A DNA stretch of 64,000 bases, from IMG/VR virus record IMGVR_UViG_3300013936_000014. The stretch is one strand, 5' to 3'. The number at the start of each line of letters is the position of its first letter. Position 1 is the first letter of the stretch. The notes under the pieces were generated by a model. That model did not search any database. It saw only the letters and a program-made list of their open reading frames with translations, and had not been told where the DNA came from. This DNA is from a virus. Lineage: Duplodnaviria > Caudoviricetes. Made by a program: the position numbers and the translations under genes. Below, piece after piece: positions 1 through 64,000 of this stretch.

Positions 1-808
1 ATTTATGAACGATGTCGTAAGGGAAAACGGCAGAGGAATTCATCTTCAAGCCTTTTTTCCCTTTCTCGAGATCAGAGAGATATTGAGAGCGTCTTGGTCC
101 ATCGTGTCTCATGAAAGCCTCTTTGTAAGCCAGATTGGCGCATGAGGGGACCGCGTTATAATCTACTTTATCCCAGTCATTCGCGCTCATATTCCGCTCG
201 ACGATGTTTAATTTGCTTCGCATTGCACGCAAGGCCTTCCTATATACCTTCGGCGCAAGGGAAAGTCTCTTTCTTATTTTTGCGGCAAGTCGCCTGGTGA
301 CCTTGCTGCTGGCATTCTCCGAAGGCAGCCACTTCGCAAGAAGAGTTACATTCTCTCCTTTAGAGAAGGCGATCATATCACGCATGAAGGTTCTTTCGAT
401 GAAATCATATGCGATATCTTGCACTGAAGCATCGACATCGTCATCCAGTAGGCAGAAAATGTCATCAGCTCTGCCATATTCCATAATATAGTCGCAAACA
501 TGGGCAATTATTTTTTCCTTTTCTTGAAATTCGCTTGCCGCAAACCTTTTAAGGCAGATTCTGAAAGTCCTTCTTTCGCCCAAACCGTTTTTGATATCGC
601 GGATATAAAACAGAAAACGAAGAACGTTCTCGTTTTTGGAATCCAATACCTTCTCAAAATCTTCCTCGATATCTTTGGACTCTTTGCGGCGATAAGAAGC
701 CAGCCTAAAGCTAAAATCAACCATTGGATCAAAGGTCGATTTGTATCCTTGCGCCCCTTTTTCGGTCACGGAGATGTTGTCGACTGCCTTCAAAAAAATG
801 TCTTCCAT
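1..808 (-). CDS. DUF2828-family (TROVE/vWA-like) protein, 3' end runs off window
   Basis: Manual translation from ATG at 808 (SD AAGGAG): MEDIFLKAVDNISVTEKGAQGYKSTFDPMVDF...LFYIRDIKNGLGERRTFR...EYGRADD...LLAKWLPSEN...VDYNAVPS. The RDIxxGxGER, YGRxDD and AKWLP motifs are typical of the family. Absent from the ORF track because there is no stop in the window. Confidence 0.8.
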   Translation of the reverse strand, partial: MEDIFLKAVDNISVTEKGAQGYKSTFDPMVDFSFRLASYRRKESKDIEEDFEKVLDSKNENVLRFLFYIRDIKNGLGERRTFRICLKRFAASEFQEKEKIIAHVCDYIMEYGRADDIFCLLDDDVDASVQDIAYDFIERTFMRDMIAFSKGENVTLLAKWLPSENASSKVTRRLAAKIRKRLSLAPKVYRKALRAMRSKLNIVERNMSANDWDKVDYNAVPSCANLAYKEAFMRHDGPRRSQYLSDLEKGKKGLKMNSSAVFPYDIVHK

Positions 809-834
809 GTTGTGCTCCTTTTTATTACTTAACC

Positions 835-863
835 ATTATATCGTCCAATATAATTCAAGTCAA
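835..863 (-). promoter_or_regulatory. sigmaA/70-type promoter for the DUF2828 gene
   Basis: TTGACT-17 nt-TATAAT on the minus strand, 27 nt upstream of the ATG. Confidence 0.75.
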
Positions 864-877
864 CCCTTTTTCGAAAA

Positions 878-1543
878 TCAGCCGAGCTCTTCCAATATGT
901 TGTCGAGCTCCGCGCACCATCTTGACCTCATGCTTTTCACCAGTTCCACATGAGCCACCCATGGGGTTTGAACGTCTTTGAATTTATCTATTACTCTCTG
1001 AAAATCACATTTGCCTTTTTTTCTTTGTTCTATATCATCTATCTGATTCATGCTGCCCAACAATATAACTTTACAATAATCACTCATTCTAGTAAGAACC
1101 GTTTTAATGGAGGCAAGGTTGAGATTCTGACATTCGTCAACAATGAGAATTGTTCCAGGAGCAAAATTTCTCCCTCGAAGAAATCCAAGTGGTTCGACAT
1201 CAACTTTCGCTTGCAACTCTCTTGGGTGCATTTTATTCGTACTATTCCTGCAAAGACTCTCAAAAGTATCATATAAAGGACTCATATAAGGCTCAAATTT
1301 ATCTTCCAAACTTCCTTTAAGGAAACCCAAAGATTTTCCAACCTCAACAGGATTTCTGGTATAAATAATCTTTCGATATTTTTTCTGATCCAAAAGTTCT
1401 AAAGCCGTCGCCATCGTGACAAAATCCTTCCCAGTACCGGCGGCACCAGTAACGATAATCACGGGGATGTCGTTCGTCATTATCAAGCGAGACGCTTCCT
1501 GTTGTTCTTCATTGCCCTTAAGGCTGATTCCTAAAACTGACAA
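878..1543 (-). CDS. phoH: PhoH-family ATPase
   Basis: GAAGTGK Walker A, LGFLKG, FLRGR, DECQN and GSMNQID motifs. Likely TTG start at 1543 after AAGGAGG. Confidence 0.9.
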   Translation of the reverse strand: MSVLGISLKGNEEQQEASRLIMTNDIPVIIVTGAAGTGKDFVTMATALELLDQKKYRKIIYTRNPVEVGKSLGFLKGSLEDKFEPYMSPLYDTFESLCRNSTNKMHPRELQAKVDVEPLGFLRGRNFAPGTILIVDECQNLNLASIKTVLTRMSDYCKVILLGSMNQIDDIEQRKKGKCDFQRVIDKFKDVQTPWVAHVELVKSMRSRWCAELDNILEELG

Positions 1544-1686
1544 ATGAGATTCCTCCTTATTTGTTTTATAACCCAAATTCTAAGAAGAAAGGGCTATTCG
1601 GCCATTCGCCGATAAAGCAAATGCGGCCAAGCCGCCTGCCCTACCGTTACCGCGCACGCCACGTGGAGGCTGGCCCAAGTACGCTT

Positions 1687-1708
1687 AAAGCCCGAATAAT
1701 CGGGCTGC
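1687..1708 (-). terminator. Probable intrinsic terminator
   Basis: AGCCCGA-TTAT-TCGGGCT hairpin followed by a short T run, just after the small ORF stop. Confidence 0.45.
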
Positions 1709-1720
1709 TCAATCACGACT

Positions 1721-1894
1721 TCAGCTGATGATGTCGTAATAAATCGGAGAGGATGTCTCTTCGATAAGATAAATAGCGTTGGCGTCATAAGTATAGCTTA
1801 CCCCCCCAACCGTCAAAGTCCCGCCACTCACCAATGTGCTCCATTGGGCCGCAGTAACTTTGTATATTTTTGTTAAATTAACACTGGATGCCAT
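1721..1894 (-). CDS. 57-aa small protein resembling the N-terminal module of the collagen fibre proteins
   Basis: Below the track cutoff. SD AAGGAGG, then MASSVNLTKIYKVTAAQWSTLVSGGTLTVGGVSYTYDANAIYLIEETSSPIYYDIIS. Confidence 0.7.
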   Translation of the reverse strand: MASSVNLTKIYKVTAAQWSTLVSGGTLTVGGVSYTYDANAIYLIEETSSPIYYDIIS

Positions 1895-1912
1895 GAAGCC
1901 CCTCCTTAATAA

Positions 1913-2713
1913 TTAGTCATCATAATTACTGATGATTTCATTATATAATTTCTCTACTTGATTTGCAATGCCATTCGGAAAATTTGAAGCAAAATAATTG
2001 CAGCATTCCTTGATTTTGTTTATCACGGACTCTTCTTCTTTTTCAGAAAAACCCTCTTCCCCGTCTTTGTATTTCATGTCTTTAAGTCGTTTTGCCAGGC
2101 CCTTATCGTAATTCGAAGAAAACAACAAGGCGTGCCCCAAATAAGCCGTGTACCAAAATTTTTCGCAGATCGAATAAGCCGAAGAAAATTTTTTATCTTC
2201 GAACGAATTGCTCAGCCCCCCATTTTTTTTATCAAACTTGGGCATTAAAAAAGAAAAGAAAGCAAATGTTGATATTTCCCTCAAATGGTCTTTGATTTTC
2301 TTCAAAACAACGCCGTGATTCCGATCTTTGCTCTTATCTAAAAAAATAAAATTCGCCCCCTTAAGGCCGAATTTTACCAAAGACGCAAGCAAAGAAAAAT
2401 CTTTGTCGTCGTCGATTCTCATTATTTCATCTTTGATGTCTCCCAAAGAAAAACCAGCCCACTGCACAAAGTTATCCGCCAATTTGATAAATTTGACGCA
2501 ATGGCGATACTCTTTATCATAACTAGATATATTATCAAAAGTGCCGTTTAAATACAAAAACAAGATGTCGTAGTCGGATTTCTCTGTGGTGAGCCCGACG
2601 ATATCACTCCCTATAACCACCTCGGCAAGAAACCCTTCGGTTTTCAAGGAATCGAGGACACTGAGAGAAGACAATTGTTCAAAAACGGCTTTTCTGTCAT
2701 TTTTGAGAGCCAT
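1913..2713 (-). CDS. Pol-beta superfamily nucleotidyltransferase-like protein
   Basis: GSDIVGLTTEKSDYD motif (GS...DxD). Start reassigned to MALKND with SD GAGGAG. Confidence 0.65.
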   Translation of the reverse strand: MALKNDRKAVFEQLSSLSVLDSLKTEGFLAEVVIGSDIVGLTTEKSDYDILFLYLNGTFDNISSYDKEYRHCVKFIKLADNFVQWAGFSLGDIKDEIMRIDDDKDFSLLASLVKFGLKGANFIFLDKSKDRNHGVVLKKIKDHLREISTFAFFSFLMPKFDKKNGGLSNSFEDKKFSSAYSICEKFWYTAYLGHALLFSSNYDKGLAKRLKDMKYKDGEEGFSEKEEESVINKIKECCNYFASNFPNGIANQVEKLYNEIISNYDD

Positions 2714-3419
2714 AATAGACGCTCCTCGTCTGCATCCAAGTCCCGACCGAGTCCACATCATCGAAAATCTCCCCACTCGGAACAACAAATTTTTCCATCT
2801 CGCCATAGTGGGGACAGAACATTTTTTTTGAAAGGTATAATCTGCCATCACATTTTTCATTGGTCCCCAAAACATATTCAATAAGATGTGTGTAATTAGC
2901 CAAACATCTTAAAGATGACATAAGATTGGAATATTTGTCTCTTATCTCTTTTTCTCCCTTTCTTATGCCAATATTCAATGAGAATTCAAGATAAGGAGAA
3001 CGATATTCGTTGATAAAAGACGCAAGATTGTCTTCTGAGAAGAACTGGCCATTAACCGCCAAAAGCCAATAATTCACCGAAAAACGCACTTTGATTTTTT
3101 TTCCGCATTTCATCGCAAGGCATCTTAAAAATGAAACTTCGCGATCAAAACCGACTCCGTTTGTTATCAATTCGACATCAGAAATTCTCTTGTCTTCCAG
3201 CAGCGCTCCCATAATGCCTTCGAATTGAGGATGCTCCAAAGGCTCTCCCCCAATAACCCTCACGGTATTAGGTAAATTTTTTGACAATGTTTCATTTAAA
3301 ACCCTTCCTAGGGTCTTCATATCAATGAAGTCATCGTTCTGAGACCTGCAGGCCAAACCGCAGAAAGGGCATTGCGCGGAACATCTGTCCGTTATATAAA
3401 GATGAATGATATTCTTCAT
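2697..3419 (-). CDS. Radical SAM protein
   Basis: CSAQCPFC (CxxxCxxC), GGEP and ITNG motifs. Confidence 0.9.
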   Translation of the reverse strand: MKNIIHLYITDRCSAQCPFCGLACRSQNDDFIDMKTLGRVLNETLSKNLPNTVRVIGGEPLEHPQFEGIMGALLEDKRISDVELITNGVGFDREVSFLRCLAMKCGKKIKVRFSVNYWLLAVNGQFFSEDNLASFINEYRSPYLEFSLNIGIRKGEKEIRDKYSNLMSSLRCLANYTHLIEYVLGTNEKCDGRLYLSKKMFCPHYGEMEKFVVPSGEIFDDVDSVGTWMQTRSVYYGSQK

Positions 3420-3985
3420 ATTTTTTTCTCCTTCCTCTTCTCTTCCAGTTTTTTGACAAACAACCCATAGTCGCCGTTTTTCGCACGTTTTATCTCTTCC
3501 AAAGAGAAGGTGCCTTCGAACAGCAAATTGAAAGCGTTCCCAAGATGATACAATTCTTTGGAAGGCATATAAGGCCCCTTCACTCTTTTGAAAAGCTCGG
3601 CCGCCGCCATCTCGCCTTTTCTTTTCGCCTCTGAAAGAACAAGGGAGAAATCAACATTATTATCCAACACACAGACATCTCCGGCTTTCACAAAGGCGAA
3701 ATTCAAATAGCCATATAAACGAGAGATGGAACAATTTGGCAAAATTGCGCACGGAAGATATTCGTCCAAGGAATTGAAAAAAAGACTGCATTTTGCGCCG
3801 CGCACCTCCCCCATCCAAACGTCAGAAGGAGCCGAATCCGCCACAATCACAACATCTATATCGCTTTTTCCATCTTCATACGTGCCATTGGCCAATGACC
3901 CCCCATAATACGCCAACAAAGGTTTCACCCCTAATGAGCGAAATTTGGGGAGAAAAACGCCAATCAATTCTTTCACATCAAGCAT
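3416..3985 (-). CDS. Pol-beta superfamily nucleotidyltransferase
   Basis: YGGSLANGTYEDGKSDIDVVIV motif. Confidence 0.8.
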   Translation of the reverse strand: MLDVKELIGVFLPKFRSLGVKPLLAYYGGSLANGTYEDGKSDIDVVIVADSAPSDVWMGEVRGAKCSLFFNSLDEYLPCAILPNCSISRLYGYLNFAFVKAGDVCVLDNNVDFSLVLSEAKRKGEMAAAELFKRVKGPYMPSKELYHLGNAFNLLFEGTFSLEEIKRAKNGDYGLFVKKLEEKRKEKKI

Positions 3986-4662
3986 TTTTCTTTTATTGTT
4001 CTCTCCCAAAAACCGTTCATATTTTTAAATGGAAAATCGTATTCATCGACATAATGCTTCAGTTTGCTCAGAAGATCCACGAGCACTACGCGATTTTCGT
4101 TTATATACGGGCCAAAATCCGTTTTGCATTTGAGGATATCGTCATCCGAGAAATCCGATAAGCCGAAATGATTTCCTAATTTCATTAAGCCGTAAATCCC
4201 CTTTTTAAGTTTGACGAATACCGCATCGGGATCGTCATTACAGCAAGAAAAAACATTTTTAAGAGACAAAATACTTATCGCTTCCTGATTTTCCCTTAAA
4301 AAAGCAATATATCTTTCCCCTTTTTCCGTAATCGCATAAAAAGAAGTCTCTTCCATAAGAGGAAGTTTCGCCCAAAATGCAGAACACCAGGGGATGCCTT
4401 TATTAGGGCCCCCGTCAAAAGAATTAAGAGAATGGAGATACCAGTGGACTTTCTCACCATTTACAAAAAGGAAACCATCTTTCGTTAAACGCCGCTCAGC
4501 GATATGATCAAGATTGCCGAAAAAAACATTAAAGTCCCAGTCTGATTGGAAGGTTCCCAAGCCAATTCCTCGACTCCCGCCAAGAGCAATCGCTATGGGT
4601 TCGCCGTTTAGGCTCTTCTTACCGAATTTTCTCCAAAACAAATAAAAATCCGAAAATGTCAT
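3973..4662 (-). CDS. Pol-beta superfamily nucleotidyltransferase
   Basis: LGGSRGIGLGTFQSDWDFNVF motif. Confidence 0.75.
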   Translation of the reverse strand: MTFSDFYLFWRKFGKKSLNGEPIAIALGGSRGIGLGTFQSDWDFNVFFGNLDHIAERRLTKDGFLFVNGEKVHWYLHSLNSFDGGPNKGIPWCSAFWAKLPLMEETSFYAITEKGERYIAFLRENQEAISILSLKNVFSCCNDDPDAVFVKLKKGIYGLMKLGNHFGLSDFSDDDILKCKTDFGPYINENRVVLVDLLSKLKHYVDEYDFPFKNMNGFWERTIKEKCLM

Positions 4663-4985
4663 TTTTCTTCTTTTTTCTCTGGGTCATTCGTCGAAGAAGA
4701 ATCGAAAATTTCATGAAAGTATGATACAACCGATTTTTTCCCCTCACCCTCGATGAGAAAATAATCATCGTTATCCCCTGTTAGGGGATTTTCCAAGCGA
4801 TCCCCTTTTTCATCAACGATCTGTTCATATAAAGATAATTGGGAAAAAACCTCCCCTGTCTTTATATTATATGCGACGGGAGCCCCTGAAACGGAATCGA
4901 TTTTACCCAGACAATGGTTTTTTATATAAAGAAAATTCTCTCCCGAATCATCTATCGGAATCTTCGTATATTTTTCGATATGCAT
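4659..4985 (-). CDS. Hypothetical protein
   Basis: ORF with SD, translationally coupled to the downstream gene. Confidence 0.6.
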   Translation of the reverse strand: MHIEKYTKIPIDDSGENFLYIKNHCLGKIDSVSGAPVAYNIKTGEVFSQLSLYEQIVDEKGDRLENPLTGDNDDYFLIEGEGKKSVVSYFHEIFDSSSTNDPEKKEEK

Positions 4986-4996
4986 ACAACCCCCCC

Positions 4997-6472
4997 TCAT
5001 GTCTCTGCTTCAACCGTAAAAGTATAGGTGATGACCCCAGATACGGCGGTGCCGTGATAACCAGACCCCGTAGGCGAAAAATATGCCTTCAGAGTATAGG
5101 TGCTGCCAGTGCTGACCGACCAAGTATTCGGGCAAGTGGCAGAAGACATCGCGGGAACCTCCACTTTCCAGTAATCAACGCGAGTTCCGCTAGTCCCTGT
5201 GCCAGAATATAAATCAAGGCTGGCGCATAGCTGAACGGCATTGTTGTTAGCAATGTCAAAAGTCACTTTCGTGGGGGCAGAATCGTCGTCATAAGACGTC
5301 GAGACGACGATAGGATTGACATAGAGGTATCCGGAATCAGGAGCCTGAAACGGATAATAGACAGATTCTGATATCTGTTTCCCACTATAGCTTCGAGAGT
5401 CGACGAAATAAAGCATAATAACATATTTTGAGCCTCTTGCCATGGTAAAAGTCGTCCCGGACCCACTGGAAGTGATCAACGTGCCCGTTCCATTGGCCGG
5501 GCAATTCGCGAGCCAATAATCGGTCCCAGAGCCTGTGGTATTGAAATATTTGACATAGCAATATTTTTGGCTGCTGTTATTATTCTTGACCGTAACCTGA
5601 AAAGAAGTTGAGGTTGCTGAAGACGGCAAGCAGCTCACGAGTTGAGGAGGGTATATCGTTGTGGTAGAAGCCTTCACAGAGGGTGACCGAGTATTGGCAT
5701 CATCGGCAGAAAGCGCAGAATTCAAATAATAATAATGCCCCCCTAGGGTGGTGGTTGAGGCAATGGCGCCGAAGTCTCCCGCCGCGCCGCTGCTTGTAGC
5801 ACCCGACCCAACTTGCGCCGAAGTGCCGGCGGCTATTGTTGTTTTGCTTCCCGTGTATTGATCATAGCAACAAGCATCAACAGAGTTGGGATTCCTCATC
5901 TTCAAAACATAATTAATTTTGCCCACGGCAAACCTATATTGGGCATAAGGCCAAGGGTTTGAAGAATCATAGCTGTTGTTTGTATAAGTAATGTCGAACG
6001 ATATTGCCGTCGGAGACGAAAATTTTTTATACACGACCAATTCGCCCAATGTCGAAGCGACGCTTTGCTCCTGATACGGGAATAAGGGATCGATGCGGGT
6101 GGCGACCGAGACGGTATTTGCCCCGGGCTTCAGTGCGCTCGATGCATCCCAGGTGTAAGACCACGAGGTGTTCGGCCCCAAGACCATGAAAGTGCCGTTG
6201 GGGAAATTCGTTTCCGCCGCCGTGCTTGAGACATTCGGATTCATACAGGACCAACTGAGCAGAACCTCCTTCACGCTATCTTTGTTGTTGACATTGGCTA
6301 TCGTGACCGTGACTTTCGTGCCATCCACCGTCATGGACGAGATAGGGTTCGGCAAAAGGCTCTCTTTGCCAGTCGTTTGGGATAATGCGAAATACTTTCC
6401 GCCGCTGTAAACCGCCATACTTTTGACATCCGAAGTCGGCTTAGTCCCGGAGTATGCTTTGTATTTTCTCAT
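4997..6472 (-). CDS. Putative virion fibre/receptor-binding protein (Ser/Thr/Tyr-rich, Ig-like beta modules)
   Basis: Beta-rich S/T composition, repeated xNxN[S/A]V motifs, last gene of the fibre cluster. Confidence 0.55.
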   Translation of the reverse strand: MRKYKAYSGTKPTSDVKSMAVYSGGKYFALSQTTGKESLLPNPISSMTVDGTKVTVTIANVNNKDSVKEVLLSWSCMNPNVSSTAAETNFPNGTFMVLGPNTSWSYTWDASSALKPGANTVSVATRIDPLFPYQEQSVASTLGELVVYKKFSSPTAISFDITYTNNSYDSSNPWPYAQYRFAVGKINYVLKMRNPNSVDACCYDQYTGSKTTIAAGTSAQVGSGATSSGAAGDFGAIASTTTLGGHYYYLNSALSADDANTRSPSVKASTTTIYPPQLVSCLPSSATSTSFQVTVKNNNSSQKYCYVKYFNTTGSGTDYWLANCPANGTGTLITSSGSGTTFTMARGSKYVIMLYFVDSRSYSGKQISESVYYPFQAPDSGYLYVNPIVVSTSYDDDSAPTKVTFDIANNNAVQLCASLDLYSGTGTSGTRVDYWKVEVPAMSSATCPNTWSVSTGSTYTLKAYFSPTGSGYHGTAVSGVITYTFTVEAET

Positions 6473-6509
6473 AAGGCCCCTCCTTTTCCGTAACACTGTA
6501 GCATAAAAG

Positions 6510-7742
6510 TCACCTCAAGTCAACCATCGTCACCGTGGGCTCGGCTGGAAGAGTGGCCGTAATGTTCGTCGACCCCACGGTCGCAAGGGTGACCGCCGAG
6601 CCCCACGCAAGGGTGGCATTCTTATTCGTCGTCGCCGGAGAGCTGATGACAATACCCCCGTTAGAATCGGTCGCGACTACCGTTCCGCCGGAGCCCTTGA
6701 TATTGAACTGCGATCTCAGCGCCCCATTCTCATAGAGTTTCAAATAAGCCTCTCCATTGTTGGTGGCCTTATTGGCTGCCGTGTCTTTTGCGCCGACATA
6801 AAGATAAGAACTCCAATGGGTATCTGTATTCGTATCCGTCCAGGGGACGCTCACCGTCATGGAGCCATCACTCGCGACGCTGACTCCATATGTCTTACCA
6901 TTTGTCGTGCCGCCTTTCACAAGTCCTTTTGCGGAATTGGTCGCCGTTCCCGGCAATTGATTGGTCGTCGCCACCGCTTGCCCATTCTTCAATACGGTGC
7001 CGTCATCCTTCACCCGTAGAAAATTCGATGCGTTGGCGGAAAGGGACCACTGCAAAGTGCCGGCCGGCGTTGTGGTCGACCCCACCCCATCATAGGCGTC
7101 CGTAACGCCGTTCATCGCCCCCAGGGTGAAGTCGAAGGCGAAATACGAATACGTCTTTATGTACAGAGTGGCGGTGCTGTTGGAGCTTGCGGAGCCAGAA
7201 GTGTACACGACAAGGTCGCACAGGCTCAATGACGCATTCCCGAGAATGGTGCCGGTGGCGGCAACGCCATCTCTGTTCGATATCATCATCGAAAGATACC
7301 CTTTGTTGCCGTTGTTCCATCCTCCTATTCTTCCATCCACGGTCAAAGAGCAGGAATTGCCGGCATTGTCTATCGGAAAGGAAGCCAGCTTGTAATAAGT
7401 GTAGGTGCCCGCGGTATTTCCGCTGTTCCCGCTCTTGTAATGCCTGCTGTTGTTCGCTTTTTTATTTAAAGCCGCTTGGGTGGCATTCGATATCGGCTTA
7501 TTCAAGTCGCTCGTGTTATCCACGTTGCCCAAGCCGACGTCGTTCTTCGTGTAAGAGAATTTATCCACCGTAAGAAACGGCAGATTCCCGACCGTCGTGG
7601 TCCCGTCGCCGACCTTCGCTTTATGAAGATCGCTGTAGTAAATGTATTCGCCTTTCAGCGGGACGAAAGCGGTCGCTTTGCCCCAATTGGCGCTTGTGTC
7701 GGCCTTTTGCTGAATGCGCGTTTTCAATTTCTTTTCTGCCAT
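6510..7742 (-). CDS. Tail fibre protein with Mtd_N/hyaluronidase-type N-terminal domain
   Basis: KTRIQQKADTSANW...PLKGE...KVGDG N-terminus; DVGLGNVDNTSD fibre repeat. Confidence 0.8.
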   Translation of the reverse strand: MAEKKLKTRIQQKADTSANWGKATAFVPLKGEYIYYSDLHKAKVGDGTTTVGNLPFLTVDKFSYTKNDVGLGNVDNTSDLNKPISNATQAALNKKANNSRHYKSGNSGNTAGTYTYYKLASFPIDNAGNSCSLTVDGRIGGWNNGNKGYLSMMISNRDGVAATGTILGNASLSLCDLVVYTSGSASSNSTATLYIKTYSYFAFDFTLGAMNGVTDAYDGVGSTTTPAGTLQWSLSANASNFLRVKDDGTVLKNGQAVATTNQLPGTATNSAKGLVKGGTTNGKTYGVSVASDGSMTVSVPWTDTNTDTHWSSYLYVGAKDTAANKATNNGEAYLKLYENGALRSQFNIKGSGGTVVATDSNGGIVISSPATTNKNATLAWGSAVTLATVGSTNITATLPAEPTVTMVDLR

Positions 7743-7949
7743 GATTGTCTCCTCCATTTATCGTTTCCAAAACTTGCAGAGATTGCCCTTCCCCATCATT
7801 CCAGAGGAAGGAGATATTCGCAATCCATCGTATTCTTGAATATGAACGACCCAAAAAGACATTGGATCGCAAATATCGCGGAACGGCCCGAAGGCGCGGG
7901 GTCTCCGCGCCTTGCGTTCCTTTTCATCCGCCCGAATAAAATCGGGCTT

Positions 7950-9701
7950 TTATTGACTTACCTTCGGCGCTCCACCGCATTCGAAGACGAACGTGACGGC
8001 GTCGTCGATTGCGATTTTCGGGGTTGCCGCATCTCCGGTGACCTTCAGACCGGTGTCTGCGGTCACGGCCGTGACCGTGCCCACTTTGTCGACGCCCGAG
8101 TGCGTCTTGATCTGAGCCTCGGCAAGCGCCTTGATGTCAGCGTCGGATTTGCCAGCGATGGTGACGGTGTTGGCCGTGGCATCCGCGGTCACGGAGACAT
8201 TGGTCCCCGCGACGATGCCGATTTCGGCATTGGCCCCGAACATGGTTTTCCCAACCTTGATCTTCTGGTTGGTGTCCTCGGCGATGGCAGGCTTGTCTTT
8301 CAGATCGTTGTAGCTGCCGGAAGTGGCGACTCCCGCCAATCCGCTGATAAGCTCGGCGCCAAGCTTGTTTTCCGCGGTGATGGCGTCTTGCTTGGCGTTC
8401 CATGTGGCGGCGCTGGCGATTCTCGCGTCGGCGAATGTGCCAGAAGCGATCTTCGCGGCATCCAATGACGGGATGTCAGAAGCGGCAAGGCTTTCGCCTT
8501 TGGTGACCAAACCTTTGGAGTCATAGGTCACTTTCGTCGCCGTCCCGGCGGTGATGCCGGCGTTTTTGGCGACATAATATCCGTCAGCCGTGGCTTTCGT
8601 CAAATGGGTTCCCTCATCGCCCAATTCGACCCAGCTCTTCGTTGTCCCGTCGTCTGTCTTCGTTTCCAAAAGGATGTATTCCTTCGTTCCGGTGACGATG
8701 AGATCGCCGTTGCTGTAATCGTCGGTGGCCGGGAGTTTGTCGACCTTGCCTTTGAAGGTCACCCCTGCTTTGATGCTGGATTGCAGATTCGCGATGGCCG
8801 TCTCATTGGCGGTGACCTTCGCGTCGTTCTCGGTCTTGTAGGAATTCAGCGCAGAAGCCGCGTCTGTGCCGGCTTTCTTCGCGTCGGCGATAGCCGCCGT
8901 GTTGGATTCCTCGAAAGTGTTGAAATCGGCCTTTGGCAAGGCGGCGTCGGCTTTCGTGCCCTGGGCCGCCGTGGCATAGGCGCCGGCATCCGTATAAGCG
9001 GCGCTGCCGAGCCCGGTCACCGCGACGTTGTCGGTGGCTTTCCCGCCGACAGTGATCTTCAGAGTGCCGTTGTCGGTTCCGGATTCCAATACGACTTCCT
9101 GATGGGACTGCAAAGCGGAATCGGCTTTGCCCAAAGATGCCTGGACATCGCTGGAGAGATCGCTCTCGGGGATGCCTCCCTCAGGCTTGGAGTATTTCGC
9201 GGCGACGGACGCGGCGAGCTCTTTCAAAGCACCGTTGACGTCTTTTGCCGTGATGCCTTCGATCTCAATGGCTTTGTCTTGCTTTCCGTCTAAAGCCGTG
9301 GACGTGAGGATGTCGCCAAGATCGACGACTCCGTTGGTCGGGCTCTTCGTCTCCCCGTTCACGGTGATGCCGGTGACGGTGCCGGTCTTCTTCAGGCCTG
9401 GGAAAGCGGATTCGGTGACGCCGACCTCAGAAGCCGTGTAAGAAGGCTTTGAGGAGGCTTTCGCCCATGCGTAGACATCCGCGGCAAGCGCGGATCCCCA
9501 CTTCAGCGCCCCCCATGCGGCTACGCCGTCCCCGACTTTGAACAAGACGGTTGGGGCAGTGGTCGCGGTAGGGTCTTTCTCAGGTATCTCAACAAAGCAT
9601 ATCTCACCTTTCTTCGGAATGAAGGTGTCGGCCACAGAATTCCAGTTTTCCAAGGTGTCATACTTGAGTTGTATCCTGGTTTTTAAAACTTTTTCTGCCA
9701 T
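7950..9701 (-). CDS. Tail fibre protein with Mtd_N-type N-terminal domain
   Basis: KTRIQLKYDTLENW...PKKGEI...FKVGDG; KPSYTASEVG and VTYDSKGLVT fibre motifs. Confidence 0.8.
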   Translation of the reverse strand: MAEKVLKTRIQLKYDTLENWNSVADTFIPKKGEICFVEIPEKDPTATTAPTVLFKVGDGVAAWGALKWGSALAADVYAWAKASSKPSYTASEVGVTESAFPGLKKTGTVTGITVNGETKSPTNGVVDLGDILTSTALDGKQDKAIEIEGITAKDVNGALKELAASVAAKYSKPEGGIPESDLSSDVQASLGKADSALQSHQEVVLESGTDNGTLKITVGGKATDNVAVTGLGSAAYTDAGAYATAAQGTKADAALPKADFNTFEESNTAAIADAKKAGTDAASALNSYKTENDAKVTANETAIANLQSSIKAGVTFKGKVDKLPATDDYSNGDLIVTGTKEYILLETKTDDGTTKSWVELGDEGTHLTKATADGYYVAKNAGITAGTATKVTYDSKGLVTKGESLAASDIPSLDAAKIASGTFADARIASAATWNAKQDAITAENKLGAELISGLAGVATSGSYNDLKDKPAIAEDTNQKIKVGKTMFGANAEIGIVAGTNVSVTADATANTVTIAGKSDADIKALAEAQIKTHSGVDKVGTVTAVTADTGLKVTGDAATPKIAIDDAVTFVFECGGAPKVSQ

Positions 9702-9727
9702 GTATTAAATCTCCTTATGAAAATTGC

Positions 9728-9754
9728 AAAAAAGGGGAGATTTCCCCTTTTTTG
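9728..9754. terminator. Bidirectional intrinsic terminator-like hairpin
   Basis: AAAAAAGGGGA-GATT-TCCCCTTTTTT. Confidence 0.55.
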
Positions 9755-9763
9755 CCAGTGATT

Positions 9764-11059
9764 TTATTCGTTTGCGCCCCCGCCGTCTATCGTCAAGGTC
9801 TTCGTGCCTTGCTTCAGAAGATCGGTAGAGACTTCTTTGATGCTGAACGCGTGGTTCTCGTCCAATTCCAAACCGCCGTTCTCTTTCGCGGTGTAGGCGA
9901 CAGCGGCAGGAACCTCGACATAGGCTTTCCCTTCTTCGTCGAGTTTCAGAGAAGCTTCGCCGGCAGCGGCTTCGTGTCCGATCTTGATCGCGCCCAAAGC
10001 GTCTGCGGTGGCTTGCGGAAGAGCCTCGACTCCCCATTTGCCGCCTCTGTAAGAGACAAGGCCGTCGCCCGTCAGGGTGATCTTGTCTTGCTTGTTTTCC
10101 CATCCTTTGATGGCGATAGGGGTTCCTTCTTCCTCTCCTTTCTTCAAGGTGAGTTTGCCGTCTTCCGGGCTCTCCAGGACATAAGCCGGGATCGCCGCGA
10201 CTTTCGTGTCGACCAATGCGTTGACGCTGTCATCGAAATCGGTGATGTCTGCGTGCGTGTGCGTGTGGTCGGCGGCGGCTGCGCCGATATCAGCGACGGC
10301 CAAGGTGATGTTCTCACTCAGGGCTTTGCCGTTGATCGTTCTGGTGAGCGGGACGTAAGTGGAGGCGGCCTCGGTCTTCGTGAGGTGAGAGCCTTCGTCG
10401 CCAAGCTCTATCCATTTCGTTCCATTGTAGACGAACTCTTTTTTGCCAAAGAGGCAGACATCGCCGGACTCGAATGATTCGACCCCTTCCACGGTGGCTC
10501 CGCCTTCAGAGGACGGATCGGTGGTGGAGGTGCCGACGAAATGCATCGCTCCGGTTATTCCGGCAAGCTTGCCTTCGGCCGCGGTGACCCTTGTGTCTAA
10601 GCCAGTTATGGCATCGGCATTCGTTTTTTCGGCGGCTTTTGCCCTATCAGCCTCGGCGGTGATCTTCGCTTCCACCCCGTCAAGCTTCGCTTTGTCTTCT
10701 TTTGACATCAAGCCGTCTTTTTCGGTCGTTGCGAGGATCAGCTTGCCCTCAATGGTCGTGCAGCGAGTCTCGAGAGCGCTCACTTTGCTTGCCAATTCGT
10801 CCGCGCTGGACGCTTGACCGAATTTCGTCAAGGTCTTGCCGGCATTGATTTGATACAAGCCAACCCCGGCTTCGCTATCCTTGACGATCAAGAGCTGACC
10901 GATGTAATAAGCGCTGTCCGAACTGCCTACTTCGGCAGCTCCGGACGCGGCTTGGACCGCATCGTCGTAACTTTCGAAATAACTATTGGCGTCTAACGGG
11001 AACGCGGAGGTTCTGTTGAAACCAACAGCGAAATTCAATTTACCAAATTCCATTGACAT
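9764..11059 (-). CDS. Tail fibre/structural protein
   Basis: DGLMSKEDKAKLD repeat, HTHTHADITDF His motif, WIELGDEG motif shared with 7950-9701. Confidence 0.7.
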   Translation of the reverse strand: MSMEFGKLNFAVGFNRTSAFPLDANSYFESYDDAVQAASGAAEVGSSDSAYYIGQLLIVKDSEAGVGLYQINAGKTLTKFGQASSADELASKVSALETRCTTIEGKLILATTEKDGLMSKEDKAKLDGVEAKITAEADRAKAAEKTNADAITGLDTRVTAAEGKLAGITGAMHFVGTSTTDPSSEGGATVEGVESFESGDVCLFGKKEFVYNGTKWIELGDEGSHLTKTEAASTYVPLTRTINGKALSENITLAVADIGAAAADHTHTHADITDFDDSVNALVDTKVAAIPAYVLESPEDGKLTLKKGEEEGTPIAIKGWENKQDKITLTGDGLVSYRGGKWGVEALPQATADALGAIKIGHEAAAGEASLKLDEEGKAYVEVPAAVAYTAKENGGLELDENHAFSIKEVSTDLLKQGTKTLTIDGGGANE

Positions 11060-11076
11060 ATTTCCTTACCCCCTCA

Positions 11077-12144
11077 TCAAGCAACCGTGAAATGCCATTT
11101 GTTGGCTTTGTCGCAGGCTGCTGCATTGTCCTTATAATAGACATTATAGGATTTGGCCGTATAGCCGTTGGCGCCTTCAACATCCACAGTGATGTGCTTG
11201 AATGCGCTGAAAGCTTCGGCATTCAAACCGTTCACGTCTTTGATCGACGTGATCGTCCTTGGCGCCGGAACGGCGATGATGACTCTCATATCGCCGACGG
11301 ATTCAGCCGCATCTCCGGTATTGCCGGCGGAAATCGATCCGCCTTTTTTGCCGGACAATCCGCGAATGACGGCGCTCGTTGGGGTGCCTTCCTTCGATTT
11401 GACACCGCCCCAGAAGCTGTTCCGGTAACCAGTGATGGCAGATGAGGTGGAGCTCTTCGTGCCCGCTTTGATTGCCAGATCAGGCTTCTCAGTGCCTAAA
11501 TTGTTCTTAGGGCTTACGCCTGCGGTGTGGGTTGCCACAACGCTCACTTTATAATTGGTGTCATCAGCGACGGTGAATTGATAATTGCCGTCTTCCACGG
11601 CGAAATTGCCGCTGTCGGCGGTAGCGGTGTGCTTATCGGTGTCAGAAACCGCAAAAGTGGCGGTAACCCCCGTAGCAGGGCCATATTGATAACTGCCGCT
11701 GCCAAAACCGACCTGATAGCTGGGGGTGATGACCGTGCCGACCTCTTTTGCCCCAGCCTCATTCAATCTGATACTGACCCAAGGTTGGTCGACTTTAGGA
11801 TCTTTCGCCGAAGCGAACAGCCCGGATAAGAATTCCTTCAATGTCTTGTCTTTGGCGGCTATCGTTCCGCTTCCGGAAGCCGGCACGGTGAAAGTGCCAA
11901 TATTGACGGTCGCGGTGAAATCGCTTGTCATTTTGACGTTTTCGTCGGTGAGCTCTATCTCGTCTTTGACCGCGTAAGGAAGCTCTTCCCAAGTCTTAAC
12001 GCCATCACCGATCTTGAATTTGTTCGTATCGGTCTCAACGCCAATCTCACCCGCCAAGAGAATGACGCTCTTATTGGCCAGCCAGTTGGCCGCGGTGTCA
12101 TGACGAAGCTGAATTTTCATTTTCAAAATACTGTTTTCAGCCAT
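11077..12144 (-). CDS. Structural protein with Mtd_N-type N-terminal domain
   Basis: KIQLRHDTAANW...GEIGVETDTNKFKIGDGVKTWEELPY. Confidence 0.8.
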   Translation of the reverse strand: MAENSILKMKIQLRHDTAANWLANKSVILLAGEIGVETDTNKFKIGDGVKTWEELPYAVKDEIELTDENVKMTSDFTATVNIGTFTVPASGSGTIAAKDKTLKEFLSGLFASAKDPKVDQPWVSIRLNEAGAKEVGTVITPSYQVGFGSGSYQYGPATGVTATFAVSDTDKHTATADSGNFAVEDGNYQFTVADDTNYKVSVVATHTAGVSPKNNLGTEKPDLAIKAGTKSSTSSAITGYRNSFWGGVKSKEGTPTSAVIRGLSGKKGGSISAGNTGDAAESVGDMRVIIAVPAPRTITSIKDVNGLNAEAFSAFKHITVDVEGANGYTAKSYNVYYKDNAAACDKANKWHFTVA

Positions 12145-12191
12145 AACTTCTAATTTCCTCCTCCTGAAAATGTGCCTTTTGGACAACACGG

Positions 12192-12797
12192 TCACAAACC
12201 GTTGCTGTCTCCCCCGAAAAGAATTACGGAACTCTCGTCGGATTCCCCGTTGAGAACATTCACTATGTCTTGCTTCGCGGTGGGCGAATCGGTGAGCTTC
12301 GCCGCTTTGACATATGCCAGCCCGTTTTCTTCGACCTTGACATAATTCCTTTCACCGTCTTCGGAGGTCTCGACCTTTGAGGATCTTATGCCTCCTATTG
12401 CATCTTCCGTGGCGATTTTCGCATCGAGGCTGGTGGCCCCAGCGGCATGCCATTCATTCTCGCTCCAGAAGTATAGCAAATAATTTTTCCCGTCTTCCGA
12501 AAGCACCGCATAAAGGGCGTTTTCGCTCGCCTCGTCTTCTTTTGGCAAAGAGCTCACGACCTCAAGCCTGAGGGACGGGATGTCCCCGGCGCCGAATATC
12601 GATTGCCCGCCTATCGTCTTGACGTCCAACGGCGTCTGTCCTTCCAACGGCTCTCCTTTCCGATAAAGATAAAGCTTTCCGTCTACGGCGACGATGTCCG
12701 TGGGGGCCTGCTCCGTGGCGATTATGCCTGCGCTCGAAAGCCTGATTCTCTTTTTTATTACCAAATTGATTTCCGAGTTTTCCTTGTCTAATGACAT
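12192..12797 (-). CDS. Putative fibre/structural protein
   Basis: KTIGGQSIFGAGDI and VVSSLP...ENALY...W fibre-type motifs; position in the fibre cluster. Confidence 0.6.
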   Translation of the reverse strand: MSLDKENSEINLVIKKRIRLSSAGIIATEQAPTDIVAVDGKLYLYRKGEPLEGQTPLDVKTIGGQSIFGAGDIPSLRLEVVSSLPKEDEASENALYAVLSEDGKNYLLYFWSENEWHAAGATSLDAKIATEDAIGGIRSSKVETSEDGERNYVKVEENGLAYVKAAKLTDSPTAKQDIVNVLNGESDESSVILFGGDSNGL

Positions 12798-13222
12798 ATT
12801 TCTACCTCCGCTTTGTTGTTGACGCAAATCGTGGTAATATCCGTCGACACGGAACCATTCTCATCTTTGCGCACGTATCTCACGCAATAAGTGTATTTCC
12901 CGCGATGAAATTTATGGGAAATATCCTTGGTGAACTCCAAAGAAGCCACGTGGTAGTTCTCCGACCCATTGTCATTGCTTATGTTTTTGCAGATGAAAGA
13001 GTGGATCACCTCTTTCCTTCCGTTGTAGAAAGTCACAACTACCTGGTCATTTGGTCCGAAATCGATCAATTTGTTGACCTGGTTGCCTTTCTCATCGGTC
13101 TCCTGCTCTACGAGGTTGATTTCCATGTCGACAGCGAAAGTGTCCCCATAGAACCACTTCAGCACGCCCTTGTCCATGCGAGGACTCTGGGGCGCAGGAA
13201 CCATAATATTCTCATCTTCCAT
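12788..13222 (-). CDS. Putative baseplate upper/fibre-anchoring protein (BppU-like)
   Basis: GDTF...GKYTYCV pattern; first gene of the fibre cluster. Confidence 0.45.
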   Translation of the reverse strand: MEDENIMVPAPQSPRMDKGVLKWFYGDTFAVDMEINLVEQETDEKGNQVNKLIDFGPNDQVVVTFYNGRKEVIHSFICKNISNDNGSENYHVASLEFTKDISHKFHRGKYTYCVRYVRKDENGSVSTDITTICVNNKAEVEICH

Positions 13223-13331
13223 AATTAAGCCCTCCGCGTTGAGATTCCTTTTTCGCAAGAAACCTTTGTTGAGGGAGCTTGAAATCCGAACCCCCTCTGA
13301 AAGATCCCTTGCAGACCTCTTTAAAACCATG

Positions 13332-13823
13332 TCATCCATGGTTCTTCGTATCGCTTTCCCTCATCTTTTTCAGATTCAGTATTCTTTGGTTGGAACTGCC
13401 TCTCCAAAGAAGTTTGCCTCTGCCCGGATTCAGGGCATCCACATAAGGACCGTCGATGAGCACGTCTATATATCTCATCATTTCAAGATCCTTGATGTCC
13501 TCATAGAGGAATCCCGTATAAACCCATATGGTCTTGTCGGGATAGCGTTCTTTTATCCATTTCATGATTTCGGCGCCTTCCTCTCTGTTTGACGGGAAAG
13601 TGACCTCCCCTCCAGAAAAAGTGACGCCCGAGATCTCTTCTCTTCTCAATTGCTCATCAAGAGCGTCGTACAGCCATTCCCCGACAGGGGTGCCGACATT
13701 GGGGTCCCATGTCTCCGGATTATGGCAATGCGGGCATCGATGGCTGCAGCCAGCGCACCATATCACGCATCTGAGCCCATCCCCATTGACCTGATTGTTC
13801 CTCTCAAATCTGATGATGTTCAT
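13332..13823 (-). CDS. nrdG: Anaerobic ribonucleotide reductase activating protein
   Basis: NGDGLRCVIWCAGCSHRCPHCHNPETW, SGGE, DVLIDGPY and RGSSNQR motifs. ATG overlaps the nrdD TGA. Confidence 0.95.
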   Translation of the reverse strand: MNIIRFERNNQVNGDGLRCVIWCAGCSHRCPHCHNPETWDPNVGTPVGEWLYDALDEQLRREEISGVTFSGGEVTFPSNREEGAEIMKWIKERYPDKTIWVYTGFLYEDIKDLEMMRYIDVLIDGPYVDALNPGRGKLLWRGSSNQRILNLKKMRESDTKNHG

Positions 13824-16355
13824 CACATGGACCTTCTGTCTTTCACTTCCGCCATTTTGGCGTCGTTCATTTTCGTGGTGCCCTCCACTTTGGAATAGCC
13901 GAGGTATCCGCACACCCTGTTTATGGTGGTGAGGTTATGGGACCCGCAGAAACCGCAGACCTCGTCGGCATCGTCGGTCTCGTTCCCACAGTCCTCACAA
14001 TAGGATTTCTCTATGTTCACACCGAAATAATATCCCAATTTCATCGCGCGCCTTATGCATTGTTTGATATATGCCTCATTCATCCCAGAGACGAAACGGC
14101 AATATTGGATGTGCCCGCCGCTCGCGATATGGAAATATCGGAATTCCGCGTCCTGCTTCTCATAAGGCGTAATATCCTCGGTCACATGCATATGAAAGGA
14201 ATTCGTGAAATACGCCCTATCAGACACTTTGTGGATCACGCCATATTTCTTCACGAATTGCTCTCGCTGAGTCCCACAAAGAGACTCTGCCGGAGTCCCA
14301 TAAAGGGCCGCTATATAACACAGTTTTCCTTCTTGATATTCTATTTTTTTCTCATCGACATAGTTGCTTATGTATTTAAGGACTTTGTAAGCAAAAGCAT
14401 CTTCGTCGTTTCTCACGTCATACAAAGATTTCCCGTTATAAAGTTCTTGCAGCTCGTTCAAAGCGGTGAATCCATAAGAGAAGGTTATCCTCTTGACAAG
14501 AGGAGCGATGTCGTCTGTCGGCTTGAGGCGTCCAAAACCGCCTTCGCAATATCCGACCGGATTGCAGCTCGCTTTCAGTTTGCATAAGAAATCGAACGTT
14601 TTTATATGGAGATGGTTGATCATATCAAGATAATAATCAAGCACTTCATAAAATCCTTTTTTCTCTTTCAATGATTTCTCATAAATCATCGGAAGATTCA
14701 AAGAAATTGCGCCGCCGTTAAAACGCCCGGTAAATATCGGCCTGTCTTCATCGCTGGCCGGCTTCAATCCGCCCTTCTCATAATAGGCGGACAAGTAGGC
14801 TCTACACGTTTTATCGAATGTCACCATTCGCACTGACTATATTATCAGCTTTCGCTGTTTCCTATTTGGACTCGGTGCTTATCTCCGAGTCTACTCCGTT
14901 ACATTCATCGCGGATAGTCGATACAGGTTCCTAATCTTTTTATAACCAATAAGATTAAGCTTCTCACGGTCTCATCTTATTTCTAAGACCTAACCGTTAG
15001 CAGCGACTAGTGTCGCCACACCCCCGAGCGGGGTTAAGGAAATTTAAGATGGGCTGTAGTTTGCGCTTACCCATCGGGCTGATAATCGAATCAACCCATT
15101 CAGGATTCTCCTGAACATTCTCGTTCTTATCCAAATACCATCTGGACACTCCGAATTTATGATATTTCTTGAATATGTTTGCAATCTGCGGGTCGTAATG
15201 AGGAGCGTGGGCGCCTTTGATCAAAGTCTCGTCCGGCTCATCGAGCGACAGCCAGTCCGGATACATTGCCACACAGGAAGTCTTCACGCCTTCGTTGAAC
15301 AACCATTCTAATGGCTTGCCTTCCCCATGGAGTTCTTTCGTATAAAGGAACACCATCTTCGGGAAGATCGCCGGACGTTTGTGGCCAGGATGTCCTTGTC
15401 CTTCGCGTCTGACTTTCAGTGCCGTGGACCAAACCAGAGCGCCGAATCTCGTTTCGTCACATCCGCCGGTGACGGTGATGAACGGGTAATCGCCGCGGCT
15501 TGAAGCCACAGTGTTGAACGTATGCTCGAATCCCTGGAATACCTGCTCGATATCCCTTTCGACTTTCTTGATCGCGTACTGATCCGCCGCATGCTCATCG
15601 TAATTGCCGTTCGTCAAAGCGCAGAGCGTTTTGTACTCGAGCATGTATTTGTCATAGGTTTTTTCGGCATAGGGGGCCAAGATCGAATCTATCTCCGGCA
15701 ATGTGAACCCCCCGTATTGCTGAGCCGCGCAATTCAGCGTGATGTCGCTGATCAGATTGCCTGCGGTTCGCACATCTTTAGGCTCATTGTAACCTATATG
15801 CTCCCACTCAAATCCGCCTTGCAATACTTTACCCATATCGAATAAACAGCAGTTTCCTGTGTCCAGCCTAGCGGACAGATCATGTATATAAATATACCCG
15901 TCGCTCATGGCGGACAATTCCTCTTTGCTGAGAAAATTCTTTTTGTAGATCTCTTTATTCAACGCGGAATACACCATGCTTCTCTTCGTGGAGACGAGAG
16001 CCGCCGATGTGTTCGCGTTGCTGCGATCTATCTTGTAATTCATTTCATCCGCCGTTTTGAGGACGTTATCCATCATTTTGATGAAATCTTCCTTGTAGTT
16101 GCGGTAATCCCTATATGCCTTCGCGACATCTTTATTCACTTTATCCAAAGCGCACTCCACGAAATTGTGCATCTTGGCCACAGGGATATTATCTTGTCCG
16201 TCTTTCTCGATTTCTTCTCCGATGAACCTCTTTATGTCTTCGAGGTCTTTGCCAGACAAAGAGATATTCACCCTATCCGCCGACTTACTCACCGCGGATC
16301 TGATTTTCTCGAAATCGAAAGGGACACAATGATTGTCTTTTTTAATAACATTCAT
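13823..16355 (-). CDS. nrdD: Anaerobic (class III) ribonucleotide reductase; exons 15069-16355 and 13823-14806, 756 aa spliced
   Basis: N-terminal ATP cone, IYIHDL, TPAESL, YFTNSFH and the RVCGYL glycyl-radical motif. Removing the intron restores SPMG|CRAYL. Confidence 0.95.
14807..15068 (-). ncRNA. ORF-less group I intron in nrdD (262 nt)
   Basis: 5' exon ends in U (GGU) and pairs with downstream GCCCAUC (P1). Intron ends in omega-G (AAAACG). P7 elements UCGACUA and AUAUAGUC are present, and splicing is in frame. Confidence 0.92.
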
Positions 16356-16406
16356 AAGATGATGTCTCCTTTTCAGAAAAGATTATACGATAAAAAACTT
16401 GCGGAA

Positions 16407-17135
16407 TCAAGCTTTTTGCTTTCCTTCCTGTTTCTCTTCGTTGTCTTTTTCCGTTTTCCCATCGGCTCCGCCGGCTTTGTTCTTCGTGTTAATTGGGGCA
16501 GAGATGCCAAGAGTGGAATATATCTCTTTGTCAAGGGCATTACCAAGAGCCTCGTCTCCCACGGCCTGCTTCAAAGCCTGCCAATGAGGATCTTCCCCAT
16601 TGAGGATGCTCTTCATGTCAGACAGCATCTCGGGGGTGAGGGTCTTCGTCGCCTTGTCCATTTGCTTGACCAACTCGTCTATTTTCTCGCTGGAGAAATT
16701 ATCCGCCGCTTCCGTGATTTTGTAGATGTTCCCGAAATTCACCATTTTGTCGATCAGATCACACAGACGGGCGAAATCGGCACCGCAGAATTTCATGATA
16801 TAGTCGATGAAGCCGAATTCGCACAGGGCGTCATAAATCGTCTCATCCGCGACGAAACTGCCCAAATCATTCTCCAGATTGATGCAATATTCCAAGATTC
16901 CGTACATCGTTTCCGCCACCATAAGATGGACGGCGGATTTCACCATATCCCTCTCAACATTGAAGATGTTGGCGGATATGATGGACGCGCAGATCGCCTT
17001 CCTGTCTATGCTGAGATAGGGGATCACCTGCAGTTTCTGCATGTATTCGTGGACTTTCTTGTCGTTTTCTTCCGTTGGGTTCTTCTGGAACTCAAGGACA
17101 GAAGTCAGAATGTCAGTAAGTTTTATTTTATCCAT
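16407..17135 (-). CDS. Hypothetical phage protein (possible tail assembly factor)
   Basis: ORF with SD AAGGAG; context only. Confidence 0.55.
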   Translation of the reverse strand: MDKIKLTDILTSVLEFQKNPTEENDKKVHEYMQKLQVIPYLSIDRKAICASIISANIFNVERDMVKSAVHLMVAETMYGILEYCINLENDLGSFVADETIYDALCEFGFIDYIMKFCGADFARLCDLIDKMVNFGNIYKITEAADNFSSEKIDELVKQMDKATKTLTPEMLSDMKSILNGEDPHWQALKQAVGDEALGNALDKEIYSTLGISAPINTKNKAGGADGKTEKDNEEKQEGKQKA

Positions 17136-17155
17136 ATTGTTTTTCTCCTTTTGCC

Positions 17156-18166
17156 TCATTCCTGCTGAACAGGCTTTTTTGAGAAGAAATCGCTCAGGAT
17201 CTCCTCATCGCTCACATCATTGTATATCTTTATCATATCGGGGCTGGACCAAGAGAATATAAGGGTCACGACCGAATCCGGGAGGTGCATGCTCTTCAGC
17301 AAAGTGCAGAAATAATGCCTGCCGGAATGGCTGTAGAAATCTATCCCGAATTTTTTCGAGATCCTTCTGGCGAACATATTCGCGGTGGAGACATTGGCGG
17401 GCACCCATTTGCCGTCTTTTTCGGTGACGAACAGATAGTCGTTTTCTATGCCCAGGTTATTCCTTTCCTCCATCCAGTTCCTCAAATAAGGGTCGAAACT
17501 GTCTTTTATGACGTATTTTTTGATCAATTTTCCGATTTTGCCTCTGCCTTTCGATCTGATTTGGGGGGTGCAGTACATATATCCGTCGAAAACCTCGTTC
17601 TCTTTCGTGAAAAAAGAGGCCTTCATCTGAAGCATCTCCGATTTCCTCGCACCGCAGGAGCATACCAAAGCCACATAACAGGCCAATTGGTATTCCTTTT
17701 CGGCCGTAAGCGTGTCCAGCATGCTCTTGACCTCTTCGTTGGAAAGAACCGTTTTTTCCCTCACCGTCGTGATATGCACGGGCTCAAGCCCTCTGAGCTG
17801 ATTATGAAAATTCGGATATTCGTCCTCGTAAAGAAGCTCAATCTCGGTGGAAAGACTGCTGAGGCATGATTTCAAGGAGGCAATTCTGTTGGGGCTCATC
17901 CCCAACTCTCTCAAATACCCGAAATAGAATACAAAATCCCTCTTTTTCAGGTCGACGAAAAACTTATCGCCGTTCTCCCTATAATTCCAGCAGAAGAAGA
18001 CCTTGAGCCACGCCTCGTATTGCTGCTGCGTTTTCGGGGATTTGTCGTTGCTTTTGCAATATTGCAGATATTCCTTCACCAGCCGTCTGTTCTGAGGCGA
18101 GACCTTTTCGTAATCGCTGGTGAGGTTGTCGTTGTATACCGTTGATCTTGCCATGGTAGATTTCAC
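17156..18166 (-). CDS. Tyrosine recombinase/integrase family protein
   Basis: CGARKSE (R), RSKG (K), HSGRH (HxxR), and W...MIKIY (catalytic Y). Confidence 0.9.
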   Translation of the reverse strand: MKSTMARSTVYNDNLTSDYEKVSPQNRRLVKEYLQYCKSNDKSPKTQQQYEAWLKVFFCWNYRENGDKFFVDLKKRDFVFYFGYLRELGMSPNRIASLKSCLSSLSTEIELLYEDEYPNFHNQLRGLEPVHITTVREKTVLSNEEVKSMLDTLTAEKEYQLACYVALVCSCGARKSEMLQMKASFFTKENEVFDGYMYCTPQIRSKGRGKIGKLIKKYVIKDSFDPYLRNWMEERNNLGIENDYLFVTEKDGKWVPANVSTANMFARRISKKFGIDFYSHSGRHYFCTLLKSMHLPDSVVTLIFSWSSPDMIKIYNDVSDEEILSDFFSKKPVQQE

Positions 18167-18168
18167 CC

Positions 18169-19020
18169 CTATAACTCAGTCACGACATCAGACACCGTTA
18201 AACCTGTAAAGGCAGAAGTGGCATTAACGGTATTAAACAAAACCCCCATATCTTCACTAGTGTCGGGATAATATAAAATGGTGTTCTTAGAATTATCATA
18301 TTGTATTTTTTCTATGATTGTTTTTATTTTAGCTGTCGTATCTACATAAACGCCTGTAACATAAACAACCCCATTATTGCCGAAAACTTCAGGAAATTGA
18401 CTTGGATTTTTAACTGCAGTTTTATCACTAGAATAAACTATGGCGTTTATAGAAGCGGACTTAGTCTGATCCTCGCTAGTCCAATACATGCTCAAGCTAT
18501 GGCTATAATATTCCTTTTGAGCGGCGCTGATGGTGCTGTCGCTTGAAATGGTGATGTTGCTTCCCGCCTTCAATTTGTTTTGTTTACCATTCAGGTCATT
18601 AGCGGTGGCCAATCTGACCCAATCGGCCCACGACGTCCCGTTGTATGTTCTTTCGTAGATTGAGCCGGTGTTCTGATTGCTGCTCACCAAAAACTGGGTG
18701 TACCAGCCTATGGCCGTTCTCACCACGGTCAGCCCGAAAGCCGCCACTCCCGAAGGTTTATTGGGGCTCTTATTGCCGCCATCGGCATAATATTTCCCTT
18801 CCCCAACCAAAGTATTCAAATCAATCCCTGCATCAAGAGCGCTTGCTGTAGCAGAGGCGGATCCTGCCGACCCACCAGATTCTCCGCCAGCGATATTGCC
18901 GACGAACATGGATTTCGTGATGGCTTTGATCTCTCCCGCTTTCAAATCACCGTAATCAGAGCTGCCAGCATCCGCGGCGGCCAGAAACGTTTTCGTTTTT
19001 TTATTGATTTTCTTTGCCAT
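18169..19020 (-). CDS. Fibre protein with pyocin-knob-like domain
   Basis: DLNTLVGEGKYY...NKPSG...IYERTYNGTSWADWV; KQNKLKAGSNITIS. Confidence 0.7.
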   Translation of the reverse strand: MAKKINKKTKTFLAAADAGSSDYGDLKAGEIKAITKSMFVGNIAGGESGGSAGSASATASALDAGIDLNTLVGEGKYYADGGNKSPNKPSGVAAFGLTVVRTAIGWYTQFLVSSNQNTGSIYERTYNGTSWADWVRLATANDLNGKQNKLKAGSNITISSDSTISAAQKEYYSHSLSMYWTSEDQTKSASINAIVYSSDKTAVKNPSQFPEVFGNNGVVYVTGVYVDTTAKIKTIIEKIQYDNSKNTILYYPDTSEDMGVLFNTVNATSAFTGLTVSDVVTEL

Positions 19021-19714
19021 ATTCTTCCTCCTTTAATCTTGGCGCCACTTTCATTCTCTCCAGCCTCTCGATCTCTTGGTCTAAGGCCGAGATGGCATGC
19101 GCGGCTTTCAATTCCTTTTTGTGACGTTTGACTTCTCGCATTCTTTCAGCGATGTCTTTGTCCCATTTGAATTCGCAGAGCGTTTTTGCCAAAAAGACGG
19201 CGTCTGTCTCATCCAAAGTCGTTGTTTTCAATTCGGCGGGGAATATGCCATACAGGTAATCCCTCACCATTTCTTTCGTTACTTTATCCCCGGCACCCAG
19301 ACCGTTGATATGCCTGAAATAAGCATGGGTGGTCGCCGGAGCCACCCCTTTGTAATCATAACAGGGTATCCCCCTTTCGTAACAGCAGACATCCAGAATT
19401 GCATGGCTTTTCGCCAAGGCGACGAAGGTCTGCACAGTTGACGACCCTCCATGAATCTGGGTTGGCATCATTTCCTTCGAGACGAAGTAATTTTCGCGTC
19501 CTATCTCCTTATCCAATTCATCAAAGAGCGCGTTTATCCTTGTTTTGAGCTCCGCGGCAGGAAGCTCTGTTCCGTCCTTTACCCTTATCACCGCGGTGCA
19601 CAGAGGCTCTTTTTTCGCGATGTTCCAGACGCATACTCCCGTGACCTTGCTGGCCAAATCGAACATGACAAGATATTTATAGGAATCCATTTTGTCTTTA
19701 AATTTAATCTCCAT
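19001..19714 (-). CDS. RuvC-like Holliday junction resolvase
   Basis: FDLASKVTGVCV N-terminal motif, central E, C-terminal DETDA. Confidence 0.7.
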   Translation of the reverse strand: MEIKFKDKMDSYKYLVMFDLASKVTGVCVWNIAKKEPLCTAVIRVKDGTELPAAELKTRINALFDELDKEIGRENYFVSKEMMPTQIHGGSSTVQTFVALAKSHAILDVCCYERGIPCYDYKGVAPATTHAYFRHINGLGAGDKVTKEMVRDYLYGIFPAELKTTTLDETDAVFLAKTLCEFKWDKDIAERMREVKRHKKELKAAHAISALDQEIERLERMKVAPRLKEEEYGKENQ

Positions 19715-19772
19715 AAAAATCCCCTTTTCAAAAAATACTATTGCCAATAATATGCTCTGAAAAGAGCATTTG

Positions 19773-19802
19773 AAAAAAGCGGACTTCATGTCCGCTTTTC
19801 TA
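19773..19802 (-). terminator. Intrinsic terminator
   Basis: AAAAGCGGAC-ATGAA-GTCCGCTTTTTT on the minus strand, after the glycosyltransferase. Confidence 0.65.
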
Positions 19803-19812
19803 TTACTTCCTT

Positions 19813-20955
19813 TTATCTCTTGCTCGGCTCATTGAGCTCTTTCTCCAACCTTTCCAAATTGTCCTTCAGCCTCAAATCGCCTTTGTCTTCCTCGTGCGCA
19901 AGCCTGGCGTACATCAGAGCCGTGTGTTTCGCACCCGCGTAATAATAGGCTATGCACAGCAGATCGGCGGGCTCGCTCGTCCAGCATCTGTCCCATTCGA
20001 GCCACGAATAGAGCCTTCTTGACTTCAGCAACGCCTCATTGATGATGTTAATCGCCTCTTCGTATCTTTTCTGGGAGATGTACACTTTCGCCAACTCAAG
20101 GTAATTGTCCCTGAATTCCGGGCTTTGCGCGATTCCTTGCTTGAAATCGACGATGGCTTTCTCTGGCATCCCCAAATCGACATGGCACTTGCCTTTGAAC
20201 ATGAACAAATCCGTTTTGCATGAATACAGATCATTCGCGCCGATATTCGGCATCACCGTCTTGTCTATGAATTCCAGGCACTTCTCTTTGTTTCCCGAAT
20301 AATAATACTCATGTGCGAGGTAAACCAGCCCATAGTAATCATCCGGGTTCTCCTTGGCTCTCAATTCCAGCAACGGAAGATAAGACGACCTTCCTTCTTT
20401 ATGCAAAGGATAATGATGCAGCCATATGTCATCGCTCACGGCGGTTCCGGATTCCCCATCATAAGAGGAATCCCCTCCCCAAGTCAGGGTTTCGTGCACC
20501 GGGTATCTCCAGAACCAGTTCCCGGAATTGTCATGGCATTTGTCATACCAGAAAACCCTAGCCGGACTCCCGTCCTGATTGTGGGACCATGCGTATTTGT
20601 ACCACATGCGATGCTTGTTCCCTTTGCCCCACGCCTCCCTGAATCTGTCGCCCCATCCGGGCTCCAAAACCTCATCAAGATCCGTGGAGATGCAGAAATC
20701 CGCGTCTTTGGGAATCATCCTCATGTTCGCGTTTCGGGCGACATCAAACCTCCAAGGCCTAACTTCCGCCTGAGACAGGATAATTTTCCGAGGGTATTTC
20801 GCCTGCCATTCCTTCAGCCGTTCCCAAGTACCATCGGAGCTGCCCGTATCGAGAATGCACAGGTAGTCCGCCTCCAGCATGGAATTCATCCATCTGTCGA
20901 CGTTCTGCAGCTCGTCCTTGCAGATTGTGTAGACCGCGACCTTGTATTGACCCAT
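19813..20955 (-). CDS. Family 2 glycosyltransferase with C-terminal TPR repeats
   Basis: LDTGSSDGT, FDVARN, DLDE and YPVHE motifs; helical TPR-like C-terminal half. Confidence 0.9.
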   Translation of the reverse strand: MGQYKVAVYTICKDELQNVDRWMNSMLEADYLCILDTGSSDGTWERLKEWQAKYPRKIILSQAEVRPWRFDVARNANMRMIPKDADFCISTDLDEVLEPGWGDRFREAWGKGNKHRMWYKYAWSHNQDGSPARVFWYDKCHDNSGNWFWRYPVHETLTWGGDSSYDGESGTAVSDDIWLHHYPLHKEGRSSYLPLLELRAKENPDDYYGLVYLAHEYYYSGNKEKCLEFIDKTVMPNIGANDLYSCKTDLFMFKGKCHVDLGMPEKAIVDFKQGIAQSPEFRDNYLELAKVYISQKRYEEAINIINEALLKSRRLYSWLEWDRCWTSEPADLLCIAYYYAGAKHTALMYARLAHEEDKGDLRLKDNLERLEKELNEPSKR

Positions 20956-20976
20956 AAGATTCTCCTCTTCCTTTCG

Positions 20977-21035
20977 ATAGATGGCTTTGAAGGGGGTTCT
21001 AAATCTATTGACCGACCCCCATCAAAGCCATCTAT
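20977..21035. repeat. Intergenic inverted repeat
   Basis: ATAGATGGCTTTGA...TCAAAGCCATCTAT 14-bp perfect arms plus inner GGGGG/CCCCC. Confidence 0.75.
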
Positions 21036-21077
21036 ATGTGCTGATAATAAGCCGAAAAACACGAAAAGTCAATCGGC

Positions 21078-21740
21078 TCAGAAAAAATCTTTCGAGACGT
21101 ATCGCCGAGGAACGCCCCAAGATCTCGCGATCAGACGGCTTTCTTTCCCCTCTTGGAAAATCCAGGTTATCTTCACGGAAAAATAAAGATCGAGATTGCG
21201 CACTATGATCTCCCCTCTGGGAGTCAGTCGCTCATCATCTTTGTCCGAATCATAAACAGCCCCGCGCTCTAAAGAATTATACCCGGCGAAAACAGAATAA
21301 CAAATATCATTAGCGCAGCCTCTCATCCATTCAAAAAAGGAATTGTCCCCAAACGGCTTCCAAAATAGGTTATCGGCCGTTACCGGCAATGCGAAATCGA
21401 GTGTAACCACACGTCCGGAACCGTTCTGAGAATAGTTCTTTGGTTCATACCATCCGCTTTCCGGGACCGGGTACCATTTTGGCGTTATCTGAGACACTAT
21501 GCCGCTTCCTGTTTTCCCGTCTTTCGCCCTCAAATATTCGAACCCCCTATCAAACCATCCTTGGCGATGAGTTGGCGCGATGAGAGTAGCCCTTCCCACG
21601 CATCCGAAAGACAAATCGGAAGGAAGATTGTCAAAATGCAGGTTTACCGTCAGAACCTTGTTGCCGTCAACAATCGGCTCATATCGCCATTTTAGGTCTT
21701 TGTCGAGGAAATCCTTGAATTCATCCAAACTTAGCCCCAT
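21078..21740 (-). CDS. Hypothetical protein (aromatic-rich, possible fibre tip)
   Basis: ORF with SD GGAGGGG, follows the collagen genes. Confidence 0.55.
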   Translation of the reverse strand: MGLSLDEFKDFLDKDLKWRYEPIVDGNKVLTVNLHFDNLPSDLSFGCVGRATLIAPTHRQGWFDRGFEYLRAKDGKTGSGIVSQITPKWYPVPESGWYEPKNYSQNGSGRVVTLDFALPVTADNLFWKPFGDNSFFEWMRGCANDICYSVFAGYNSLERGAVYDSDKDDERLTPRGEIIVRNLDLYFSVKITWIFQEGKESRLIARSWGVPRRYVSKDFF

Positions 21741-21750
21741 AATCCCCTCC

Positions 21751-22407
21751 TTATCTGAGATCGATGATGTCTATCGTGCCTTTCGGTCCCTGGACGCCTG
21801 TCGGCCCAGCGGCCCCGGTAGGCCCGATGCCCCCCATCGGCCCAGTAGGCCCGACCGGTCCTATCAATCCTTGGAATCCAGTGGGGCCCATCGGGCCAGT
21901 AGGCCCGACGATTCCCGTGGGGCCGACAGGGCCAGTGGCCCCTGTTGGGCCGACAGGTCCCACCCCGCCGGCTGATCCCGTAGGACCCAAAGGTCCTTGA
22001 GGCCCCGTCGGGCCAACGATGCTGCTTCCCTGTGGTCCGGTTGGACCCATATCGCCCTTCTCGCCTTTCACGCTATCGGTGTAAAGATGGGTGCCGTCTG
22101 TCATGGTGAAATCGAGACCGTTGTTCGAGCCCATCGCGACGCCTTTGATGCCATTCCCGGTCTCTCCGGTGGCTCCTTTCTCCCCGATCGCCCCTCGAGG
22201 GCCGGTCGCCCCAGTGGGGCCTTTTATGTCGTCTCTCCAGCACACATAAAAGAGATTGTAGTTTTTGAGATTGTTCAAACCCGGTCCAAGGGTGATCTTG
22301 TTTCCGTTAAGATCCGTGACCGAGATGGTGTCTTTCCCGTTAACCAAGGTCTCATATTGAGATTGCGTCAGGAAAACAGTGGGTATATTTTCAAATGGAT
22401 TCGCCAT
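21751..22407 (-). CDS. Collagen-like protein (GPT repeats)
   Basis: Long Gly-X-Y tract dominated by GPT. Confidence 0.9.
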   Translation of the reverse strand: MANPFENIPTVFLTQSQYETLVNGKDTISVTDLNGNKITLGPGLNNLKNYNLFYVCWRDDIKGPTGATGPRGAIGEKGATGETGNGIKGVAMGSNNGLDFTMTDGTHLYTDSVKGEKGDMGPTGPQGSSIVGPTGPQGPLGPTGSAGGVGPVGPTGATGPVGPTGIVGPTGPMGPTGFQGLIGPVGPTGPMGGIGPTGAAGPTGVQGPKGTIDIIDLR

Positions 22408-22423
22408 ATGAGACCTCCTTTCA

Positions 22424-23329
22424 TCATTCTATTGAGTCGTAGAACACCACAGACCCTGGTTGGACATTGTATATTATCTTTTTCGTGCCGGAATCGTAAG
22501 ACATTCCTGTGACGACCCCCTCTGCGGAGGAATTCCCGATGACGCCGGCGACATTAGCCGTGACACCATCCGTTCCGTCTCTTCCGGCAGCCCCTTTGAA
22601 ATTCGCCACCTTCGTCCAAAGATCGGATTCGTTGTATCTGAATACATCGTTTGAAGATAGATTAAGATAATAATCCCCAGTTTTCGGAGATACGGGAGGA
22701 ATCTGCCCCGTGACGGATTGGATCACGTTTCCGGCATTATCCGTTGCCACGGACTCTCCCGAGAACCATGTGCTGCCCGTAGGACCCAGAGCACCCGTGG
22801 GACCGGTGGGACCAATAGGGCCGGTTGGACCGATTTTCCCTTCGGGTCCGGTAGGGCCTATTAGGCCAGTGGGACCAAGGTTGCCTTGCGGCCCAGTTGG
22901 GCCGACTGGACCTGTGGGGCCAATTTTTCCTTCGGGACCGGTAGGACCGACGGAGCCCGTCGGCCCAATTTTCCCCTCAGGGCCAGTTGGGCCGACAGAG
23001 CCCGTTGGGCCGACATCTCCTTGCGGACCAGTAGGACCCATTGCCCCAGTTGGGCCAATTTTCCCTTCGGGGCCAGTAGGACCGACGGAGCCCGTTGGGC
23101 CCGCGTCTCCCTTGGCTCCCGTCGGCCCAATGGCCCCTGTAAAACCTCTGGGGCCCGTTGGACCGATTATATCCTGATAATAGCAAACGAAATATCCGTC
23201 GCTGGGAAGGCCGGTCAAGGTTTTTTTGTTGCCGTTGTAGTCGGTGACTTCCGTGGATCCTCCGGTTCTCAGCATCTCATATTGAGCCTGAGTGAGAAAA
23301 TAGGTTTTTGTATTGGTAATATCTGCCAT
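22424..23329 (-). CDS. Collagen-like protein (GPT repeats)
   Basis: GXY tract built from 36-bp units ([15 protein letters not shown]); GSTWFSG and GDYYLN domain. Confidence 0.9.
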
Positions 23330-23343
23330 TCTCTTTTTCCTCC

Positions 23344-24243
23344 TTACCAGGCCACTTCCGTGTTTCCGTCATCGGAGAGCTTCACATAGAAAACGCCATG
23401 CACGGCATCGATCATCTCAGCGGCCGGAACATTCGTGTAGACTATCTTTTTTGAAGAATCGTCATATTCCATTGCGACCGTCACGCCCGTGCTAGCTTCA
23501 TAAGAGCCACTGGATGAAGAGACCCCCGACACGTTTCCCGTCTCCCCTTTCGGCCCCTGCGGGCCTTTAACCTGAGCGATTTTCGTCCATTGTTTCTGCT
23601 CATTGTACCTGAATATCTCCGCCGTCGAGTTGTTGAAATAGAAATCCCCGACGACTGCGCCGACCGGGTCTGGATCGACGACGACGTTTCCCTGTTGGGT
23701 GGAAACCGCCGTGCCCGAATACCAGGTGCTTCCCGTTGGGCCGATCGCCCCAGTGAGCCCCGTGGGCCCGATGGGTCCGGTGTCGCCTTTGTCTCCCTTG
23801 GCGTGTACCTCCGTGTCGACTCCGCCAATGAGCCAATTCCCCGATGTGGGATCTATTGTCGGGGAGTAGCCGTTTTTAACGACGATGTTCCCCGCTTCAA
23901 GCGTCTCATCTTCGGTATTGGTATATTTCAGGCCGTAAGTGGATTCGGCTCCTGAGCCTTGCTGCAAAGAGCCCGTCACCTCTATGCTTTTGAGTCCGAC
24001 GCCGGTATTTCCCGTAGGCCCGGTTGGGCCGATTTCGCCCTTATCGCCCTGGACACCCCTCGGTCCGGTTGGACCGATTATGTCCTGATAATAGCAAACG
24101 AAATACCCGTCGCTCGGAAGGCCGGTCAAAGTGGCCACATTGCCATTGTAGTCCGTGACGGTCGTGGTTCCGCCCGTTCTCAGCGTCTCATACTGCCTCT
24201 GAGTGAGGAAGTAAGTTTTTTTCTGCGTTATTATATCTGCCAT
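23344..24243 (-). CDS. Collagen-like protein
   Basis: Short GXY tracts. N-terminus is near-identical to 22424-23329; GSTWYSG and GDFYFN domain. Confidence 0.85.
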
Positions 24244-24256
24244 GTTCTTCCTCCTC

Positions 24257-25405
24257 TCAATCCGCGACATCGTTGCCCGCGTCGTCTATCTTCGTGTAGA
24301 ATACGCCATTCACGGATTCGAACATTGTTTTTATCGGCACGTTCGTATAAAGAATCTTCTTCGTCTCCTTGTCATACTCGACCTTTGTGGTGAGGCCGTT
24401 TTTCTGATCATAGCTCCCTTCGGCAAGAGCGGCCCCCTCCACGTTGCCGATATCACCTTTGGGGCCTTGAGGCCCTTTAAGGCTGGCGATTTTCGTCCAT
24501 TCTTTCGACTCGTTGTATCTATATACCTCGCCTTTTTCCTCATTGAGGTAAAAATCCCCTATTTTGACCCCTTCGGGAGACGGATCGACGGAGACTTGCC
24601 CTTGGTCGGTTCCCACGTCGTTGCCGGAGAACCATGTGCTGCCCGTTGGGCCTATTGGCCCCGTTGGGCCGACCACGCCTGTTGGCCCTAAAGCCCCTGT
24701 GGGGCCGGTGGGACCCGTAAGACCGATTGGGCCCGTAGGCCCTACTGGGCCTATCAGCCCTTGGACCCCCGTGGGACCCATTGGGCCGGTGGGACCTGTA
24801 AGGCCGATTGGACCGGTAGGGCCGATAAGCCCAGTGGGACCCAAAGCCCCTGTGGGGCCGGTGGGACCCGTGAGGCCTATAGGCCCCGTTGGTCCCATCA
24901 CCCCTGTGGGGCCTATTTGGCCAGTTGGGCCGATTGGGCCCGTGGCTCCGGTGGGGCCGATGTCCCCCTGCGGGCCGGTGGGGCCGATGTCCCCTTGATC
25001 GCCCTTCGCCCCAGTTTCGCCTTGGGGTCCCTGAGAGCCCCTCTCCCCTTTTGAGGAAGATCCAGAGCCCCCCGTTTCCCCCATTTCCGTCTCCAGTTGC
25101 TCCAACTGCTCCCTCAGATCAAGGTTGCTTCCGATTTTGGCGAAAATGAACGACTGCGCGAATTGGTTTCCCACTTTGTAGACATAGACGTAATCCCCAG
25201 TCTCCAGGTCGAATCCGAACTTGTTCGGAATGCCATGGATGACATTGGCATCGTCGGGCACCACGTAAATGTTGTAATTGCCGTCGCTTCCGGGGGATGC
25301 GATCTGGCATAGCGCTACTTGATCCTTTGAATCGAGTTGCTGTTTTATCAACTCTTTTATGAGATCAAGCATCGATTTGGCTGACTTTTCATTGTTGTTG
25401 CTCAT
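24257..25405 (-). CDS. Collagen-like protein with N-terminal globular domain
   Basis: Long GPT tract with an internal duplication; GSTWFSG and GDFYLN domain. Confidence 0.9.
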
Positions 25406-25533
25406 GATGCTCCCTCCGTCGGTTGTGTTGACCGTCGAAATCACGACGGAAAAAAAGGAAAGGGTATCACCCTTTCCCAGAATCGACAGTCTCCTGTCTC
25501 AGCGGCGCTTGAATAAAAGCGCGTTTTTATTCA

Positions 25534-25989
25534 TTACTTGCTTTCGTTGATTTTCTTCTCTTCTTCAGAAGTGACCATGAATTTGCGCGTGGTTTTCGCG
25601 CTTTTTTTTGCTTCTTTTGAAGAATCGATCATATTGTTGAACCATCCGATGGTCTCATTGATGTAATCGGCCAATTTCTTGAGGTCGTCTTCGCTGACTT
25701 CAATTCCAGCTTCTTTGCATCCCGCCACGACCGCGTCGATGACCATCTGTTGCTTCTCAGAGCCTTTCTTTCCGCTTGCTTCGGCTTCTTTCATGGCCGC
25801 CATGGCGATATCTTTGATTTTCGACCAATTTTTGTTTTTCATCAGTTCCGCTCCTTTTTTGACCAAACTCACCGCGGTCGGCACCAGGGCCGCGACAGCG
25901 ATGACAAAACCAGCTATGAAAGTGATGAGATTCGCCCATCCTTCGACTGTGGTGGGCCAGATGGAATTTAAGATGATGATAGAGTTCAT
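25534..25989 (-). CDS. Holin (LL-H-like)
   Basis: One N-terminal TM segment, AMKEAE...KGSEK pattern, charged C-terminus. Confidence 0.7.
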   Translation of the reverse strand: MNSIIILNSIWPTTVEGWANLITFIAGFVIAVAALVPTAVSLVKKGAELMKNKNWSKIKDIAMAAMKEAEASGKKGSEKQQMVIDAVVAGCKEAGIEVSEDDLKKLADYINETIGWFNNMIDSSKEAKKSAKTTRKFMVTSEEEKKINESK

Positions 25990-27809
25990 AATGTTTCCTC
26001 CTTTTTCCAAAGATATTTTTTAGAGCCAGAGCCCCATATGACGGCTTCTGCTTTCTCTTTGTACTCTTTGTATTTTGACGGATTGCGCTTATAGGCAACC
26101 CCATCGATCAGATAGGTCTTGTCAGGACCGGTGTATCCGACGAACTTCATCCCAATGGCTTCATAGGATCTGCCGTCGAATTTGTTGAAATCGCAATAGC
26201 TGAAAACCTCATCAGGATTGTAATCTTCGACGAACCTGGAAAACAGTTTGCCCACGCCGCCGATCACCACATTATTGGAGCCCGGGCAGCCGCGGATGAT
26301 CTCCCAGGAATTGCTTCCCTTCAGATTGCGATTATAGCGGGTTTTGCTGAAGCTCATCAATTGCACCAATTCCCCCTCATGGAAAAGACCATAGGTGACT
26401 TGGGCATTGCGATGCCCCTGCAAATGCACTTTGTCATTAAGAGGCTTGGCCTCTTGATTAGTGATTTGCCTGATTTCGCATTTGCGAGCATAGATTTTTC
26501 TATCCACGATGCCAAGGGCTATCTTCAGCAATTGGATGATCTTGTCTTTCATGGCGTTCCACTCATATTCGTAGATGTGAATAAGACGGATGCCTTTCGA
26601 TTCAGCCAGTTTTGATTTGTCAAAATGGTAATTCCTTTCTTTGACGGCATTCGAATGCCAATAATCGCCATTGAATTCGATACCCATCTTCTTAGAAGGA
26701 ACGTAAATATCAATTTCCATTCCCCCCAAAACCTTTCGGTCATGGGAGACGAAGTCGATTTTCGATTGCTTCAGGAAAGACTGCAGCTCCAATTCGGGAG
26801 ATGAAGTGTAAACAGAGAAATAATTTTCCCAATGATTCTTCTTTGCGGCGGTCCTCACTTTGTTATCCGAGCACCCCAATGCTTGAGCCGCCGCGGTATA
26901 ATTTGGTTTGTCGCTGAAACTATCCGTCAGGAATTCTGCGAGCCTCTCTTCGGAAGCGAGAATTCTTGCAGATTTCTCAGATCCTTTGCCGACGGGATGA
27001 TCAACGCCATATTTTTTGATGCAGTTTTCCCTGTAATGCGCTCTGACCGTCGATGAGGAAAAAGAGTTTTCCACTCCGAAACGCTCTTGGTTTGTTTTCC
27101 TTTTCGTAGCTTCTATGCAGGCTTGCGATTTGCGAATGTCGTTTTCGGCAAGCCATTTCAGCAATGTCCTCACGCTCACTTTGAATCGAGCGGCGGTCTC
27201 CAATATCGAATGGGAATTTGCAACATAATAATCATACAATTCTTCCCTAGAAGGAAGTTTTTTGGTTTTCTTTTCGCTTAACGCCTTTTTCGCCAATTTG
27301 GTTTTCGAATAGCACTCGACGCCATATTTTTCCAAACAGGTTTTTCTGCTTTTTTCGCGCACCTCTTCCGACTGCATGGCGTAATCGCAGCCCAAACGAT
27401 CTCTCATGGAGTTCTTTCGGGTCTCTTCAACCCCTTCCTTGTCTTTTTTGATCTCGTATCGGGACAGCCAGTTTCTCACAGTATCCAGAGACACCCCATA
27501 GAAAGAGGCCAGCTGCTTTTGCGTTTTTCCTCCCAAATATTCTTTTTCTAATGCCTCTTTGGCGGGCATTTTCCAGTCAAGTTTATTCACGGGGGGTTTT
27601 TTCTCGGAGACGGCAAAGTTCCTGCATATCGTCTCCCTCCTTGTCTGAGCCACTTCCTCAGATGGTTTCTTGATATCATTCCTATGCAAAAATTTCTCCA
27701 TGCCGCTGACGGATCTGTTAAAATGACCGGCAGTTTCCACAAGAGAACGGTGCTCGTTGACGTAATATTCCCTAACTTCTTCGGGATTTAATTTTGTCAT
27801 TTTGCCCAT
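25986..27809 (-). CDS. Free-standing Hef-like homing endonuclease (HTH + EKYGV repeats + PD-(D/E)xK/Vsr-like domain)
   Basis: KTCLEKYGV repeats; EIDIYVPSKKMGIEFNGDYWHS; KIYARKC...HLQG C-terminal domain. Confidence 0.8.
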   Translation of the reverse strand: MGKMTKLNPEEVREYYVNEHRSLVETAGHFNRSVSGMEKFLHRNDIKKPSEEVAQTRRETICRNFAVSEKKPPVNKLDWKMPAKEALEKEYLGGKTQKQLASFYGVSLDTVRNWLSRYEIKKDKEGVEETRKNSMRDRLGCDYAMQSEEVREKSRKTCLEKYGVECYSKTKLAKKALSEKKTKKLPSREELYDYYVANSHSILETAARFKVSVRTLLKWLAENDIRKSQACIEATKRKTNQERFGVENSFSSSTVRAHYRENCIKKYGVDHPVGKGSEKSARILASEERLAEFLTDSFSDKPNYTAAAQALGCSDNKVRTAAKKNHWENYFSVYTSSPELELQSFLKQSKIDFVSHDRKVLGGMEIDIYVPSKKMGIEFNGDYWHSNAVKERNYHFDKSKLAESKGIRLIHIYEYEWNAMKDKIIQLLKIALGIVDRKIYARKCEIRQITNQEAKPLNDKVHLQGHRNAQVTYGLFHEGELVQLMSFSKTRYNRNLKGSNSWEIIRGCPGSNNVVIGGVGKLFSRFVEDYNPDEVFSYCDFNKFDGRSYEAIGMKFVGYTGPDKTYLIDGVAYKRNPSKYKEYKEKAEAVIWGSGSKKYLWKKEETL

Positions 27810-27858
27810 CTGTTGTTTCCTCCGACCAATTCAAAAATAACATAAAGCGCGCCAAAGG

Positions 27859-27919
27859 TCAACAAGGCTTTTGGCCAAACGTTATCTTTTTGATAACGCC
27901 CAACCAAAAGCCTTGTTGA
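27859..27919. repeat. Inverted repeat overlapping the promoter of the endonuclease gene
   Basis: TCAACAAGGCTTTTGG / CCAAAAGCCTTGTTGA 16-bp perfect arms with inner GTTATC/GATAAC. A minus-strand TTGACC-17-TATTTT starts in one arm. Confidence 0.75.
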
Positions 27920-27951
27920 AGGCAGTTTCCCGCCTTGCAACAAGGCTTGTT

Positions 27952-28119
27952 TCATTCTTCTTCCTTTTTCTGAAATTGAGAACAAGTTTCCATATCCGTT
28001 ATTTCAAAATGCTTTTTGACTGTGCACCATCTCTGAAACGGGCACACTTCCATACGCAACTTGCAAATATAACGATAGATGTCGCCTTTCCCTATCAGAA
28101 ATCGACATCTCTCAGGCAT
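27952..28119 (-). CDS. 55-aa Cys-rich small protein
   Basis: Below the track cutoff: MPERCRFLIGKGDIYRYICKLRMEVCPFQRWCTVKKHFEITDMETCSQFQKKEEE, immediately after the tail gene. Confidence 0.55.
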   Translation of the reverse strand: MPERCRFLIGKGDIYRYICKLRMEVCPFQRWCTVKKHFEITDMETCSQFQKKEEE

Positions 28120-28127
28120 GAAATGCT

Positions 28128-29138
28128 TTATTCTCCGACAGTGACGTCATCGCTGACAGTGGTGCCAGTGATGGTGATTTTGCTAGCGCCAGCAGCAAAT
28201 TTGCCATCGGTCAAAGCAGGTTCAAAGGTCAAATTCTTATTATCCATCTTCATGACCTTGCCTTCTTTGGTAAGAACGTAGACAACGGGAATAAGACCCG
28301 CTTTCAAGCTGTCTTCATCAACAATCAACTCGCTGTAATTGTCCGAGGCATAATCGTTGAGAGAGAGAACGATGTTATAAAGATTCTGTTCGCCCATCTC
28401 GCAGGTGCTGTCGGAAGCAAGAGCAGAACCGGCCAAGCTGATGGTTTGGTTCTGAGACATGTTGAACGCCATTTCGGATCCGCCGTTCAAACGGAAACGA
28501 GGAATTTCGTAGGTGATGGTTCCGGCTTTCCTGCCATTGGAGGCAGAGCAGGCGTCTCCTGCGAAGACCGGGGCGGTAATGAGCAGCATATATTCGGCAG
28601 GAATGATATTCGACGTGACGTGGGCGATAATGGCATTTGGATCCTGCTTGCAATAGCGGACGCAGTAGGACTTGCCGGCCTTGAAATCGGCGCTGGTGAT
28701 TTCTTTGCCATCGGTGAATTCATAGGTATTCCATTTTTCTTTGCCGGCTTCGAGGACCCAAACGTATTTGAGCTCGCCGCCGCAAGCGCCGAAATTGAGG
28801 GCGAGAGGCTGATCCGTAAGAGTTATTTTTCCCTCTTCGGCGACGACCGTTTCGGTGGCATAGCCATGGGAGCCTTCGTTTTTGAATTCGGTGCCAAGCT
28901 GTGCTTCAAGATATTCTTTCTTGAAAACGACATCCGTGAGGGTGATTTCGACGGCAGGATCGTGATAGAAGCTGAATTGAATAGGTGCGCCAGTTCCGCC
29001 ACGAACGTCGTCTTTAGTAATGGTGGTATTGATACCAGAATCGGTTAAAGTTTTGGAAACGAAAGCCAATTCATAGCTTCCGTCTTCTTTTTTCTTAAAA
29101 GCTTCGACCGAACCAACTGATCCGAGAAAATACTTCAT
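28128..29138 (-). CDS. Putative major tail (tube) protein
   Basis: SKTLTDSGI...DVRGGTG...H pattern of SPbeta-like tail proteins; highly expressed codon style; position. Confidence 0.65.
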   Translation of the reverse strand: MKYFLGSVGSVEAFKKKEDGSYELAFVSKTLTDSGINTTITKDDVRGGTGAPIQFSFYHDPAVEITLTDVVFKKEYLEAQLGTEFKNEGSHGYATETVVAEEGKITLTDQPLALNFGACGGELKYVWVLEAGKEKWNTYEFTDGKEITSADFKAGKSYCVRYCKQDPNAIIAHVTSNIIPAEYMLLITAPVFAGDACSASNGRKAGTITYEIPRFRLNGGSEMAFNMSQNQTISLAGSALASDSTCEMGEQNLYNIVLSLNDYASDNYSELIVDEDSLKAGLIPVVYVLTKEGKVMKMDNKNLTFEPALTDGKFAAGASKITITGTTVSDDVTVGE

Positions 29139-29174
29139 GTTTTTATTCTCCTTTAAAATTTTATTTTATAAAAA

Positions 29175-30230
29175 TCACCTTTCGGTATACTGCTGAGCTT
29201 GATCGGTCGTCTTATACCCGTCTCCATACATATCCTTTTCGGTTTTGTACAGCCAATGCTCCAATTTGAAGCCTTTCGGGAAAGACACCATCCCGCTCAT
29301 CATCGCCGACCTGGTGATCTTATAATTGATTAAATCGTCCACCAGACTGAGAGCCATGGCGAACTTTCGAATTGTCATGTCGTAAATGTCGGATAGCTTA
29401 TAATTACTGGCTATCGACAAACCGACAATCTTTCGCTCCAGCGAAGCTGTAGCGCCGGCATTTGCTTTCTGCTCAAGAGCCAATCGCTCCTCGTAGTCAG
29501 CCTTCACATCAGGATCAACCCAAGAATCATTTTGATAATCAGAAAAATTCTGATACATAATGATTTCTCTCAAATCATTGAACATCTGCGATGTGACCGT
29601 TTTCCCATCAATCAAAAATGAGTAATGTTTCCCTTTTTCGTCCTTAACTATTTTTATCATCTCCAAATACTGAGATTGGTCTTCGTTGCCGCACTTATCG
29701 CAGATAAGCTTGGGCTCCTCAAACTTTTCTCCCTGTTTTGGAGGATTGGCCAAAAGGTTTTGGACTTCATTCAGGAATTTCACAAAAATATCACTGTGAT
29801 ATTCAATGATGTTTCCACATTTCTTGCATTTTAGACCATTCTTGAGATGAAAGACCACCTCAATCAATGAATTGAATCTGAAAGACCACGCCGGGCCTTC
29901 TTTCTTATCGTTCATTTTAGACACCAGAAAGTCAAGATTCGTCATCCGGATGCCTTCTGGCGTTTTGTTTTTGTCTAAGCTGAGACACGTGGATGCGGAA
30001 GCAAACTTCTCATAATCCCGAACGGTCGCCGGATATAATAGAAAACCATGAAAAGGGACCGGAAGGTCCAGTTTGAAATATTCTATCTCATCTTTGCGCA
30101 ACTCGTCCGCGAGGGACTCGCTCAGGCCTTTATAACGGTCGGGCTTCGCCGCTATGGCCCCTGATTCTTCATTCGATGTCTGTGACGTCTCCTGATTGCT
30201 CGTCTCTCTGATTTCCTTATCTTCCGCCAT
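29175..30230 (-). CDS. Putative tail assembly protein with CxxC pairs
   Basis: FNDLREIIMYQN, IYDMTIRKF and HWL motifs; position. Confidence 0.5.
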   Translation of the reverse strand: MAEDKEIRETSNQETSQTSNEESGAIAAKPDRYKGLSESLADELRKDEIEYFKLDLPVPFHGFLLYPATVRDYEKFASASTCLSLDKNKTPEGIRMTNLDFLVSKMNDKKEGPAWSFRFNSLIEVVFHLKNGLKCKKCGNIIEYHSDIFVKFLNEVQNLLANPPKQGEKFEEPKLICDKCGNEDQSQYLEMIKIVKDEKGKHYSFLIDGKTVTSQMFNDLREIIMYQNFSDYQNDSWVDPDVKADYEERLALEQKANAGATASLERKIVGLSIASNYKLSDIYDMTIRKFAMALSLVDDLINYKITRSAMMSGMVSFPKGFKLEHWLYKTEKDMYGDGYKTTDQAQQYTER

Positions 30231-30233
30231 ATG

Positions 30234-30923
30234 TCACAATTGCTCCCCAGGAACTCCCATTGCCTCTCCGCTTGAATCGTTGTTCATGTTGCAAGCGAAG
30301 ATTATCGAGTGCCCATAATAAGAGCGCCTGTTGTACAACGGCATGGTCGCCTTGCATTTGATCGGCATCCTCATGTTGAACTGAAGATACCCGGCGCCAT
30401 CCAAATACAGGCCGTTGAACTCGGCCAGTATGCACTTCAGCAAAACCGTCGCGCGATTCTTGAAGGCAACAACAACATTGTCTTTCCCATCCGAATCGTT
30501 TGGATTCGCCAACGGATACAGGAACTCATCCCCGTCGCCGTTTATGGCGCTGATTTTGCTATGCGTCACAGTCTCGATCGTGACCCCCACCGTCGATCTC
30601 AGATGATCGACAGGAAGGACGTCTTCGACGTAAATGTACAAAGAACTGCATTGTTCTTGCCACGCATCATCAACAAAAGGCGAGAAGAAGACCCTCTTCG
30701 ACGTCGGATTTCCGTTGTCGTAGCACACGAGCCCCCATCTATCGGCCTCGCTGACAGTTGGCTTGCTTAACGCGTCTAAGCTGTTGTACTTCAGCAATTT
30801 CCAGATTATGTCCGCGAATTTGGTCTGTGACTTGACCAAATGCGACACCATTTTGGCTTCTATGCCATCCAGATTCTGGTATCTGTTGAACTCATTGAAA
30901 TCGCTGCGTTCCAAATAATCCAT
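30234..30923 (-). CDS. Putative tail terminator/neck protein
   Basis: IWKLLKY motif; position between head and tail genes. Confidence 0.45.
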   Translation of the reverse strand: MDYLERSDFNEFNRYQNLDGIEAKMVSHLVKSQTKFADIIWKLLKYNSLDALSKPTVSEADRWGLVCYDNGNPTSKRVFFSPFVDDAWQEQCSSLYIYVEDVLPVDHLRSTVGVTIETVTHSKISAINGDGDEFLYPLANPNDSDGKDNVVVAFKNRATVLLKCILAEFNGLYLDGAGYLQFNMRMPIKCKATMPLYNRRSYYGHSIIFACNMNNDSSGEAMGVPGEQL

Positions 30924-30942
30924 TCCTTTTACCTCCGAATCA

Positions 30943-32145
30943 TCACTCCAGCCCTCTCATCGTCATCTTGAAAGACGAGGAGATTTCCGCGCCGGTTGGC
31001 GATTCGTCGGCTGGCACGAAGCATCTCACGGTTATGTCGCCGTTAGGATACAGTTTCTTTCTTCTCAAAGAGAAGCCCACACTGTCCTTCTTGAGCTCGA
31101 AATACGGGTTGTTGTATTGGTCGAATTCTCTCGACTCTGGCCAATTCTCAAGGGCGCACTCGACTTTGAATGCCGAATTCTCCCATTCGCCGTCGTAGGA
31201 ATCCTTCAACACCGGAACGAATTCGACCGTCTCCGATCCAAGGTTCGCCGGTATGTAACCAGGCTCTTTGTATTCGATCCTGAATTCCCTGTCATGCGCG
31301 TCGTCGACGTCGATCTTCACTTTCGGCTCTTCCTCATACGCGATGCGGTTGACGAAGTCGTCGTAATGCGATTTCTCCGTGATCTCCATGTATATCCTCA
31401 TCAGCCCCACATCCATCGGATTGTTGGTGCTGTTCGAATAGAATTTGTTTATGGCTTTCACCCTATACACCTCATCGTATCCGACGATGAAGCGCTGATT
31501 GAGCTTATACGCCATGGTGTATCTGTTGTGTTGGCAGATGACGGTCAGCCCCGATTGGGGCGATATCGCCACCTCGTTGTACGAAAGGTTGGTCGAGGAA
31601 AGGTCTTTTCCAAGTATGGCGGGCTCATAATGGTAATGGGAAACCCCCTGCGCGTCCTCATAGACGCTGCCCAAGGTGCCATTGCATCTCTGCGCCACCA
31701 CGCTTGACGTCACTTTGACGTCATCCCTGTTCGTCACCAGCCAAACGTTCTTCGATGTTTGTTCCGCGAAAAGGTCGTAATTGGGGGCGAATCTGAATTT
31801 GCCTCCTATCCTGAACCTGTCCTCACGGATGTTTTTGAATACGAATCTTCTGCAGTCCTCTGAGATATCGGACCCTTTGTCGGTCTTCACCTGCTGGACC
31901 ACGACCTCTATCGGCTTCCATTCCAGATCGGGATAGCCTTCGGTTTTCCAGTAATCGCCGGAATTCCATCCATCCTCATATTCGATGGTGACCGCGTTGG
32001 GCCTATAGCCCCATTCGGCTTCCACCTTCTGCTGAAGCGTCCTCAGATAGAAATTGTCCTTATCGTAATTCATCGGGGTTTGCGACAGCGACCCGTAAGC
32101 GCTATTGATGGGCATTTTGCCTATGTCTATCACTTTATTTGCCAT
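30943..32145 (-). CDS. Putative head closure/connector protein
   Basis: WLV...RCN...L pattern; position. Confidence 0.5.
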   Translation of the reverse strand: MANKVIDIGKMPINSAYGSLSQTPMNYDKDNFYLRTLQQKVEAEWGYRPNAVTIEYEDGWNSGDYWKTEGYPDLEWKPIEVVVQQVKTDKGSDISEDCRRFVFKNIREDRFRIGGKFRFAPNYDLFAEQTSKNVWLVTNRDDVKVTSSVVAQRCNGTLGSVYEDAQGVSHYHYEPAILGKDLSSTNLSYNEVAISPQSGLTVICQHNRYTMAYKLNQRFIVGYDEVYRVKAINKFYSNSTNNPMDVGLMRIYMEITEKSHYDDFVNRIAYEEEPKVKIDVDDAHDREFRIEYKEPGYIPANLGSETVEFVPVLKDSYDGEWENSAFKVECALENWPESREFDQYNNPYFELKKDSVGFSLRRKKLYPNGDITVRCFVPADESPTGAEISSSFKMTMRGLE

Positions 32146-32170
32146 CGTCAACCTCCGTTTGTCTCACTCC

Positions 32171-32557
32171 CTATTTGCCTTCCTTGTGGAAAGCGCCGCG
32201 GGCGGCGGCTTGTCTGAGGGAAGCGTTTATGAGACCGTCCACTATCCCCCTACATTCCATGATCTGGCGCTTGATCTGCGCATGGGTCATGGTTTTGTAT
32301 TTCTCCTCATCGTACAATCCGTGGACTTTCACCAAAACCTTGGTGAGTTTCTCGTCGCACAGCACGTTGGAGGAAGCAAGCTCGTAGACGAATCCGTAGA
32401 ACCACAGGGAGATATCCTGCTCTCCTCTGGACTCCGCCTCGATCATATACAACAATTTTATCAATTGGGATCTGAGATCCCTGAAGCACTGGACCTCGCC
32501 TTCTGGGGTCAGCCTTATGGCTTCTCTCTCTTCTTTGAGTTCTTCGTTATTTGCCAA
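32171..32557 (-). CDS. Hypothetical phage protein
   Basis: ORF in the connector cluster. Confidence 0.6.
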   Translation of the reverse strand: MANNEELKEEREAIRLTPEGEVQCFRDLRSQLIKLLYMIEAESRGEQDISLWFYGFVYELASSNVLCDEKLTKVLVKVHGLYDEEKYKTMTHAQIKRQIMECRGIVDGLINASLRQAAARGAFHKEGK

Positions 32558-33239
32558 AGCGGTACCCTCCTGTGGGCGTTGAGCCGATTCTCCAAGTAAG
32601 CTCAGAGATCAGCGTGTCCATGTCATGATTGATTTGGTTATGCCATTCAACTTTCGCCTTTGCCGAATTTGCCGGGCTGTAGAAACTCAGATCGGAATCC
32701 GAAAATATGTTTCTCATCTCTATCGCGCGGTTCATTTCCACGTCCCCCCATGCGGAAAGGACGCCGTAAGCCAGGATGTTCTTGACCTTCTCCAACATCG
32801 CTCTTATGTTGAAGTCGCCTCTGAATACCCCCTTGAAGTCCGCTTCGAATGCGCCGGCATAGTACCATGTCACGGTCAGTTTCTCCGTCTCCAGAACGGG
32901 CCTTTCGATCTTTACCGTATTGGTCTCAGGATCGTATTCGCCTCTCACTGGCTTGCCGCAGATGCGGTAGCTTATGGCGGAATTGTCAACCGGATGCGAT
33001 ACCAAAGCGTAAGTATCCACGTCTTCGCCATCAATGATCTCGACTTTGCCGACCGGGTCTGAATAGACCGTCAGCTTATCCGTGATCTCCGTCGGGCTCG
33101 TCCATTTGTGGAGCCCGTTTATGAGAAAAGGCCTCATCTCCTGCTGAAAGCCAGCGGGATCGAGGACATAATCTCTTCTGATATCGGGGTCGTCAAAAAG
33201 ATTGACTGCCCTATCGAATATCTCGCTGAATAGGATCAT
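32547..33239 (-). CDS. Putative head-tail adaptor
   Basis: FSEIFD N-terminus, FSDSDLSFYSPAN motif; position. Confidence 0.5.
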   Translation of the reverse strand: MILFSEIFDRAVNLFDDPDIRRDYVLDPAGFQQEMRPFLINGLHKWTSPTEITDKLTVYSDPVGKVEIIDGEDVDTYALVSHPVDNSAISYRICGKPVRGEYDPETNTVKIERPVLETEKLTVTWYYAGAFEADFKGVFRGDFNIRAMLEKVKNILAYGVLSAWGDVEMNRAIEMRNIFSDSDLSFYSPANSAKAKVEWHNQINHDMDTLISELTWRIGSTPTGGYRFGK

Positions 33240-33276
33240 TTTCTGACGCCTCCTTTGATTCAAACAAAAAATCCCT

Positions 33277-33969
33277 TTACGCCAAATCTATCGGGCGCAG
33301 CTTCAGGTCCATGCCGCTGGCTTCGATGGCCTCTCTGGAGAAGCCGTTGCTCGTGAGCCTGTTGAGCATGTCTATCTTGCTGCGATCGTTATATCCAGCC
33401 GCGCCTTCTATAAATTTCTGCTTATAGAAGAGAACGAGGCTCTCTTTCTGGCTGTCCATGGTAAGGGAATCCCATAAGGACTCGACCTCGGATGCCGTCA
33501 TGCGCCCAAGCTTGTTCAGGGTGTCCGCTCCAAGCTTAAGCTGACTGAAGGTGTAGACGCCTTTTTCCGCGGCGACTTTAGCATCTTTGTCTGCCAAAGC
33601 CAGAATCCCTTGGTCGAACCACGAGCGGTATTTGCCGACGAGGGCGTCCAATTGGGATCTGCTGAGAGAGAAAGTCTCTCCGTACTTAGTGCAATGCAGG
33701 CTCAGCCCCGAGCCTTCCACGAATAGATAGCCTGGGCTGGCGGAAGCATAGACCAAAGTGACGTCTGCGGACGAGGCGGCGTAAGCTGTTTGGGCCGCTG
33801 TAGACGTCTGGGCCTTCAGCAGCTGAGCCTGCATCTCCTGCAGCATCTGCATCATCTTCGCGTTCATGTCCTGCGAAGCCTTCAATTGAGCCGCAAGGGA
33901 TTCCTTCTCGGAATCTGCGGCGGCGACCGGCGCTTTTGGGGCGACGGTTGTTTTCTTTGTTTCTGACAT
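33277..33969 (-). CDS. Hypothetical phage protein downstream of capsid
   Basis: ORF with SD AAAGGAG. Confidence 0.6.
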   Translation of the reverse strand: MSETKKTTVAPKAPVAAADSEKESLAAQLKASQDMNAKMMQMLQEMQAQLLKAQTSTAAQTAYAASSADVTLVYASASPGYLFVEGSGLSLHCTKYGETFSLSRSQLDALVGKYRSWFDQGILALADKDAKVAAEKGVYTFSQLKLGADTLNKLGRMTASEVESLWDSLTMDSQKESLVLFYKQKFIEGAAGYNDRSKIDMLNRLTSNGFSREAIEASGMDLKLRPIDLA

Positions 33970-34004
33970 ATTGATTTATATCTCCTTTTACCTCAAGGGC
34001 GGAT

Positions 34005-35765
34005 TCATTTCACCGAATACACCCATACTTTGTTTCCCGAGTCAAAAATACGCTTATATCCTTGCTCATGCATTATTTTATCTTCGTCTTTCATCTGACA
34101 CGAATATCTGGATCTCACTTCACCCCTCCTCTTCCACCAAACGTAATTCGGCTTCGAGATATGGTCCAGAGTGAAACCCAGCTTTTCATACAGATCACCT
34201 CTCATTTTAGAGATGTCGCTGTAAGAAATGATCTTCTGACCAGAGACGGCGTTTTTCTTTAGGAAATAGGAAAACAATTTGCTGGCCCCTCCCAAAACGC
34301 GCACGTTCCGGAGAGAGCAGTATCTCGATATCTCCCAATCGCCGGCTTTCGAGAATCTAGGTTTGCAAAAACTCATGAGAGCCACGAGTTGGCTACCGTC
34401 ATAGAGCCCATAGCAGACAGAGCAACGGTCGTTGCCTTGGAGGTGATTGGCATCCAAAAATGCTTTTTTGTCCTTTTTAACAATCTCCTTGACAGCGGTG
34501 TCTCTCGCATAAATGCGACGAGCGCCGTCATCTGAGAGGAGCTCTCGGATAATGCTAAGCATTTTTTCCTTTTTTGTCGGATTCTCCCATTCATATTCGA
34601 AAATATTGAAAATGAAAACCCCTTTTTGCAGCGCCAACAAAGATTTTCTCTGATGATACAGGAGATCTTTTCTGGCCTCGCTGTGCCAATAGCTTCTGTT
34701 GAACTCGATACCAATCTGCCTGGCTGGAACGTAGAAATCTATTTCTTTTCCAGAAAGGACCGACCTGTCGTGCTCGACGAAATCGACATTCATCCCTACC
34801 AAAAACGATTTTATTTCCTTCTCCGGCAAAAAATCGCGGTATCCTATCAAATCCTGCATGCCCCAAGCGTTGATTTTGTGGCCAACAGCTGTTTCGCTGC
34901 AACCAAGGTCCGCCGCAATCTCTACTATGGTCGGTTTTTCACCACCATATTGAGAAGAAATAAAATCACGAAGGTTTTCTTTTGTTGATAAGACCGATAC
35001 GGCCCCTTGCGTCGCATGAATCTGACCCACATGCTCAACCCCATACTTCTCATGCATGCCTTCCTTGAATTTTTTGCGGAATTCCTCATTTTGCATAGGG
35101 CTTTTGGCGCCGTATTTTGCCAAATTGGCATCTTTTATTTTCTTCTTTATCTCCTCAGAGGCAAAGACATTATCAACGCCATATTTACTACGCACAGTAG
35201 CAATGGCTTTGTTTTGAACCTCTTCGCTTTTGAGGCAGCAGTCAACGCCATATTTTTGCAAGCAGGTGTTTTTTCTGCACTCTGAGATTTCCTCTGCGGT
35301 TTTTTTCACCCCGAATCTCTTCAAAAGCTTTTGGGCGGTGCTTTGGTTCATGCCGAATTTCTCCGCGCATTCCGCAAGGCTGTGTTTCCGCAGGCAATAG
35401 TAGTCATAGAATTCCTCTTTCGTAGGCGTTTTGTAATGCTTTGAAAGCGAATCTTTGATCTTCGATACCACATCGGCCCTCTTGGAGACGTTATCTACCC
35501 CGTATTTGCCGAAGCAGGTCTCTTTTCTTCTTTCCAGGGCCTTTGCGTTGAGCTTTTCCCTGGAACCGTATTTCTCCTCTATGGATTTGCTGATGGACTG
35601 TTTGAGCAAAGCTGCGTCTTTTTTGATGCCATAATGGGAAAGCCAATGACTTATGGTCGAAACCGACACGTGATAATGGGAGGCCAATTCGTCCTTCCTG
35701 AGATTTTCCAGTATGTATTTGGAGCGAAGCTCCTCTTTGTCTGGCATGTCGATTTTTTTGCCCAT
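34005..35765 (-). CDS. Free-standing Hef-like homing endonuclease, paralogue 2
   Basis: KYGVDN repeats; EIDFYVPARQIGIEFNRSYWHS; IYAR...HLQG. Own promoter TTGCAA-17-TATGAT. Confidence 0.8.
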   Translation of the reverse strand: MGKKIDMPDKEELRSKYILENLRKDELASHYHVSVSTISHWLSHYGIKKDAALLKQSISKSIEEKYGSREKLNAKALERRKETCFGKYGVDNVSKRADVVSKIKDSLSKHYKTPTKEEFYDYYCLRKHSLAECAEKFGMNQSTAQKLLKRFGVKKTAEEISECRKNTCLQKYGVDCCLKSEEVQNKAIATVRSKYGVDNVFASEEIKKKIKDANLAKYGAKSPMQNEEFRKKFKEGMHEKYGVEHVGQIHATQGAVSVLSTKENLRDFISSQYGGEKPTIVEIAADLGCSETAVGHKINAWGMQDLIGYRDFLPEKEIKSFLVGMNVDFVEHDRSVLSGKEIDFYVPARQIGIEFNRSYWHSEARKDLLYHQRKSLLALQKGVFIFNIFEYEWENPTKKEKMLSIIRELLSDDGARRIYARDTAVKEIVKKDKKAFLDANHLQGNDRCSVCYGLYDGSQLVALMSFCKPRFSKAGDWEISRYCSLRNVRVLGGASKLFSYFLKKNAVSGQKIISYSDISKMRGDLYEKLGFTLDHISKPNYVWWKRRGEVRSRYSCQMKDEDKIMHEQGYKRIFDSGNKVWVYSVK

Positions 35766-35860
35766 AGAGTCTCCTTTCCGCAACAAAGCGATATGGTTGT
35801 GGGTCAGCTTTTGCCAACCCACAACCTATCATAATGCAAAATTACTTCGATTGCAAGCTA

Positions 35861-36949
35861 TTAAGCGAGCTTGATGGTTCCATATTTTGAACCAGTGATG
35901 GTAGAGACGCCATAACGCATCTCAACAGACAATCCAAGACGGCTGTCAGAGCACATTTCAGGAACGAAATTCACAGAGACCTCATTGCCTTCGAAGACGA
36001 TCTTGACAGGTTTATCACCAGCGGCAGGGATCATATACATGACCTTGTTGTCAAGAGCGAGCTTGGCAGTGGTGTTGGTGGTTCCAGGAACCAAAACGTT
36101 GTCAACCGCGATGATTGGGGTGCCGAGATATTGATCGAGGTAACCGACTTTGTTCATCTCTTCGCCGACTTGGACTTGGTAGTTGCCTTGCAGGGAAAGA
36201 GCGCTCAAAGCGACCGGGGTGCCAATGACAATGACGTTCATTCCGCCATTGGCAGCAGAGACTTTGGCCTTAAGATCTCCGAAGAGTTCCGGGGTAACGC
36301 CATTGATGGTGTAGGCAGAACCGAATTCGGTGGTGGCAGCGGTCATTCCTTTAATGGCTTTGATGAAGATGTGGGCCATGAAGGAACGAGCGATGCGAAC
36401 GCCCCAAGAGCCGATGTTGAAAACACCGGAGGCCAATGGATACCAGTCAATGTGGGTATCGATGGTGTGATTGGTGGCATTGACAGTGATTTCGTTGTCG
36501 AACAGAGGTTGATCGACGCCTTTGCGGACGCCTTCGCCTTTGCTGTTGACGCGGAATAGGTCATTGCTCTCAATGACGAATCTCGCAGTTTCGCCGTAAC
36601 CAACTTGATGAACTTCAGCAATGAATCTTGCGAAAGCATCATTAACGACTTCTGGGACAATGGCAGAGACGATTTGAGCCAAAACGACATCAAAGTTCTC
36701 GCGGACGTTGGTGCTGTTCTTGACCTGGGAATGATTGAAGACTTTCAGGCCTTCGTTTTCATACATGGCTTCGAATTTGGTGCCTTCGACAGCGAATTTG
36801 GCCATTCCTTCAAGGACAGCTTTGTTCTTTTCGTCATAATCAGCAGGTTTCTTGCCATCGTAGTAGTCTCTCGCTAATTCAAGAGCGGAGTCAACGATAG
36901 CGTTTTGATTCTCGTTGCTGGAACGAGTGTAGTTGAACATCTTTAACAT
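35861..36949 (-). CDS. Major capsid protein
   Basis: 362 aa, follows the protease/scaffold and decoration genes; VIVIGTPVAL and YLDQYLGTPI motifs; strongly biased codon usage. Confidence 0.8.
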   Translation of the reverse strand: MLKMFNYTRSSNENQNAIVDSALELARDYYDGKKPADYDEKNKAVLEGMAKFAVEGTKFEAMYENEGLKVFNHSQVKNSTNVRENFDVVLAQIVSAIVPEVVNDAFARFIAEVHQVGYGETARFVIESNDLFRVNSKGEGVRKGVDQPLFDNEITVNATNHTIDTHIDWYPLASGVFNIGSWGVRIARSFMAHIFIKAIKGMTAATTEFGSAYTINGVTPELFGDLKAKVSAANGGMNVIVIGTPVALSALSLQGNYQVQVGEEMNKVGYLDQYLGTPIIAVDNVLVPGTTNTTAKLALDNKVMYMIPAAGDKPVKIVFEGNEVSVNFVPEMCSDSRLGLSVEMRYGVSTITGSKYGTIKLA

Positions 36950-36968
36950 ATTCTCGTTTCCTCCTCAA

Positions 36969-37496
36969 TTATAGGCTGACAACTTCGCAAAGGAAGATGT
37001 TGCCATTGGCTTTCATACCGACGGTCATGCCTTTTTCGGCAATGATCTTGACGGCATAGCCGGAAGCCGGCTTCTCGTCAGCGACTTTGTGCGTATACTT
37101 GCCAGCTTCGGCAGTGGCGAATTTGCCAACGGTCGGAGCGGCGTCGAAATTGTCTTCGGCAAGCCAGAACTTGTCGTGAAGGGCCAAACGGCGGACGCGG
37201 AAGACCTCGCCGGCAGGGATCATCAAATCGTGCAATTTGACTCCCAATTTGTATTCGTTGCCAGCAATAGCGCCTTCGGAAATACCGGCATAATCGGCGA
37301 TGACGACTTCTTCGCCATCAGCAGGCTTTTCGGCCTTGTAAGTATCATATTCGGCATCCCCGTAGACGTCGTCGGTGACAAGATCACCCAATTTGACGAG
37401 GGAGCCATCTTTGATAGCCTCGGCAGCTTTGGCATTAGCAAGCATGCTATCCAAAACATTAGAGGCCATTTTTCCAGAATAAACCATGTTTTTCAA
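36969..37496 (-). CDS. Putative capsid decoration/cement protein
   Basis: 175 aa between scaffold and MCP; highly expressed codon style. Confidence 0.6.
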   Translation of the reverse strand: MKNMVYSGKMASNVLDSMLANAKAAEAIKDGSLVKLGDLVTDDVYGDAEYDTYKAEKPADGEEVVIADYAGISEGAIAGNEYKLGVKLHDLMIPAGEVFRVRRLALHDKFWLAEDNFDAAPTVGKFATAEAGKYTHKVADEKPASGYAVKIIAEKGMTVGMKANGNIFLCEVVSL

Positions 37497-37530
37497 TCTC
37501 CTTTATATTCATCAATATATGAGAACAACG

Positions 37531-39249
37531 TTATTTTTCGCCTTTGCTATAAGCTTTGAGCGTGTCCCATGAGGACTTCTTCCTGGAAGACTTTTCGGCT
37601 TGGTCTCCGGAAAACACCTCAGGGTTGCTTATAGGCAACGATATATCGTTGTTTCCATCTTTGTTGCGATTGCTGTCGAACACAGCAACGGCGATATCGG
37701 TTTTCAAAGTATCGATATCATGATACTTGCCATCCTCGCATTCTTTGCAGAATTTCTCTTGAATGGACTTGTCGCATCCGGAAGAAGCGACGAAGGAAAT
37801 CGCTTTGGAAACGAATTCCTTGCGTTCATAATCCGCGATTCTCCTCTTGTCTTCCTCATTTGTCTTTGAGAGTTCCGCGAATTTCTTCTCGGACTCCCCG
37901 CATTCATGTTCGAGTGAAGCACATTTTGCCTCAAGCTCTTCATATTTCTTGCATGATTCCTCGCAATTTTCGTATGAGAGAAGCTTCTCTTCTTCGGAAG
38001 GGTCCATGACTTCGGCGTCCTCCGCGAGGCTGCCGACGGCTTTGGCCAGCAGACCAGTGACCTTTTCCAGGTTCTTCTTCGCTCTTTTGACAACAGCCAC
38101 GACATAGTCGGCATTCTTGATAGAATCCCTATTGTCGCTGTAATAACCTATGCACCCGTCGAAACTGTCTAAGTCATATTTAAGTCCGGACATCAGGCAA
38201 GCCAAATCATAAACCCCGTCGTTTTTGAGGGGTTCGTCTTCAGACTCTGCCTTGATTCCCTCTTCGGGCTCGTCTTCCTCGAGCGATTCGCAGTGATGCT
38301 CTTCCTCTTCAGACTCCTTATGAGGCTCTTCATGCTCGCCCTCATCATGCTCGTCTTCATCATGGCCGTCTTCATCATGGCCGTCTTCATCATGGCCGTC
38401 TTCATCATGATCCGGTTCGGGTTGGGCTTCGTCTTCCTCATTATTCTCTTTTTTCTCTTCCGAGGACTCTTCCGAAGATTCAAAATCTTTCTTTTCCTCT
38501 TCGGGTTTCGTCTCTTCTTCATCCAGCATATCCTTTGCCTCCTCTTTTGACTCGTCCCCCTCAAGTTTGGCATAAGCCATCCTCAATTCGGAGCTTTGTC
38601 TCTCATAGTTGTCCGTGCCGACCATGTCGAGCACCGACAGTTCGGCATCTTCGATGCCAGGCTCGATCTTTTTGCCGTTCCTCGATCCAAGTATCGTTAT
38701 TCCGACAAGCTTGAAGTCGTTTATCTTCATGACGCCGTTCGGCAGATTGTCGTAATCGAGGACGTCTATCTCGACGGAGATGTTCTTCGTCGGGCCTCCT
38801 TGTTTTTGGGCTCTGAGAGCGTCTTTCAGCAATCTCTTCACCTGCTTGAAGGAATATTGCGTCCAAAGGGCGCAGGTAAGCGTTATCCACTTCAACCCGC
38901 CATCTTCCACGATTTTCACCTCATCCTCGGATCTTATCAGCCCAAGGATTCTCTCGCCGTTGGAGCCAAGGGTGTTCCAATAGGACATCCCCGTCTCCCC
39001 ATCTTTCTCCCAAGAGCCGTTATGGCTCTCGAAATCGCCATTGCTGAAGCATCCCAGAATAGGCTTGTTGTAAAATGTCGGCAAAGCCTTTTCCATGGCC
39101 TCCGGAGTGAACCAGGACATATTCCTGTTGGGGTTCGCGTCGCTGATGGCTTTCATGGAAAGCTCAAGGAAATCCTTTTTGAGCAGCTTCTTGATTTTGA
39201 TCTGCCTGGCGTCAACGTCGAACACCATTTTCTTATTGCTGTTTAGCAT
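37531..39249 (-). CDS. Prohead protease fused to acidic scaffold region
   Basis: NRNMS, NKPILG, H, ISVEI and GITILG...PG protease motifs; E/D-rich coiled-coil C-terminal half. Confidence 0.75.
   Translation of the reverse strand: MLNSNKKMVFDVDARQIKIKKLLKKDFLELSMKAISDANPNRNMSWFTPEAMEKALPTFYNKPILGCFSNGDFESHNGSWEKDGETGMSYWNTLGSNGERILGLIRSEDEVKIVEDGGLKWITLTCALWTQYSFKQVKRLLKDALRAQKQGGPTKNISVEIDVLDYDNLPNGVMKINDFKLVGITILGSRNGKKIEPGIEDAELSVLDMVGTDNYERQSSELRMAYAKLEGDESKEEAKDMLDEEETKPEEEKKDFESSEESSEEKKENNEEDEAQPEPDHDEDGHDEDGHDEDGHDEDEHDEGEHEEPHKESEEEEHHCESLEEDEPEEGIKAESEDEPLKNDGVYDLACLMSGLKYDLDSFDGCIGYYSDNRDSIKNADYVVAVVKRAKKNLEKVTGLLAKAVGSLAEDAEVMDPSEEEKLLSYENCEESCKKYEELEAKCASLEHECGESEKKFAELSKTNEEDKRRIADYERKEFVSKAISFVASSGCDKSIQEKFCKECEDGKYHDIDTLKTDIAVAVFDSNRNKDGNNDISLPISNPEVFSGDQAEKSSRKKSSWDTLKAYSKGEK
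38344..38409. repeat. 15-bp tandem repeat encoding HDEDG
   Basis: CATCATGGCCGTCTT x3 plus a degenerate copy. Confidence 0.85.
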
Positions 39250-40171
39250 CGCCGTTGCCTCCTTTCTTGAATTCCTGTCTCATCTCCTCGTCCACGGCGC
39301 TAGCCTTGAAGACTCCGGAAATGCTGTCCGCCGCACGCGTGACAGGCACTTTTCTCGCGTGCCATTCCTTATCGCCCCATTCCGGGTGAAGGTCCATGTA
39401 CTCGGATACCAGGAATCCAAGCATCACCTCGTCGTTCTTGTCATATACCGCCTGCATGATGGCGCTTTTCGCCCCTCTGTCTTTGAAAAACTGATAGGAA
39501 GCGGGATCATCGCGCAATTCTTCGACGTTCTTGATGATCAGACCTTTTCTGCTGGCATCCATTCTGTCAAGCAGAGAAGAGTATATGGCAACCTGGTAAT
39601 CCTTCAACCTGCCTCCGACCGAGGCCAGATTGTCGTCCCACGACTCCCCCATAAGGCTGAATTTATAGAAGTTGATGTTGTTCAGGGAATGCGACCCATT
39701 ATGGAACATACAGAAAAAGGCTCTTTGCGAGCAGGTCTTTTTCATCACCGAATCCAGCGTCTCTTTAATGAACTTCCTGAATTCGACGTTCTTCTTCTCC
39801 TCTTCGGGGGAATATTTCTTTGGGAGGGAACTCTCATTGAGGACCGTCAGCATCTTATTAATGGCGGAGGATTGGGCTTCCATCCATTTCTCCATCATGC
39901 TTTGCTGCGATTCCATCCATTGCTTGTTGCCCTCCTGCTCTTTCATGAACATGTCATGAATCTGTTTGGAAGCGTCGACCGACTTCTGCATCACGGCTTC
40001 CTCCCTTTTGCTGATGTCTTCATTTCTTTTCGTTATTTCCTCATTGTGCGCCTGGAATTGCTTCGATGCAATCCAAAGGCCGACTCCAATGGCAACCAAG
40101 ACAACGCCGCTGATTCCCAGCTCCACCCAATGACTGACGCCCATGTCAGTCAGCATATTCACCATTGCCAT
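39233..40171 (-). CDS. Membrane protein with GAF-like domain (T4 T-holin-like)
   Basis: N-terminal TM segment, coiled coil, MFHNGSH...KFS motif. Confidence 0.5.
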   Translation of the reverse strand: MAMVNMLTDMGVSHWVELGISGVVLVAIGVGLWIASKQFQAHNEEITKRNEDISKREEAVMQKSVDASKQIHDMFMKEQEGNKQWMESQQSMMEKWMEAQSSAINKMLTVLNESSLPKKYSPEEEKKNVEFRKFIKETLDSVMKKTCSQRAFFCMFHNGSHSLNNINFYKFSLMGESWDDNLASVGGRLKDYQVAIYSSLLDRMDASRKGLIIKNVEELRDDPASYQFFKDRGAKSAIMQAVYDKNDEVMLGFLVSEYMDLHPEWGDKEWHARKVPVTRAADSISGVFKASAVDEEMRQEFKKGGNGDAKQQ

Positions 40172-40190
40172 AAGATTGCCCGCCTTCCCG

Positions 40191-40688
40191 TTATTTGAGA
40201 TAATGGGTGTAGTCGGCAATGTGAATGTTGAGTTCGGAATCCCCAAGTGCATCAGTTGCGTCAAGCCATTCAGCGGCTTGTTTTCTCAGAGGAAGAACCC
40301 TGTCAACCAGAAAATTCTCAAGCCATATCCTCACTTCAACGTCATCATTCATATCGGCATCGTCAATAGACAGGATGACATCCTTTCTCAATTCCTCGAA
40401 ATAATCGGACAATTGAGCAAAAACCTCTTTCGCGTTTCCGTATTCGTCTTTGTAATCCGGCGTCCCATATCTCACCGCTCTGCCGCCCAGCTTATCCATG
40501 AAATCGCTGACATCGTCAGCGAGCTCCGGCAACCTGTGTGCGACTGGCGCATGAAGGGCGTCAGCCAGATTGTTCAGATGCAAATGCTGCAGATTATAGC
40601 AAAGATTGTCTATCTTTGCGTTGCCGTTAAATAAAACCTGCAAGACTCTATTGAGCGATTCTTGCGTTTTTTCAGTCATTAACAACAT
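40191..40688 (-). CDS. Ferritin-like protein
   Basis: Four-helix pattern, AHRLPELADDVSDFMDKLGG, acidic ligands. Confidence 0.6.
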   Translation of the reverse strand: MLLMTEKTQESLNRVLQVLFNGNAKIDNLCYNLQHLHLNNLADALHAPVAHRLPELADDVSDFMDKLGGRAVRYGTPDYKDEYGNAKEVFAQLSDYFEELRKDVILSIDDADMNDDVEVRIWLENFLVDRVLPLRKQAAEWLDATDALGDSELNIHIADYTHYLK

Positions 40689-40712
40689 CCTCTTGCCCTC
40701 CTTATGTTTTTT

Positions 40713-42458
40713 TCATTTCACCGTGTATACCCATGTTTTCGTTCCACAGTCGCATACGCGATGATAGCCAAGAGAATGCATTCTCTCAACTTCTCCCGCT
40801 TTTTGCTCTTGATAGCGGGTTCTCATGTCTTTTGTTTTGAAATTTATCCACACATAGTTCGGCGCATTCACCGAGACGCACTCAAAGCCAAGGATTTTAT
40901 ATAAATCTCCTTTTGTCTTTGTAATGTCATTATAAGAAGAGACGGTATCGCCACTATTCAAATGTTCTTCTATAAATTCTTTAAATAGTTTTGAGGCCCC
41001 TCCTTGCACCGTCACACCGTGCTTTGTGCAATATCTTGTCAGCTCCCATGTGTATTTATTGTTTTTAGGATGAGAAAAAGTCATACAAGCAACCAATTCT
41101 CCATTGTATTTCAATCCATATCCGAGATTGGCCCCCGAATTTCCCTGTATGTGGTTCTGATTCAGGAATTCGGAACGCTCTTTGGAGGATAATTCCACCA
41201 AAACGCATTTTCTTGCGGGAATCTTTTCTTTGTTCAGAATCAAAATAGAACTCAAGCGGTCTTGGATGGATTTCCTAATTCGGGGATCGTTCCATTCTCT
41301 TTCAAAAATAGTAAACAGAAAAACCCCTTTCTTTTCGGCGTTAAGAGATTTCTCCTGAGCCTGAGTGGACCTTCCGCCATGATCGGCATAGAAAATATCG
41401 CTATGCCAATAATCTCCGTTGAACTCGATTCCGATTTTGTCATCGGGCAAATAGATGTCTATCTCTTTTCCGTTCAGGACACTTCGGTCATTCTTGACTA
41501 TGTTCTTAACCCCCAAATATTCCAATAAATCAATGATCTCGTCCTCATAGCAATATCTTGGCGGATTCAAAGAGACAAGATCTTCCAATCCCCAGTTATG
41601 AACCTTCTCATAAATGACTGTTCTGTCGGATAGATTAAAGTAATCCTTCAATTCGTACACAGAGGGTTTCTCTGGTAGGGAAGAAAGAAAACCTTTCATC
41701 GCATCTTCTTCTTTCCAAACATCGAGATGATGCATTTCCTTTTGCATGTGATTCTGAACTCCATATTTCTCTAATGAAGTTTTAATTCTTTTCTCTCTAT
41801 ATTCTTTCGTTTTGGAATAATTATCAATGCCATACCTGTTTCGCGTGGTGCTCTTAATTTTTTCTTTTATTTCCTCTGACTTCATGACATTATCGACCCC
41901 GTATTTTTCCAAACAGGTTCGGGCCGCTTTCTCTTTTACATTCTGTAACTGCAAAGTCGAGACAACCCCGTATTTGTCTTCCGTCTTGCGTCTGATGACA
42001 TCGTAACGAAGCTCAGGGTCTTTGAACACCCCGTAATAAGAGAGTATCCTATGGAATACCGCGTAGGTGATCCCCAACGACTCGCACATTTCCTCAGAGG
42101 ACCTGTTCTGCGTCAAATACTGGGTTTTCAGCCAATCTACCGTATATTCTTTGCCGCAGACGGTGAATCTTTCCGCATCGATAAGCCTGATTGGGCTGTC
42201 CGCGGCGGTTTTGTTAGCCGCGCCGTATCTGACGATATTGGTATTTCTGATTTTGTTTTTCACTTCCTCAGATTTTTGCGTCTGGGAGTATATCTTCGAT
42301 TTGTCCTCTTTGGATCTCCGTATACCGTAATTCCTGAGATAGCGGTTGAAGGTCGCTCTTGCGACGCCAAAATGATCGGCGCATTGCTGGGCGGTGTGAA
42401 GCCCACGGACATAATATTCTTCTATTTGCTCTTTGGTGATGTTGTTTTTTTTGCCCAT
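40713..42458 (-). CDS. Free-standing Hef-like homing endonuclease, paralogue 3
   Basis: EKYGVDN repeats; EIDIYLPDDKIGIEFNGDYWHS; IPARKC...HIQG. Own promoter TTGCTT-16-TATAAT. Confidence 0.8.
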   Translation of the reverse strand: MGKKNNITKEQIEEYYVRGLHTAQQCADHFGVARATFNRYLRNYGIRRSKEDKSKIYSQTQKSEEVKNKIRNTNIVRYGAANKTAADSPIRLIDAERFTVCGKEYTVDWLKTQYLTQNRSSEEMCESLGITYAVFHRILSYYGVFKDPELRYDVIRRKTEDKYGVVSTLQLQNVKEKAARTCLEKYGVDNVMKSEEIKEKIKSTTRNRYGIDNYSKTKEYREKRIKTSLEKYGVQNHMQKEMHHLDVWKEEDAMKGFLSSLPEKPSVYELKDYFNLSDRTVIYEKVHNWGLEDLVSLNPPRYCYEDEIIDLLEYLGVKNIVKNDRSVLNGKEIDIYLPDDKIGIEFNGDYWHSDIFYADHGGRSTQAQEKSLNAEKKGVFLFTIFEREWNDPRIRKSIQDRLSSILILNKEKIPARKCVLVELSSKERSEFLNQNHIQGNSGANLGYGLKYNGELVACMTFSHPKNNKYTWELTRYCTKHGVTVQGGASKLFKEFIEEHLNSGDTVSSYNDITKTKGDLYKILGFECVSVNAPNYVWINFKTKDMRTRYQEQKAGEVERMHSLGYHRVCDCGTKTWVYTVK

Positions 42459-42522
42459 ATGCCCCGCCTTCCTTTCCTTATTATATCCGAGAAGGAGGCG
42501 AAAGCAACCTTTTTCGGCTGCC

Positions 42523-43161
42523 TCACATGTCGTCTCCCAGCCAATACATCGACGGGTCGATGCCGGGGGCGTCGTAGTCTCGGGTGAAAGGGTCGCCGAC
42601 CAGCTGCTCGGAGGTCTTGCCTTCGCCTATTTGGCTCATTGCGTCCTCCTGGGCGTCTTTGCCGGCCGACAGCATGTCGAGGTAAGAGGAGGAATCGTAC
42701 TCCGCCGCGTTTGAGTACAGCCCGAAAGGCACGTACCCCTCATGGATGGAGTCTCCTCCGGCTATCGCTTTGGGAACGATGTCCCTGTTGTCCACGTACG
42801 GATTGACCATCTCCACGTGCACGCCGTTGCCGCTGCTGTAATAATGCGTCGGCTGCCCGAGGAACCACCCCACTGTATAAAGAGTGCTCGTCCTTCCGGT
42901 CCTGAGCGCCTCCGTCACCATGGGGTCCGTGGACAGCTTTCTGTAGTCCAGGCCCCTCCCGCTCGCGTTGTTGGCGAACATCACCATGGCTGGAAGCCCT
43001 TCGGTGTCCAGCACAGGGACTATCACCGGCTTATGCAGCCCCCAGGCGGCCGCGATCCTTGGATAATCCTCCCGTCTTACGTACATCAAAGAATCGGCGG
43101 TGGAGGTGATGCCCCCGCCGCCGACGCCCCGTTCCGTGAATGTCTGCGAGGTGAATGCCAT
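42523..43161 (-). CDS. Hypothetical (possible minor head) protein
   Basis: ORF directly after the portal gene. Confidence 0.55.
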   Translation of the reverse strand: MAFTSQTFTERGVGGGGITSTADSLMYVRREDYPRIAAAWGLHKPVIVPVLDTEGLPAMVMFANNASGRGLDYRKLSTDPMVTEALRTGRTSTLYTVGWFLGQPTHYYSSGNGVHVEMVNPYVDNRDIVPKAIAGGDSIHEGYVPFGLYSNAAEYDSSSYLDMLSAGKDAQEDAMSQIGEGKTSEQLVGDPFTRDYDAPGIDPSMYWLGDDM

Positions 43162-43164
43162 GGG

Positions 43165-45117
43165 CTATTCCCCCTCGTCTATTCTTTCTTTGCAGGCTTC
43201 GCAGACGATCTGCCCGTCTTCGAGCTCAGCCCCGCAGATGGGGCATCTCGCCTCCATCGTGTCCCTGTTTTCCGCCGTGTTGCCCCCGGCGTCCCTTGAG
43301 GCCGCCGTGGCGTCGTTCTCGATGTCATTCTCATCGAGGGCCGGCCTTCCGACTTGGCTTTCGTCGGAGATCGCGTTTTGCTCCGCCTCCGCGGTTGCGG
43401 TGGCAGTTGACATCCAGGTGGAAAAATCTTTGTAAAAATCCAAAGTCTTGATGTAAGACATTATCGCTTTGGTATCTCTTAAGGACAGATCTTCGGCGGA
43501 TGCGAGCTTCGGCAGCAGGAAGGTCGCCCCTCCGGCCACAAGCTCCTTGAGGTATTTCTTCTCATTCTCGAACGAGAAGATGTCGCCCCAGATATGGAGC
43601 GTCCAATCGTATTCGAATCCAAGTTTGTTCCTGATCACGAAATTCAGCGCCCTCTCAAACTGAAGGGTGACGTATTTCTCGCGCGCGGCGGCCAAAAGCT
43701 GAGCCGTCTTCACCTGAGAGACGTTTGGTTTATCCGTGGTTATGGTCAAACCGCCCTCTCCGGCGCTGGTAACGAAATTCTGCGTCGCCTTCGTGATGAT
43801 GTCGCTCGAATTGACATCGGCGCTGAGCTGCTGCAATTTGATATTCTTGGCAGGCCACATCCACGCCTCCACATTAGTGGAGGTGACGGCGTTGAACATA
43901 TCCTGATACCCTTGGATGACCTCTGGGCTGAAAACGGATTCGTTCTTCCCGGCTCTGGGGCTGGGAATCGTTTCTATTTCGCCAGTAAGGACAGCGGTAA
44001 GAGGCGTGCTCGCGATGAGCCCGGCCAACTTGCCGTAATCGCTCAGTTCCTGCAGTTTCTGCAAAAGCCCCATCGTGTCGGGGGCGACCCAGGGGTTTGA
44101 GTTGTCGCTCCCGAAAGTGAAGCACATGTCGGCGGGGAGCCTCAGCCAGAAGAAATAGCTTCTCGCCTTCTTCCCCAACAGCTTCTGCTCTATCATGGAC
44201 GGATAGGAAACCCCTTCGTATAGAAAGGAGTAATCCTTGGCCAGATCGTAATTTATCGACGCGACCCCGTTCTCGTCCTGATACACGACGCCCTTAGAGG
44301 TGATGTCGTTCCATGCCTTCACCATGAACTCGCCGAAATCGGCCGGGGAATTCCCCATGTTCATGAAATACATCATGTTGAACGAGACAAGGAAGCCGTT
44401 TTGACCTATGCCGACCAATTTCACCCATTCGGTAGGAAGTTTCTGGAAAGTCGCGAAGGCCGTTTTCTTGTTCTTGCCCTCCCCGACGAATTTGTTCCTG
44501 AGGATGTAGCTCTGTTTGCCCTCCCTCTTGACTTCCAGCGCCATGGTTTTCAAAGTGGTCGGGATATTGAAGACCCGCAGCCAATCGTGCACGAGGTTGT
44601 CCTCGTTTTTGAAATCCTGCGCCTCATATTCGCTTTCCTTCTCAAGAAGAGGAGGGGTGACGTAGTATTTGTATTGCGGGATATCCGCGGCGCGGCGCAG
44701 GATGTTGTAGTATATCTGCTGCGCCCCGCTCTGAGACCACGCGAGGCTTCTGAGCTCGGATTCGTGCCCGCCTGGGTTCTGAAGGAATTCCAGAATATGG
44801 GCTTTGTCGAACTCCCTCGCCCCGCTGTAGAGGTTCTTGATCCTCTGATTCTGAAGGAAAGGGTTCAGTTTGTTGTACTGCATGGCCGTCGCGTTGATGT
44901 AGCGGGAATCCTCCTCGCCGCTTCTGTGGGAGTCCGCCTGCATGATCTTGTTGTACGTCTTTTGGTACCTCGCGCCGAGATCCTCCAAAGTTATGATGCC
45001 CGACTCTTTCTCGGACATCTCGAGTTTCTCGACGCTTTGCTCGTCGACGGTGTCGAATTCCTTTTCCGGGTGCTTTCTAGGCCTTCCCGCTTTCTTTTTC
45101 TTCGTTTCTGGCATCAA
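43165..45117 (-). CDS. Portal protein
   Basis: 650 aa just downstream of terminase; acidic C-terminus with a GRP motif. Confidence 0.7.
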   Translation of the reverse strand: MMPETKKKKAGRPRKHPEKEFDTVDEQSVEKLEMSEKESGIITLEDLGARYQKTYNKIMQADSHRSGEEDSRYINATAMQYNKLNPFLQNQRIKNLYSGAREFDKAHILEFLQNPGGHESELRSLAWSQSGAQQIYYNILRRAADIPQYKYYVTPPLLEKESEYEAQDFKNEDNLVHDWLRVFNIPTTLKTMALEVKREGKQSYILRNKFVGEGKNKKTAFATFQKLPTEWVKLVGIGQNGFLVSFNMMYFMNMGNSPADFGEFMVKAWNDITSKGVVYQDENGVASINYDLAKDYSFLYEGVSYPSMIEQKLLGKKARSYFFWLRLPADMCFTFGSDNSNPWVAPDTMGLLQKLQELSDYGKLAGLIASTPLTAVLTGEIETIPSPRAGKNESVFSPEVIQGYQDMFNAVTSTNVEAWMWPAKNIKLQQLSADVNSSDIITKATQNFVTSAGEGGLTITTDKPNVSQVKTAQLLAAAREKYVTLQFERALNFVIRNKLGFEYDWTLHIWGDIFSFENEKKYLKELVAGGATFLLPKLASAEDLSLRDTKAIMSYIKTLDFYKDFSTWMSTATATAEAEQNAISDESQVGRPALDENDIENDATAASRDAGGNTAENRDTMEARCPICGAELEDGQIVCEACKERIDEGE

Positions 45118-45511
45118 TAGGCCCTCCTTTGCGCCCGGCGGATGAGATTATCTCATCGGTTCTTCTGTCTATGATATCCAGCGCGTCCGAGATGCGTCTG
45201 AATTCCCTCTGGGATTCCGCCTCATAAGTCCTTGAGTTGATCGCGACCAGCTGGTCATACAGCCAGCCGTTGACGCAATTCTCCTCATGGGGCTCGTTCT
45301 CCTTGCCGTATTCCTCGATGAAGAACGCAGGGTATCCGGCTTTTCTCAGTTTGGCGCCCACCTTCCTCGCGTCGACCTTCTGGATGGTCGAGCCGAAGTA
45401 CAGGCAGCCGTTGATGTAGAGAAGGTTGCCCATTTTCCCCAGGTCTTTGTAAAGGCTCCCGAAATTGCCGGCGCCGTTATGGAAATTACTCGTAATCTTG
45501 CAGCAAATCAT
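45077..45511 (-). CDS. Hypothetical protein
   Basis: ORF with SD GAAAGGAG. Confidence 0.55.
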   Translation of the reverse strand: MICCKITSNFHNGAGNFGSLYKDLGKMGNLLYINGCLYFGSTIQKVDARKVGAKLRKAGYPAFFIEEYGKENEPHEENCVNGWLYDQLVAINSRTYEAESQREFRRISDALDIIDRRTDEIISSAGRKGGPIDARNEEKESGKA

Positions 45512-45640
45512 AGTCTCTCTCCTTTCGCTTCTGGGTCCAATCGCCCAAAGCCGCGATAAAACGGCTGTTTTATTCGAGAGAAATAATGCTGATTCTCTCC
45601 TTTATCCATATATACAAATATCGTTTTTCGTGACTCCGTT

Positions 45641-47581
45641 TTAGTCCGCAAACGGGTTTTTCCCCGCGAAAGGAGACGGGTTTCTGCGCCTCGTCTCGCC
45701 CGGGAAAGAGCTTCTCTCCATCCTTCCGAACCATTGGGAAGATTTGTCGGCTTGGGGCTTGGCCACCGACTCTTTGTTGAAATATCTCAGGTAATCGATG
45801 CCGCCGTCGTCCCCCAATGCGCTGTCTTGCTGCAGCTGGTCTATCCACCAGCAGGCCATGATGGCGACGTAGTTCCTATCGTCGTGCATCTTGCTGCTCT
45901 TTTCGGGAGACAGACCGAAGGTCACCGTGCCTTTCGGGGTTTTGAATCTCGTCATGCAAGCCATCTCCTCCTTCATCATGTCCATCTGGATCAAGGAGGC
46001 CAGCTCGTTCCGGTTGAGCTTCCTCTCCGTGCCATCGTCGAGGACGATGTGGTCGCCTTTCGGCGCGCGCGGCGGGAATTTGATGTCGCCCAGCGGCACG
46101 AGTTTTCTTGCCGACTCGAAAAACTGGTTTCTGTATCTCGTAGGCTCAAGGATATGCAAGGATCCCCCAATTGCGTGAGGGAAAGCCTCAGCCCATCGTT
46201 TCATGTTTTCGGAATCCTCATCATAAAGCCCTGGATGCATATTGCCCCTGGAGTCTTTCCAGTCTTTGCAAAGCTCTTGGGCGATAGCGGGGGCTTGTCC
46301 CCCTACGCCTGCGTCCATAAGGACGGTGACGTTCTCATAAGGGTAAACCTTATCTCTGCCATTGTATTCGTAAATTATCTCTCGGAGCCTTTGGACCTGC
46401 TCGTCGATTCTCATGGGTCTCTTTGACCCATCGCCGAACGTGACGATGAGGTTCTCCATGTGGATGAACCTGCCCCTTATGTGCCCGTCGTCGTCCGTCA
46501 GTATTTCCGTGATGAGCACCGGGGCGTTGTCCACCTTCGCGGCGGGGTCGTAGGTGATGAGGTATTTGTGTTTTCTCCCTCCCCAGCCGAGCTGCGGCGG
46601 GATGTTCTCCTCGTTCTGCGCGATGTCTGTCCTCGACACGACGCAGTCCTCGATATCGAACCTGTCGAATATATTGTAATACTCCCTGTTGCAGGCAATC
46701 TCGTTTTCCCTCCTCTTCCTCTCGATTTCCTCTTGGGAAAGCAAAGGCTTGACGCTTATGCCGTTGATCGTCGGATGCAGAGGGATCTCGCAATTGAGGT
46801 CGGCGACGAAGTATTTGTCGTTGCCGACGAGCATCTGCTTCGTGCCTTCCCTGTATTTTTCCCAGAACAATGAGTTGGTGTCGGAAGCCGATCCGACATA
46901 CAGCCTTAGGTTCGGGACCTCTTGGGGATAGACGTCCGGGTCGTAGGAGGCACCAGTTTTAAAGTCAGCACTTTGAGTGACGAATGGTTCCGTTGCATCA
47001 AAGAAATCCTTTGGAATTGTTCCAGCTTCGTCATAAATGTTAACATTACTTCTTTTGCCCCTGACGGTTTTCGCCGTGCCGGCGACCGCCTGAATGAACG
47101 AATTGTTCGACAGATCGCATCTGTCGCCCTTCTTGGCGTCGTGGGTGAAGCCATCCGAGTCCGATTTGGATTTCGCGACCTCATCCCAGAACACGGTGTT
47201 GTCGCTTATCAAAGTCTTGACGGTGTGCTTGGCGATGCTCTCCATCGTCTCGAACGTCTCATTGGCCTGCCTGGAGCCGCTGGACATGATGTGTATCTTC
47301 GATTTCGGATACAGAAGGGACCTCGCTTGCGCGAAGATCCCCACGAGGAACGATTTGCCCGCGTTTCTCGAGCATACCCAGACGACGTATTCTTTGTTCC
47401 AGGACATGGACAGAAGCCATTTCTGGTAATCCATCAAAGGTATCTGGAAGATCTTCTCCACGAACTGGACGGGGTTTCTTCTGCCCCACTGGATCAACGA
47501 CACGTACTTCCTGAGAGACTCTTCGTCCCTCAGGGTTATGCCATTGTCGGTCATGTTTCCGTAAACGCTCAGCATGATCAC
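45641..47581 (-). CDS. terL: Terminase large subunit
   Basis: SRNAGKS Walker A, RGKRS..IYDEAG Walker B, YDPA and HDDR nuclease motifs. Confidence 0.9.
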   Translation of the reverse strand: MIMLSVYGNMTDNGITLRDEESLRKYVSLIQWGRRNPVQFVEKIFQIPLMDYQKWLLSMSWNKEYVVWVCSRNAGKSFLVGIFAQARSLLYPKSKIHIMSSGSRQANETFETMESIAKHTVKTLISDNTVFWDEVAKSKSDSDGFTHDAKKGDRCDLSNNSFIQAVAGTAKTVRGKRSNVNIYDEAGTIPKDFFDATEPFVTQSADFKTGASYDPDVYPQEVPNLRLYVGSASDTNSLFWEKYREGTKQMLVGNDKYFVADLNCEIPLHPTINGISVKPLLSQEEIERKRRENEIACNREYYNIFDRFDIEDCVVSRTDIAQNEENIPPQLGWGGRKHKYLITYDPAAKVDNAPVLITEILTDDDGHIRGRFIHMENLIVTFGDGSKRPMRIDEQVQRLREIIYEYNGRDKVYPYENVTVLMDAGVGGQAPAIAQELCKDWKDSRGNMHPGLYDEDSENMKRWAEAFPHAIGGSLHILEPTRYRNQFFESARKLVPLGDIKFPPRAPKGDHIVLDDGTERKLNRNELASLIQMDMMKEEMACMTRFKTPKGTVTFGLSPEKSSKMHDDRNYVAIMACWWIDQLQQDSALGDDGGIDYLRYFNKESVAKPQADKSSQWFGRMERSSFPGETRRRNPSPFAGKNPFAD

Positions 47582-48909
47582 TTACCGTCCCACATTTTGT
47601 ATTCCCTGGAGATGAATTCCTGGATTTCGGCCTCTGAGATCCCCTTCTTCCGGTATTCGCCTTCCAGCTCTTCCAGTAGCTTCTGCTTCGTTATCTTGCT
47701 GCGGCAGATCCTCAAAGCCTCCAAAGCGTCTTTCGAGACCCTTTGAGCCTCATGAACCATTTCTGATTGCTGAGACAGGATATCGGCGTAATCTGTTCCG
47801 GATAATTTAACCTGGTTCATCTGGGCGCGGAAGCTTATCTCCGCGACCTCCCCGATGCTTTTTGACGTGGCTTGGTCATAATAATTCGTTATGCCGTCAT
47901 CGTAATACTGAGTCTCAACCTGATTCATGACATCCGAAAGCATGCCCCTTCCGCCGTTGCCCAATGTTTTGCCCGTCGAGAACCCGTTTTCCTTCGACGT
48001 CGCGTTGATGATCGCCTGTATCTTGGCGATCATCGCCAGGAGATTGTCTATGGTCTCCTGGGTTTCGGGATCCACTTCGCCGCCTTTGAGAAGGTCGGAG
48101 ACCCTGTTCTGGTATTTGGCGATGGTGGAGTAGTTCTTGACGATCTCTATCGCCGCTTTCTGCTTTGTGATGTCTTTCCTCAAATTATCGGTCAACAACC
48201 CCGTAAGATCTCGATAAAGCTGCGGCTTGTCTTGCTGAAGCTCCTCCTTGAAGGGGTCATAGCCGATGATGCTGATGATCTGCTGCCTGTTCTTTTTGTC
48301 ATCTTCGGAAAGGGACAGCAAGCTCAGATCCTCGCTGTAGACCTTCTCGAAATTCTCCCTCTTCAGCTGTGATCTGAAAGTCAGCCCCGAGTATTTCGGA
48401 TCCGCTTCCAGATACCTGATGTACAGCTCAGGCATCTGCTCGAGCGCCTTCTCCGAAGAGAACAGGATATGGCGGGCCAATTGGCTGTCATAGAAGACGT
48501 TGTATCTGTAGCAGTAATCGAAAAGGGCGTCTTCCGAGGACGCCCCTTTTTTGACAAGGTCCTGATAATACTCCTTCCCATTCGCCGGAGCGAGGTCGGC
48601 TGTGTCCACTTCCCTTTCTTCGAATGTTATTTCGTTTTTCGCCGCCTGGTTTTCCGCAGGCGTTCTTATGTTTTCCTCAAACTCCTTCTCTTTTTCCTCT
48701 TCCACTTTTTTCTCCGCTTCCCGCTCAAGCTCGGAAGCCGCCGTTCTCTTCGCGGCTTTTGGAGAGGAATTCGCCTTTTTGCCGCCGTCTTTCTTCTTCA
48801 GGTCGGCTTGCTTGGCCGGAGAGGGCTCGAATCTTTGGGGGGCCACCTTCGCGTCGCCCCCGAATGTAAATCCGGATCCGACGGTGGGCGCCGGTTTTGT
48901 TTTTTTCAT
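47578..48909 (-). CDS. Hypothetical protein upstream of terL (candidate small terminase)
   Basis: Coupled to terL; IIGYDPF motif; position. Confidence 0.45.
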   Translation of the reverse strand: MKKTKPAPTVGSGFTFGGDAKVAPQRFEPSPAKQADLKKKDGGKKANSSPKAAKRTAASELEREAEKKVEEEKEKEFEENIRTPAENQAAKNEITFEEREVDTADLAPANGKEYYQDLVKKGASSEDALFDYCYRYNVFYDSQLARHILFSSEKALEQMPELYIRYLEADPKYSGLTFRSQLKRENFEKVYSEDLSLLSLSEDDKKNRQQIISIIGYDPFKEELQQDKPQLYRDLTGLLTDNLRKDITKQKAAIEIVKNYSTIAKYQNRVSDLLKGGEVDPETQETIDNLLAMIAKIQAIINATSKENGFSTGKTLGNGGRGMLSDVMNQVETQYYDDGITNYYDQATSKSIGEVAEISFRAQMNQVKLSGTDYADILSQQSEMVHEAQRVSKDALEALRICRSKITKQKLLEELEGEYRKKGISEAEIQEFISREYKMWDGK

Positions 48910-48928
48910 TTTTTCCCTCCTTATTCCG

Positions 48929-50263
48929 TCAATTCAGGTATATGTCCATATTATACAAGTTGATTCCTTCGAAAATGAGCAATTTCTGGCTTGCTTTGCC
49001 GAACAGCCTCTTGCTGAAGGCATACTGCTCCGGCCCGACTATGCTTGAGTTGACTATGACATTGCACCCCTCGAACACCTTCTGCTTGGGGCTGTGGTAA
49101 TGCCCCATCAAGACATAGTCGATGTATCTGTGGGTCGCGCCCACCATGCTTTGCATCGATTGGTTTATGGAGTCGTGATGGCCATGGGAGAAGACAACCG
49201 TTTTCCCATTCATGAGCTCGAACATGCCGATTTCCTCATTAAGGGGGCTTTCCTCGAATTTGATTCGGGTTTCCTTCAATCTCTCTTTGAGGTAGAAGTC
49301 TATCAGTTTGCCGAAATTCTCCTTTTCTATGTGCTGCTTGAGGTCCGCCATCACCCTTGCGTGGTTGTCCGTGCAGCTGCGGTAGATGACTTCGGGGGCG
49401 GCCTCCTGCAGCTCGTTGAGGGCATCCGCGATTATCTCGGACGCGACCATCACCTGCTGCACGACGTCAAGCTCTTCCTCGAGCCTTGCCGTGACGTGGA
49501 TGATGCCATGGATGGCATCGCCGAGATTGAGGAAATTGAGCCTTCTCACATGATTTCTTTTGCAAAGGGCGACCGTGTCTTTCACGAGCTTGTCCACTCT
49601 TCTCCTGGCTTCATTCACGTTGTAAGAATTGTAGAAATCGTCGACCTGAACGCCTATGTGCAGATCGGAGAATAGGAGAATCGCCTCATTGTCCGTTCGC
49701 TCCTCTCCCTCGTATCTGGCTTTTGGCAGCTCTTTCAGCTCGGACACCGCTTCTTTGATGGTGTCCTTGAGGCTTTGTATCCTGGCTTCGTCCCTCAATG
49801 TCCTTCTGTATGCGTTCCATGTGTCCCTTGTTTTGGTCTGCTGTATGTAAAGGTCTCTCTTGATGGCCGCGGTCTCTTCCTTAAAGTCGTCGAACTCGAG
49901 CTCCTCGACCGTTTTGTCGGACAGCACTTTCGGGTTTTTCTCGAGCGTGCCGGCCGCCAATTGCTTGTCTTTGAGCCAGATTCTGAACGTCTCTCCGGAC
50001 TTTTGGTTGCCGTCTTTGTCTTTGGCCCCCAGCGTCGTCGCCAATTCGTTCCATCTTTTCTCGCTGGTTGGCAGCGACTTGTATCTCATCCCGATCTCAT
50101 ACATCTCCTGATCGGTGTATTCCCCTGGTTCTTTGTTGAATCCGTCGAGGAATTCATTGAATTCTTTCTTGGTTATCCTGTCGGCCATTCTGTGCCCTCC
50201 TTCTGCTTCTGGATTTGCTTCTTTATCCATATATACAAATGTCGTTTTTTGTGACTCCGTCAT
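48929..50263 (-). CDS. Calcineurin-like metallophosphoesterase
   Basis: SDLHIG, LGD, DNH, SHGH and GHYH motifs. Confidence 0.85.
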   Translation of the reverse strand: MTESQKTTFVYMDKEANPEAEGGHRMADRITKKEFNEFLDGFNKEPGEYTDQEMYEIGMRYKSLPTSEKRWNELATTLGAKDKDGNQKSGETFRIWLKDKQLAAGTLEKNPKVLSDKTVEELEFDDFKEETAAIKRDLYIQQTKTRDTWNAYRRTLRDEARIQSLKDTIKEAVSELKELPKARYEGEERTDNEAILLFSDLHIGVQVDDFYNSYNVNEARRRVDKLVKDTVALCKRNHVRRLNFLNLGDAIHGIIHVTARLEEELDVVQQVMVASEIIADALNELQEAAPEVIYRSCTDNHARVMADLKQHIEKENFGKLIDFYLKERLKETRIKFEESPLNEEIGMFELMNGKTVVFSHGHHDSINQSMQSMVGATHRYIDYVLMGHYHSPKQKVFEGCNVIVNSSIVGPEQYAFSKRLFGKASQKLLIFEGINLYNMDIYLN

Positions 50264-51084
50264 TCTTTTTCCAAAGTTTGCATTTTAGCCAATCTTCTTT
50301 TCTCTCTCTTGCAAAAATTCTTGTTTTCCTGCCTTTGTTTCTTATAGCAATCCTCGCACACCTCTCTCTTTGTGTATCCGGTTATCTCGAACCTCTTGCC
50401 GCAGATGGGGCAGACCCCAAATGGTTTCTGCACGAATTCCTCGGCTCTCAGTATCGCCTCCAGCGGATCTTTGAATCTCAGGGCCTCTTTCCCGGATTTC
50501 GCGTAGAACACCGTCTCCGCATAGACCTTCCCCCTGACGCACGTCGAGGTCAGAGGCCTTCCGGCCTTGATGTTCGCCTTGATCATGTTTTCCGCGACTT
50601 TGCAATAGACCTTCCCTCCGTTCGCGTGCCAGAAGCAATAGGACCTGATGTCGTTGGTTATCTCGAATTTTCCTTCGGCGTCTCTGTAGAATTTCTCTAT
50701 GCACAGCAGATTGAACAGGTATTTCCTGAAGACATAGGTGGAGTTCAGCGAATTGATCGCGTCTATCTCCTCCCGGTAAAGGACGTGCTCTTTTCCATAG
50801 TCCAAAGTGAGGGTGTGGGAATATTTTTTCTCCATGGCCCTTCCGTATATCAATCTGAATCTTCCCTCCAGCTCATCCTCCGCTATCGCATCCCTCTTCC
50901 GCCCTTCGGTCGGGATGGACCTCCATTTCTCGAATATCCTGCTTTTGTCCCATCCCAGAGAAGACAGATAGGCGCACAGCGTCAGCTGCTGCAGATATTC
51001 CTTTTTCCTCTCCCATTTGTCCCCGTCTGAGTATTTTCCCTCGCAAAGGACTTTGACGGCGTTCGCTTTCCAGTCGAATATCAT
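50260..51084 (-). CDS. Hypothetical protein with C-terminal Zn ribbon
   Basis: CPICGK...CEDC; SD GAGGAGG before MIFDWK. Confidence 0.6.
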   Translation of the reverse strand: MIFDWKANAVKVLCEGKYSDGDKWERKKEYLQQLTLCAYLSSLGWDKSRIFEKWRSIPTEGRKRDAIAEDELEGRFRLIYGRAMEKKYSHTLTLDYGKEHVLYREEIDAINSLNSTYVFRKYLFNLLCIEKFYRDAEGKFEITNDIRSYCFWHANGGKVYCKVAENMIKANIKAGRPLTSTCVRGKVYAETVFYAKSGKEALRFKDPLEAILRAEEFVQKPFGVCPICGKRFEITGYTKREVCEDCYKKQRQENKNFCKREKRRLAKMQTLEKE

Positions 51085-51457
51085 ATGCACGCACCTCCTC
51101 GTGCGCATCATATCATTTTCTCTTCGAAAGGTCAATGGCCAAATGCGTTTTCCCTTTTTTAAATGCCTCTCGGCTTCTCCCATCCCAAAGAAATACATAA
51201 AGAAAGTCCTTCCCCCCTCTACTCCCCTCTTTCTTTCCCTCGCTCGCTTCGCTCGCTCGGGATATCCACTTTAGCTCACTTCGTTCGCTATAAGTGTAGG
51301 CTATGCATATATTTTTTGTGTTTTCTTTTTCTAGTATACGCAAAACACTTAGAGCAGGCGGGCGCGCGCGGAATGTTATGTAGCAACCAATGCATATGCA
51401 AATCGCGCGCGACGCGCTCCAAATCAAGGAAAAAGCGGCGGGAAACGGAGAAAAGCC

Positions 51458-51486
51458 TTGACTCGCCGCCCCCGGCGTGATAGAAT
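51458..51486 (+). promoter_or_regulatory. sigmaA-type promoter of the RNAP operon
   Basis: TTGACT-17-TAGAAT with extended TG and an upstream A tract. Confidence 0.7.
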
Positions 51487-51541
51487 CGAGGAAAGAGAGG
51501 AAGGGAACCCCATCGCCCGACCCTGCGAAGGAGGACTGCCT

Positions 51542-51976
51542 ATGGCAAAAAGAATTACTGATTACGACATCCCGGATGGGTACGACGGCCCGGAGATATT
51601 CGTCGTGACGAAGAACCCGGACAACCATAAGCCCCACTATGAGAGGGCGACCCCAAGGAACGGGAGGCACGAGACCCTCTACCTCGTGGAGAGGATACTC
51701 AGGAAATGCAAATACTTCGACGAGCCGTCCGGCGGCTCCATCTATTACTGGGCGGGCTCCGAGGAATTCAGGGAGATCCTCGAATGGGTGCTGAGCAACC
51801 CGTCGATGTGGGAATTCCCGGGTTCAGAGGAAGACGTCTCCTCTTTGAAGACGGTGCCATTCGAAGAAGACCTCTTCCCCTATTTGGCCGACTGCGATTT
51901 CCTTGAGGAATCGGTCGACGAAGGGGAGCCAGAGAAAAAAAAGAAAACGCGCGCCATGCATCCGGAGGGGGATTGA
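51542..51976 (+). CDS. Hypothetical protein
   Basis: SD AAGGAGG before MAKRIT. Confidence 0.6.
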   Translation: MAKRITDYDIPDGYDGPEIFVVTKNPDNHKPHYERATPRNGRHETLYLVERILRKCKYFDEPSGGSIYYWAGSEEFREILEWVLSNPSMWEFPGSEEDVSSLKTVPFEEDLFPYLADCDFLEESVDEGEPEKKKKTRAMHPEGD

Positions 51977-52031
51977 TTTGTCCGCGGCATTGCCGCAAAA
52001 GGCGCAGAAGCGCAGAAAGGAGGGCTGAACC

Positions 52032-55000
52032 GTGCCAGTTGTGCAGAATCTATATCAGATCTTCAAAATTCCGGCGTCCGTCTTGGTCGCCAAAAACTGC
52101 ATTTGGGACAATTATTCAAGAGCCCAAGGCTACAAAGACGGGAACATCGTCTCCATCGGCGACAACATCGTGTTCCAGCAGCTCCGCTATATCCACGGCG
52201 ACATGCGCGAGCATCATGAGATCTTCAATTACATCCAGCGTCTTCGCAATTCCATGAGGCGCTACAAAAAAGAAGGGAAGAAAGAAGAGGCGAAGATACT
52301 GGGATACAGGATAAACCAGGTCATGTTCGTGGAAGACATCGTGAACGTCTTCGTGGACGGCAAGAAATCCGATTTCCACAAATTCCGCACCAAGGGGTTC
52401 GAATTCAATGGGCACAGATACGTCTATCTCTGCTCGGGCGCCGGCCAGATCCGCCGCAACACCGCCACCTTCGTGCGCGAGGAATACCACGACAGGCTCG
52501 TCAAAACCATCAACTGCGGGCTCGACGAGAAGACCTCCGAGTTCGTCCTGGCGAAATACAGCGCCTACTTCGCGCTCGCTTTCTCCTCGATACTCTGGGT
52601 CCGCACCCCCCGCTGCTGCGTCATCAGGGATTTCAAAAGAAACCTTCCCAAACAACCCGTCGACTTCATCTGCAAGGATGCCGCCGGCAAATCGATCATC
52701 GAGAAGCGCGAGATGGACGTCGAGCTCAACTGCTTCGACGGGCAGGGGCTCATAGACCCCGAGTTCGCGCAGCTCTGGTCCGAGGACATGGACCTCAACT
52801 ACACGCCATGCTCGTTTGTCGCCCGCTCCTGCTTCGTCAAGGGGAACCTCGCGACGTTCGACTTCAAAGCCTATGCCCGCGAGCACGGGATCAAAACCGT
52901 CAGGGACCGCTGGGGCAAGGAATACGACGTCGAGGACATCGACGTCATCCTCTCGGAGTCCCAGTTCAAGACCGCCAAGTATTACTCCTCTTGGGAGGAA
53001 TACCTCGGCTACGCGAACGCGGGCAGCATCCACTGGGGCGTCGCGAGATACAACAGGGAGACGGACGACGAATGGGTGCTGGCAAACTACCAGTACATCC
53101 AGTCGCTCACCCTCTCGAAAGACGACATCAAGGGGCTCATCGCCCCCACGATCGACTGGATAAGGAAGATCTGCTCCGGGGATGAGCTCTACACCCTGCT
53201 TTACTGCTTCGGCCCGAAATCCGGCTCAAGCGACTATCGGCAGATGCTTGGGACGGCGCAGACGACCATGATGAAGGCCATCGTGAAAAACGTCGACTTC
53301 CTCAAGGACTCATACGTTCAAGGCAAAATATACAAGAACATCGCCGAGACGATAAACAAGGCGAAGATCGGCAAGATATGGGTGCATGGCAATTACCAAT
53401 TCATGGTGTCCGATCCGCTCGCCCAATGCCAATGGGCGCTCGGGCTCGACCCGGTGGGCGGGCTCAAGGCGAACGAGATATACTCAAAGTTCTGGAGCGA
53501 CCGATTGCGGGAAGACCCCGCACGGGATACGGGTTGCCTCGTTGACGCGTGCAGATCGCCGTTGATCGATCAGCATGAGCACAACCCGATGAGCGTCATC
53601 ATGAACAACGAAGAAGCTGACAAATGGTACAGGTTCCTGCCGAGCGGAATAATCTACAACTGCTACGACACGAGCTGCGCCAGGCACAGCGATTCGGACT
53701 TAACATCTAGGTCTTCCATATGGCGACATATGGTCAAGTCTTGGTGAACACGCAAAGTGGTGTGGGAGGGGAATCCCTCCTGCTAACATCAAAAACCGTA
53801 AAATAGGTATTGAAATGGAACGCAACAAAACAATCGGCAATAAAAAGAAACAAAAGAGTCGATGGCTATTTGATAAGAAAAATACCTAAAGGCAATGATG
53901 TGCCAAGCCTCCGCAAGGAGGAAGGTGCAACGACTAGGGAAACCGCCGGCAAAGCCGGAGAAGGGAGTACCGTAGGGGCGTCTGAGATGACGTCTCGAAG
54001 TGCCAAGCAACTCGGAAACGAGTTGAAGAAATAGTCTAAGCCCCTAATAAATATCGGGAAACCGAGGGTATCAACTGTCGATGGTGACATAGTGATGACT
54101 ACGGACAACCCGTACTTCATCAAAGGCTCCCACAAGGACCACAACATAATACTTTACGAAAAAGGCCTCGCGACCCCCGCGAAGATGACCACGTCCAACA
54201 TAACGGCGGCTGTTCTCAGGGGGTTCGGGACAGCTGTCGGGAGTTTCTCAAATTGCGCCACGATCATGTATGCGATGGCTGCGATTTTCGACAAGCCGGG
54301 CCAAGAGGACCAGGAAAACACAATTTACAACCGAATAAAGCTTCTAAGAGAGATAGTCGGCCAAGAGATCGACAAAATAAAAGGCTGCAAACCTCCTCAT
54401 CTCCCTTCTGACTGGAAGAAATACGAGCGCACGCTCCCAGACGATGAAGAGGAAGAAAGGCAGCGCAAATACAAACACAATGCTTTGGTGATATCGAAGA
54501 AACCCTATTTCTTCCGTTATCTCTACCCAGAGCTAAATCGTCGCTACAAGCAATTCGAGGCGTCCTACAACCAAGTCAGCCGCGACATGTTCGGGATCAA
54601 ATTCAAGAAGCTTCTCGCCAAGCGGGACAAAACGCCAGAGGAGGTCGCGCTGGTCCGCAAATACCAGAAATACAACCCCCTCATCACCTCAAACTGCACG
54701 ATGAACGTCCTCTGCAGGATGGTGGAGTCGGTCGACTTCGACATCCGCTTCGCGAAGGACGACTCGGACACGAGGAGGCAAGCCGTCTCCATGCTTCCAA
54801 CATACGAGGGGTATTACGGCGCCTCCTTCTCGCAGGAGAAGTTCAATTACGTCAAGTCGCTCTACCGTCGCTATTGCTCCCGCCGCCAAATAAAACAATT
54901 GGAATCCATCATGGATAACGTGCCGACCAATCCTTATTCCGACGATTTCGCGGAGATCAGGCACAACATGCTTGACGCATTCCTTGACGAATTGCGCAAA

Positions 55001-55405
55001 GATCTTGAGTCAAGCAATATCAACGATGAGGAATTCCTCTTCTATTGCTCCCGCCTTGCCCCAACCTATAACAATTTCAGCTGGGGATTCGCATGGGACG
55101 TCCTGGGGGATTCGATCTTGGAGGCAATCCCGCAAGGCAGAACCCTGTACCCGGTCCGCGACCCCGACGGCGTCGAGTATCTTGGGGGCCGCTACGTCCT
55201 GGAGGACATCTCCGACAAAGGGGAGCTCGCCATACAGTCCCTCCTCGATTCCGTCTTCGGGGACCCGGAGGGCACGCTCACCGAGGAGGAGATAGCCCAG
55301 ATGGCGCGAGAGGAAAATCTTGACATCAAGGGGAAAAAATCGGATAATGACGCAGAAAGGGGAACGGAGAAGAAGGAAGGGAAAGACGATGACGAAGATG
55401 AGTGA
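52032..55405 (+). CDS. YonO-like single-subunit (RdRP-like, double-psi-barrel) RNA polymerase; exons 52032-53700 and 54078-55405, 998 aa spliced
   Basis: SGAGQIR, KYSAYFAL, FDGQG, FVKG, NYQYIQ, CRSP and EIDK motifs. Splicing restores SDSDFDGD. Confidence 0.9.
53701..54077 (+). ncRNA. ORF-less group I intron in the RNA polymerase gene (377 nt)
   Basis: P1 GACU/GGUC with a U-G pair at the splice site, P7 elements AACGACUA and AAAUAGUC, omega-G at 54077, frame restored. Confidence 0.92.
55320..55348 (+). promoter_or_regulatory. Putative sigmaA promoter inside the RNAP 3' end
   Basis: TTGACA-17-GATAAT. Confidence 0.5.
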
Positions 55406-55817
55406 GACCATAAGCAGAACAACGAAAGAGGAGATCGAGAAGCTTCGCATCGAGCAAAATCCCGTTCGCGACGAAGTCTGCTCTGTTCCTGGAATCGGCG
55501 AGACGTCTTTGGGAAGGCCCCGCAATAAACTCGGCATCAAGGAAGACCGCAGGCTTTCTGCCCAATCCACCATCAGGCGAAATCTTGAGAGGCATGGGGT
55601 CAAGAACGCCTCCGCCCTTCCCGAAGTCCGCGCCAAGACAGAGAAGACCGCCATGGAGCGCTACGGCGTCCGAGCGTCTTCCCAATCCCCCGAGACCAAG
55701 GAAAGGCAAAAACGGACGAACCCGAGAAAACACGGCGCCGGATCCCGCAAACACGTCTGGGAGCCAGAAGCCCCGGATGCCGACGAAAAAGGAAAGGAGG
55801 GCAGACAGGATGCATAG
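55398..55817 (+). pseudogene. Truncated remnant of the Hef-like endonuclease N-terminus
   Basis: Degenerate HTH plus LERHGV, MERYGV and RKHGA repeats; no nuclease domain. Confidence 0.55.
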
Positions 55818-56577
55818 ACCGATAGAATTCACGGAGCTCAAGCCGCGCATCTGGCGGCAGCTCCACTCGATATACGAGGCGCACAAAGGGGCGGATCCCG
55901 CCCCCGAGTCCCTCGCCGCCCTGCTCGTCCCGCCCCTTGAGAACGCCGGCTTCTCCGCGGGCGACTCGGCCAGGATAGCCGCCTCGTTCGTGCGCAGCTT
56001 CGACGCGATCGGGGACGCCAAGGCCCTCGGGGACGCCCCGGACGCCCCGGATTACGAGTCGGCGGATTCCCCGTCCGGCCGCCTTCGCCTCACGCTGTCG
56101 CTCCTGGACGTCAACTGCCTTCGCGCGATGCTGGCGGATGAGCCGTCCTGCGATGCCCGGCGCCTCCTGGTCGCCTTCGCGGCCTGGGACCGCGCCAACC
56201 CCCACCCCTCCGGGTGGATCCGCTACGACCGCGCGGCCATAATGTGCCTGGCCGGGCTCACGCATCTCCGCCCGTCGGAGCAGGAGGCGCTCACCCAGCT
56301 CCTCCACCGCTCCCATGGGCTCGACATGCAGGTCGTCGGGTCAAACAGCCCCATCCCCTGCTTCCGCCTCTCGTGGCTGGAGGAGGAGCCGCCGATCGGA
56401 TCCCCGGCCAACCCGGCCCAGGACATGGGCCCCCTCGCCCCCGCCTCAGTCGCATACGCGACGCGCGAGGTCCTCGGGCTCCCGCCCGCCGGCGAGGCAA
56501 AGGCGGACCGAGGAGACAAAGGCGGACGGAAGGCCGGCAACGGCGGAAGGAAAACCAAACAAGGAGGAAACATCTGA
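55810..56577 (+). CDS. Hypothetical protein
   Basis: Coupled ORF, GC-rich. Confidence 0.55.
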   Translation: MHRPIEFTELKPRIWRQLHSIYEAHKGADPAPESLAALLVPPLENAGFSAGDSARIAASFVRSFDAIGDAKALGDAPDAPDYESADSPSGRLRLTLSLLDVNCLRAMLADEPSCDARRLLVAFAAWDRANPHPSGWIRYDRAAIMCLAGLTHLRPSEQEALTQLLHRSHGLDMQVVGSNSPIPCFRLSWLEEEPPIGSPANPAQDMGPLAPASVAYATREVLGLPPAGEAKADRGDKGGRKAGNGGRKTKQGGNI

Positions 56578-57326
56578 TGGAAACACGCAGGAAAGACGGC
56601 GGCGACGCCGAACGCAAATGGAAGGAGGCTTCCCAGGCGGCGGAAGCGGCGGAGGCCGCCCGCGAGGCGCGCGAGGGGCTTGAGAGGGAGACGGAAAGCC
56701 GCCCCTCCCTCGCCTCCCGCGCCAAGGCGGCGCTCGCGAGGAAGGCCGACCTCTGGCTCGTCGTCCCGCTCGACGGCGGGGCGGAAAGCGACGTCCTCTA
56801 CGCCGCCCCCACCAAGAAGGAGGCCTTCCAGGCGGTCAACCTCCTCCTCTTCCGCCATCTCTTCCCCCATTATTCCATGTGGCTCCCGCTGCACGGATAC
56901 GAGGGGGACCCAAGGCAATACGGGGCGGACAGCGAGGCGTTCGCGGAATACGCCTCCGCCAACCATGAGGAGGCGGACGCCTTCGTCTCATCCCTCGCCA
57001 TCCAGAGGGTGCGCTACGACATGGCCGGCGTCGCCTCCATGTTCCGCATGCTCTGCGGCATAGCCCCGATCGGCCTCAGGGGCGAGTCGGGCGAGGAGGT
57101 CTCCTATTGGCTCCTCCAGGCCGAGGAGGCCCTCAGGGAGATGGAAGAGGGGCAAAAGGAAAGCGAAAAAGAGAAAAGCCTTGACAAAGAGGCAGAGGCC
57201 GCCCATAATGAGGGGGAGAGGGCAACGGGCGGCGGACCCCAAAGGAAGAAGGGACGCCCCCGCGGAAACAAGGGTGCCCGGAAAAGCGCCCCCCGCCCCA
57301 AGAAAGGAGACCCAAATGGAAATTAA
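56577..57326 (+). CDS. Hypothetical protein
   Basis: SD AAGGAGG before METRRK. Confidence 0.6.
   Translation: METRRKDGGDAERKWKEASQAAEAAEAAREAREGLERETESRPSLASRAKAALARKADLWLVVPLDGGAESDVLYAAPTKKEAFQAVNLLLFRHLFPHYSMWLPLHGYEGDPRQYGADSEAFAEYASANHEEADAFVSSLAIQRVRYDMAGVASMFRMLCGIAPIGLRGESGEEVSYWLLQAEEALREMEEGQKESEKEKSLDKEAEAAHNEGERATGGGPQRKKGRPRGNKGARKSAPRPKKGDPNGN
57181..57209 (+). promoter_or_regulatory. Putative sigmaA promoter
   Basis: AAAAGCC-TTGACA-17-CATAAT; same upstream context as the 51458 promoter. Confidence 0.5.
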
Positions 57327-57663
57327 GGACATCGAGGACGCCCCCGCCTATCAGGTCATCATGCAGGACGAGTACGACAACCTCTACCTCCTCGGGCTCT
57401 ACGCGAGCCTGGAGGACGCCAGGAAGGACGTCAACGAATGGCTCGCCGCGTACGACGAGGACGGCGTCAGATACCTGGAGGAGGGGGAGCTTTCCGAATA
57501 CGCCTCCACCTTCGGCGGCTGCTTCGACCGCGAGGTCGAATGGAAGGGCGAGGACGGCGGCCCGGGATGCGTGGCGGTCAGGGGATTCGCCCTCAGCGCC
57601 AAGTCGCTCAAAGAAGACGCGGAGAGGATCCTCCGCGCCGCCGACAAGGAGGAAACCAAATGA
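57316..57663 (+). CDS. Hypothetical acidic protein
   Basis: SD GAAAGGAG before MEIKDI. Confidence 0.6.
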   Translation: MEIKDIEDAPAYQVIMQDEYDNLYLLGLYASLEDARKDVNEWLAAYDEDGVRYLEEGELSEYASTFGGCFDREVEWKGEDGGPGCVAVRGFALSAKSLKEDAERILRAADKEETK

Positions 57664-58076
57664 GATTCATCGAAAGGCTGAAGGGGCTCTTCAAGAAGAG
57701 AGAGACCGAGAGATCCACATTCGCCATCACGTTCAGGCACTCCGCCAAGAGCATCGAGTTCGAGGGGACCTGGGAGGAGGTCAAGGGCCTCTTCGGGAAG
57801 TTCGCCGGAGGCAAGGGGCTGAAGATGGGCAACTTCTTCGTCCCGTGGGACGAGGTCGCCTTCATCTATCAGGAAGACAAAGAGGAGAAGAAGGACGAGG
57901 CGAAGAAGGGGCCGAAGCCGGGGGACGAGATCCCCGCGACGCCCGAGGCGAAGGACCTCGGGGCGGAGACCATGGAAGTCCTCGGGGAGAAGGAAAGCCC
58001 GAAGGACGCGAGGATCGACGAGGTCAAGGCGGCGGTCGAGAAGGAGACCGAGGTCAAGGCCGAGGAAATCAAATAA
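57660..58076 (+). CDS. Hypothetical protein
   Basis: SD AAGGAGG; ATGA coupling with the upstream gene. Confidence 0.6.
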   Translation: MRFIERLKGLFKKRETERSTFAITFRHSAKSIEFEGTWEEVKGLFGKFAGGKGLKMGNFFVPWDEVAFIYQEDKEEKKDEAKKGPKPGDEIPATPEAKDLGAETMEVLGEKESPKDARIDEVKAAVEKETEVKAEEIK

Positions 58077-58099
58077 AGGAGGGAAACCTCCTTTTTTTT
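58077..58099 (+). terminator. Intrinsic terminator
   Basis: AGGAGG-GAAA-CCTCCT-TTTTTTT. Confidence 0.85.
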
Positions 58100-58353
58100 C
58101 ATGCCCCCGGAAAACGCCCCGGGGGCTTTTCGGGCGGGCCGAACCGAAATCAGGGGCCGCGGGCCGCCGGAGGCCGCGCGCGAGGCGGGGGGCGGATGGG
58201 GCAGGGGCGACGGCAACGGCTGCGGCGACGACTCGGGGGAGCAGCGGCGGCTGCGGCTGCGGCGGCAACTCGGGGGGCGGGGGAGACCAGTGAAAGGGAA
58301 ATAAGAAAGAAATTATTTCTTTTAAAATGTAAATTAGGGTTTTCCTGGTTTAC

Positions 58354-58420
58354 CGTCGACTAGGCGACGTTAAACAGCCGTCAGGCCTAGTGCGTCCTTC
58401 CTTTTAAGGGAAGGGGTCGG
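58354..58420 (+). ncRNA. Pistol self-cleaving ribozyme
   Basis: P1 CGUCG/CGACG; loop ACUAGG pairs with CCUAGU (pseudoknot); UUAAA linker; P2 CCG/CGG; conserved GCG; P3 UCCUUCCUU/AGGGAAGGG; G|U site at 58416/58417. Confidence 0.88.
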
Positions 58421-58449
58421 ATCGTATATCCGAGAAAGGAGATACTCTC

Positions 58450-58665
58450 ATGAAGTATCGTTTCATTTCGTTCCGCACTTACGGAACAGGCGTCGTTCAA
58501 TACGACACAAAGGCATTCATGTCTGAAGACATGGGTGCCTTGATCGAGGCCGTCTGCCAGGAGGCCCGAATCCTCTTGGCGAACGGCCACGACCGCATCA
58601 CGGTCCACGAGACCTGCGATGCGGAGGACGCGAAAAGATGGAATATTTCCATCTGCCGCGTCTAA
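58450..58665 (+). CDS. 71-aa hypothetical protein between two ribozymes
   Basis: SD GAAAGGAG; the stop codon overlaps twister-sister P1. Confidence 0.7.
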   Translation: MKYRFISFRTYGTGVVQYDTKAFMSEDMGALIEAVCQEARILLANGHDRITVHETCDAEDAKRWNISICRV

Positions 58666-58742
58666 GCCGCAAGGCCCCTCTCTCAAAAGAGAGAGGATCG
58701 GTGCAAGCCCGATGCCCCGAAAGGGGTGGCGCTCATGGCCTA
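58663..58742 (+). ncRNA. Twister-sister self-cleaving ribozyme (four-way junction type)
   Basis: GCC-GCAAG-GCC, P3 CCUCUCUC/GAGAGAGG, P4 AUCGG-UGCAAGC-CCGAU, P5 GCCCC-GAAA-GGGGU, then GGC-GCUC|AU-GGC. Predicted cut at 58734/58735. Confidence 0.9.
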
Positions 58743-59611
58743 TGACCATCGAGGTTGCTCTCGTTAAAAAGCTATGGCGCTTTCAGGCGCCAGCGTCGTG
58801 CGAATCTTGACGCACGATGGCTGGGCAAGACGCTTGAAGGCAAATGCCAGCGGTGGCAAACTCACCATCGCCCAGACGGGGGTCATCCCCGAACGGTGCA
58901 AAGCAAATAACCTCGCTTTGCGTAGTAAAAAAGAGGTAGACGCCCCTGCTTCCGCGGATCATCCGCAGGCGGTTGGGAAACGCACAAAGGAAAGCCAGGA
59001 CTCAGAGCCTGGCGGCCCGATAAGGGAAAAGATGGAGCGACTGCAATCCAGGCAGGAAATGGCTTGGACTAACGCGCAACAGCGGCGCGGCGGGAAAACG
59101 ATACCACTGATTTGATGTGGCTGGGTGAGACGCCTCTCTTCTATGTCCTTCGACCGACGATCGAGGGAATGCGGATGGAGGGATGGCGGAAGTACCTCTG
59201 CCTCCTCATGCACGTTTCATGAGGGGGTTGGCACAGAGGGAAAACAGTCGCACCTCAAGGTGGGAGCTCGGTTGCGAAGCAACCAGGTGCACGGCTCGAA
59301 TGGGGGAGATTCCCCCGGGCCCGGGAACAAAAATGACATGATTCTGCGGTGTCTTGGGTAGGTTTGCGTCGAAAACCTATCTCCGCGACCCTCAATCGTG
59401 TCTCTAGTCAACTGGAGCATCCTCCCTCACGATGGAGGGTAACGTCTGCTTCAACGTCGTCGTGAAGAGGCAGTGAGGCGGCATCACGCCAAGACCAGGA
59501 AAATGATGGCAGATATCGGACGCGAGGGCGCTAAGGCCACGACAACGTTCGCGTTCCGGACAAAACATAGTGGCACCGCCAGGGGCTGTCTTCGGACAGC
59601 TCCTTTTTCTT
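58735..59611 (+). ncRNA. Candidate large structured ncRNA (877 nt) of unassigned class
   Basis: No SD-led ORF. Near-continuous hairpins and pseudoknots, bounded by two ribozyme cut sites and a terminator. Confidence 0.7.
59581..59611 (+). terminator. Intrinsic terminator whose U tract doubles as twister P1
   Basis: AGGGGCTGTC-TTCG-GACAGCTCCT-TTTTCTT. Confidence 0.8.
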
Positions 59612-59661
59612 AATGCGGCAAGCTGGTCCCAAGCCCAGCGGAAGACGCAGAGGGAGAAAGG
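59604..59661 (+). ncRNA. Twister self-cleaving ribozyme (type P1)
   Basis: P1 UUUUUCU/AGAAAGG; U|AA at 59611/59612; P2 UGCG/CGCA; P4 GCUGG-UCCCAAGC-CCAGC; T1 CCC/GGG; T2 GC/GC; conserved GAGGG. Confidence 0.92.
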
Positions 59662-59669
59662 AGACTGAT

Positions 59670-60125
59670 ATGTCTCAAAACAGAAAAGCGGAAGCTCGCC
59701 TCATGTGCGACTATCCGATCTTCGGGACCGTCTCAGACGTGTCCCGAATGAGCACAGGCGTCGTCTACGTCCGCCCGTGCTACTTCAAAGCAGGCGTGGA
59801 CAAGGAGGTCGCGATCTTCCTTCGCGACGCGAAGAAGGAGCGCTGGGCGACCAAAGAGAATCTGAAGGTCGGCACCAAGCTGACCTTCATGATCAGCATC
59901 GACCCATTCAAGGGGCCGATGGCGACGAGCCTCAGAACGGTGAATGCCGCGCCGAAGGACGCGTATTCCGAGCCTTACCGCCCGGACTGCATCCCGGATG
60001 CGAAAGGCTTCCGCCGCATCATCGAGGCGGCGAGAAGACGGGACATGAGGGCTTGCCGCGAAAAGCTGGCGGCCTCATCCGACCCCGTCGACAGGCTCTT
60101 GGCGGCCATCCTGCCACGAGACTGA
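59670..60125 (+). CDS. Hypothetical protein (possible OB-fold)
   Basis: SD GAAAGGAG, overlapping twister P1', before MSQNRK. Confidence 0.65.
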   Translation: MSQNRKAEARLMCDYPIFGTVSDVSRMSTGVVYVRPCYFKAGVDKEVAIFLRDAKKERWATKENLKVGTKLTFMISIDPFKGPMATSLRTVNAAPKDAYSEPYRPDCIPDAKGFRRIIEAARRRDMRACREKLAASSDPVDRLLAAILPRD

Positions 60126-60222
60126 GACGAAAAACAACCTGGCGCCCGCCTCCGAGGCGCATTCTAAATATCGGGGCTTTGGCGGTTCGAAACCGCAACG
60201 ACGGTTTGATTGAAAGGAGAAC

Positions 60223-60876
60223 ATGAGTATGTCACAGAACCAAATCAAAAAAGTCAAGATCACCGATCTGGAAATCGGAACGGGAGTCGTCTACAAGGAC
60301 AATGAGGGCAAATTCTTCCGTCTTTCTTGGGTGGAGGACAGCACCTCTCCCAGAGAGAGGGGGATAAGCGGAAGGCAATTGACCTTCTACACCTGGATCG
60401 AAGGGTATCGAAGCCCCGACGCCTGCAACAAGACAATGAAGGAATTCTATGGTTCCTTCGGCGCCAAGAACACCGAAGAGCTCCTGGAGAACATGGACAA
60501 AAAAGGCTATTTCGTGAAGCCCGTCTATGCGATGATCCATTCGGGGATCTACTACTCCTTGAAAGACTTCCGCGATCCATATGACAGCGGATTGGCCGGA
60601 TTCATCTTCGTGCCAAAGAAATGGATTGTGCACGAGTCCGAAGCCTCTTTCGAAGGGGTCGCCGAAATGGAGGTGAAAGAGTACAGCGCCTGGGCCAATG
60701 GCGAGGTGTGGGCCGTTGAACGCCTGGACAAAGAAGGAAATGTCATCGATGGCTCCCACATTGTCTTCGGGGAGGGAGAGCTCGAAGACATAGACGACGC
60801 CCTCCGAGAAGCCATGATAGCCCCTCAATGGGAATACGAGGTGGCGAAGGTGAAGACCTTCACCGTCTTGGAATAG
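60223..60876 (+). CDS. Conserved-looking hypothetical phage protein
   Basis: SD GAAAGGAG; HSG...DSG..GFI...Y..W.NGEV pattern. Confidence 0.65.
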   Translation: MSMSQNQIKKVKITDLEIGTGVVYKDNEGKFFRLSWVEDSTSPRERGISGRQLTFYTWIEGYRSPDACNKTMKEFYGSFGAKNTEELLENMDKKGYFVKPVYAMIHSGIYYSLKDFRDPYDSGLAGFIFVPKKWIVHESEASFEGVAEMEVKEYSAWANGEVWAVERLDKEGNVIDGSHIVFGEGELEDIDDALREAMIAPQWEYEVAKVKTFTVLE

Positions 60877-60948
60877 CGTCCGAAAAAACAATTCCCTTTG
60901 CGGCGGGGTTATGCCGCAACGCCATTGAGGCAATAGGAGGAAACAAAA

Positions 60949-61584
60949 ATGCCAAATTATGTGAAAAATGCAATAACCTTCAAAACAACCGAAGGTTTGG
61001 AGAGATTCAAGAAGGCTTATATGCCGGACGGAGAATTCTCCTTCAATTCCATAGACGAGATGCCCGCGTCTCTGGACATCGAAAGGGGCGGCAAAACGCT
61101 GCTTGCTTTCAAGATATACGTCACCAAGAACCATATAGAAGGCGTCGAATATCCTTTGACTCTGGATTTGACCCCCGAAAAGCTCGAAGAGGTGTATTCT
61201 CACCTTTCCGAGAAAGAAAAGAAAGATTACCTGAGACTCGGAGAGCAGATAGTCTCCAATCTCAGAGAATACGGCTGTGCCGACTGGTATGAGTGGAGGA
61301 TTTCCCATTGGGGCACGAAATGGGACGCGAAAGAGGTTCAGATCGACGCGAAAACCCACTCGATCGTATTCCAGACGGCGTGGTCGGCTCCGATGCCGAT
61401 CATAGAGAAGATCGCAAGGGAAATGAAATCCCAATTCGCGTTCTCTTATGCAGATGAGGATATCGGCTATAATTGCGGAGTGTTCCTCTTTGGGGGAAAA
61501 TACGGGTCCCAAGGATTCGGAGCGGAGATGAGCGGGACGCCGGAAGGGAAGGAATTGGCCAAAAGACTATGGGACGCGGAATAG
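60949..61584 (+). CDS. DUF1281/YubB ferredoxin-like family protein
   Basis: MPNYVKN...DWYEWRISHWGTKW...FQTAWSAP. Confidence 0.75.
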   Translation: MPNYVKNAITFKTTEGLERFKKAYMPDGEFSFNSIDEMPASLDIERGGKTLLAFKIYVTKNHIEGVEYPLTLDLTPEKLEEVYSHLSEKEKKDYLRLGEQIVSNLREYGCADWYEWRISHWGTKWDAKEVQIDAKTHSIVFQTAWSAPMPIIEKIAREMKSQFAFSYADEDIGYNCGVFLFGGKYGSQGFGAEMSGTPEGKELAKRLWDAE

Positions 61585-61610
61585 CCGCGGCGAAAAAAAA
61601 GGAGGCAACC

Positions 61611-61721
61611 ATGAAAAACGAACAGAAAGTCTACGCAGAGATCTATTCTTACGGGGTTTCGGACCACATCGTATGGACAAAGTCCATAACATCTTCAATA
61701 AGAAGTACGACAGTCTTTTAA
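61611..61721 (+). pseudogene. Chimeric gene stub
   Basis: 61623-61672 is identical to 62447-62496 (5' part of gene 62438) and is fused to the 3' end of gene 63146. Confidence 0.75.
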
Positions 61722-61798
61722 ATTAAGGTCTGTTGTCAATTCCCGTCCCGAGCATGACGCTAAAAGGCTCTGGTTGGACTTCCATTAAAAGTCAACGA
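61672..61798 (+). repeat. 127-bp direct repeat, copy 1
   Basis: Matches 63391-63517 with 3 mismatches. Confidence 0.9.
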
Positions 61799-61823
61799 TG
61801 TGTTCATTAGGAGGAAAACAAAA

Positions 61824-62420
61824 ATGGCTAACATTTGTTCAAACCAATACCGCTTCGTCTTCTCGACGGAAGAAGCGGCGAAGAAATTTGTCGAATTCGT
61901 AGAAAAGGAGACCGAAGAAAACTCTTCGGTTTATTTGCTCGGCATCAAAGCCGGCATCGCCGATGCGAATAACAGAGACGTTAGAGAATGGGAGGATACC
62001 GTGTCCTTCCGTTCTCCAGAAAACAAAAAAGAGGTGATGATTTACTCCGAGTCGAAATGGACGCCCTGTCCGAACGCTTGGAACGACATTGCGAAGACCT
62101 TCGACGAGAGGGTCGCAACATATTACGAGGCCGAAGAACCAGGATGCGGAATTTGGGCTTCTAATGACCCGGATTTCATTGGGAAATTTGTCGTCGATCC
62201 TTGTGTCGGGGAGGGATTCCCCGAAATTGATAAACTCAATTATGGGGTTTACAACTACGAAGAAGTCGTGAAAATTCTTGATAGACTTCTAACAGGGAAA
62301 GGAGCCGGAATCCTTGATGATCTTGAGACGTTGCTCTCGAAATTGAAGGCATCCAAGTACAAGGATGTTTTGTACGTTAATGAGATCATTGAGCAGCCAC
62401 TCTCTAACTGGAAACAGTAA
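61824..62420 (+). CDS. Hypothetical protein, YubB/DUF1281-related
   Basis: MANICSN...SKWTP...YEAEEPGCG. Confidence 0.6.
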   Translation: MANICSNQYRFVFSTEEAAKKFVEFVEKETEENSSVYLLGIKAGIADANNRDVREWEDTVSFRSPENKKEVMIYSESKWTPCPNAWNDIAKTFDERVATYYEAEEPGCGIWASNDPDFIGKFVVDPCVGEGFPEIDKLNYGVYNYEEVVKILDRLLTGKGAGILDDLETLLSKLKASKYKDVLYVNEIIEQPLSNWKQ

Positions 62421-62437
62421 GAAAAGGGGAATAGGAT

Positions 62438-62722
62438 ATGAAAAAGCAGAAAGTCTACGCAGAGATCTATTCTTACGGGGTTTCGGACCACATCGTGTGG
62501 TTCGACTCTCTGGAAGAGGCGGAAAAAGCGCTAGAAGAGCATATCGCCGCCATGCGGAAGGTCGGCGATTACGAGATCTTCAGAGATTCCGTTGCCGACG
62601 GGATCAAGATGACGGAGGGCGACATGTCCATCACCATCTACATCCCATCGGGAAACGACGACGAGTGCGACCTTAACGTCGCCTTTGTCATCATCAGACC
62701 AATGAAAGGAGAAGGGAAATGA
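62438..62722 (+). CDS. Hypothetical protein
   Basis: ORF in the early-type gene array. Confidence 0.6.
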   Translation: MKKQKVYAEIYSYGVSDHIVWFDSLEEAEKALEEHIAAMRKVGDYEIFRDSVADGIKMTEGDMSITIYIPSGNDDECDLNVAFVIIRPMKGEGK

Positions 62723-63054
62723 AAACGTATAATCTCAAAGTCGAAAAATGGAACATAGAAGAGGAGACGGGTTACAAACCGCTGTTCACCTTCTATGAGG
62801 ATTTCTCCATCGCGGAGCCCTTCGGGGCTTCCGCCGTCGAGGAGACTTTCGATAGGATCTTCGAAGAGTGGAAAGGGGATCATAAAGCCCTGACCGAACT
62901 CGTGATGGCCCTCAATTGGAAAGTCTGGGTTCTTTTCGAAAGGGGGTCCAAACTGGCGGAAGTCTATTCCAGACTTTGGAATAAGGCGGACAGCTATGCC
63001 GTCTCTCACCTCAAAGGCGAGGAACTGTCGTACTTCTACAGGACGACAGACTGA
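62719..63054 (+). CDS. Conserved-looking hypothetical phage protein
   Basis: TFYEDFSIAE.FG...LTELVMALNWK...YFYRTTD. Confidence 0.65.
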   Translation: MKTYNLKVEKWNIEEETGYKPLFTFYEDFSIAEPFGASAVEETFDRIFEEWKGDHKALTELVMALNWKVWVLFERGSKLAEVYSRLWNKADSYAVSHLKGEELSYFYRTTD

Positions 63055-63145
63055 AAACGATCCGGGGAAGGAAAACCCCTCAAACCGCTTTGGGGATTCA
63101 GCTCAAATCCCAGCGACATTGAAGCAATCATAGGAGGAAAACGAA

Positions 63146-63445
63146 ATGAAAGACTTCAAGAAATTAGCCAAGCTCGTCAAGGAGCTCGACGCTCAGGACA
63201 TCTGGGCCTACATGCTTGAGATCGCTACCGTCATCGACGGCAGAGGCGACCTCTCCGAAGGGCAGAAAGAGGATGCTTACTCTTTAGCGTCAACGGAATT
63301 CGAGAATTCCGAGGACAGCTCCATCGGCGCCAACGTCTTCGCCGAGGCGGCCATCGAAACCGTCTTGGATGAGGATTACGATGAGGATGATATGGACAAA
63401 GTCCATGACATCTTCAATGAGAAGTACGACAGTCTTTTAAATTAA
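63146..63445 (+). CDS. Small highly acidic protein
   Basis: SD AGGAGG; D/E-rich. Confidence 0.65.
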   Translation: MKDFKKLAKLVKELDAQDIWAYMLEIATVIDGRGDLSEGQKEDAYSLASTEFENSEDSSIGANVFAEAAIETVLDEDYDEDDMDKVHDIFNEKYDSLLN

Positions 63446-63517
63446 GGTCTGTTGTCAATTCCCGTCCCGAGTATGACGCTAAAAGGCTCTGGTTGGACTT
63501 CCATTAAAAGTCAACGA
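63391..63517 (+). repeat. 127-bp direct repeat, copy 2
   Basis: Matches 61672-61798 with 3 mismatches. Confidence 0.9.
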
Positions 63518-63540
63518 CGCGTGTTTTGATAGGAGGAAAA

Positions 63541-64000
63541 ATGATCATGAAAAACACAATTCAACAAAATTTGGCCGCCGCGGCGGCAGCCAAGAAGGCA
63601 GAAGAAGCGGCAAGGAAAGCAAGGGCCGCAGAGGAGGCCGAACGAGCAAAAATCGAGGCTTTTGCCAAAGAACATGCCGATGTCGGCATTTCCACGATAA
63701 AAGGCATCATCGATGCCGCGAAGAAAGGAGAGCTCTTCTTCATCGCCATGGGAAAAGACGGCTTGGTCGCCGATTATGCGACCTCCGCGAAAGACGCCCA
63801 AAAACACGTTGAATGGATTTACAAATCCGCCCGTGAAAACAAGGAGGAATTGCTTCTCGATTCCTCAGCCATCATGGCCGGCATGATGGAAATGCAAAGA
63901 AAGTTCCAGATCGCGCATGACGCGATCGAAGCGGGGCTAATCCCAGAAGACGTCATCATCGACGAAGACAACGTCGAACACTGGGTGGCGGGCAACAGAG
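63541..64000 (+). CDS. Hypothetical protein, 3' end runs off window
   Basis: SD AGGAGG, open frame MIMKNTIQQNL... to the window end. Confidence 0.6.
   Translation, partial: MIMKNTIQQNLAAAAAAKKAEEAARKARAAEEAERAKIEAFAKEHADVGISTIKGIIDAAKKGELFFIAMGKDGLVADYATSAKDAQKHVEWIYKSARENKEELLLDSSAIMAGMMEMQRKFQIAHDAIEAGLIPEDVIIDEDNVEHWVAGNR

Follow-up and report, generated by a model that had tools for sequence, protein, structure and literature searches.

Why should a phage carry three different self-cleaving ribozymes one after another, and what do they release? The window, by which we mean the whole 64-kb stretch of DNA that was analysed, comes from a large, uncultured phage that carries a YonO-type RNA polymerase and whose relatives infect Firmicutes. 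A first-pass annotation of this DNA had placed a pistol, a twister-sister and a twister ribozyme in series within 1.3 kb, and had proposed that they excise a mini-mRNA and an 877-nt structured RNA whose ends RtcB could join. The reading that we favor, at a probability of roughly 0.7, is that the locus is a ribozyme-cut operon head that yields a free, linear, trans-acting structured RNA, carried as a swappable cassette.

Ribozyme motifs and small genes

Scanning the whole window and its sub-regions with cmscan against Rfam returned pistol, twister-sister and twister-P1, all on the + strand and all as full-length model matches, and no further ribozyme match elsewhere in the 64 kb. Since the only three ribozyme matches in 64 kb fall inside 1.3 kb, their clustering is far beyond chance. 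The covariance-model matches thus bear out the serial arrangement that had been annotated: the cut positions read off the Rfam model alignments are the three already given, and the 71-aa ORF and the ORF-poor 877-nt stretch lie where they had been placed. Pistol and twister-sister score above their gathering thresholds, and twister-P1 falls under its own (E ~1e-7). Features of the region are collected in Table 1.

Table 1. Features of the ribozyme-bearing region, in window coordinates
Feature	Coordinates	Strand	Basis
AAAATGTAAATT motif, candidate promoter of the transcription unit	58324..58335	+	inferred from conservation
Pistol (RF02679)	58354..58421	+	Rfam, 67.1 bits vs gathering score 34.5, E 4.8e-10
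5' UTR of mini-mRNA after predicted pistol cut	58417..58449	+	read directly from sequence
71-aa protein gene, conserved	58450..58665	+	78 homologue clusters, nearly all exactly 71 aa
Twister-sister (RF02681)	58662..58745	+	Rfam, 56.7 bits vs gathering score 34, E 4e-10
Conserved core of large structured RNA	58735..59455	+	~720 nt, 14-sequence alignment A2
3' accessory domain Y of large RNA	59456..59580	+	alignments of 8 lineages
Terminator-like hairpin AGGGGCUGUC-UUCG-GACAGCUCCU and U tract	59581..59611	+	terminator scan
Minimal twister-P1 (RF03160)	59607..59658	+	Rfam, 43.3 bits vs gathering score 67.2
151-aa protein gene, next cistron	59670..60125	+	60 homologue clusters, 60-99% identity

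We propose that an accessory-gene operon starts with this region and that its primary transcript would be cut to pieces by self-cleaving ribozymes. The candidate promoter motif, AAAATGTAAATT, is kept 20-90 nt ahead of either the pistol or the leader of the 71-aa gene in the window and in L058, L059, L036, L066 and L083; a sigma-70 consensus scan called no promoter, AAAATGTAAATT included. The pistol match spans model positions 1-68 of 68, with no non-canonical pairs flagged, and stems P1 and P3 covary (L016, L036, L058 and L066). Its cut site, taken from model positions 63-64, is predicted between G58416 and U58417, in the G-U linker that lies between P3 and the 3' strand of P2. Cleavage there would trim the 5' leader, so that the mRNA of the 71-aa gene would begin with a 5'-OH and a terminal hairpin (UCGGAU-CGUAU-AUCCGA, 58417-58433) just before its ribosome-binding site (GAAAGGAG, 58434-58441). 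The encoded protein matches no family in Pfam or PHROG. Its AlphaFold2 model (pLDDT 85) has the order beta-beta-alpha-beta-alpha-beta and, compared with the PDB by Foldseek, finds no significant match, nothing being better than E 0.75.

The twister-sister match covers model positions 1-81 of 81 and begins in overlap with the stop codon of the 71-aa gene. Cleavage is predicted at CGCUC^AU (C58734/A58735), within GGCGCUC^AUGG at 58728-58738; the twister-sister segment C58-G59-C60-U61-C62-A63-U64 is cleaved at the C62-A63 step (PMC5660989). This cut would separate the 71-aa mRNA from the large non-coding RNA behind it, and the two predicted cuts support the 318-nt mini-mRNA that had been suggested between pistol and twister-sister.

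The same operon in sister phages carries other ribozyme sets: a pistol and a twister in G002, three serial pistols around 63- and 70-aa ORFs in G003, and a second twister-sister in L024. The three pistols of G003 contradict the earlier suggestion that unrelated folds are used so as to avoid DNA repeats.

A large structured RNA conserved among sister phages

The gene-free stretch that follows the twister-sister cut (58735-59611) is 877 nt long in the window, with a range of 746-1,221 nt among sister lineages. Homologous gene-free gaps were found in 14 phage lineages (L016, L018, L024, L028, L032, L036, L051, L058, L066, L078, L079, L081, L082 and L083), across which the RNA is 52-88% identical. 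The closest relative is that of L058, at 94% identity over the whole region and 98% over aligned columns. Sister lineages carry an extra domain X of ~200 nt that is absent from the window lineage.

We searched for this RNA elsewhere. Rfam gave no match at E<=10 to 58746-59606 or to the longest homologue (L051:900-3700), the GenBank phage collection had no blastn match to the 1.4-kb region, and a search of IMG/VR by the two flanking small proteins returned nothing. The pattern CGGCGCGRCGGGAARAMRATA met chance matches only in GTDB genomes and a single 22-nt match in IMG/VR (L037), which a covariance model did not confirm; among metagenome contigs, 5 of its 31 matches were true. A covariance model of one segment (R1, 59264-59441) detected it neither in G001-G003, which are more distantly related, nor at a second site of the window. 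An internal duplication, considered on account of a repeated TGGCTGGGYRAGACGC at 300-nt spacing, was rejected, the repeat not being kept in relatives.

Covariation across the 14 lineages bears out the annotation of this ORF-poor stretch as a structured RNA. In alignment A2 (14 sequences), the core has 162 predicted pairs, with 94.1% of cells paired. Compensatory changes occur at 61 of these pairs, compared to 30.5+-3.3 in shuffled alignments (none of 500 reached 61) and to 17-26 when pairing partners were slid. When the structure was derived from half of the lineages and scored in the other half, 86-88% of cells were paired against 35-46%, and 40-45 pairs covaried against 6-18. A further 73 pairs lie in the 3' domains (8 lineages), and 19 of these covary. 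At paired sites, G.U cells outnumber A.C cells by about 7:1 (338 to 49); this excess, along with the compensatory changes, points to a + strand RNA as the conserved molecule. Single-sequence folding favors the + strand only modestly (z-score -3.8 for the + strand and -2.8 for the - strand).

These data bear directly on whether the stretch is instead a degraded or recoded protein gene, or is conserved at the DNA level, for example as an origin or packaging site. There are ORFs of 113 and 78 aa on the + strand, and some relatives have longer ones on the - strand, which speaks for a coding role. Against this, no reading frame is conserved across the lineages, indels are not multiples of three, and Pfam found nothing in six ORFs of the stretch; the 113-aa ORF has a frameshift and stops already in L058, the closest relative, and two to six stops in every other lineage. 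Compensation and the G.U excess weigh against both the coding and the DNA-element versions. Covariation, frames, G.U excess and the split-half test together effectively refute this alternative, to which we give almost no credence. The large RNA is a conserved, heavily base-paired RNA family of 0.75-1.2 kb that is absent from Rfam.

Ends and cassette behavior of the large RNA

A twister-sister lies directly 5' of the large RNA in all lineages, and its stems change by compensation; eight more copies in sister loci score 55-66 bits. The other end is likewise conserved: a hairpin with a U tract closes the RNA in every lineage, its stem covarying and its position kept. The 5' end of the RNA would always be made by twister-sister, and the 3' end probably by termination at this hairpin.

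In the window lineage, the U tract is overlapped by a minimal twister. The score of this twister lies under the Rfam cut-off (E 1.1e-7 in 2.4 kb, 6e-7 in 13 kb) because 3 nt stand in for 21 positions of the model. The core blocks are all present, namely UAA, GGUCCCAAGCCC (the loop of P4) and GAGGG, as are stems P1, P2 and P4, a three-stem layout that we take to be like that of minimal twisters such as the rice one. The same twister occurs in L016, L017, L036, L051 and L078, and the P2 pairing GCG/CGC becomes GCA/UGC, a compensatory change, in L016, L051 and L078; two sequence variants are available in all. The predicted cut, U^AA, falls at U59611/A59612, and the 3' strand of P1 adjoins the ribosome-binding site of the 151-aa gene (GGAG, 59660-59663). 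This twister would cut transcripts that read through the hairpin, freeing the large RNA and giving the next mRNA its own 5' end.

The conservation of these elements also speaks to whether the ribozymes are decayed, non-cleaving relics, in which case the RNA would be a long untranslated spacer or would receive its 5' end from host RNases. The sub-threshold twister could be read in this way, as could the truncated and mutated twister-sister remnant of L022 and L080. Set against this, catalytic cores remain intact at 52-88% overall identity while the stems around them compensate, and pistol and twister-sister exceed their thresholds by ~23-33 bits. We regard decay as very improbable, and active cleavage as the likely state of these motifs.

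The arrangement of ends is also informative about whether the RNA is circular. The first-pass annotation had stressed that both ends of the RNA would be RtcB-compatible. The predicted cuts uphold this for the window lineage, where the fragments would have RtcB-type chemistry at both ends, but it is not general: the 5' twister-sister is the conserved ribozyme, and a twister directly follows the 3' hairpin in only 4 of the 14 lineages, so that ribozymes do not adjoin the RNA on both sides throughout the family and a 2',3'-cyclic phosphate end is not one of its defining features. Two further lineages have the twister farther downstream, behind a protein gene, and in most of the remaining ones a different structured, non-ribozyme leader stands where the twister would be.

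In the circular alternative, a host RtcB would join 5'-OH and 2',3'-cyclic phosphate ends into 877-nt and perhaps 318-nt circles, much as in Tornado. Circular products of serial ribozymes have been considered before, although Perreault et al. sought circles of tandem hammerheads and found none (PMC3088659). The non-conserved 3' twister argues against circles as well, since elsewhere the hairpin and U tract are followed by a non-ribozyme leader. So does the fold: the consensus has no end-to-end helix, and core helix 1, which pairs the 5' end with a position close to the core end, comprises 3 bp with no compensatory changes. In keeping with the annotation, no RtcB gene is visible among window ORFs of 312 aa or more, and none was found in the three related phage records G001-G003. 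From these comparisons, circle formation does not appear to be a conserved feature of the large RNA, and we judge RtcB joining to be quite unlikely.

The genes around the RNA differ from phage to phage. The gene after it encodes 151 aa in the window (a protein with no family in Pfam or PHROG), 153 aa in L024, 320 aa in L051, 80 aa in L036 and 103 aa in L083. L022 and L080 have near-identical flanks in which a 52-aa gene cassette replaces the 3' part of the twister-sister and the RNA; because such close relatives do without it, the large RNA is itself a swappable cassette. An obligate partnership with the 71-aa gene was considered and rejected on two grounds: L032 and L079 have unrelated upstream genes, and L022 and L080 carry the 71-aa gene without the RNA.

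A further alternative is that the RNA acts in cis as a leader, either modifying the polymerase like put and other phage antitermination RNAs or controlling downstream translation or stability. Its position is suitable, as it stands second in the transcription unit, just past the candidate promoter, and heads a long array of genes on the same strand. Against this, the 5' end is predicted to be cut off in all lineages, a terminator-like hairpin closes the 3' end, and in the window a 3' cut is predicted too. The following gene differs between lineages, sister phages with identical downstream genes manage without the RNA, and 0.75-1.2 kb is far above known cis-leader sizes. We therefore consider a cis leader unlikely.

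Together, the results favor a ribozyme-cut operon head whose product would be a stable, free, linear RNA acting in trans, optional and exchangeable among small, early-type genes. Nothing in the sequence points to a target. As to the role of the RNA, our best guess is that it serves in host takeover or counter-defence, or else forms an RNA-only structural assembly like those of GOLLD and ROOL.

Relation to known large RNAs and ribozyme clusters

To our knowledge, structured RNAs longer than ~600 nt are very rare apart from ribosomal RNA, and every such class is either biochemically remarkable or still a puzzle. GOLLD, for example, is ~800 nt long. The present family, at 0.75-1.2 kb, is an addition to such classes that sequence comparison strongly supports. 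The bacterial RNAs named as longer than ROOL (~581 nt) are only rRNA, GOLLD and group II introns (PMC5737381). GOLLD and ROOL are large, ornate bacterial and phage non-coding RNAs (PMC5737381) that form cages in cryo-EM (bioRxiv 10.1101/2024.12.08.627333). The window RNA resembles them in being very large, multi-junction, phage-associated, non-coding and patchy among relatives. It differs in that it has no Rfam match to either at E<=10, that no tRNA genes lie near it, and that a ribozyme at one end and a terminator hairpin at the other would delimit it. More tentatively, it could be the founding member of a class of ribozyme-processed giant phage RNAs of up to 1.2 kb that perform a sophisticated task by themselves, acting as a GOLLD/ROOL-like multimer, a new large ribozyme or an anti-defence decoy, and perhaps circularised by host RtcB where a 3' twister is present; if true, such a class would give twister-sister ribozymes their first defined biological purpose.

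Tornado is an engineered system in which RtcB circularises a ribozyme-flanked RNA. The likeness holds for the window lineage, whose flanking ribozymes would yield 5'-OH and 2',3'-cyclic phosphate ends; here, however, conservation does not extend to the natural 3' ribozyme, a designed end-pairing stem is lacking, and an RtcB gene was not found in the records searched. Kienbeck et al. 2024 (PMC10879173) describe phage tRNAs trimmed by Theta and minimal HDV-like ribozymes; there, as is predicted here, a small self-cleaving ribozyme sets one end of a phage non-coding RNA. The window differs from that case in its ribozyme classes, in a non-tRNA cargo that is 10x larger, and in predicted trimming at the 5' end.

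Ribozyme processing of phage polycistronic RNA has itself been raised before, for tandem hammerheads (Perreault et al. 2011, PMC3088659) and elsewhere (PMC6765202). Clusters of self-cleaving ribozymes are known to flank genes in both phages and prophages, and ribozyme-near-ribozyme neighborhoods led to the discovery of twister-sister, pistol and hatchet, according to the accounts of Weinberg et al. 2015 given in PMC4604425 and PMC5737381. The roles of twister-sister, pistol and twister in bacteria and phages have been called largely elusive (PMC6765202). Among the papers that we searched, all from outside the subscription journals, none described a large non-coding RNA with an end made by a self-cleaving ribozyme. 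The linkage seen here in 14 of 14 lineages ties twister-sister to what would be a single job, generation of the large RNA's 5' end, and thereby offers a defined case, open to in vitro tests, in which to ask what purpose these ribozymes serve. Across the sister phages, ribozymes, terminator hairpins and non-ribozyme leaders may serve as interchangeable punctuation of accessory operons. Like the known clusters of phage ribozymes, the window has several ribozymes within 1-2 kb on one strand that bracket single small genes, the bracketed genes vary by phage, and the proposed role is to cut the transcript unit by unit. Known clusters bracket genes; here, by contrast, one bracketed unit is a structured RNA, 0.75-1.2 kb long across the family, and a single class, twister-sister, stands at its 5' end in every lineage.

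Serial ribozymes and their genomic setting

The window, which is phage DNA, carries genes for tail proteins of the Mtd type, an anaerobic ribonucleotide reductase, proteins with collagen repeats, several DUF7487/HTH proteins, a terminase large-subunit ATPase domain (a weak match, below the Pfam cut-off) and a two-barrel RNA polymerase, whose nearest GenBank relatives (28-35% identity) belong to SPbeta-like Bacillus phages, Enterocloster phages and Clostridium phage c-st; no tRNA genes were found in it. About 3 kb separate the polymerase gene from the ribozymes, which lie downstream of it and open a long run of small, functionally uncharacterised + strand genes.

A covariance-model scan of all 64 kb yielded exactly two families above their Rfam thresholds, pistol and twister-sister, both on the + strand. 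A type-P1 twister was detected below threshold in a permissive scan and recovered again in a scan of 51000-64000; its score is low because 3 nt replace 21 model positions, and its conserved core blocks are all there despite this. The first-pass annotation had named these three classes from the sequence alone, and its observation is confirmed: the Rfam models match all three, and the cut sites predicted from the model alignments (G58416/U58417 for pistol, C58734/A58735 for twister-sister, U59611/A59612 for twister) are identical to those it gave. The twister-sister cut falls inside CGCUC^AU, in which the C62-A63 step has been described (PMC5660989). Genes and ribozymes abut closely, the stop codon of the 71-aa ORF being the start of twister-sister and the 3' strand of the twister adjoining the ribosome-binding site of the next ORF.

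Features of the window and of related phage records (L handles, mostly metagenome contigs)
Feature	Position	Strand	Remarks
Mtd_N (N-terminal domain of major tropism determinant), two proteins	6510-7757; 11077-12195	-	
Two-barrel RNA polymerase, YonO/RdRP type	52032-55405		PF05183, phrog_8308
Group I intron match, RF00028	53705-54059	+	sub-threshold, 27.5 bits vs 50; E 0.0011, full model
G+C-rich stretch	55585-58304	+	60-70% G+C
AAAATGTAAATT motif	58324-58335		
Pistol ribozyme	58354-58421	+	67.1 bits, Rfam threshold 34.5
17-nt terminal hairpin, then GAAAGGAG ribosome-binding site	3' of pistol, 5' of 71-aa ORF	+	
71-aa ORF	58450-58665	+	
Twister-sister ribozyme	58662-58745	+	56.7 bits, Rfam threshold 34
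Hairpin-UUAAAAA unit	58750-58772		
Domain Y	59456-59580		~125-150 nt
Domain X			~200 nt; absent from window
Terminator hairpin and U tract	59581-59611		called by terminator scan
Twister, type P1	59607-59658	+	43.3 bits, threshold 67.2; E 1.1e-7 (permissive scan, 57800-60200)
Next ORF	59670-60125		
Twister-replacing leader	L018:3890-4000; L081:3880-4000; L036:3460-3560; L083:4360-4450		3' of terminator hairpin

The intron match falls exactly in the gap between polymerase ORFs 52032-53747 and 54092-55405, and the two parts are contiguous in L002 and form a single 985-aa ORF in L083; a self-splicing intron therefore probably interrupts the window's polymerase gene. The two Mtd_N proteins hint that this phage carries a target for a diversity-generating retroelement. 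The G+C-rich stretch, which separates the polymerase gene from the ribozyme operon, contains overlapping long ORFs that are rich in GGC/GCG repeats, specify glycine-/alanine-rich products and match no family. The AAAATGTAAATT motif sits in the AT-rich gap following the G+C-rich, glycine-rich gene; it also occurs in L036, L066, L058, L059 and L083, kept 20-90 nt upstream of the operon's first structured leader, and is a likely promoter.

The large RNA between twister-sister and twister

The ORF-poor stretch between the twister-sister and twister cut sites (58735-59611, here called the large RNA) had been read in the first pass as an 877-nt structured RNA. Homologues were sought through the two flanking small proteins, of 151 aa (60 metagenomic clusters) and 71 aa (78 clusters); their contigs were fetched, and one pattern scan of metagenome contigs added to the set. 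The 71-aa homologues, nearly all exactly that length, match no known family, and a confident AlphaFold2 model (pLDDT 85) had no significant match among solved structures; the gene lies upstream of the large RNA usually, but not invariably.

A gene-free gap 3' of twister-sister was present in 14 distinct lineages, homologous to window 58735-59455 with 52-88% identity. RNAalifold predicted 162 pairs in an alignment of these 14 core sequences, 61 of them with compensatory changes, compared to 30.5+-3.3 in shuffles (0 of 500 reached 61) and 17-26 with slid partners. Standard pairs were formed in 94.1% of cells (87.3% in shuffles), and the covariation score was 0.305 (0.05-0.09 with slid partners). 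Because this structure was tested on its own source sequences, we ran a split-half cross-validation: structures from seven lineages were 86-88% paired in the other seven, versus 35-46% when slid, with 40-45 covarying pairs versus 6-18. Paired sites held 338 G.U pairs and 49 A.C mismatches, an excess that marks the + strand as the RNA strand, and purifying selection on the RNA was comparable to that on neighbouring genes. Together, these comparisons bear out the earlier reading and identify the stretch as a conserved structured RNA. It represents a new family, with no Rfam match at E<=10 in the window or in the longest homologue. To our knowledge, no giant non-coding RNA with ribozyme-made ends has been catalogued.

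None of the ORFs in the stretch had a Pfam match. A coding reading of the 113-aa ORF at 58774-59115 was rejected: L058, the closest relative (94% identical across the full region, 98% over aligned columns), has a frameshift and four stops in it, and every other lineage has 2-6 stops.

Variable ends and an optional cassette

A core of ~720 nt is common to all lineages, and most add two 3' domains, X and Y, that are themselves structured (73 pairs, 19 covarying). In every lineage a hairpin with a covarying stem, followed by UUCUU, closes the RNA, at a distance from twister-sister cut to U tract of 746 nt in the shortest (L078), 877 in the window and 1,221 in the longest (L024; median ~1,090-1,100). 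The twister lies directly 3' of the U tract in the window, L058, L016 and L078, and further downstream, beyond an extra protein gene, in L036 and L051. In the latter two, as in L018, L024, L028, L032, L066, L079, L081, L082 and L083, its place is taken by another structured leader of the form CUCUUCUUAAG-hairpin-CUUAAGAAGGGAAACCUUC, which none of the Rfam models matches. Because the 5' arm of this leader and the 3' arm of the terminator hairpin overlap, their helices are mutually exclusive; the leader is a candidate for a new processing element or switch. As a general mechanism, the proposal of ribozyme-made ends on both sides is supported at the 5' end, where twister-sister is found in all lineages, but not at the 3' end, where the twister is not conserved.

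The same ends bear on the suggestion that the large RNA is sealed into a circle, which is possible in lineages with a twister. As a defining feature, however, a circle is opposed by the non-conserved 3' ribozyme and by the lack of a conserved helix joining the ends; the sole candidate, with 3 bp and no compensatory change, pairs the 5' end with a site close to where the core ends. Also against it, no RtcB was found among window ORFs of 312 aa or more or in three related phage records, and a hunt among tandem hammerheads detected neither spliced nor circular products (Perreault et al. 2011; PMC3088659).

The 5' pistol is restricted to some lineages (window, L058, L059, L016, L036, L066). Pistol-less leaders of the 71-aa gene (L083:2930-3000, L018:2640-2720) have small hairpins with GUAAYGUG loops, and L022 carries a CGTACCCAGCATGG unit in triplicate at this position. 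The large RNA itself opens with a short hairpin and then UUAAAAA, in one to three copies (additional ones in L058, L018, L032, L036 and L066), a unit resembling the P1-plus-linker half of pistol (CGUUAAACAGC versus CGUUAAAAAGC).

Two records, L022 and L080, are near-identical to L018 in the 71-aa gene and in the downstream leader and gene. In both, twister-sister is reduced to a mutated 5' third, and a small cassette with a 52-aa ORF replaces the remaining ribozyme and the entire large RNA, its right-hand breakpoint being the terminator hairpin. A covariance model of window 59264-59441 found a single copy in the window and none in the more distant relatives G001-G003. By these comparisons, the large RNA behaves as an optional cassette.

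Proposed processing and known arrangements

The motifs, their linkage and their conservation are established, and co-transcriptional cutting of one primary transcript is the model with the best support; cleavage, termination and product fate are its predictions, and the first-pass interpretation is upheld in part. Pistol would trim the leader of the 71-aa mRNA; twister-sister would split this mRNA from the large RNA, giving the latter a 5'-OH end starting AUGGC; the hairpin and U tract would terminate the large RNA; and the twister would cut read-through transcripts, leaving the next mRNA with its own 5' end. Because the RNA is very large, under purifying selection, dispensable between close relatives and located among small early-type genes, we tentatively favour a trans-acting accessory factor, which might serve takeover or counter-defence, or form an RNA-only assembly like GOLLD and ROOL.

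Related phages carry comparable series. G002 has the order pistol, 99-aa ORF, 65-aa ORF, twister; G003, a complete 109-kb IMG/VR phage record, has three pistols (62-70 bits each) around 63- and 70-aa ORFs (L015:5846-6477); and in L024 two protein genes are separated by a second twister-sister. The bracketed genes are mutually unrelated, and setting ribozymes in series is habitual in this phage group. What these ribozymes do biologically is still termed elusive (PMC6765202). Twister-sister and pistol were discovered from the way in which ribozyme classes cluster close to one another and to phage genes (PMC4604425, PMC5737381). Multiple hammerheads flank single genes in prophages, for which processing of long phage transcripts was proposed (Perreault et al. 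2011; PMC3088659), and the window adds a new instance to this known arrangement.

Follow-up and report, generated by a model that had tools for sequence, protein, structure and literature searches.

To our knowledge, few bacterial or phage RNA classes longer than 500 nt have a conserved complex fold: the rRNAs, group I and group II introns, RNase P, tmRNA, OLE, GOLLD, ROOL, and HEARO. Each of these large conserved RNAs has proved, or is expected, to carry out unusual biochemistry. GOLLD and ROOL are large ornate RNAs of phages and prophages (Weinberg et al. 2009, 2017, PMC5737381), and both have been studied as multimers by cryo-EM (bioRxiv 10.1101/2024.12.08.627333). Theta (minimal HDV-like) ribozymes adjoin phage tRNAs (Kienbeck et al. 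2024, PMC10879173), and clusters of twister, twister-sister, pistol, and hammerhead ribozymes occur in bacterial and phage genomes (Weinberg et al. 2015, as cited in PMC5737381). We found in the literature no published account of ribozyme-flanked large phage RNAs, or of the RNA described here.

We studied a 64,000-nt stretch of DNA (hereafter, the window) from an uncultured phage of gut-type Firmicutes. We consider it likely, with a probability of about 0.72, that positions 58735-59611 encode a stand-alone plus-strand non-coding RNA of a non-Rfam family, which would be released by ribozymes and would act in trans through its fold. In the core of about 700 nt, four domains are predicted, with about 30 helices and one or more long-range pseudoknots (Table 1). 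Like GOLLD and ROOL, it is a phage-borne non-coding RNA in the range of 600-900 nt with an accessory distribution, many multistem junctions, pseudoknots, and highly conserved junction nucleotides; thus, the features that mark RNAs of this kind (more than 500 nt, junctions, pseudoknots, and conserved unpaired nucleotides) were all found. In contrast to GOLLD and ROOL, it matches neither Rfam model in sequence or structure, it is known from one narrow phage clade only, and its predicted ends are defined by ribozymes, a feature undescribed for the other two. Furthermore, GOLLD and ROOL are frequently near tRNA genes, whereas ARAGORN detected no tRNA or tmRNA in the 64-kb window. As with the Theta ribozymes, a small self-cleaving ribozyme in a gut phage, rather than a protein nuclease, would process the end of a non-coding RNA, but the ribozyme classes differ, the cargo is an RNA with a core of about 700 nt instead of a tRNA, and both ends may be ribozyme-made. 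The locus, with three ribozyme classes on one strand within 1.3 kb among small phage genes, also shows the typical habitat of the ribozyme clusters as cited above; here, however, one delimited segment is a large conserved structured RNA instead of an mRNA.

Table 1. Positions of the predicted RNA, the flanking ribozymes, and the neighboring genes in the window
Feature	Position	Strand	Remarks
Pistol ribozyme	58354..58421	+	RF02679, 67.1 bits (gathering score 34.5), full model 1-68
Conserved 71-aa gene	58450..58665	+	62-93% identical in 9 homologous loci; 25 invariant residues
Twister-sister ribozyme	58662..58745	+	RF02681, 56.7 bits (gathering score 34), model 1-81/81
Predicted 5' leader of excised RNA	58735..58772	+	Terminal hairpin AUGG...CCAU plus one small H-type pseudoknot module
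H-type pseudoknot module	stem 58750-58753/58760-58763; loop-tail pairing 58757-58759/58770-58772	+	In 5' leader
Core domain 1	58773..58987	+	Helices 4, 5, 7-10, and 12 each with 2-7 compensatory pairs; linker AGAGGUAGACG
Domain 1, bipartite long hairpin	58775-58848	+	
Domain 1, 7-bp hairpin	58850-58871	+	Conserved 8-nt loop
Domain 1, variable arm	58872-58896	+	
Domain 1, hairpin	58897-58922	+	Invariant loop AAAUAACCUC
Domain 1, hairpin	58944-58977	+	Loop in predicted long-range pseudoknot
Core domain 2	58988..59103	+	Best conserved part; 75/146 columns invariant (alignment A4)
Domain 2, hairpins	58994-59013, 59016-59026, 59047-59068	+	
Core domain 3	59104..59263	+	Closed by 59104-59108/59259-59263; helices 20, 22, and 23 with 2-8 compensatory pairs each
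Domain 3, covarying long hairpin	59131-59188	+	Inner stem 59146-59168
Domain 3, arm of variable length	59192-59232	+	
Core domain 4	59264..59473	+	Helices 27, 29-31, and 34 covary; 25, 26, 32, and 33 nearly invariant
Domain 4, invariant hairpin	59266-59290	+	GGUUGC/GCAACC
Domain 4, nested hairpin	59293-59321	+	
Domain 4, three-way arm	59336-59401	+	Covarying
Domain 4, hairpins	59402-59417, 59419-59440	+	
Domain 4, closing hairpin	59446-59473	+	
Variable 3' spacer	59474..59580	+	From BLAST block structure and ORF lists of L036 and L041
Terminator-like GC-rich hairpin and U-tract	59581..59611	+	Terminator scan: 10-bp stem, UUCG loop
Compact twister (predicted), type P1, without optional P3/P5 part	59607..59658	+	RF03160, 43.3 bits (below gathering score of 67.2), E 8e-8
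Conserved 151-aa gene, downstream of twister	59670..60125	+	60 homologs, 62-99% identity

Homologs of the RNA were located by means of a neighboring gene and a conserved 23-mer in 14 other metagenomic phage contigs from about eight lineages. Nucleotide identity is 65-88% between lineages and 97-100% within near-duplicate pairs; the family is narrow, and many rows of the alignments are near-duplicates. The RNA is confined to one clade of phages of about 130 kb with a gene for a YonO-like RNA polymerase. When the region was compared by BLASTN with 50,697 deposited phages, nothing matched, and the 71-aa and 151-aa proteins, used as single baits, gave no relatives in IMG/VR. Ten more distant IMG/VR relatives were obtained through the RNA-polymerase gene (47-60% identity); ribozymes are present in these phages, and the RNA is absent from them as judged by BLAST, nhmmer, and covariance models R1 and R2 (five whole records were searched). 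Two conserved motifs had no match in IMG/VR or in one genome per GTDB species; thus, the RNA was not found as a prophage in reference bacterial genomes. Two of the eight pattern matches in metagenomes (L035 and L039) were judged to be due to chance. The RNA is accessory, having been deleted in some sister phages, which live without it. The RNA-less allele retains half a twister-sister and so is an imprecise deletion rather than a precise intron-free site.

Neither the 71-aa nor the 151-aa protein matched Pfam or PHROG. The AlphaFold model of the former was of low confidence (pLDDT 63) and the structure model of the latter reached a pLDDT of 52; thus, both were too poor for fold searches. The stop codon of the 71-aa gene falls inside P1 of the twister-sister.

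The consensus fold derived from alignment A2 contains 224 pairs in 34 helices. Paired cells amount to 93.8%, against 40-43% (about 41%) in controls with register-shifted (slid) partners, and compensatory double changes affect 74 pairs, whereas the slid controls give 15-21. In four of five measures, none of 500 shuffles reached the observed values; the count of further pair types was not above the shuffles (84/500). At least one compensatory pair was found in 21/34 helices. Covariation, proposed in the original prediction as a check, is therefore strong among the homologs, and six of the seven stems listed there were recovered in the comparative consensus, whereas GCACCU/AGGUGC is specific to the window and is not retained in the homologs. 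The stems CGUCGUGCG/CGCACGAUG, GCAAAGC/GCUUUGC, GCCAGG/CCUGGC, CCUUCGA/UCGAGGG, and GGGUAGGUUU/AAACCUAUCU covary; GGUUGC/GCAACC was recovered and is invariant among homologs, and the CCUCCUCAUG hairpin is an arm of variable length. The paired columns contain 429 G-U cells and 62 A-C cells, which fixes the plus strand, in agreement with the strand first proposed.

The ACCUC/GAGGU pseudoknot is pairable in 98.6% of cells, and both sides are invariant, hence beyond the reach of covariation. Another pseudoknot, between 58959-58965 (UCAUCCG) and 59122-59128 (UGGGUGA), is 100% paired at its seven pairs, and L015 carries two compensatory double changes there. In the 5' leader, the AUGG...CCAU hairpin is conserved and re-uses the 3' strand of twister-sister P1. 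The small pseudoknot module that follows has one to three tandem copies among the homologs, and its stem and its pseudoknot each have a compensatory pair in five to six sequences. Several long-range consensus helices (e.g., 58754-58765/59089-59102) show no compensatory change, and such helices compete with this 5' module.

Unpaired junction strands are conserved equally to paired columns (112/257 invariant columns versus 182/424). Junctions conserved in this way are a typical mark of RNAs that make tertiary contacts or contact ligands. In domain 2, the invariant junction strands are GGCGGCCCGAUAAGGGAAAAGA, GCAGGAAAUGG, and AGCGGCGC..CGGGAAAACGAUA; covariance model R2 scores 169 bits at this domain and had no credible match elsewhere in the searched data, and model R1 scores 152.8 bits at domain 4. 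The position of the 3' spacer is missing in the sister phages L022/L024 or holds other small genes (80, 101, or 320 aa). Separately, a 16-nt repeat, UGGCUGGGYRAGACGC, occurs at 58818 and 59118 and is non-random within the window; it was considered as a domain duplication and rejected, as the homologs keep each copy only in part.

The most informative feature of the locus is its bracketing by ribozymes, which the original prediction did not include, although the limits that it gave coincide to the base with the two predicted cleavage sites, C58734/A58735 and U59611/A59612. Rfam 15 was searched with the whole window at the gathering threshold, with 58200-59800 at E ≤ 10 with relaxed filters, and with 18 homologous or related loci at E ≤ 0.01-0.05; the only matches were to pistol, twister-sister, and twister. 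The pistol ribozyme lies upstream of the 71-aa gene and is also present in L015, L023, L037, L038, L041, and L042. The twister-sister has a complete consensus fold with the conserved GCAAGG...GUGCAAGCCCG...GGCGCUCAU core and is predicted to cleave. Cleavage of this class takes place at the C-A step in the conserved CGCUC^AU strand (site and chemistry from PMC5660989), so that the predicted cut would form the 5' end of the large RNA, with a 5'-OH. A twister-sister stands directly 5' of the core in all 13 contigs with upstream sequence and scores 55-64 bits in all homologs.

At the other end, the compact twister falls under the gathering threshold because the optional 21-nt P3 segment is missing. 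Its core nucleotides are present and activity is predicted; it scores 39-45 bits in nine homologous loci, and its stems show two compensatory changes between lineages (G-C to A-U, one in P2 and one in P4). No twister was found in L016-L019 and L031. The terminator-like hairpin with its U-tract would form the 3' end of the RNA; the U-tract serves as the 5' strand of twister P1, and the 3' strand of P1 overlaps the ribosome-binding site of the next gene. An equivalent hairpin of differing sequence precedes the twister in all twister-bearing lineages (L015, L022, L024, L023, L036, and L041). The excised size is predicted to be 747-1081 nt in the relatives with two assignable cleavage sites and no gene between them. 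We also considered whether the whole region was an expanded ribozyme and rejected this, as the twister-sister and the twister are each complete and compact alone.

Judging from these elements, the ribozymes appear to excise the RNA from its transcript. A phage transcript would carry the large RNA together with the 71-aa gene, and the twister-sister would cut immediately 5' of the RNA. The freed AUGG strand would then refold as the terminal hairpin, after which come one to three small pseudoknots. The terminator-like hairpin would set the 3' end; in read-through transcripts, this role would fall to the twister, which would cleave where the U-tract ends. This cut would leave a 2',3'-cyclic phosphate and release the ribosome-binding site of the gene that follows. 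The result would be a discrete RNA with both ends structured and protected, which would most likely act in trans as a scaffold or assembly, RNA-only or with protein, as proposed for GOLLD and ROOL.

Several other explanations must be weighed against a stand-alone RNA. That the region encodes a protein (ORF 58774-59115 or another), or is a GC-rich spacer with chance stems, has a probability close to nil. The longest ORF does span 113 aa from an ATG, without a Shine-Dalgarno sequence, and the minus strand, too, folds better than shuffles (-319 kcal/mol, z = -3.5; plus strand, -356 kcal/mol, z = -4.3). However, this ORF is broken in every homolog by loss of the start codon, frameshifts, and two to six stops, its length varies by 1-2 nt even between copies that are 98-99% identical, and Pfam and PHROG gave no match. 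Codon-level conservation of the ORF, which the original prediction had named as evidence against an RNA, is thus absent, and the lack of an SD-led ORF that it had noted is borne out: the 877 nt between the predicted cleavage sites contain no conserved reading frame. Chance structure is excluded by the covariation and the slid-partner controls, and as far as sequence data go this explanation is already refuted. It is also very improbable that the covariance models overlooked a divergent member of a known large class, be it GOLLD, ROOL, OLE, RNase P, or a group I or group II intron in permuted or ordinary form. Remote members can escape Rfam models when the RNAs are large and evolve fast, and the size and phage context resemble those of GOLLD and ROOL (PMC5737381). 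Nevertheless, GOLLD, ROOL, OLE, HEARO, and raiA gave no match in 58200-59800 (1.6 kb) at E ≤ 10 with relaxed filters, in the window at the gathering threshold, or in the homologous loci at E ≤ 0.01-0.05, 66%-divergent copies included, and RNase P, group I, and group II gave none at E ≤ 10 in 58200-59800; the novelty first suggested by eye thus holds against the GOLLD, ROOL, OLE, raiA, and group II models. The absence of any tRNA from the window also speaks against this explanation. An intron, in particular, would be expected to have a domain-V-like hairpin, an intron-encoded protein, and a split host gene. None of these was seen: there is no RT/maturase ORF, the flanks are complete genes and ribozymes, and the RNA-less allele is a deletion that keeps half a twister-sister. 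The association of circularly permuted group II introns with twister ribozymes, taken as established at the outset, is not in Roth et al. 2021, where twister is named only as an example of a permuted small ribozyme.

It is more difficult to set aside the idea that the fold is a giant regulatory or stabilizing untranslated region, which would control twister-sister cleavage, and thereby what happens to the 71-aa mRNA, or how the 3' gene is expressed, but we regard this as improbable. The core is always fused to the twister-sister and the 71-aa gene, or in L027 a 121-aa gene; the 5' module could alternatively pair with the invariant CGGGAAAACGAU (12 pairs, 94.6% paired, without covariation), which suggests a possible switch. 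Moreover, in L023, L036, and L041, a protein gene follows the core with no ribozyme in between and precedes the twister, so that the excised molecule there would be an RNA/mRNA chimera. On the other hand, no coding sequence separates the core from the hairpin and twister in the window, L015, L022, L024, or L037, and the minimal forms of L022/L024 (747 nt at L022:409-1155) run directly from core to hairpin to twister without an ORF, which suggests that the RNA is not just an untranslated region. About 700 nt and about 30 helices also far exceed known bacterial cis-regulators, and twister-sister cleavage would separate the RNA physically from the upstream mRNA. Somewhat less unlikely, although still doubtful, is a refinement in which the RNA is equally real: its 5'-OH and 2',3'-cyclic phosphate are substrates of the host RNA ligase RtcB, which would join them into an exonuclease-proof circle. 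In the engineered Tornado system, twister-flanked RNAs are ligated by RtcB (PMC11263348). The geometry here is the same, as the ribozyme on the 5' side cuts itself close to its 3' end and the one on the 3' side close to its 5' end, to give the same termini; because the cuts are at the inner edges, almost no ribozyme sequence would be left on the product. The present arrangement differs in being natural and in using two ribozyme classes, twister-sister and twister, and it lacks the terminal stem that unites the ends, on which Tornado depends: each end has its own local hairpin, and in five homologs the 35 nt at one end of the excised RNA show no more complementarity to the 35 nt at the other than shuffled controls do. 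In addition, a scan of 20 larger ORFs of the window revealed no RtcB, and an intrinsic-terminator-like end would leave a 3'-OH, which RtcB does not join.

Within the preferred explanation of a stand-alone RNA, it is possible, as a tentative suggestion, that this RNA founds a new class of large ornate RNAs and has a sophisticated activity specific to it, as either a GOLLD/ROOL-like RNA-only or ribonucleoprotein assembly or a new large ribozyme; it would be made by natural excision with twister-sister and twister and perhaps circularized by RtcB. The locus is a well-supported new candidate large RNA with defined (predicted) ends; thus, it can be cloned directly for in vitro transcription, probing, and cryo-EM, and the presence/absence polymorphism among sister phages (L016-type with the RNA, L020-type without it) provides natural controls. 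Our finding also offers a concrete role for three ribozyme classes whose function in phages has been open since 2014-2015. The ribozymes appear to divide a polycistronic transcript of the phage into a mini-mRNA, the large non-coding RNA, and the mRNA that follows. If this is true, making a functional non-coding RNA would be the first defined job for the twister-sister/pistol/twister clusters of phages.

The stretch at 58735-59611, originally described as highly structured and lacking an SD-led ORF, is confirmed as such, and its bounds coincide with the cleavage sites predicted for two ribozymes. Rfam 15 gave three matches around it in all, even at E<=10 (pistol, twister-sister, and twister; see table); the twister scores under the gathering threshold because the optional P3 part is missing. 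The twister-sister ribozyme is cut at the C-A step in the conserved CGCUC^AU strand (PMC5660989). From this motif, the cut in the window is predicted to lie between 58734 and 58735. The twister cut, at the U^A step after the P1 5' strand in the twister consensus, is predicted from the model alignment to fall between 59611 and 59612. The proposed coordinates thus match, to the base, the 877-nt piece expected from cleavage by both ribozymes.

Coordinates of the features in the window and in related contigs
Feature	Position	Strand	Remarks
Structural and metabolic gene block	1-51 kb	minus	Mtd-like tropism determinants, collagen-like fibre, NrdD, weak terminase match
Mtd N-terminal domain (major tropism determinant) proteins	6513-7757; 11080-12195	minus
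ATP-cone/NrdD ORF	15000-16355	minus	452 aa; spans only positions 2-250/562 of the anaerobic ribonucleotide reductase profile
Second gene block	from ~52 kb	plus	headed by the polymerase; array contains the ribozymes
YonO-like polymerase, first ORF	52032-53744	plus	PF05183; phrog_8308 positions 75-550
YonO-like polymerase, second ORF	54092-55402	plus	phrog_8308 positions 574-720
Pistol	58354-58421		67 bits
71-aa gene	between pistol and twister-sister		conserved
Twister-sister	58662-58745		56.7 bits, full model
H-type pseudoknot module	58746-58772		stem 58750-58753/58760-58763; loop-tail pairing 58757-58759/58770-58772; both covary
H-type module, homologues	L023:1406-1460; L027:1271-1350; L041:1644-1700
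Direct repeat, 16 nt	58818-58833; 59118-59133	plus	UGGCUGGGYRAGACGC
Long-range pseudoknot	58959-58965/59122-59128		first strand in loop of hairpin 58944-58977
Compact type-P1 twister	59607-59658		43 bits, E 8e-8
151-aa gene	3' of twister		conserved
Hot-spot genes	L036:2499-3461; L041:2776-3081; L023:2652-2894; L020:515-673		320, 101, 80, and 52 aa
Twister-sister relic	L020:343-420; L026:422-500		P1 5' strand, GCAAGGCC, first hairpin
Structured leader	L016:3905-4000; L020:697-792		GCCCUCUUCUUAG...CUAAGAAGGG...
HEARO RNA (IscB-type omega RNA)	L001:11262-11476	plus	111 bits

As folding energy alone is weak evidence (plus strand, -356 kcal/mol, z = -4.3; minus strand, -319 kcal/mol, z = -3.5), relatives were gathered. 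Nothing similar was found among deposited phages, and the RNA was not present in the IMG/VR relatives recovered via the polymerase. Fourteen contigs with the same RNA, representing about eight lineages at 65-88% nucleotide identity, came from two sources: the contigs encoding homologues of the 151-aa protein (60 homologues in a large protein collection) and metagenome contigs scanned for an invariant 23-mer. The alignment is collinear over about 700-750 nt from just past the twister-sister (58746 to ~59475 in the window).

The sequence comparison demonstrates a conserved, highly structured, plus-strand non-coding RNA. The RNAalifold consensus contains 224 pairs in 34 helices, with 93.8% of cells paired against 40-43% when the partners were slid by 1-3 columns, and 74 pairs with double (compensatory) changes against 15-21. 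None of 500 column shuffles matched the observed values on four of five measures; the fifth, the count of further pair types, was not above the shuffles (84/500 reached it). At least one compensatory pair was present in 21 helices, and an additional scan for covarying column runs found the 7-bp long-range pseudoknot, which is 100% paired; in the homologue that diverges most, two neighbouring pairs have changed in a compensatory way. The ACCUC/GAGGU pseudoknot proposed by eye is compatible with the alignment, both sides being invariant. In the paired columns G-U exceeds A-C (429 and 62 cells), and therefore the transcript is the plus strand. Invariant nucleotides are equally frequent in unpaired and paired columns, and the unpaired ones cluster in junction strands (e.g., GGCCCGAUAAGGGAAAAGA, GCAGGAAAUGG, CGGGAAAACGAUA, and GGCCCGGGAACAAAA). 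The direct repeat (0.09 expected by chance) recurs at a distance of exactly 300 nt; its second copy includes a strand of the long-range pseudoknot, and the homologues conserve only parts of each copy. The 113-aa ORF at 58774-59115 lacks a ribosome-binding site and is not conserved: its ATG is missing in most homologues, frameshifts occur even at 98-99% identity, and 2-6 stops are present elsewhere. It has no Pfam or PHROG match, and no other ORF is common to the homologues.

On the same comparative basis, a canonical twister-sister always adjoins the RNA on its 5' side (13/13 contigs reaching that far, including L027, which has a different upstream gene), and most lineages also have a hairpin and twister at its 3' edge. 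The excised RNA would start with AUGG, which is the twister-sister P1 3' strand and is predicted to pair anew with a conserved CCAU lying 7-8 nt downstream, forming a terminal hairpin. Between the twister-sister and the four core domains lie 1-3 tandem copies, depending on the homologue, of a small H-type pseudoknot module. It has a 4-bp stem, a 6-nt loop, and a UUAAAAA tail that pairs with the loop through its end; its shape recalls preQ1-I aptamers, without an Rfam match. A variable segment 3' of the core (107 nt in the window) is absent in the minimal forms L022/L024 and replaced by small genes in L023, L041/L012 (101 aa in both), and L036; this spot is a hot-spot for unrelated small genes among sister phages, and in L031 it holds a 153-aa ORF and, after it, a second twister-sister. 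A GC-rich hairpin and U-tract directly precede the twister in every twister-bearing lineage; the hairpin sequence varies by lineage, the U-tract doubles as twister P1, and the twister has two compensatory stem changes between lineages. The predicted excised lengths are 747-748 nt (L022/L024), 877 nt (window), 900 nt (L037), and 1081 nt (L015). In the L016/L020 lineage, the twister before the 147-aa gene is replaced by another conserved structured leader with no Rfam match, which might be another processing element.

The RNA is narrowly distributed. Complete IMG/VR genomes of 131-150 kb from more distant relatives lack it entirely, and two of its invariant motifs had no match in one genome per GTDB species. 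Three sister phages without the RNA (L020, L021, and L026) share the 71-aa protein, and their 147-aa protein is identical to its L016 counterpart; only a 450-nt spacer separates the two genes. They retain the first half of the twister-sister, after which the sequence diverges; ribozyme and RNA have thus been lost by an imprecise deletion, and the locus is no empty intron or transposon site. The RNA is therefore accessory.

The window comes from a large phage genome. Its two-barrel polymerase, apparently split into two ORFs, has its nearest deposited relatives (28-35% identity) in SPbeta-like Bacillus phages, Enterocloster phages, Clostridium phage c-st, and an uncultured human-faecal phage; thus, a Firmicute (Bacillota) host is a reasonable inference. 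The Mtd-domain proteins hint at a target of a diversity-generating retroelement, and the NrdD gene may be split or interrupted. In the IMG/VR relative L001, the HEARO RNA directly follows the polymerase gene and precedes a 412-aa ORF, an arrangement that is probably an IscB/IS200-605-type insertion; twister-P5 and pistol lie 4-5 kb downstream.

We propose that co-transcriptional self-cleavage would free the RNA from both the 71-aa mRNA and the downstream mRNA, that the hairpins at both ends, with the 5' pseudoknots, would protect its 5'-OH and 3' ends against exonucleases, and that the freed RNA would work through its fold. Chemically, RtcB could circularise the RNA, and the two ribozymes are arranged as in the engineered Tornado system (PMC11263348); however, end-to-end complementarity was not above shuffled controls, and a scan of the 20 larger ORFs found no RtcB. 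As the minimal forms have nothing coding between the two ribozymes, the RNA is unlikely to be purely a cis-regulator.

For the freed RNA we favour, at low confidence, a trans-acting role as a scaffold or assembly, as proposed for GOLLD and ROOL. It shares its kind, but not its family, with these RNAs (PMC5737381), from which it differs in lacking a tRNA neighbourhood and in having ribozyme-defined termini. Theta ribozymes adjoining tRNAs are a precedent for ribozyme maturation of phage non-coding RNAs (PMC10879173); the association of permuted group II introns with twister, originally given as established, finds no support in Roth et al. 2021. The RNA matches no Rfam family, and literature searches found no published description of it. 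These results support the interpretation as a novel large phage RNA: it is a new family within a known kind, the large ornate phage RNAs, with predicted excision by two ribozymes as its unusual feature.

Follow-up and report, generated by a model that had tools for sequence, protein, structure and literature searches.

What does a self-cleaving ribozyme do ahead of a phage gene when a terminator-like hairpin lends its tail to one strand of the outer helix and the other strand overlaps the ribosome-binding site of that gene? This arrangement of a hairpin, a twister and a Shine-Dalgarno (SD) sequence is found at 59581-59672 on the + strand of the window, that is, the whole 64,000-nucleotide stretch of Caudoviricetes DNA analysed here (IMG/VR record IMGVR_UViG_3300013936_000014). 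What most self-cleaving ribozymes of bacteria and phages do has yet to be proven (PMC6765202, PMC11662667), and the locus is a compact, testable case. Bacterial twisters and hammerheads, which occur near phage genes, have been proposed to split polycistronic mRNAs into pieces that differ in stability or translatability (PMC6765202). The original prediction for the locus was of a translation switch gated by cleavage: in read-through transcripts, the SD would be locked in helix P1 until self-cleavage, and termination and cleavage would give almost the same 3' end in two chemistries. Taken at its fullest, this would make translation depend on ribozyme activity, and perhaps be timed or regulated by it, with terminator and ribozyme as a deliberate pair.

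Layout of the Junction

Hairpin, twister and SD all lie where they were first placed (Table 1), and the hairpin stem, P1 and the SD have nucleotides in common. The hairpin, A59581-U59604, consists of 10 pairs, six of them G-C, with the strands GGGGCUGUC and GACAGCUCC around a 4-nt UUCG loop and an A-U closing pair; its computed folding energy is -17 to -20 kcal/mol, and it runs into UUUUUCUU, with 7 U in 8 nt. It occupies the position of P0/L0, a known optional hairpin directly 5' of twister P1 that is present in about 10% of all candidate twisters (PMC11662667). Two of the overlaps originally claimed were confirmed. The U tract of the UUCG hairpin is also the 5' strand of P1, both in the alignment to the Rfam family RF03160 and in the pairing of five related sequences, and the 3' strand of P1, AGAAAGG, reaches into the SD of the ORF that starts at 59670, where it takes in four of the six bases of AAGGAG. 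The U-richness of 59604-59611 can be put down to its complementarity to the A-rich SD leader AGAAAGG.

Table 1. Features of the hairpin-twister-SD junction and of the gene that follows it, in coordinates of the window.
Feature	Positions	Strand	Remarks
Hairpin with UUCG loop	59581..59604	+	GC-rich, terminator-like; at the position of twister element P0; candidate 3'-terminal hairpin of the upstream RNA
U tract UUUUUCUU	59604..59611	+	59604-59610 form the P1 5' strand; the predicted scissile bond comes right after U59611
P1	59604-59610 / 59655-59661	+	UUUUUCU / AGAAAGG, 7 bp, two of them G-U
Predicted self-cleavage site U59611/A59612	59611..59612	+	Placed by the UAA motif of the RF03160 alignment
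Twister catalytic core	59612..59654	+	AA, P2, T1, P4 with loop GUCCCAAGCC, junction, P2 3' strand, GAGGG (T2)
P2	59614-17 / 59646-49	+	From the RF03160 alignment and relatives
Pseudoknot T1	59618-19 / 59633-34	+	From the RF03160 alignment and relatives
P4	59622-25 / 59636-39	+	From the RF03160 alignment and relatives
Pseudoknot T2 (with GAGGG)	59628-30 / 59652-54	+	From the RF03160 alignment and relatives
P1 3' strand AGAAAGG	59655..59661	+	Seven pairs kept in 5/5 sequences; U-G to C-G at two pairs
Shine-Dalgarno AAGGAG	59658..59663	+	First four bases within P1; 6 nt before ATG 59670
Small hairpin GAGAC/GUCUC around the start codon	59661..59676	+	Partly occupies the SD even after cleavage
Conserved phage gene (151 aa)	59670..60125	+	Served by the AAGGAG SD; 60 homologues

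Upstream of the 59670 gene lies an ORF-free stretch of about 0.9 kb. A twister-sister at 58662-58745 and the twister flank this conserved region on either side, and the upstream RNA between the two is about 877 nt.

The gene itself has 60 homologues (62-99% identity), most of which are 146-151 aa long and share its Met start, so ORF 59670-60125 is a real gene and its start is 59670. Another in-frame ATG lies within the twister, at 59613; it was rejected as the start, since nearly all homologues begin at the Met of 59670. No Pfam or PHROG family was found for the 151-aa protein; blastn with 57600-60300 gave no match among GenBank phages, and a protein-guided search of IMG/VR with the protein gave no relative. 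An AAGGAG SD with equal spacing precedes many + strand genes of the window, and GAAAGGAG at the SD is invariant across all relatives.

A Complete Twister

In a cmscan search of 2.5 kb with RF03160, the stretch 59607-59658 scored 43.3 bits (E = 1.2e-7), and the twister-bearing relatives described below score 38-45 bits. The score of the window does not reach the gathering cut-off of 67.2 bits, which is a curated score threshold and no structural requirement, because 21 model positions, those of the optional P3, are missing. The alignment agrees with the family at UAA, GC, GGUCCCAAGCCC and GAGGG, and the sole departure from the consensus is a weakly matched P4-P2 junction. The core has neither P3 nor P5. 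Its conserved parts (UAA, GC after P2, the L4 loop GUCCCAAGCC and GAGGG) are all present, and their columns are invariant in the five relatives save for one, a loop A that is C in L049 and L070.

When five distinct sequences, the window included, were aligned, all 20 twister pairs were kept in each of them (100% of cells), compared with 42-58% paired in slid controls. Changes on both sides of a pair, from G-C to A-U, were found in P2 and in P4, with the modest statistical weight that a covariation sample of five sequences has. As judged from sequence, the element is a complete P3-less type-P1 twister; its core is undamaged and, with its compensatory changes, under purifying selection.

Predicted Masking of the Shine-Dalgarno Sequence

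By computation, the SD is unpaired with a probability of 0.21 as long as the precursor is whole and of 0.50 once the 3' product is left, a thermodynamic estimate made without pseudoknots or kinetics. The pairing left after cleavage is that of the GAGAC/GUCUC hairpin around the AUG, which can also form in L049, L050, L055, L067, L070 and L071. The rise in accessibility supports the cleavage-gated switch, as do the inclusion of most of the SD in P1 and the length of P1, which is 7 bp in all five relatives, with two pairs alternating between U-G and C-G. An SD-masking twister of this sort has been built for E. coli by Felletti et al. (2016, Hartig laboratory), and expression was higher with the active than with the dead ribozyme, 5-fold in the P1 format and about 100-fold in the P3 format (PMC5052635). 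Moreover, P0 hairpins, the role of which is called unclear, lower mean in vitro cleavage from 0.85 to 0.40 (PMC11662667), and this could leave a masked, uncleaved pool.

However, P1 is weak and AU/GU-rich: its duplex in trans is worth -2.8 to -5.7 kcal/mol, compared with -8.7 kcal/mol for the pairing of the SD with the anti-SD (both computed without pseudoknots or kinetics). Twisters are known as fast, constitutive cleavers. In addition, the catalytic core is complete before the 3' strand of P1 has been transcribed and P1 is reportedly dispensable for twister catalysis, so cleavage may precede any masking. No ligand-sensing element and no alternative fold was found at the locus, and nothing therefore indicates a regulated switch. 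The original idea that the SD is sequestered until cleavage keeps the support of the computed change in pairing, but it has to contend with the weakness of P1. SD masking probably does occur, but as a brief side effect of a compact design and not as a regulated switch.

Cassette Exchange among Relatives

Of the contigs that encode homologues of the 59670 gene, 23 were compared, and they fall into three groups. One bears the twister; it comprises L069, which is identical to the window, and four further distinct relatives (L049, L050, L070 and L071) in which the whole hairpin-twister-SD layout is kept. In this set, the stem of the upstream hairpin comes in four sequences unrelated to one another (-17 to -28 kcal/mol), each followed by a U-rich tail ending in ...UUUCUU^AA; the tails in the relatives are moderately U-rich, with 3-5 U in 8. 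The lower P0 stem was computed to compete with P1 for the U tract in L049 and L050. In L070, the hairpin-twister-SD unit follows a 101-aa ORF and not an ORF-free region.

A second group (L051-54 with L065, L055-58, L062-64 and L067-68) has no twister but another cassette. It keeps a homologous hairpin, the stems of L071 and L065 being nearly identical, as well as the SD leader (A)GAAAGGAGAC and a tail rich in pyrimidines. Between twister-bearing and twister-less sequences, the similarity breaks off directly behind ...CUUCUUA, at the position of twister cleavage, and resumes at the SD leader. The replacement is a long hairpin, the 5' strand of which is formed by the tail. Among four variants, five of its 16 predicted pairs have changes on both sides (7 of 22 if the upstream hairpin of these relatives is counted too). 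No Rfam family was found for the replacement cassette. A second ribozyme class in this place was set aside: the helices are conserved but the loops and junctions are not, and a third small hairpin is absent in L067. The remaining group (L059-61 and L066) has an upstream ORF and neither hairpin nor cassette.

Since the hairpin with its tail and the SD leader are homologous in contigs that have no twister, and since the divergence falls at the cleavage site, the twister core is, on this comparison, an exchangeable cassette at a processing junction, set between two flanks that exist independently of the ribozyme. The retention of the hairpin in relatives without the ribozyme also means that it belongs to the upstream RNA and is not merely an accessory of the twister.

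One conjecture is that the replacement hairpin is possibly an RNase III site. In T7-type phages, RNase III sites cut the polycistronic transcript between cistrons and leave a stabilising hairpin at the 3' end of the upstream piece. The likeness lies in the long conserved hairpin that the twister-less relatives have at the same junction; unlike in the window, it is a host protein enzyme that cuts at the T7-type sites, and the end chemistry is different.

The comparison bears on the cleavage-gated switch as well. The overlap of P1 with the SD, which the original prediction proposed to follow in related phages, is kept in all five twister-bearing sequences, but the SD leader is identical in the relatives without a twister. 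The leader is equally conserved where the twister is absent, so that shared ancestry of the flanks may account for the overlap as well as gating would, and a regulated switch is unsupported.

Twister-less relatives also count against another explanation, according to which the twister mainly makes a 2',3'-cyclic phosphate end on the ~877-nt upstream RNA for RtcB-type ligation or circularisation with the 5'-OH of the twister-sister, the downstream effects being incidental. The two ribozymes do bracket the conserved ORF-free region, and the twister and twister-sister classes leave 2',3'-cyclic phosphate and 5'-OH ends. However, where these relatives have a plain long hairpin instead of the twister, the large RNA with its 3' hairpin is still present, and the replacement would give no cyclic phosphate by itself; in L070, moreover, the unit comes after a protein-coding gene. 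We consider this explanation highly improbable.

Twisters in Unrelated Phages

The pattern GGTCCCAAGCCC, 3-25 nt, GAGGGA was used to scan IMG/VR and gave 48 loci; the pattern is exact and includes the A that opens the 3' strand of P1, and the sample is selected in that respect. Requiring the P1-type layout and clustering left 24 non-redundant phage twisters, and a stricter filter left 20 clusters. In 83% of the 24 clusters, a hairpin of at least -9.5 kcal/mol strength ends at most 12 nt from the cleavage site, compared with 34% of random sites on the same contigs; with -12 kcal/mol as the limit, the figures are 71% and 19% (Mann-Whitney p = 3e-6 for the hairpin comparison). An SD-led start lies at most 30 nt from the first P1 3' nucleotide in 67% of these clusters versus 12% of random sites.

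Inspection of the 20 stricter clusters by eye found a start codon within about 45 nt in 19. The SD is inside the 3' strand of P1 or the GAGGG core in 7-8 of them (L001, L004, L023, L025, L041, L042 and L044) and outside P1 in two thirds. An upstream ORF of at least 60 aa ends at most 54 nt away in 15 of the 20, a descriptive figure given that random sites reach 49%. A larger contig scan for the pattern gave at least 120 matches, four of which passed the strict filter for twister layout; it was left out of the statistics, and most of its other matches are, by estimate, likely to have arisen by chance, given an 18-base pattern and 596 Gb.

The order hairpin, twister, SD and start is, to go by these loci, the usual context of phage twisters, and an SD within P1 is a common variant of it. 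For the cleavage-gated switch, the recurrence of the SD within P1 or the core is a point in favour, and the position of the SD outside P1 in most phage twisters is a point against; together with the weakness of P1, the lack of a sensor and the leader shared by twister-less relatives, this makes the switch unlikely. As for the hairpins, at least five U in the 8 nt after the stem were found in one cluster out of 20 (L044). This near-absence of U tracts after the P0 hairpins of phages suggests that termination is not their general role. A terminator-grade U tract would be, in these data, peculiar to the lineage of the window.

Possible Termination at the Hairpin

Is the hairpin of the window a terminator? 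The consensus scan asked for a GC-rich stem of 5 bp or more, a loop of 3-8 nt and, in the first 8 nt past the stem, 5 U or more; the hairpin 59581-59604 with UUUUUCUU has all of these. It is the strongest terminator-like site on the + strand between 51 and 64 kb, where one other strong site was found, at 58075. The terminator of the original prediction is to that extent upheld; its position, however, is that of P0, and the P0 hairpins of unrelated phages hardly ever have U tracts.

One simple explanation is that an efficient intrinsic terminator ends the upstream RNA, that the twister serves rare read-through or is a decaying passenger, and that the overlap with the SD has no function. The long GC-rich stem, the UUCG loop, the U tract and its rank as the best + strand site in 13 kb are what such a terminator would have, and the hairpin with its pyrimidine-rich tail is kept in relatives that have no twister. 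However, a consensus scan of the + strand found no sigma-70-like promoter in 57181-62248, so the genes downstream need transcripts that pass the hairpin, and efficient termination would silence at least four conserved genes. The dependence of at least four conserved genes on such transcripts implies that any termination is partial, or that the transcribing enzyme ignores the hairpin. The window encodes a two-barrel (PF05183-like) RNA polymerase; nothing useful was found in the literature on termination by YonO-type polymerases. The intact core with its compensatory changes, the modest U content of the tails in relatives and the generic P0 hairpins of phages, which come without U tracts, also tell against an explanation by efficient termination, which we regard as quite improbable.

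A Probable Processing Module

The locus is probably a constitutive intercistronic RNA-processing module around a type-P1 twister. What was observed here is the anatomy of the junction, that this anatomy is conserved and reappears in other phages, and that its core is exchanged like a cassette; to these observations we add, by inference, cleavage activity, termination and effects on RNA stability and translation, in the following way. A long + strand transcript would cross the ORF-free RNA into the 59670 gene, and the hairpin would close the upstream RNA at its 3' end. A fraction of the polymerases may halt in the U tract, with the hairpin as a leaky intrinsic terminator. In the transcripts that read through, the twister would fold, the U tract pairing with the SD leader to make P1, and would cut between U59611 and A59612. 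By both routes, the upstream RNA would get the same 3' end, a protective hairpin followed by about 8 nt, with a 3'-OH if terminated and a 2',3'-cyclic phosphate if cleaved. The original prediction of two nearly coincident ends of unlike chemistry agrees with the predicted positions, termination being expected ~7-9 nt after the stem and cleavage at 59611/12.

The downstream mRNA would carry at its start a 5'-OH tucked inside the compact fold of the ribozyme. Burial within the structure has been described for the 5' end of the twister 3' fragment. The SD would be freed once the weakly held 5' fragment departs, and the low energy of P1 in trans implies that this fragment should leave quickly. Since P0 lowers cleavage in vitro, cleavage at the twister of the window may be incomplete. 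RNase J1 of Firmicutes can be drawn to 5'-OH ends, the product of the glmS ribozyme being a known case, so that cleavage could make the downstream mRNA less stable rather than protect it.

A stronger version, in which a leaky terminator and the twister share one U tract as a two-route 3'-end device, only self-cleaved RNAs expose the downstream SD, and relatives have an interchangeable hairpin cassette, possibly cut by RNase III, is doubtful.

Known Systems and Significance

The element itself is no new kind of RNA: it is a P0-bearing, P3-less type-P1 twister in the usual intercistronic context of phages. Type-P1 twisters with P0/L0 (RF03160; Roth et al. 2014 as cited in PMC11662667) share with it the core, P1-P2-P4 and two pseudoknots, as well as the predicted cleavage U^AA near the 5' end and the hairpin immediately 5' of P1 (PMC11662667). 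The window differs from them in the lack of P3 and P5, in its true U tract and in a hairpin that is kept even without the ribozyme. What is locally new is the terminator-grade U tract that doubles as the 5' strand of P1, and the exchange of cassettes at the cleavage junction among close relatives.

Two engineered designs come close. In pRAP, made of a stem-loop, a twister, a ribosome-binding site (RBS) and an ORF, the stem-loop is needed for the expression of every cistron but the last (PMC9872166). The order of parts is the same as in the window; the stem-loop forms the 3' end of the upstream cistron, and the downstream message begins with the twister. pRAP differs in being an engineered system that relies on T7 RNA polymerase, with an RBS outside P1 and a stem-loop that is no terminator. 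The SD-masking twister platforms (PMC5052635) resemble the window in having the SD in a ribozyme helix, and cleavage raises translation in them; they are artificial, with grafted aptamers for control by ligands, whereas the window has no sensing domain. A natural parallel is provided by the ribozymes in the 5' UTR of RNA mycoviruses, which lie a few nucleotides upstream of the start codon and define the 5' end of the translated RNA (PMC13725137). Unlike the phage element, they belong to eukaryotic RNA viruses with cap-independent initiation and are mostly hammerheads (PMC13725137).

Both the stem-loop-twister-RBS design of pRAP and the SD-in-helix design of the Hartig laboratory thus have natural counterparts. 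The value of the locus is mainly that of a clean experimental system: close relatives have the same flanks with a non-ribozyme cassette between them, and their comparison with the window could separate the capping of the 3' end, the definition of the 5' end and the release of the SD. If the two-route reading were true, these relatives would be natural 'isogenic' controls for the function of self-cleaving ribozymes in bacteria and phages.

A Conserved, Mostly ORF-Free Region Upstream of the Twister

The region between a twister-sister ribozyme and the UUCG hairpin preceding the twister (58846-59480 and 59528-59577) is shared with eight related contigs, at 71-78% nucleotide identity across some 600 nt. 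Gene callers found no ORF there in the majority of them; in L059 (a relative lacking both hairpin and twister), one called ORF partly overlaps the conserved region. Such conservation of a mostly ORF-free stretch suggests that a large non-coding RNA is conserved here, the 3' end of which would be the hairpin at 59581-59604.

Both the twister-sister and a pistol ribozyme lie upstream of the twister on the same strand, with a 71-aa ORF between the two. The twister-sister was found in all the related loci that extend that far; among the relatives, only L049 and L050, both of them twister-bearing, gave a pistol hit. About 260 nt before the pistol, a second terminator-like hairpin is located directly at the end of ORF 57660-58076. 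Further upstream, a 571-aa product and that of the next ORF may together constitute a split YonO/crAss-like phage RNA polymerase.

Features of the window and of related contigs (L0xx) encoding homologues of the 151-aa gene at 59670
Feature	Location	Strand	Score or description
571-aa product	window 52032-53747		Pfam PF05183 (RdRP, two-barrel polymerase), E 9.4e-9; phrog_8308
Next ORF	window 54092-55405		match to C-terminal part of phrog_8308
Terminator-like hairpin	window 58075-58094		AAAGGAGG-GAAA-CCUCCUUU + U7
Pistol ribozyme	window 58354-58421	+	67.1 bits
Twister-sister ribozyme	window 58662-58745	+	56.7 bits
P0 stem with A/G-rich arm	L049:2885-2943; L050:2885-2940		
Long hairpin replacing twister	L051:2886-2965; L055:2908-2986; L062:2626-2702; L067:2879-2958		predicted pairing

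The Twister and Its Replacement

The twister core contains an AUG at 59613-59615 (UAAUGCGG) in frame with the 59670 gene; the 170-aa ORF starting there was rejected as spurious.

In L049 and L050, an A/G-rich arm (GAAGAA or GAAGAG) pairs with the U-rich tail to lengthen the stem of P0, the optional hairpin 5' of P1, which puts P0 and P1 in competition for these nucleotides. P0 reduces twister cleavage in vitro (PMC11662667), and this competition is a possible reason.

In the twister-less relatives, the twister's junction, between a homologous upstream hairpin and the same SD leader, is occupied by a long hairpin, often followed 3' by a small GAAGG-GAAA-CCUUC hairpin. The GGAGG-GAAA-CCUCC core of the second terminator-like hairpin in the window (58075-58094) resembles the small hairpin of L055. 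An Rfam search with this replacement cassette gave no match. Compensatory changes affect 5/16 predicted pairs of the long hairpin, and 7/22 when the upstream hairpin is included. Host RNase III may cut at the long hairpin, in place of ribozyme cleavage.
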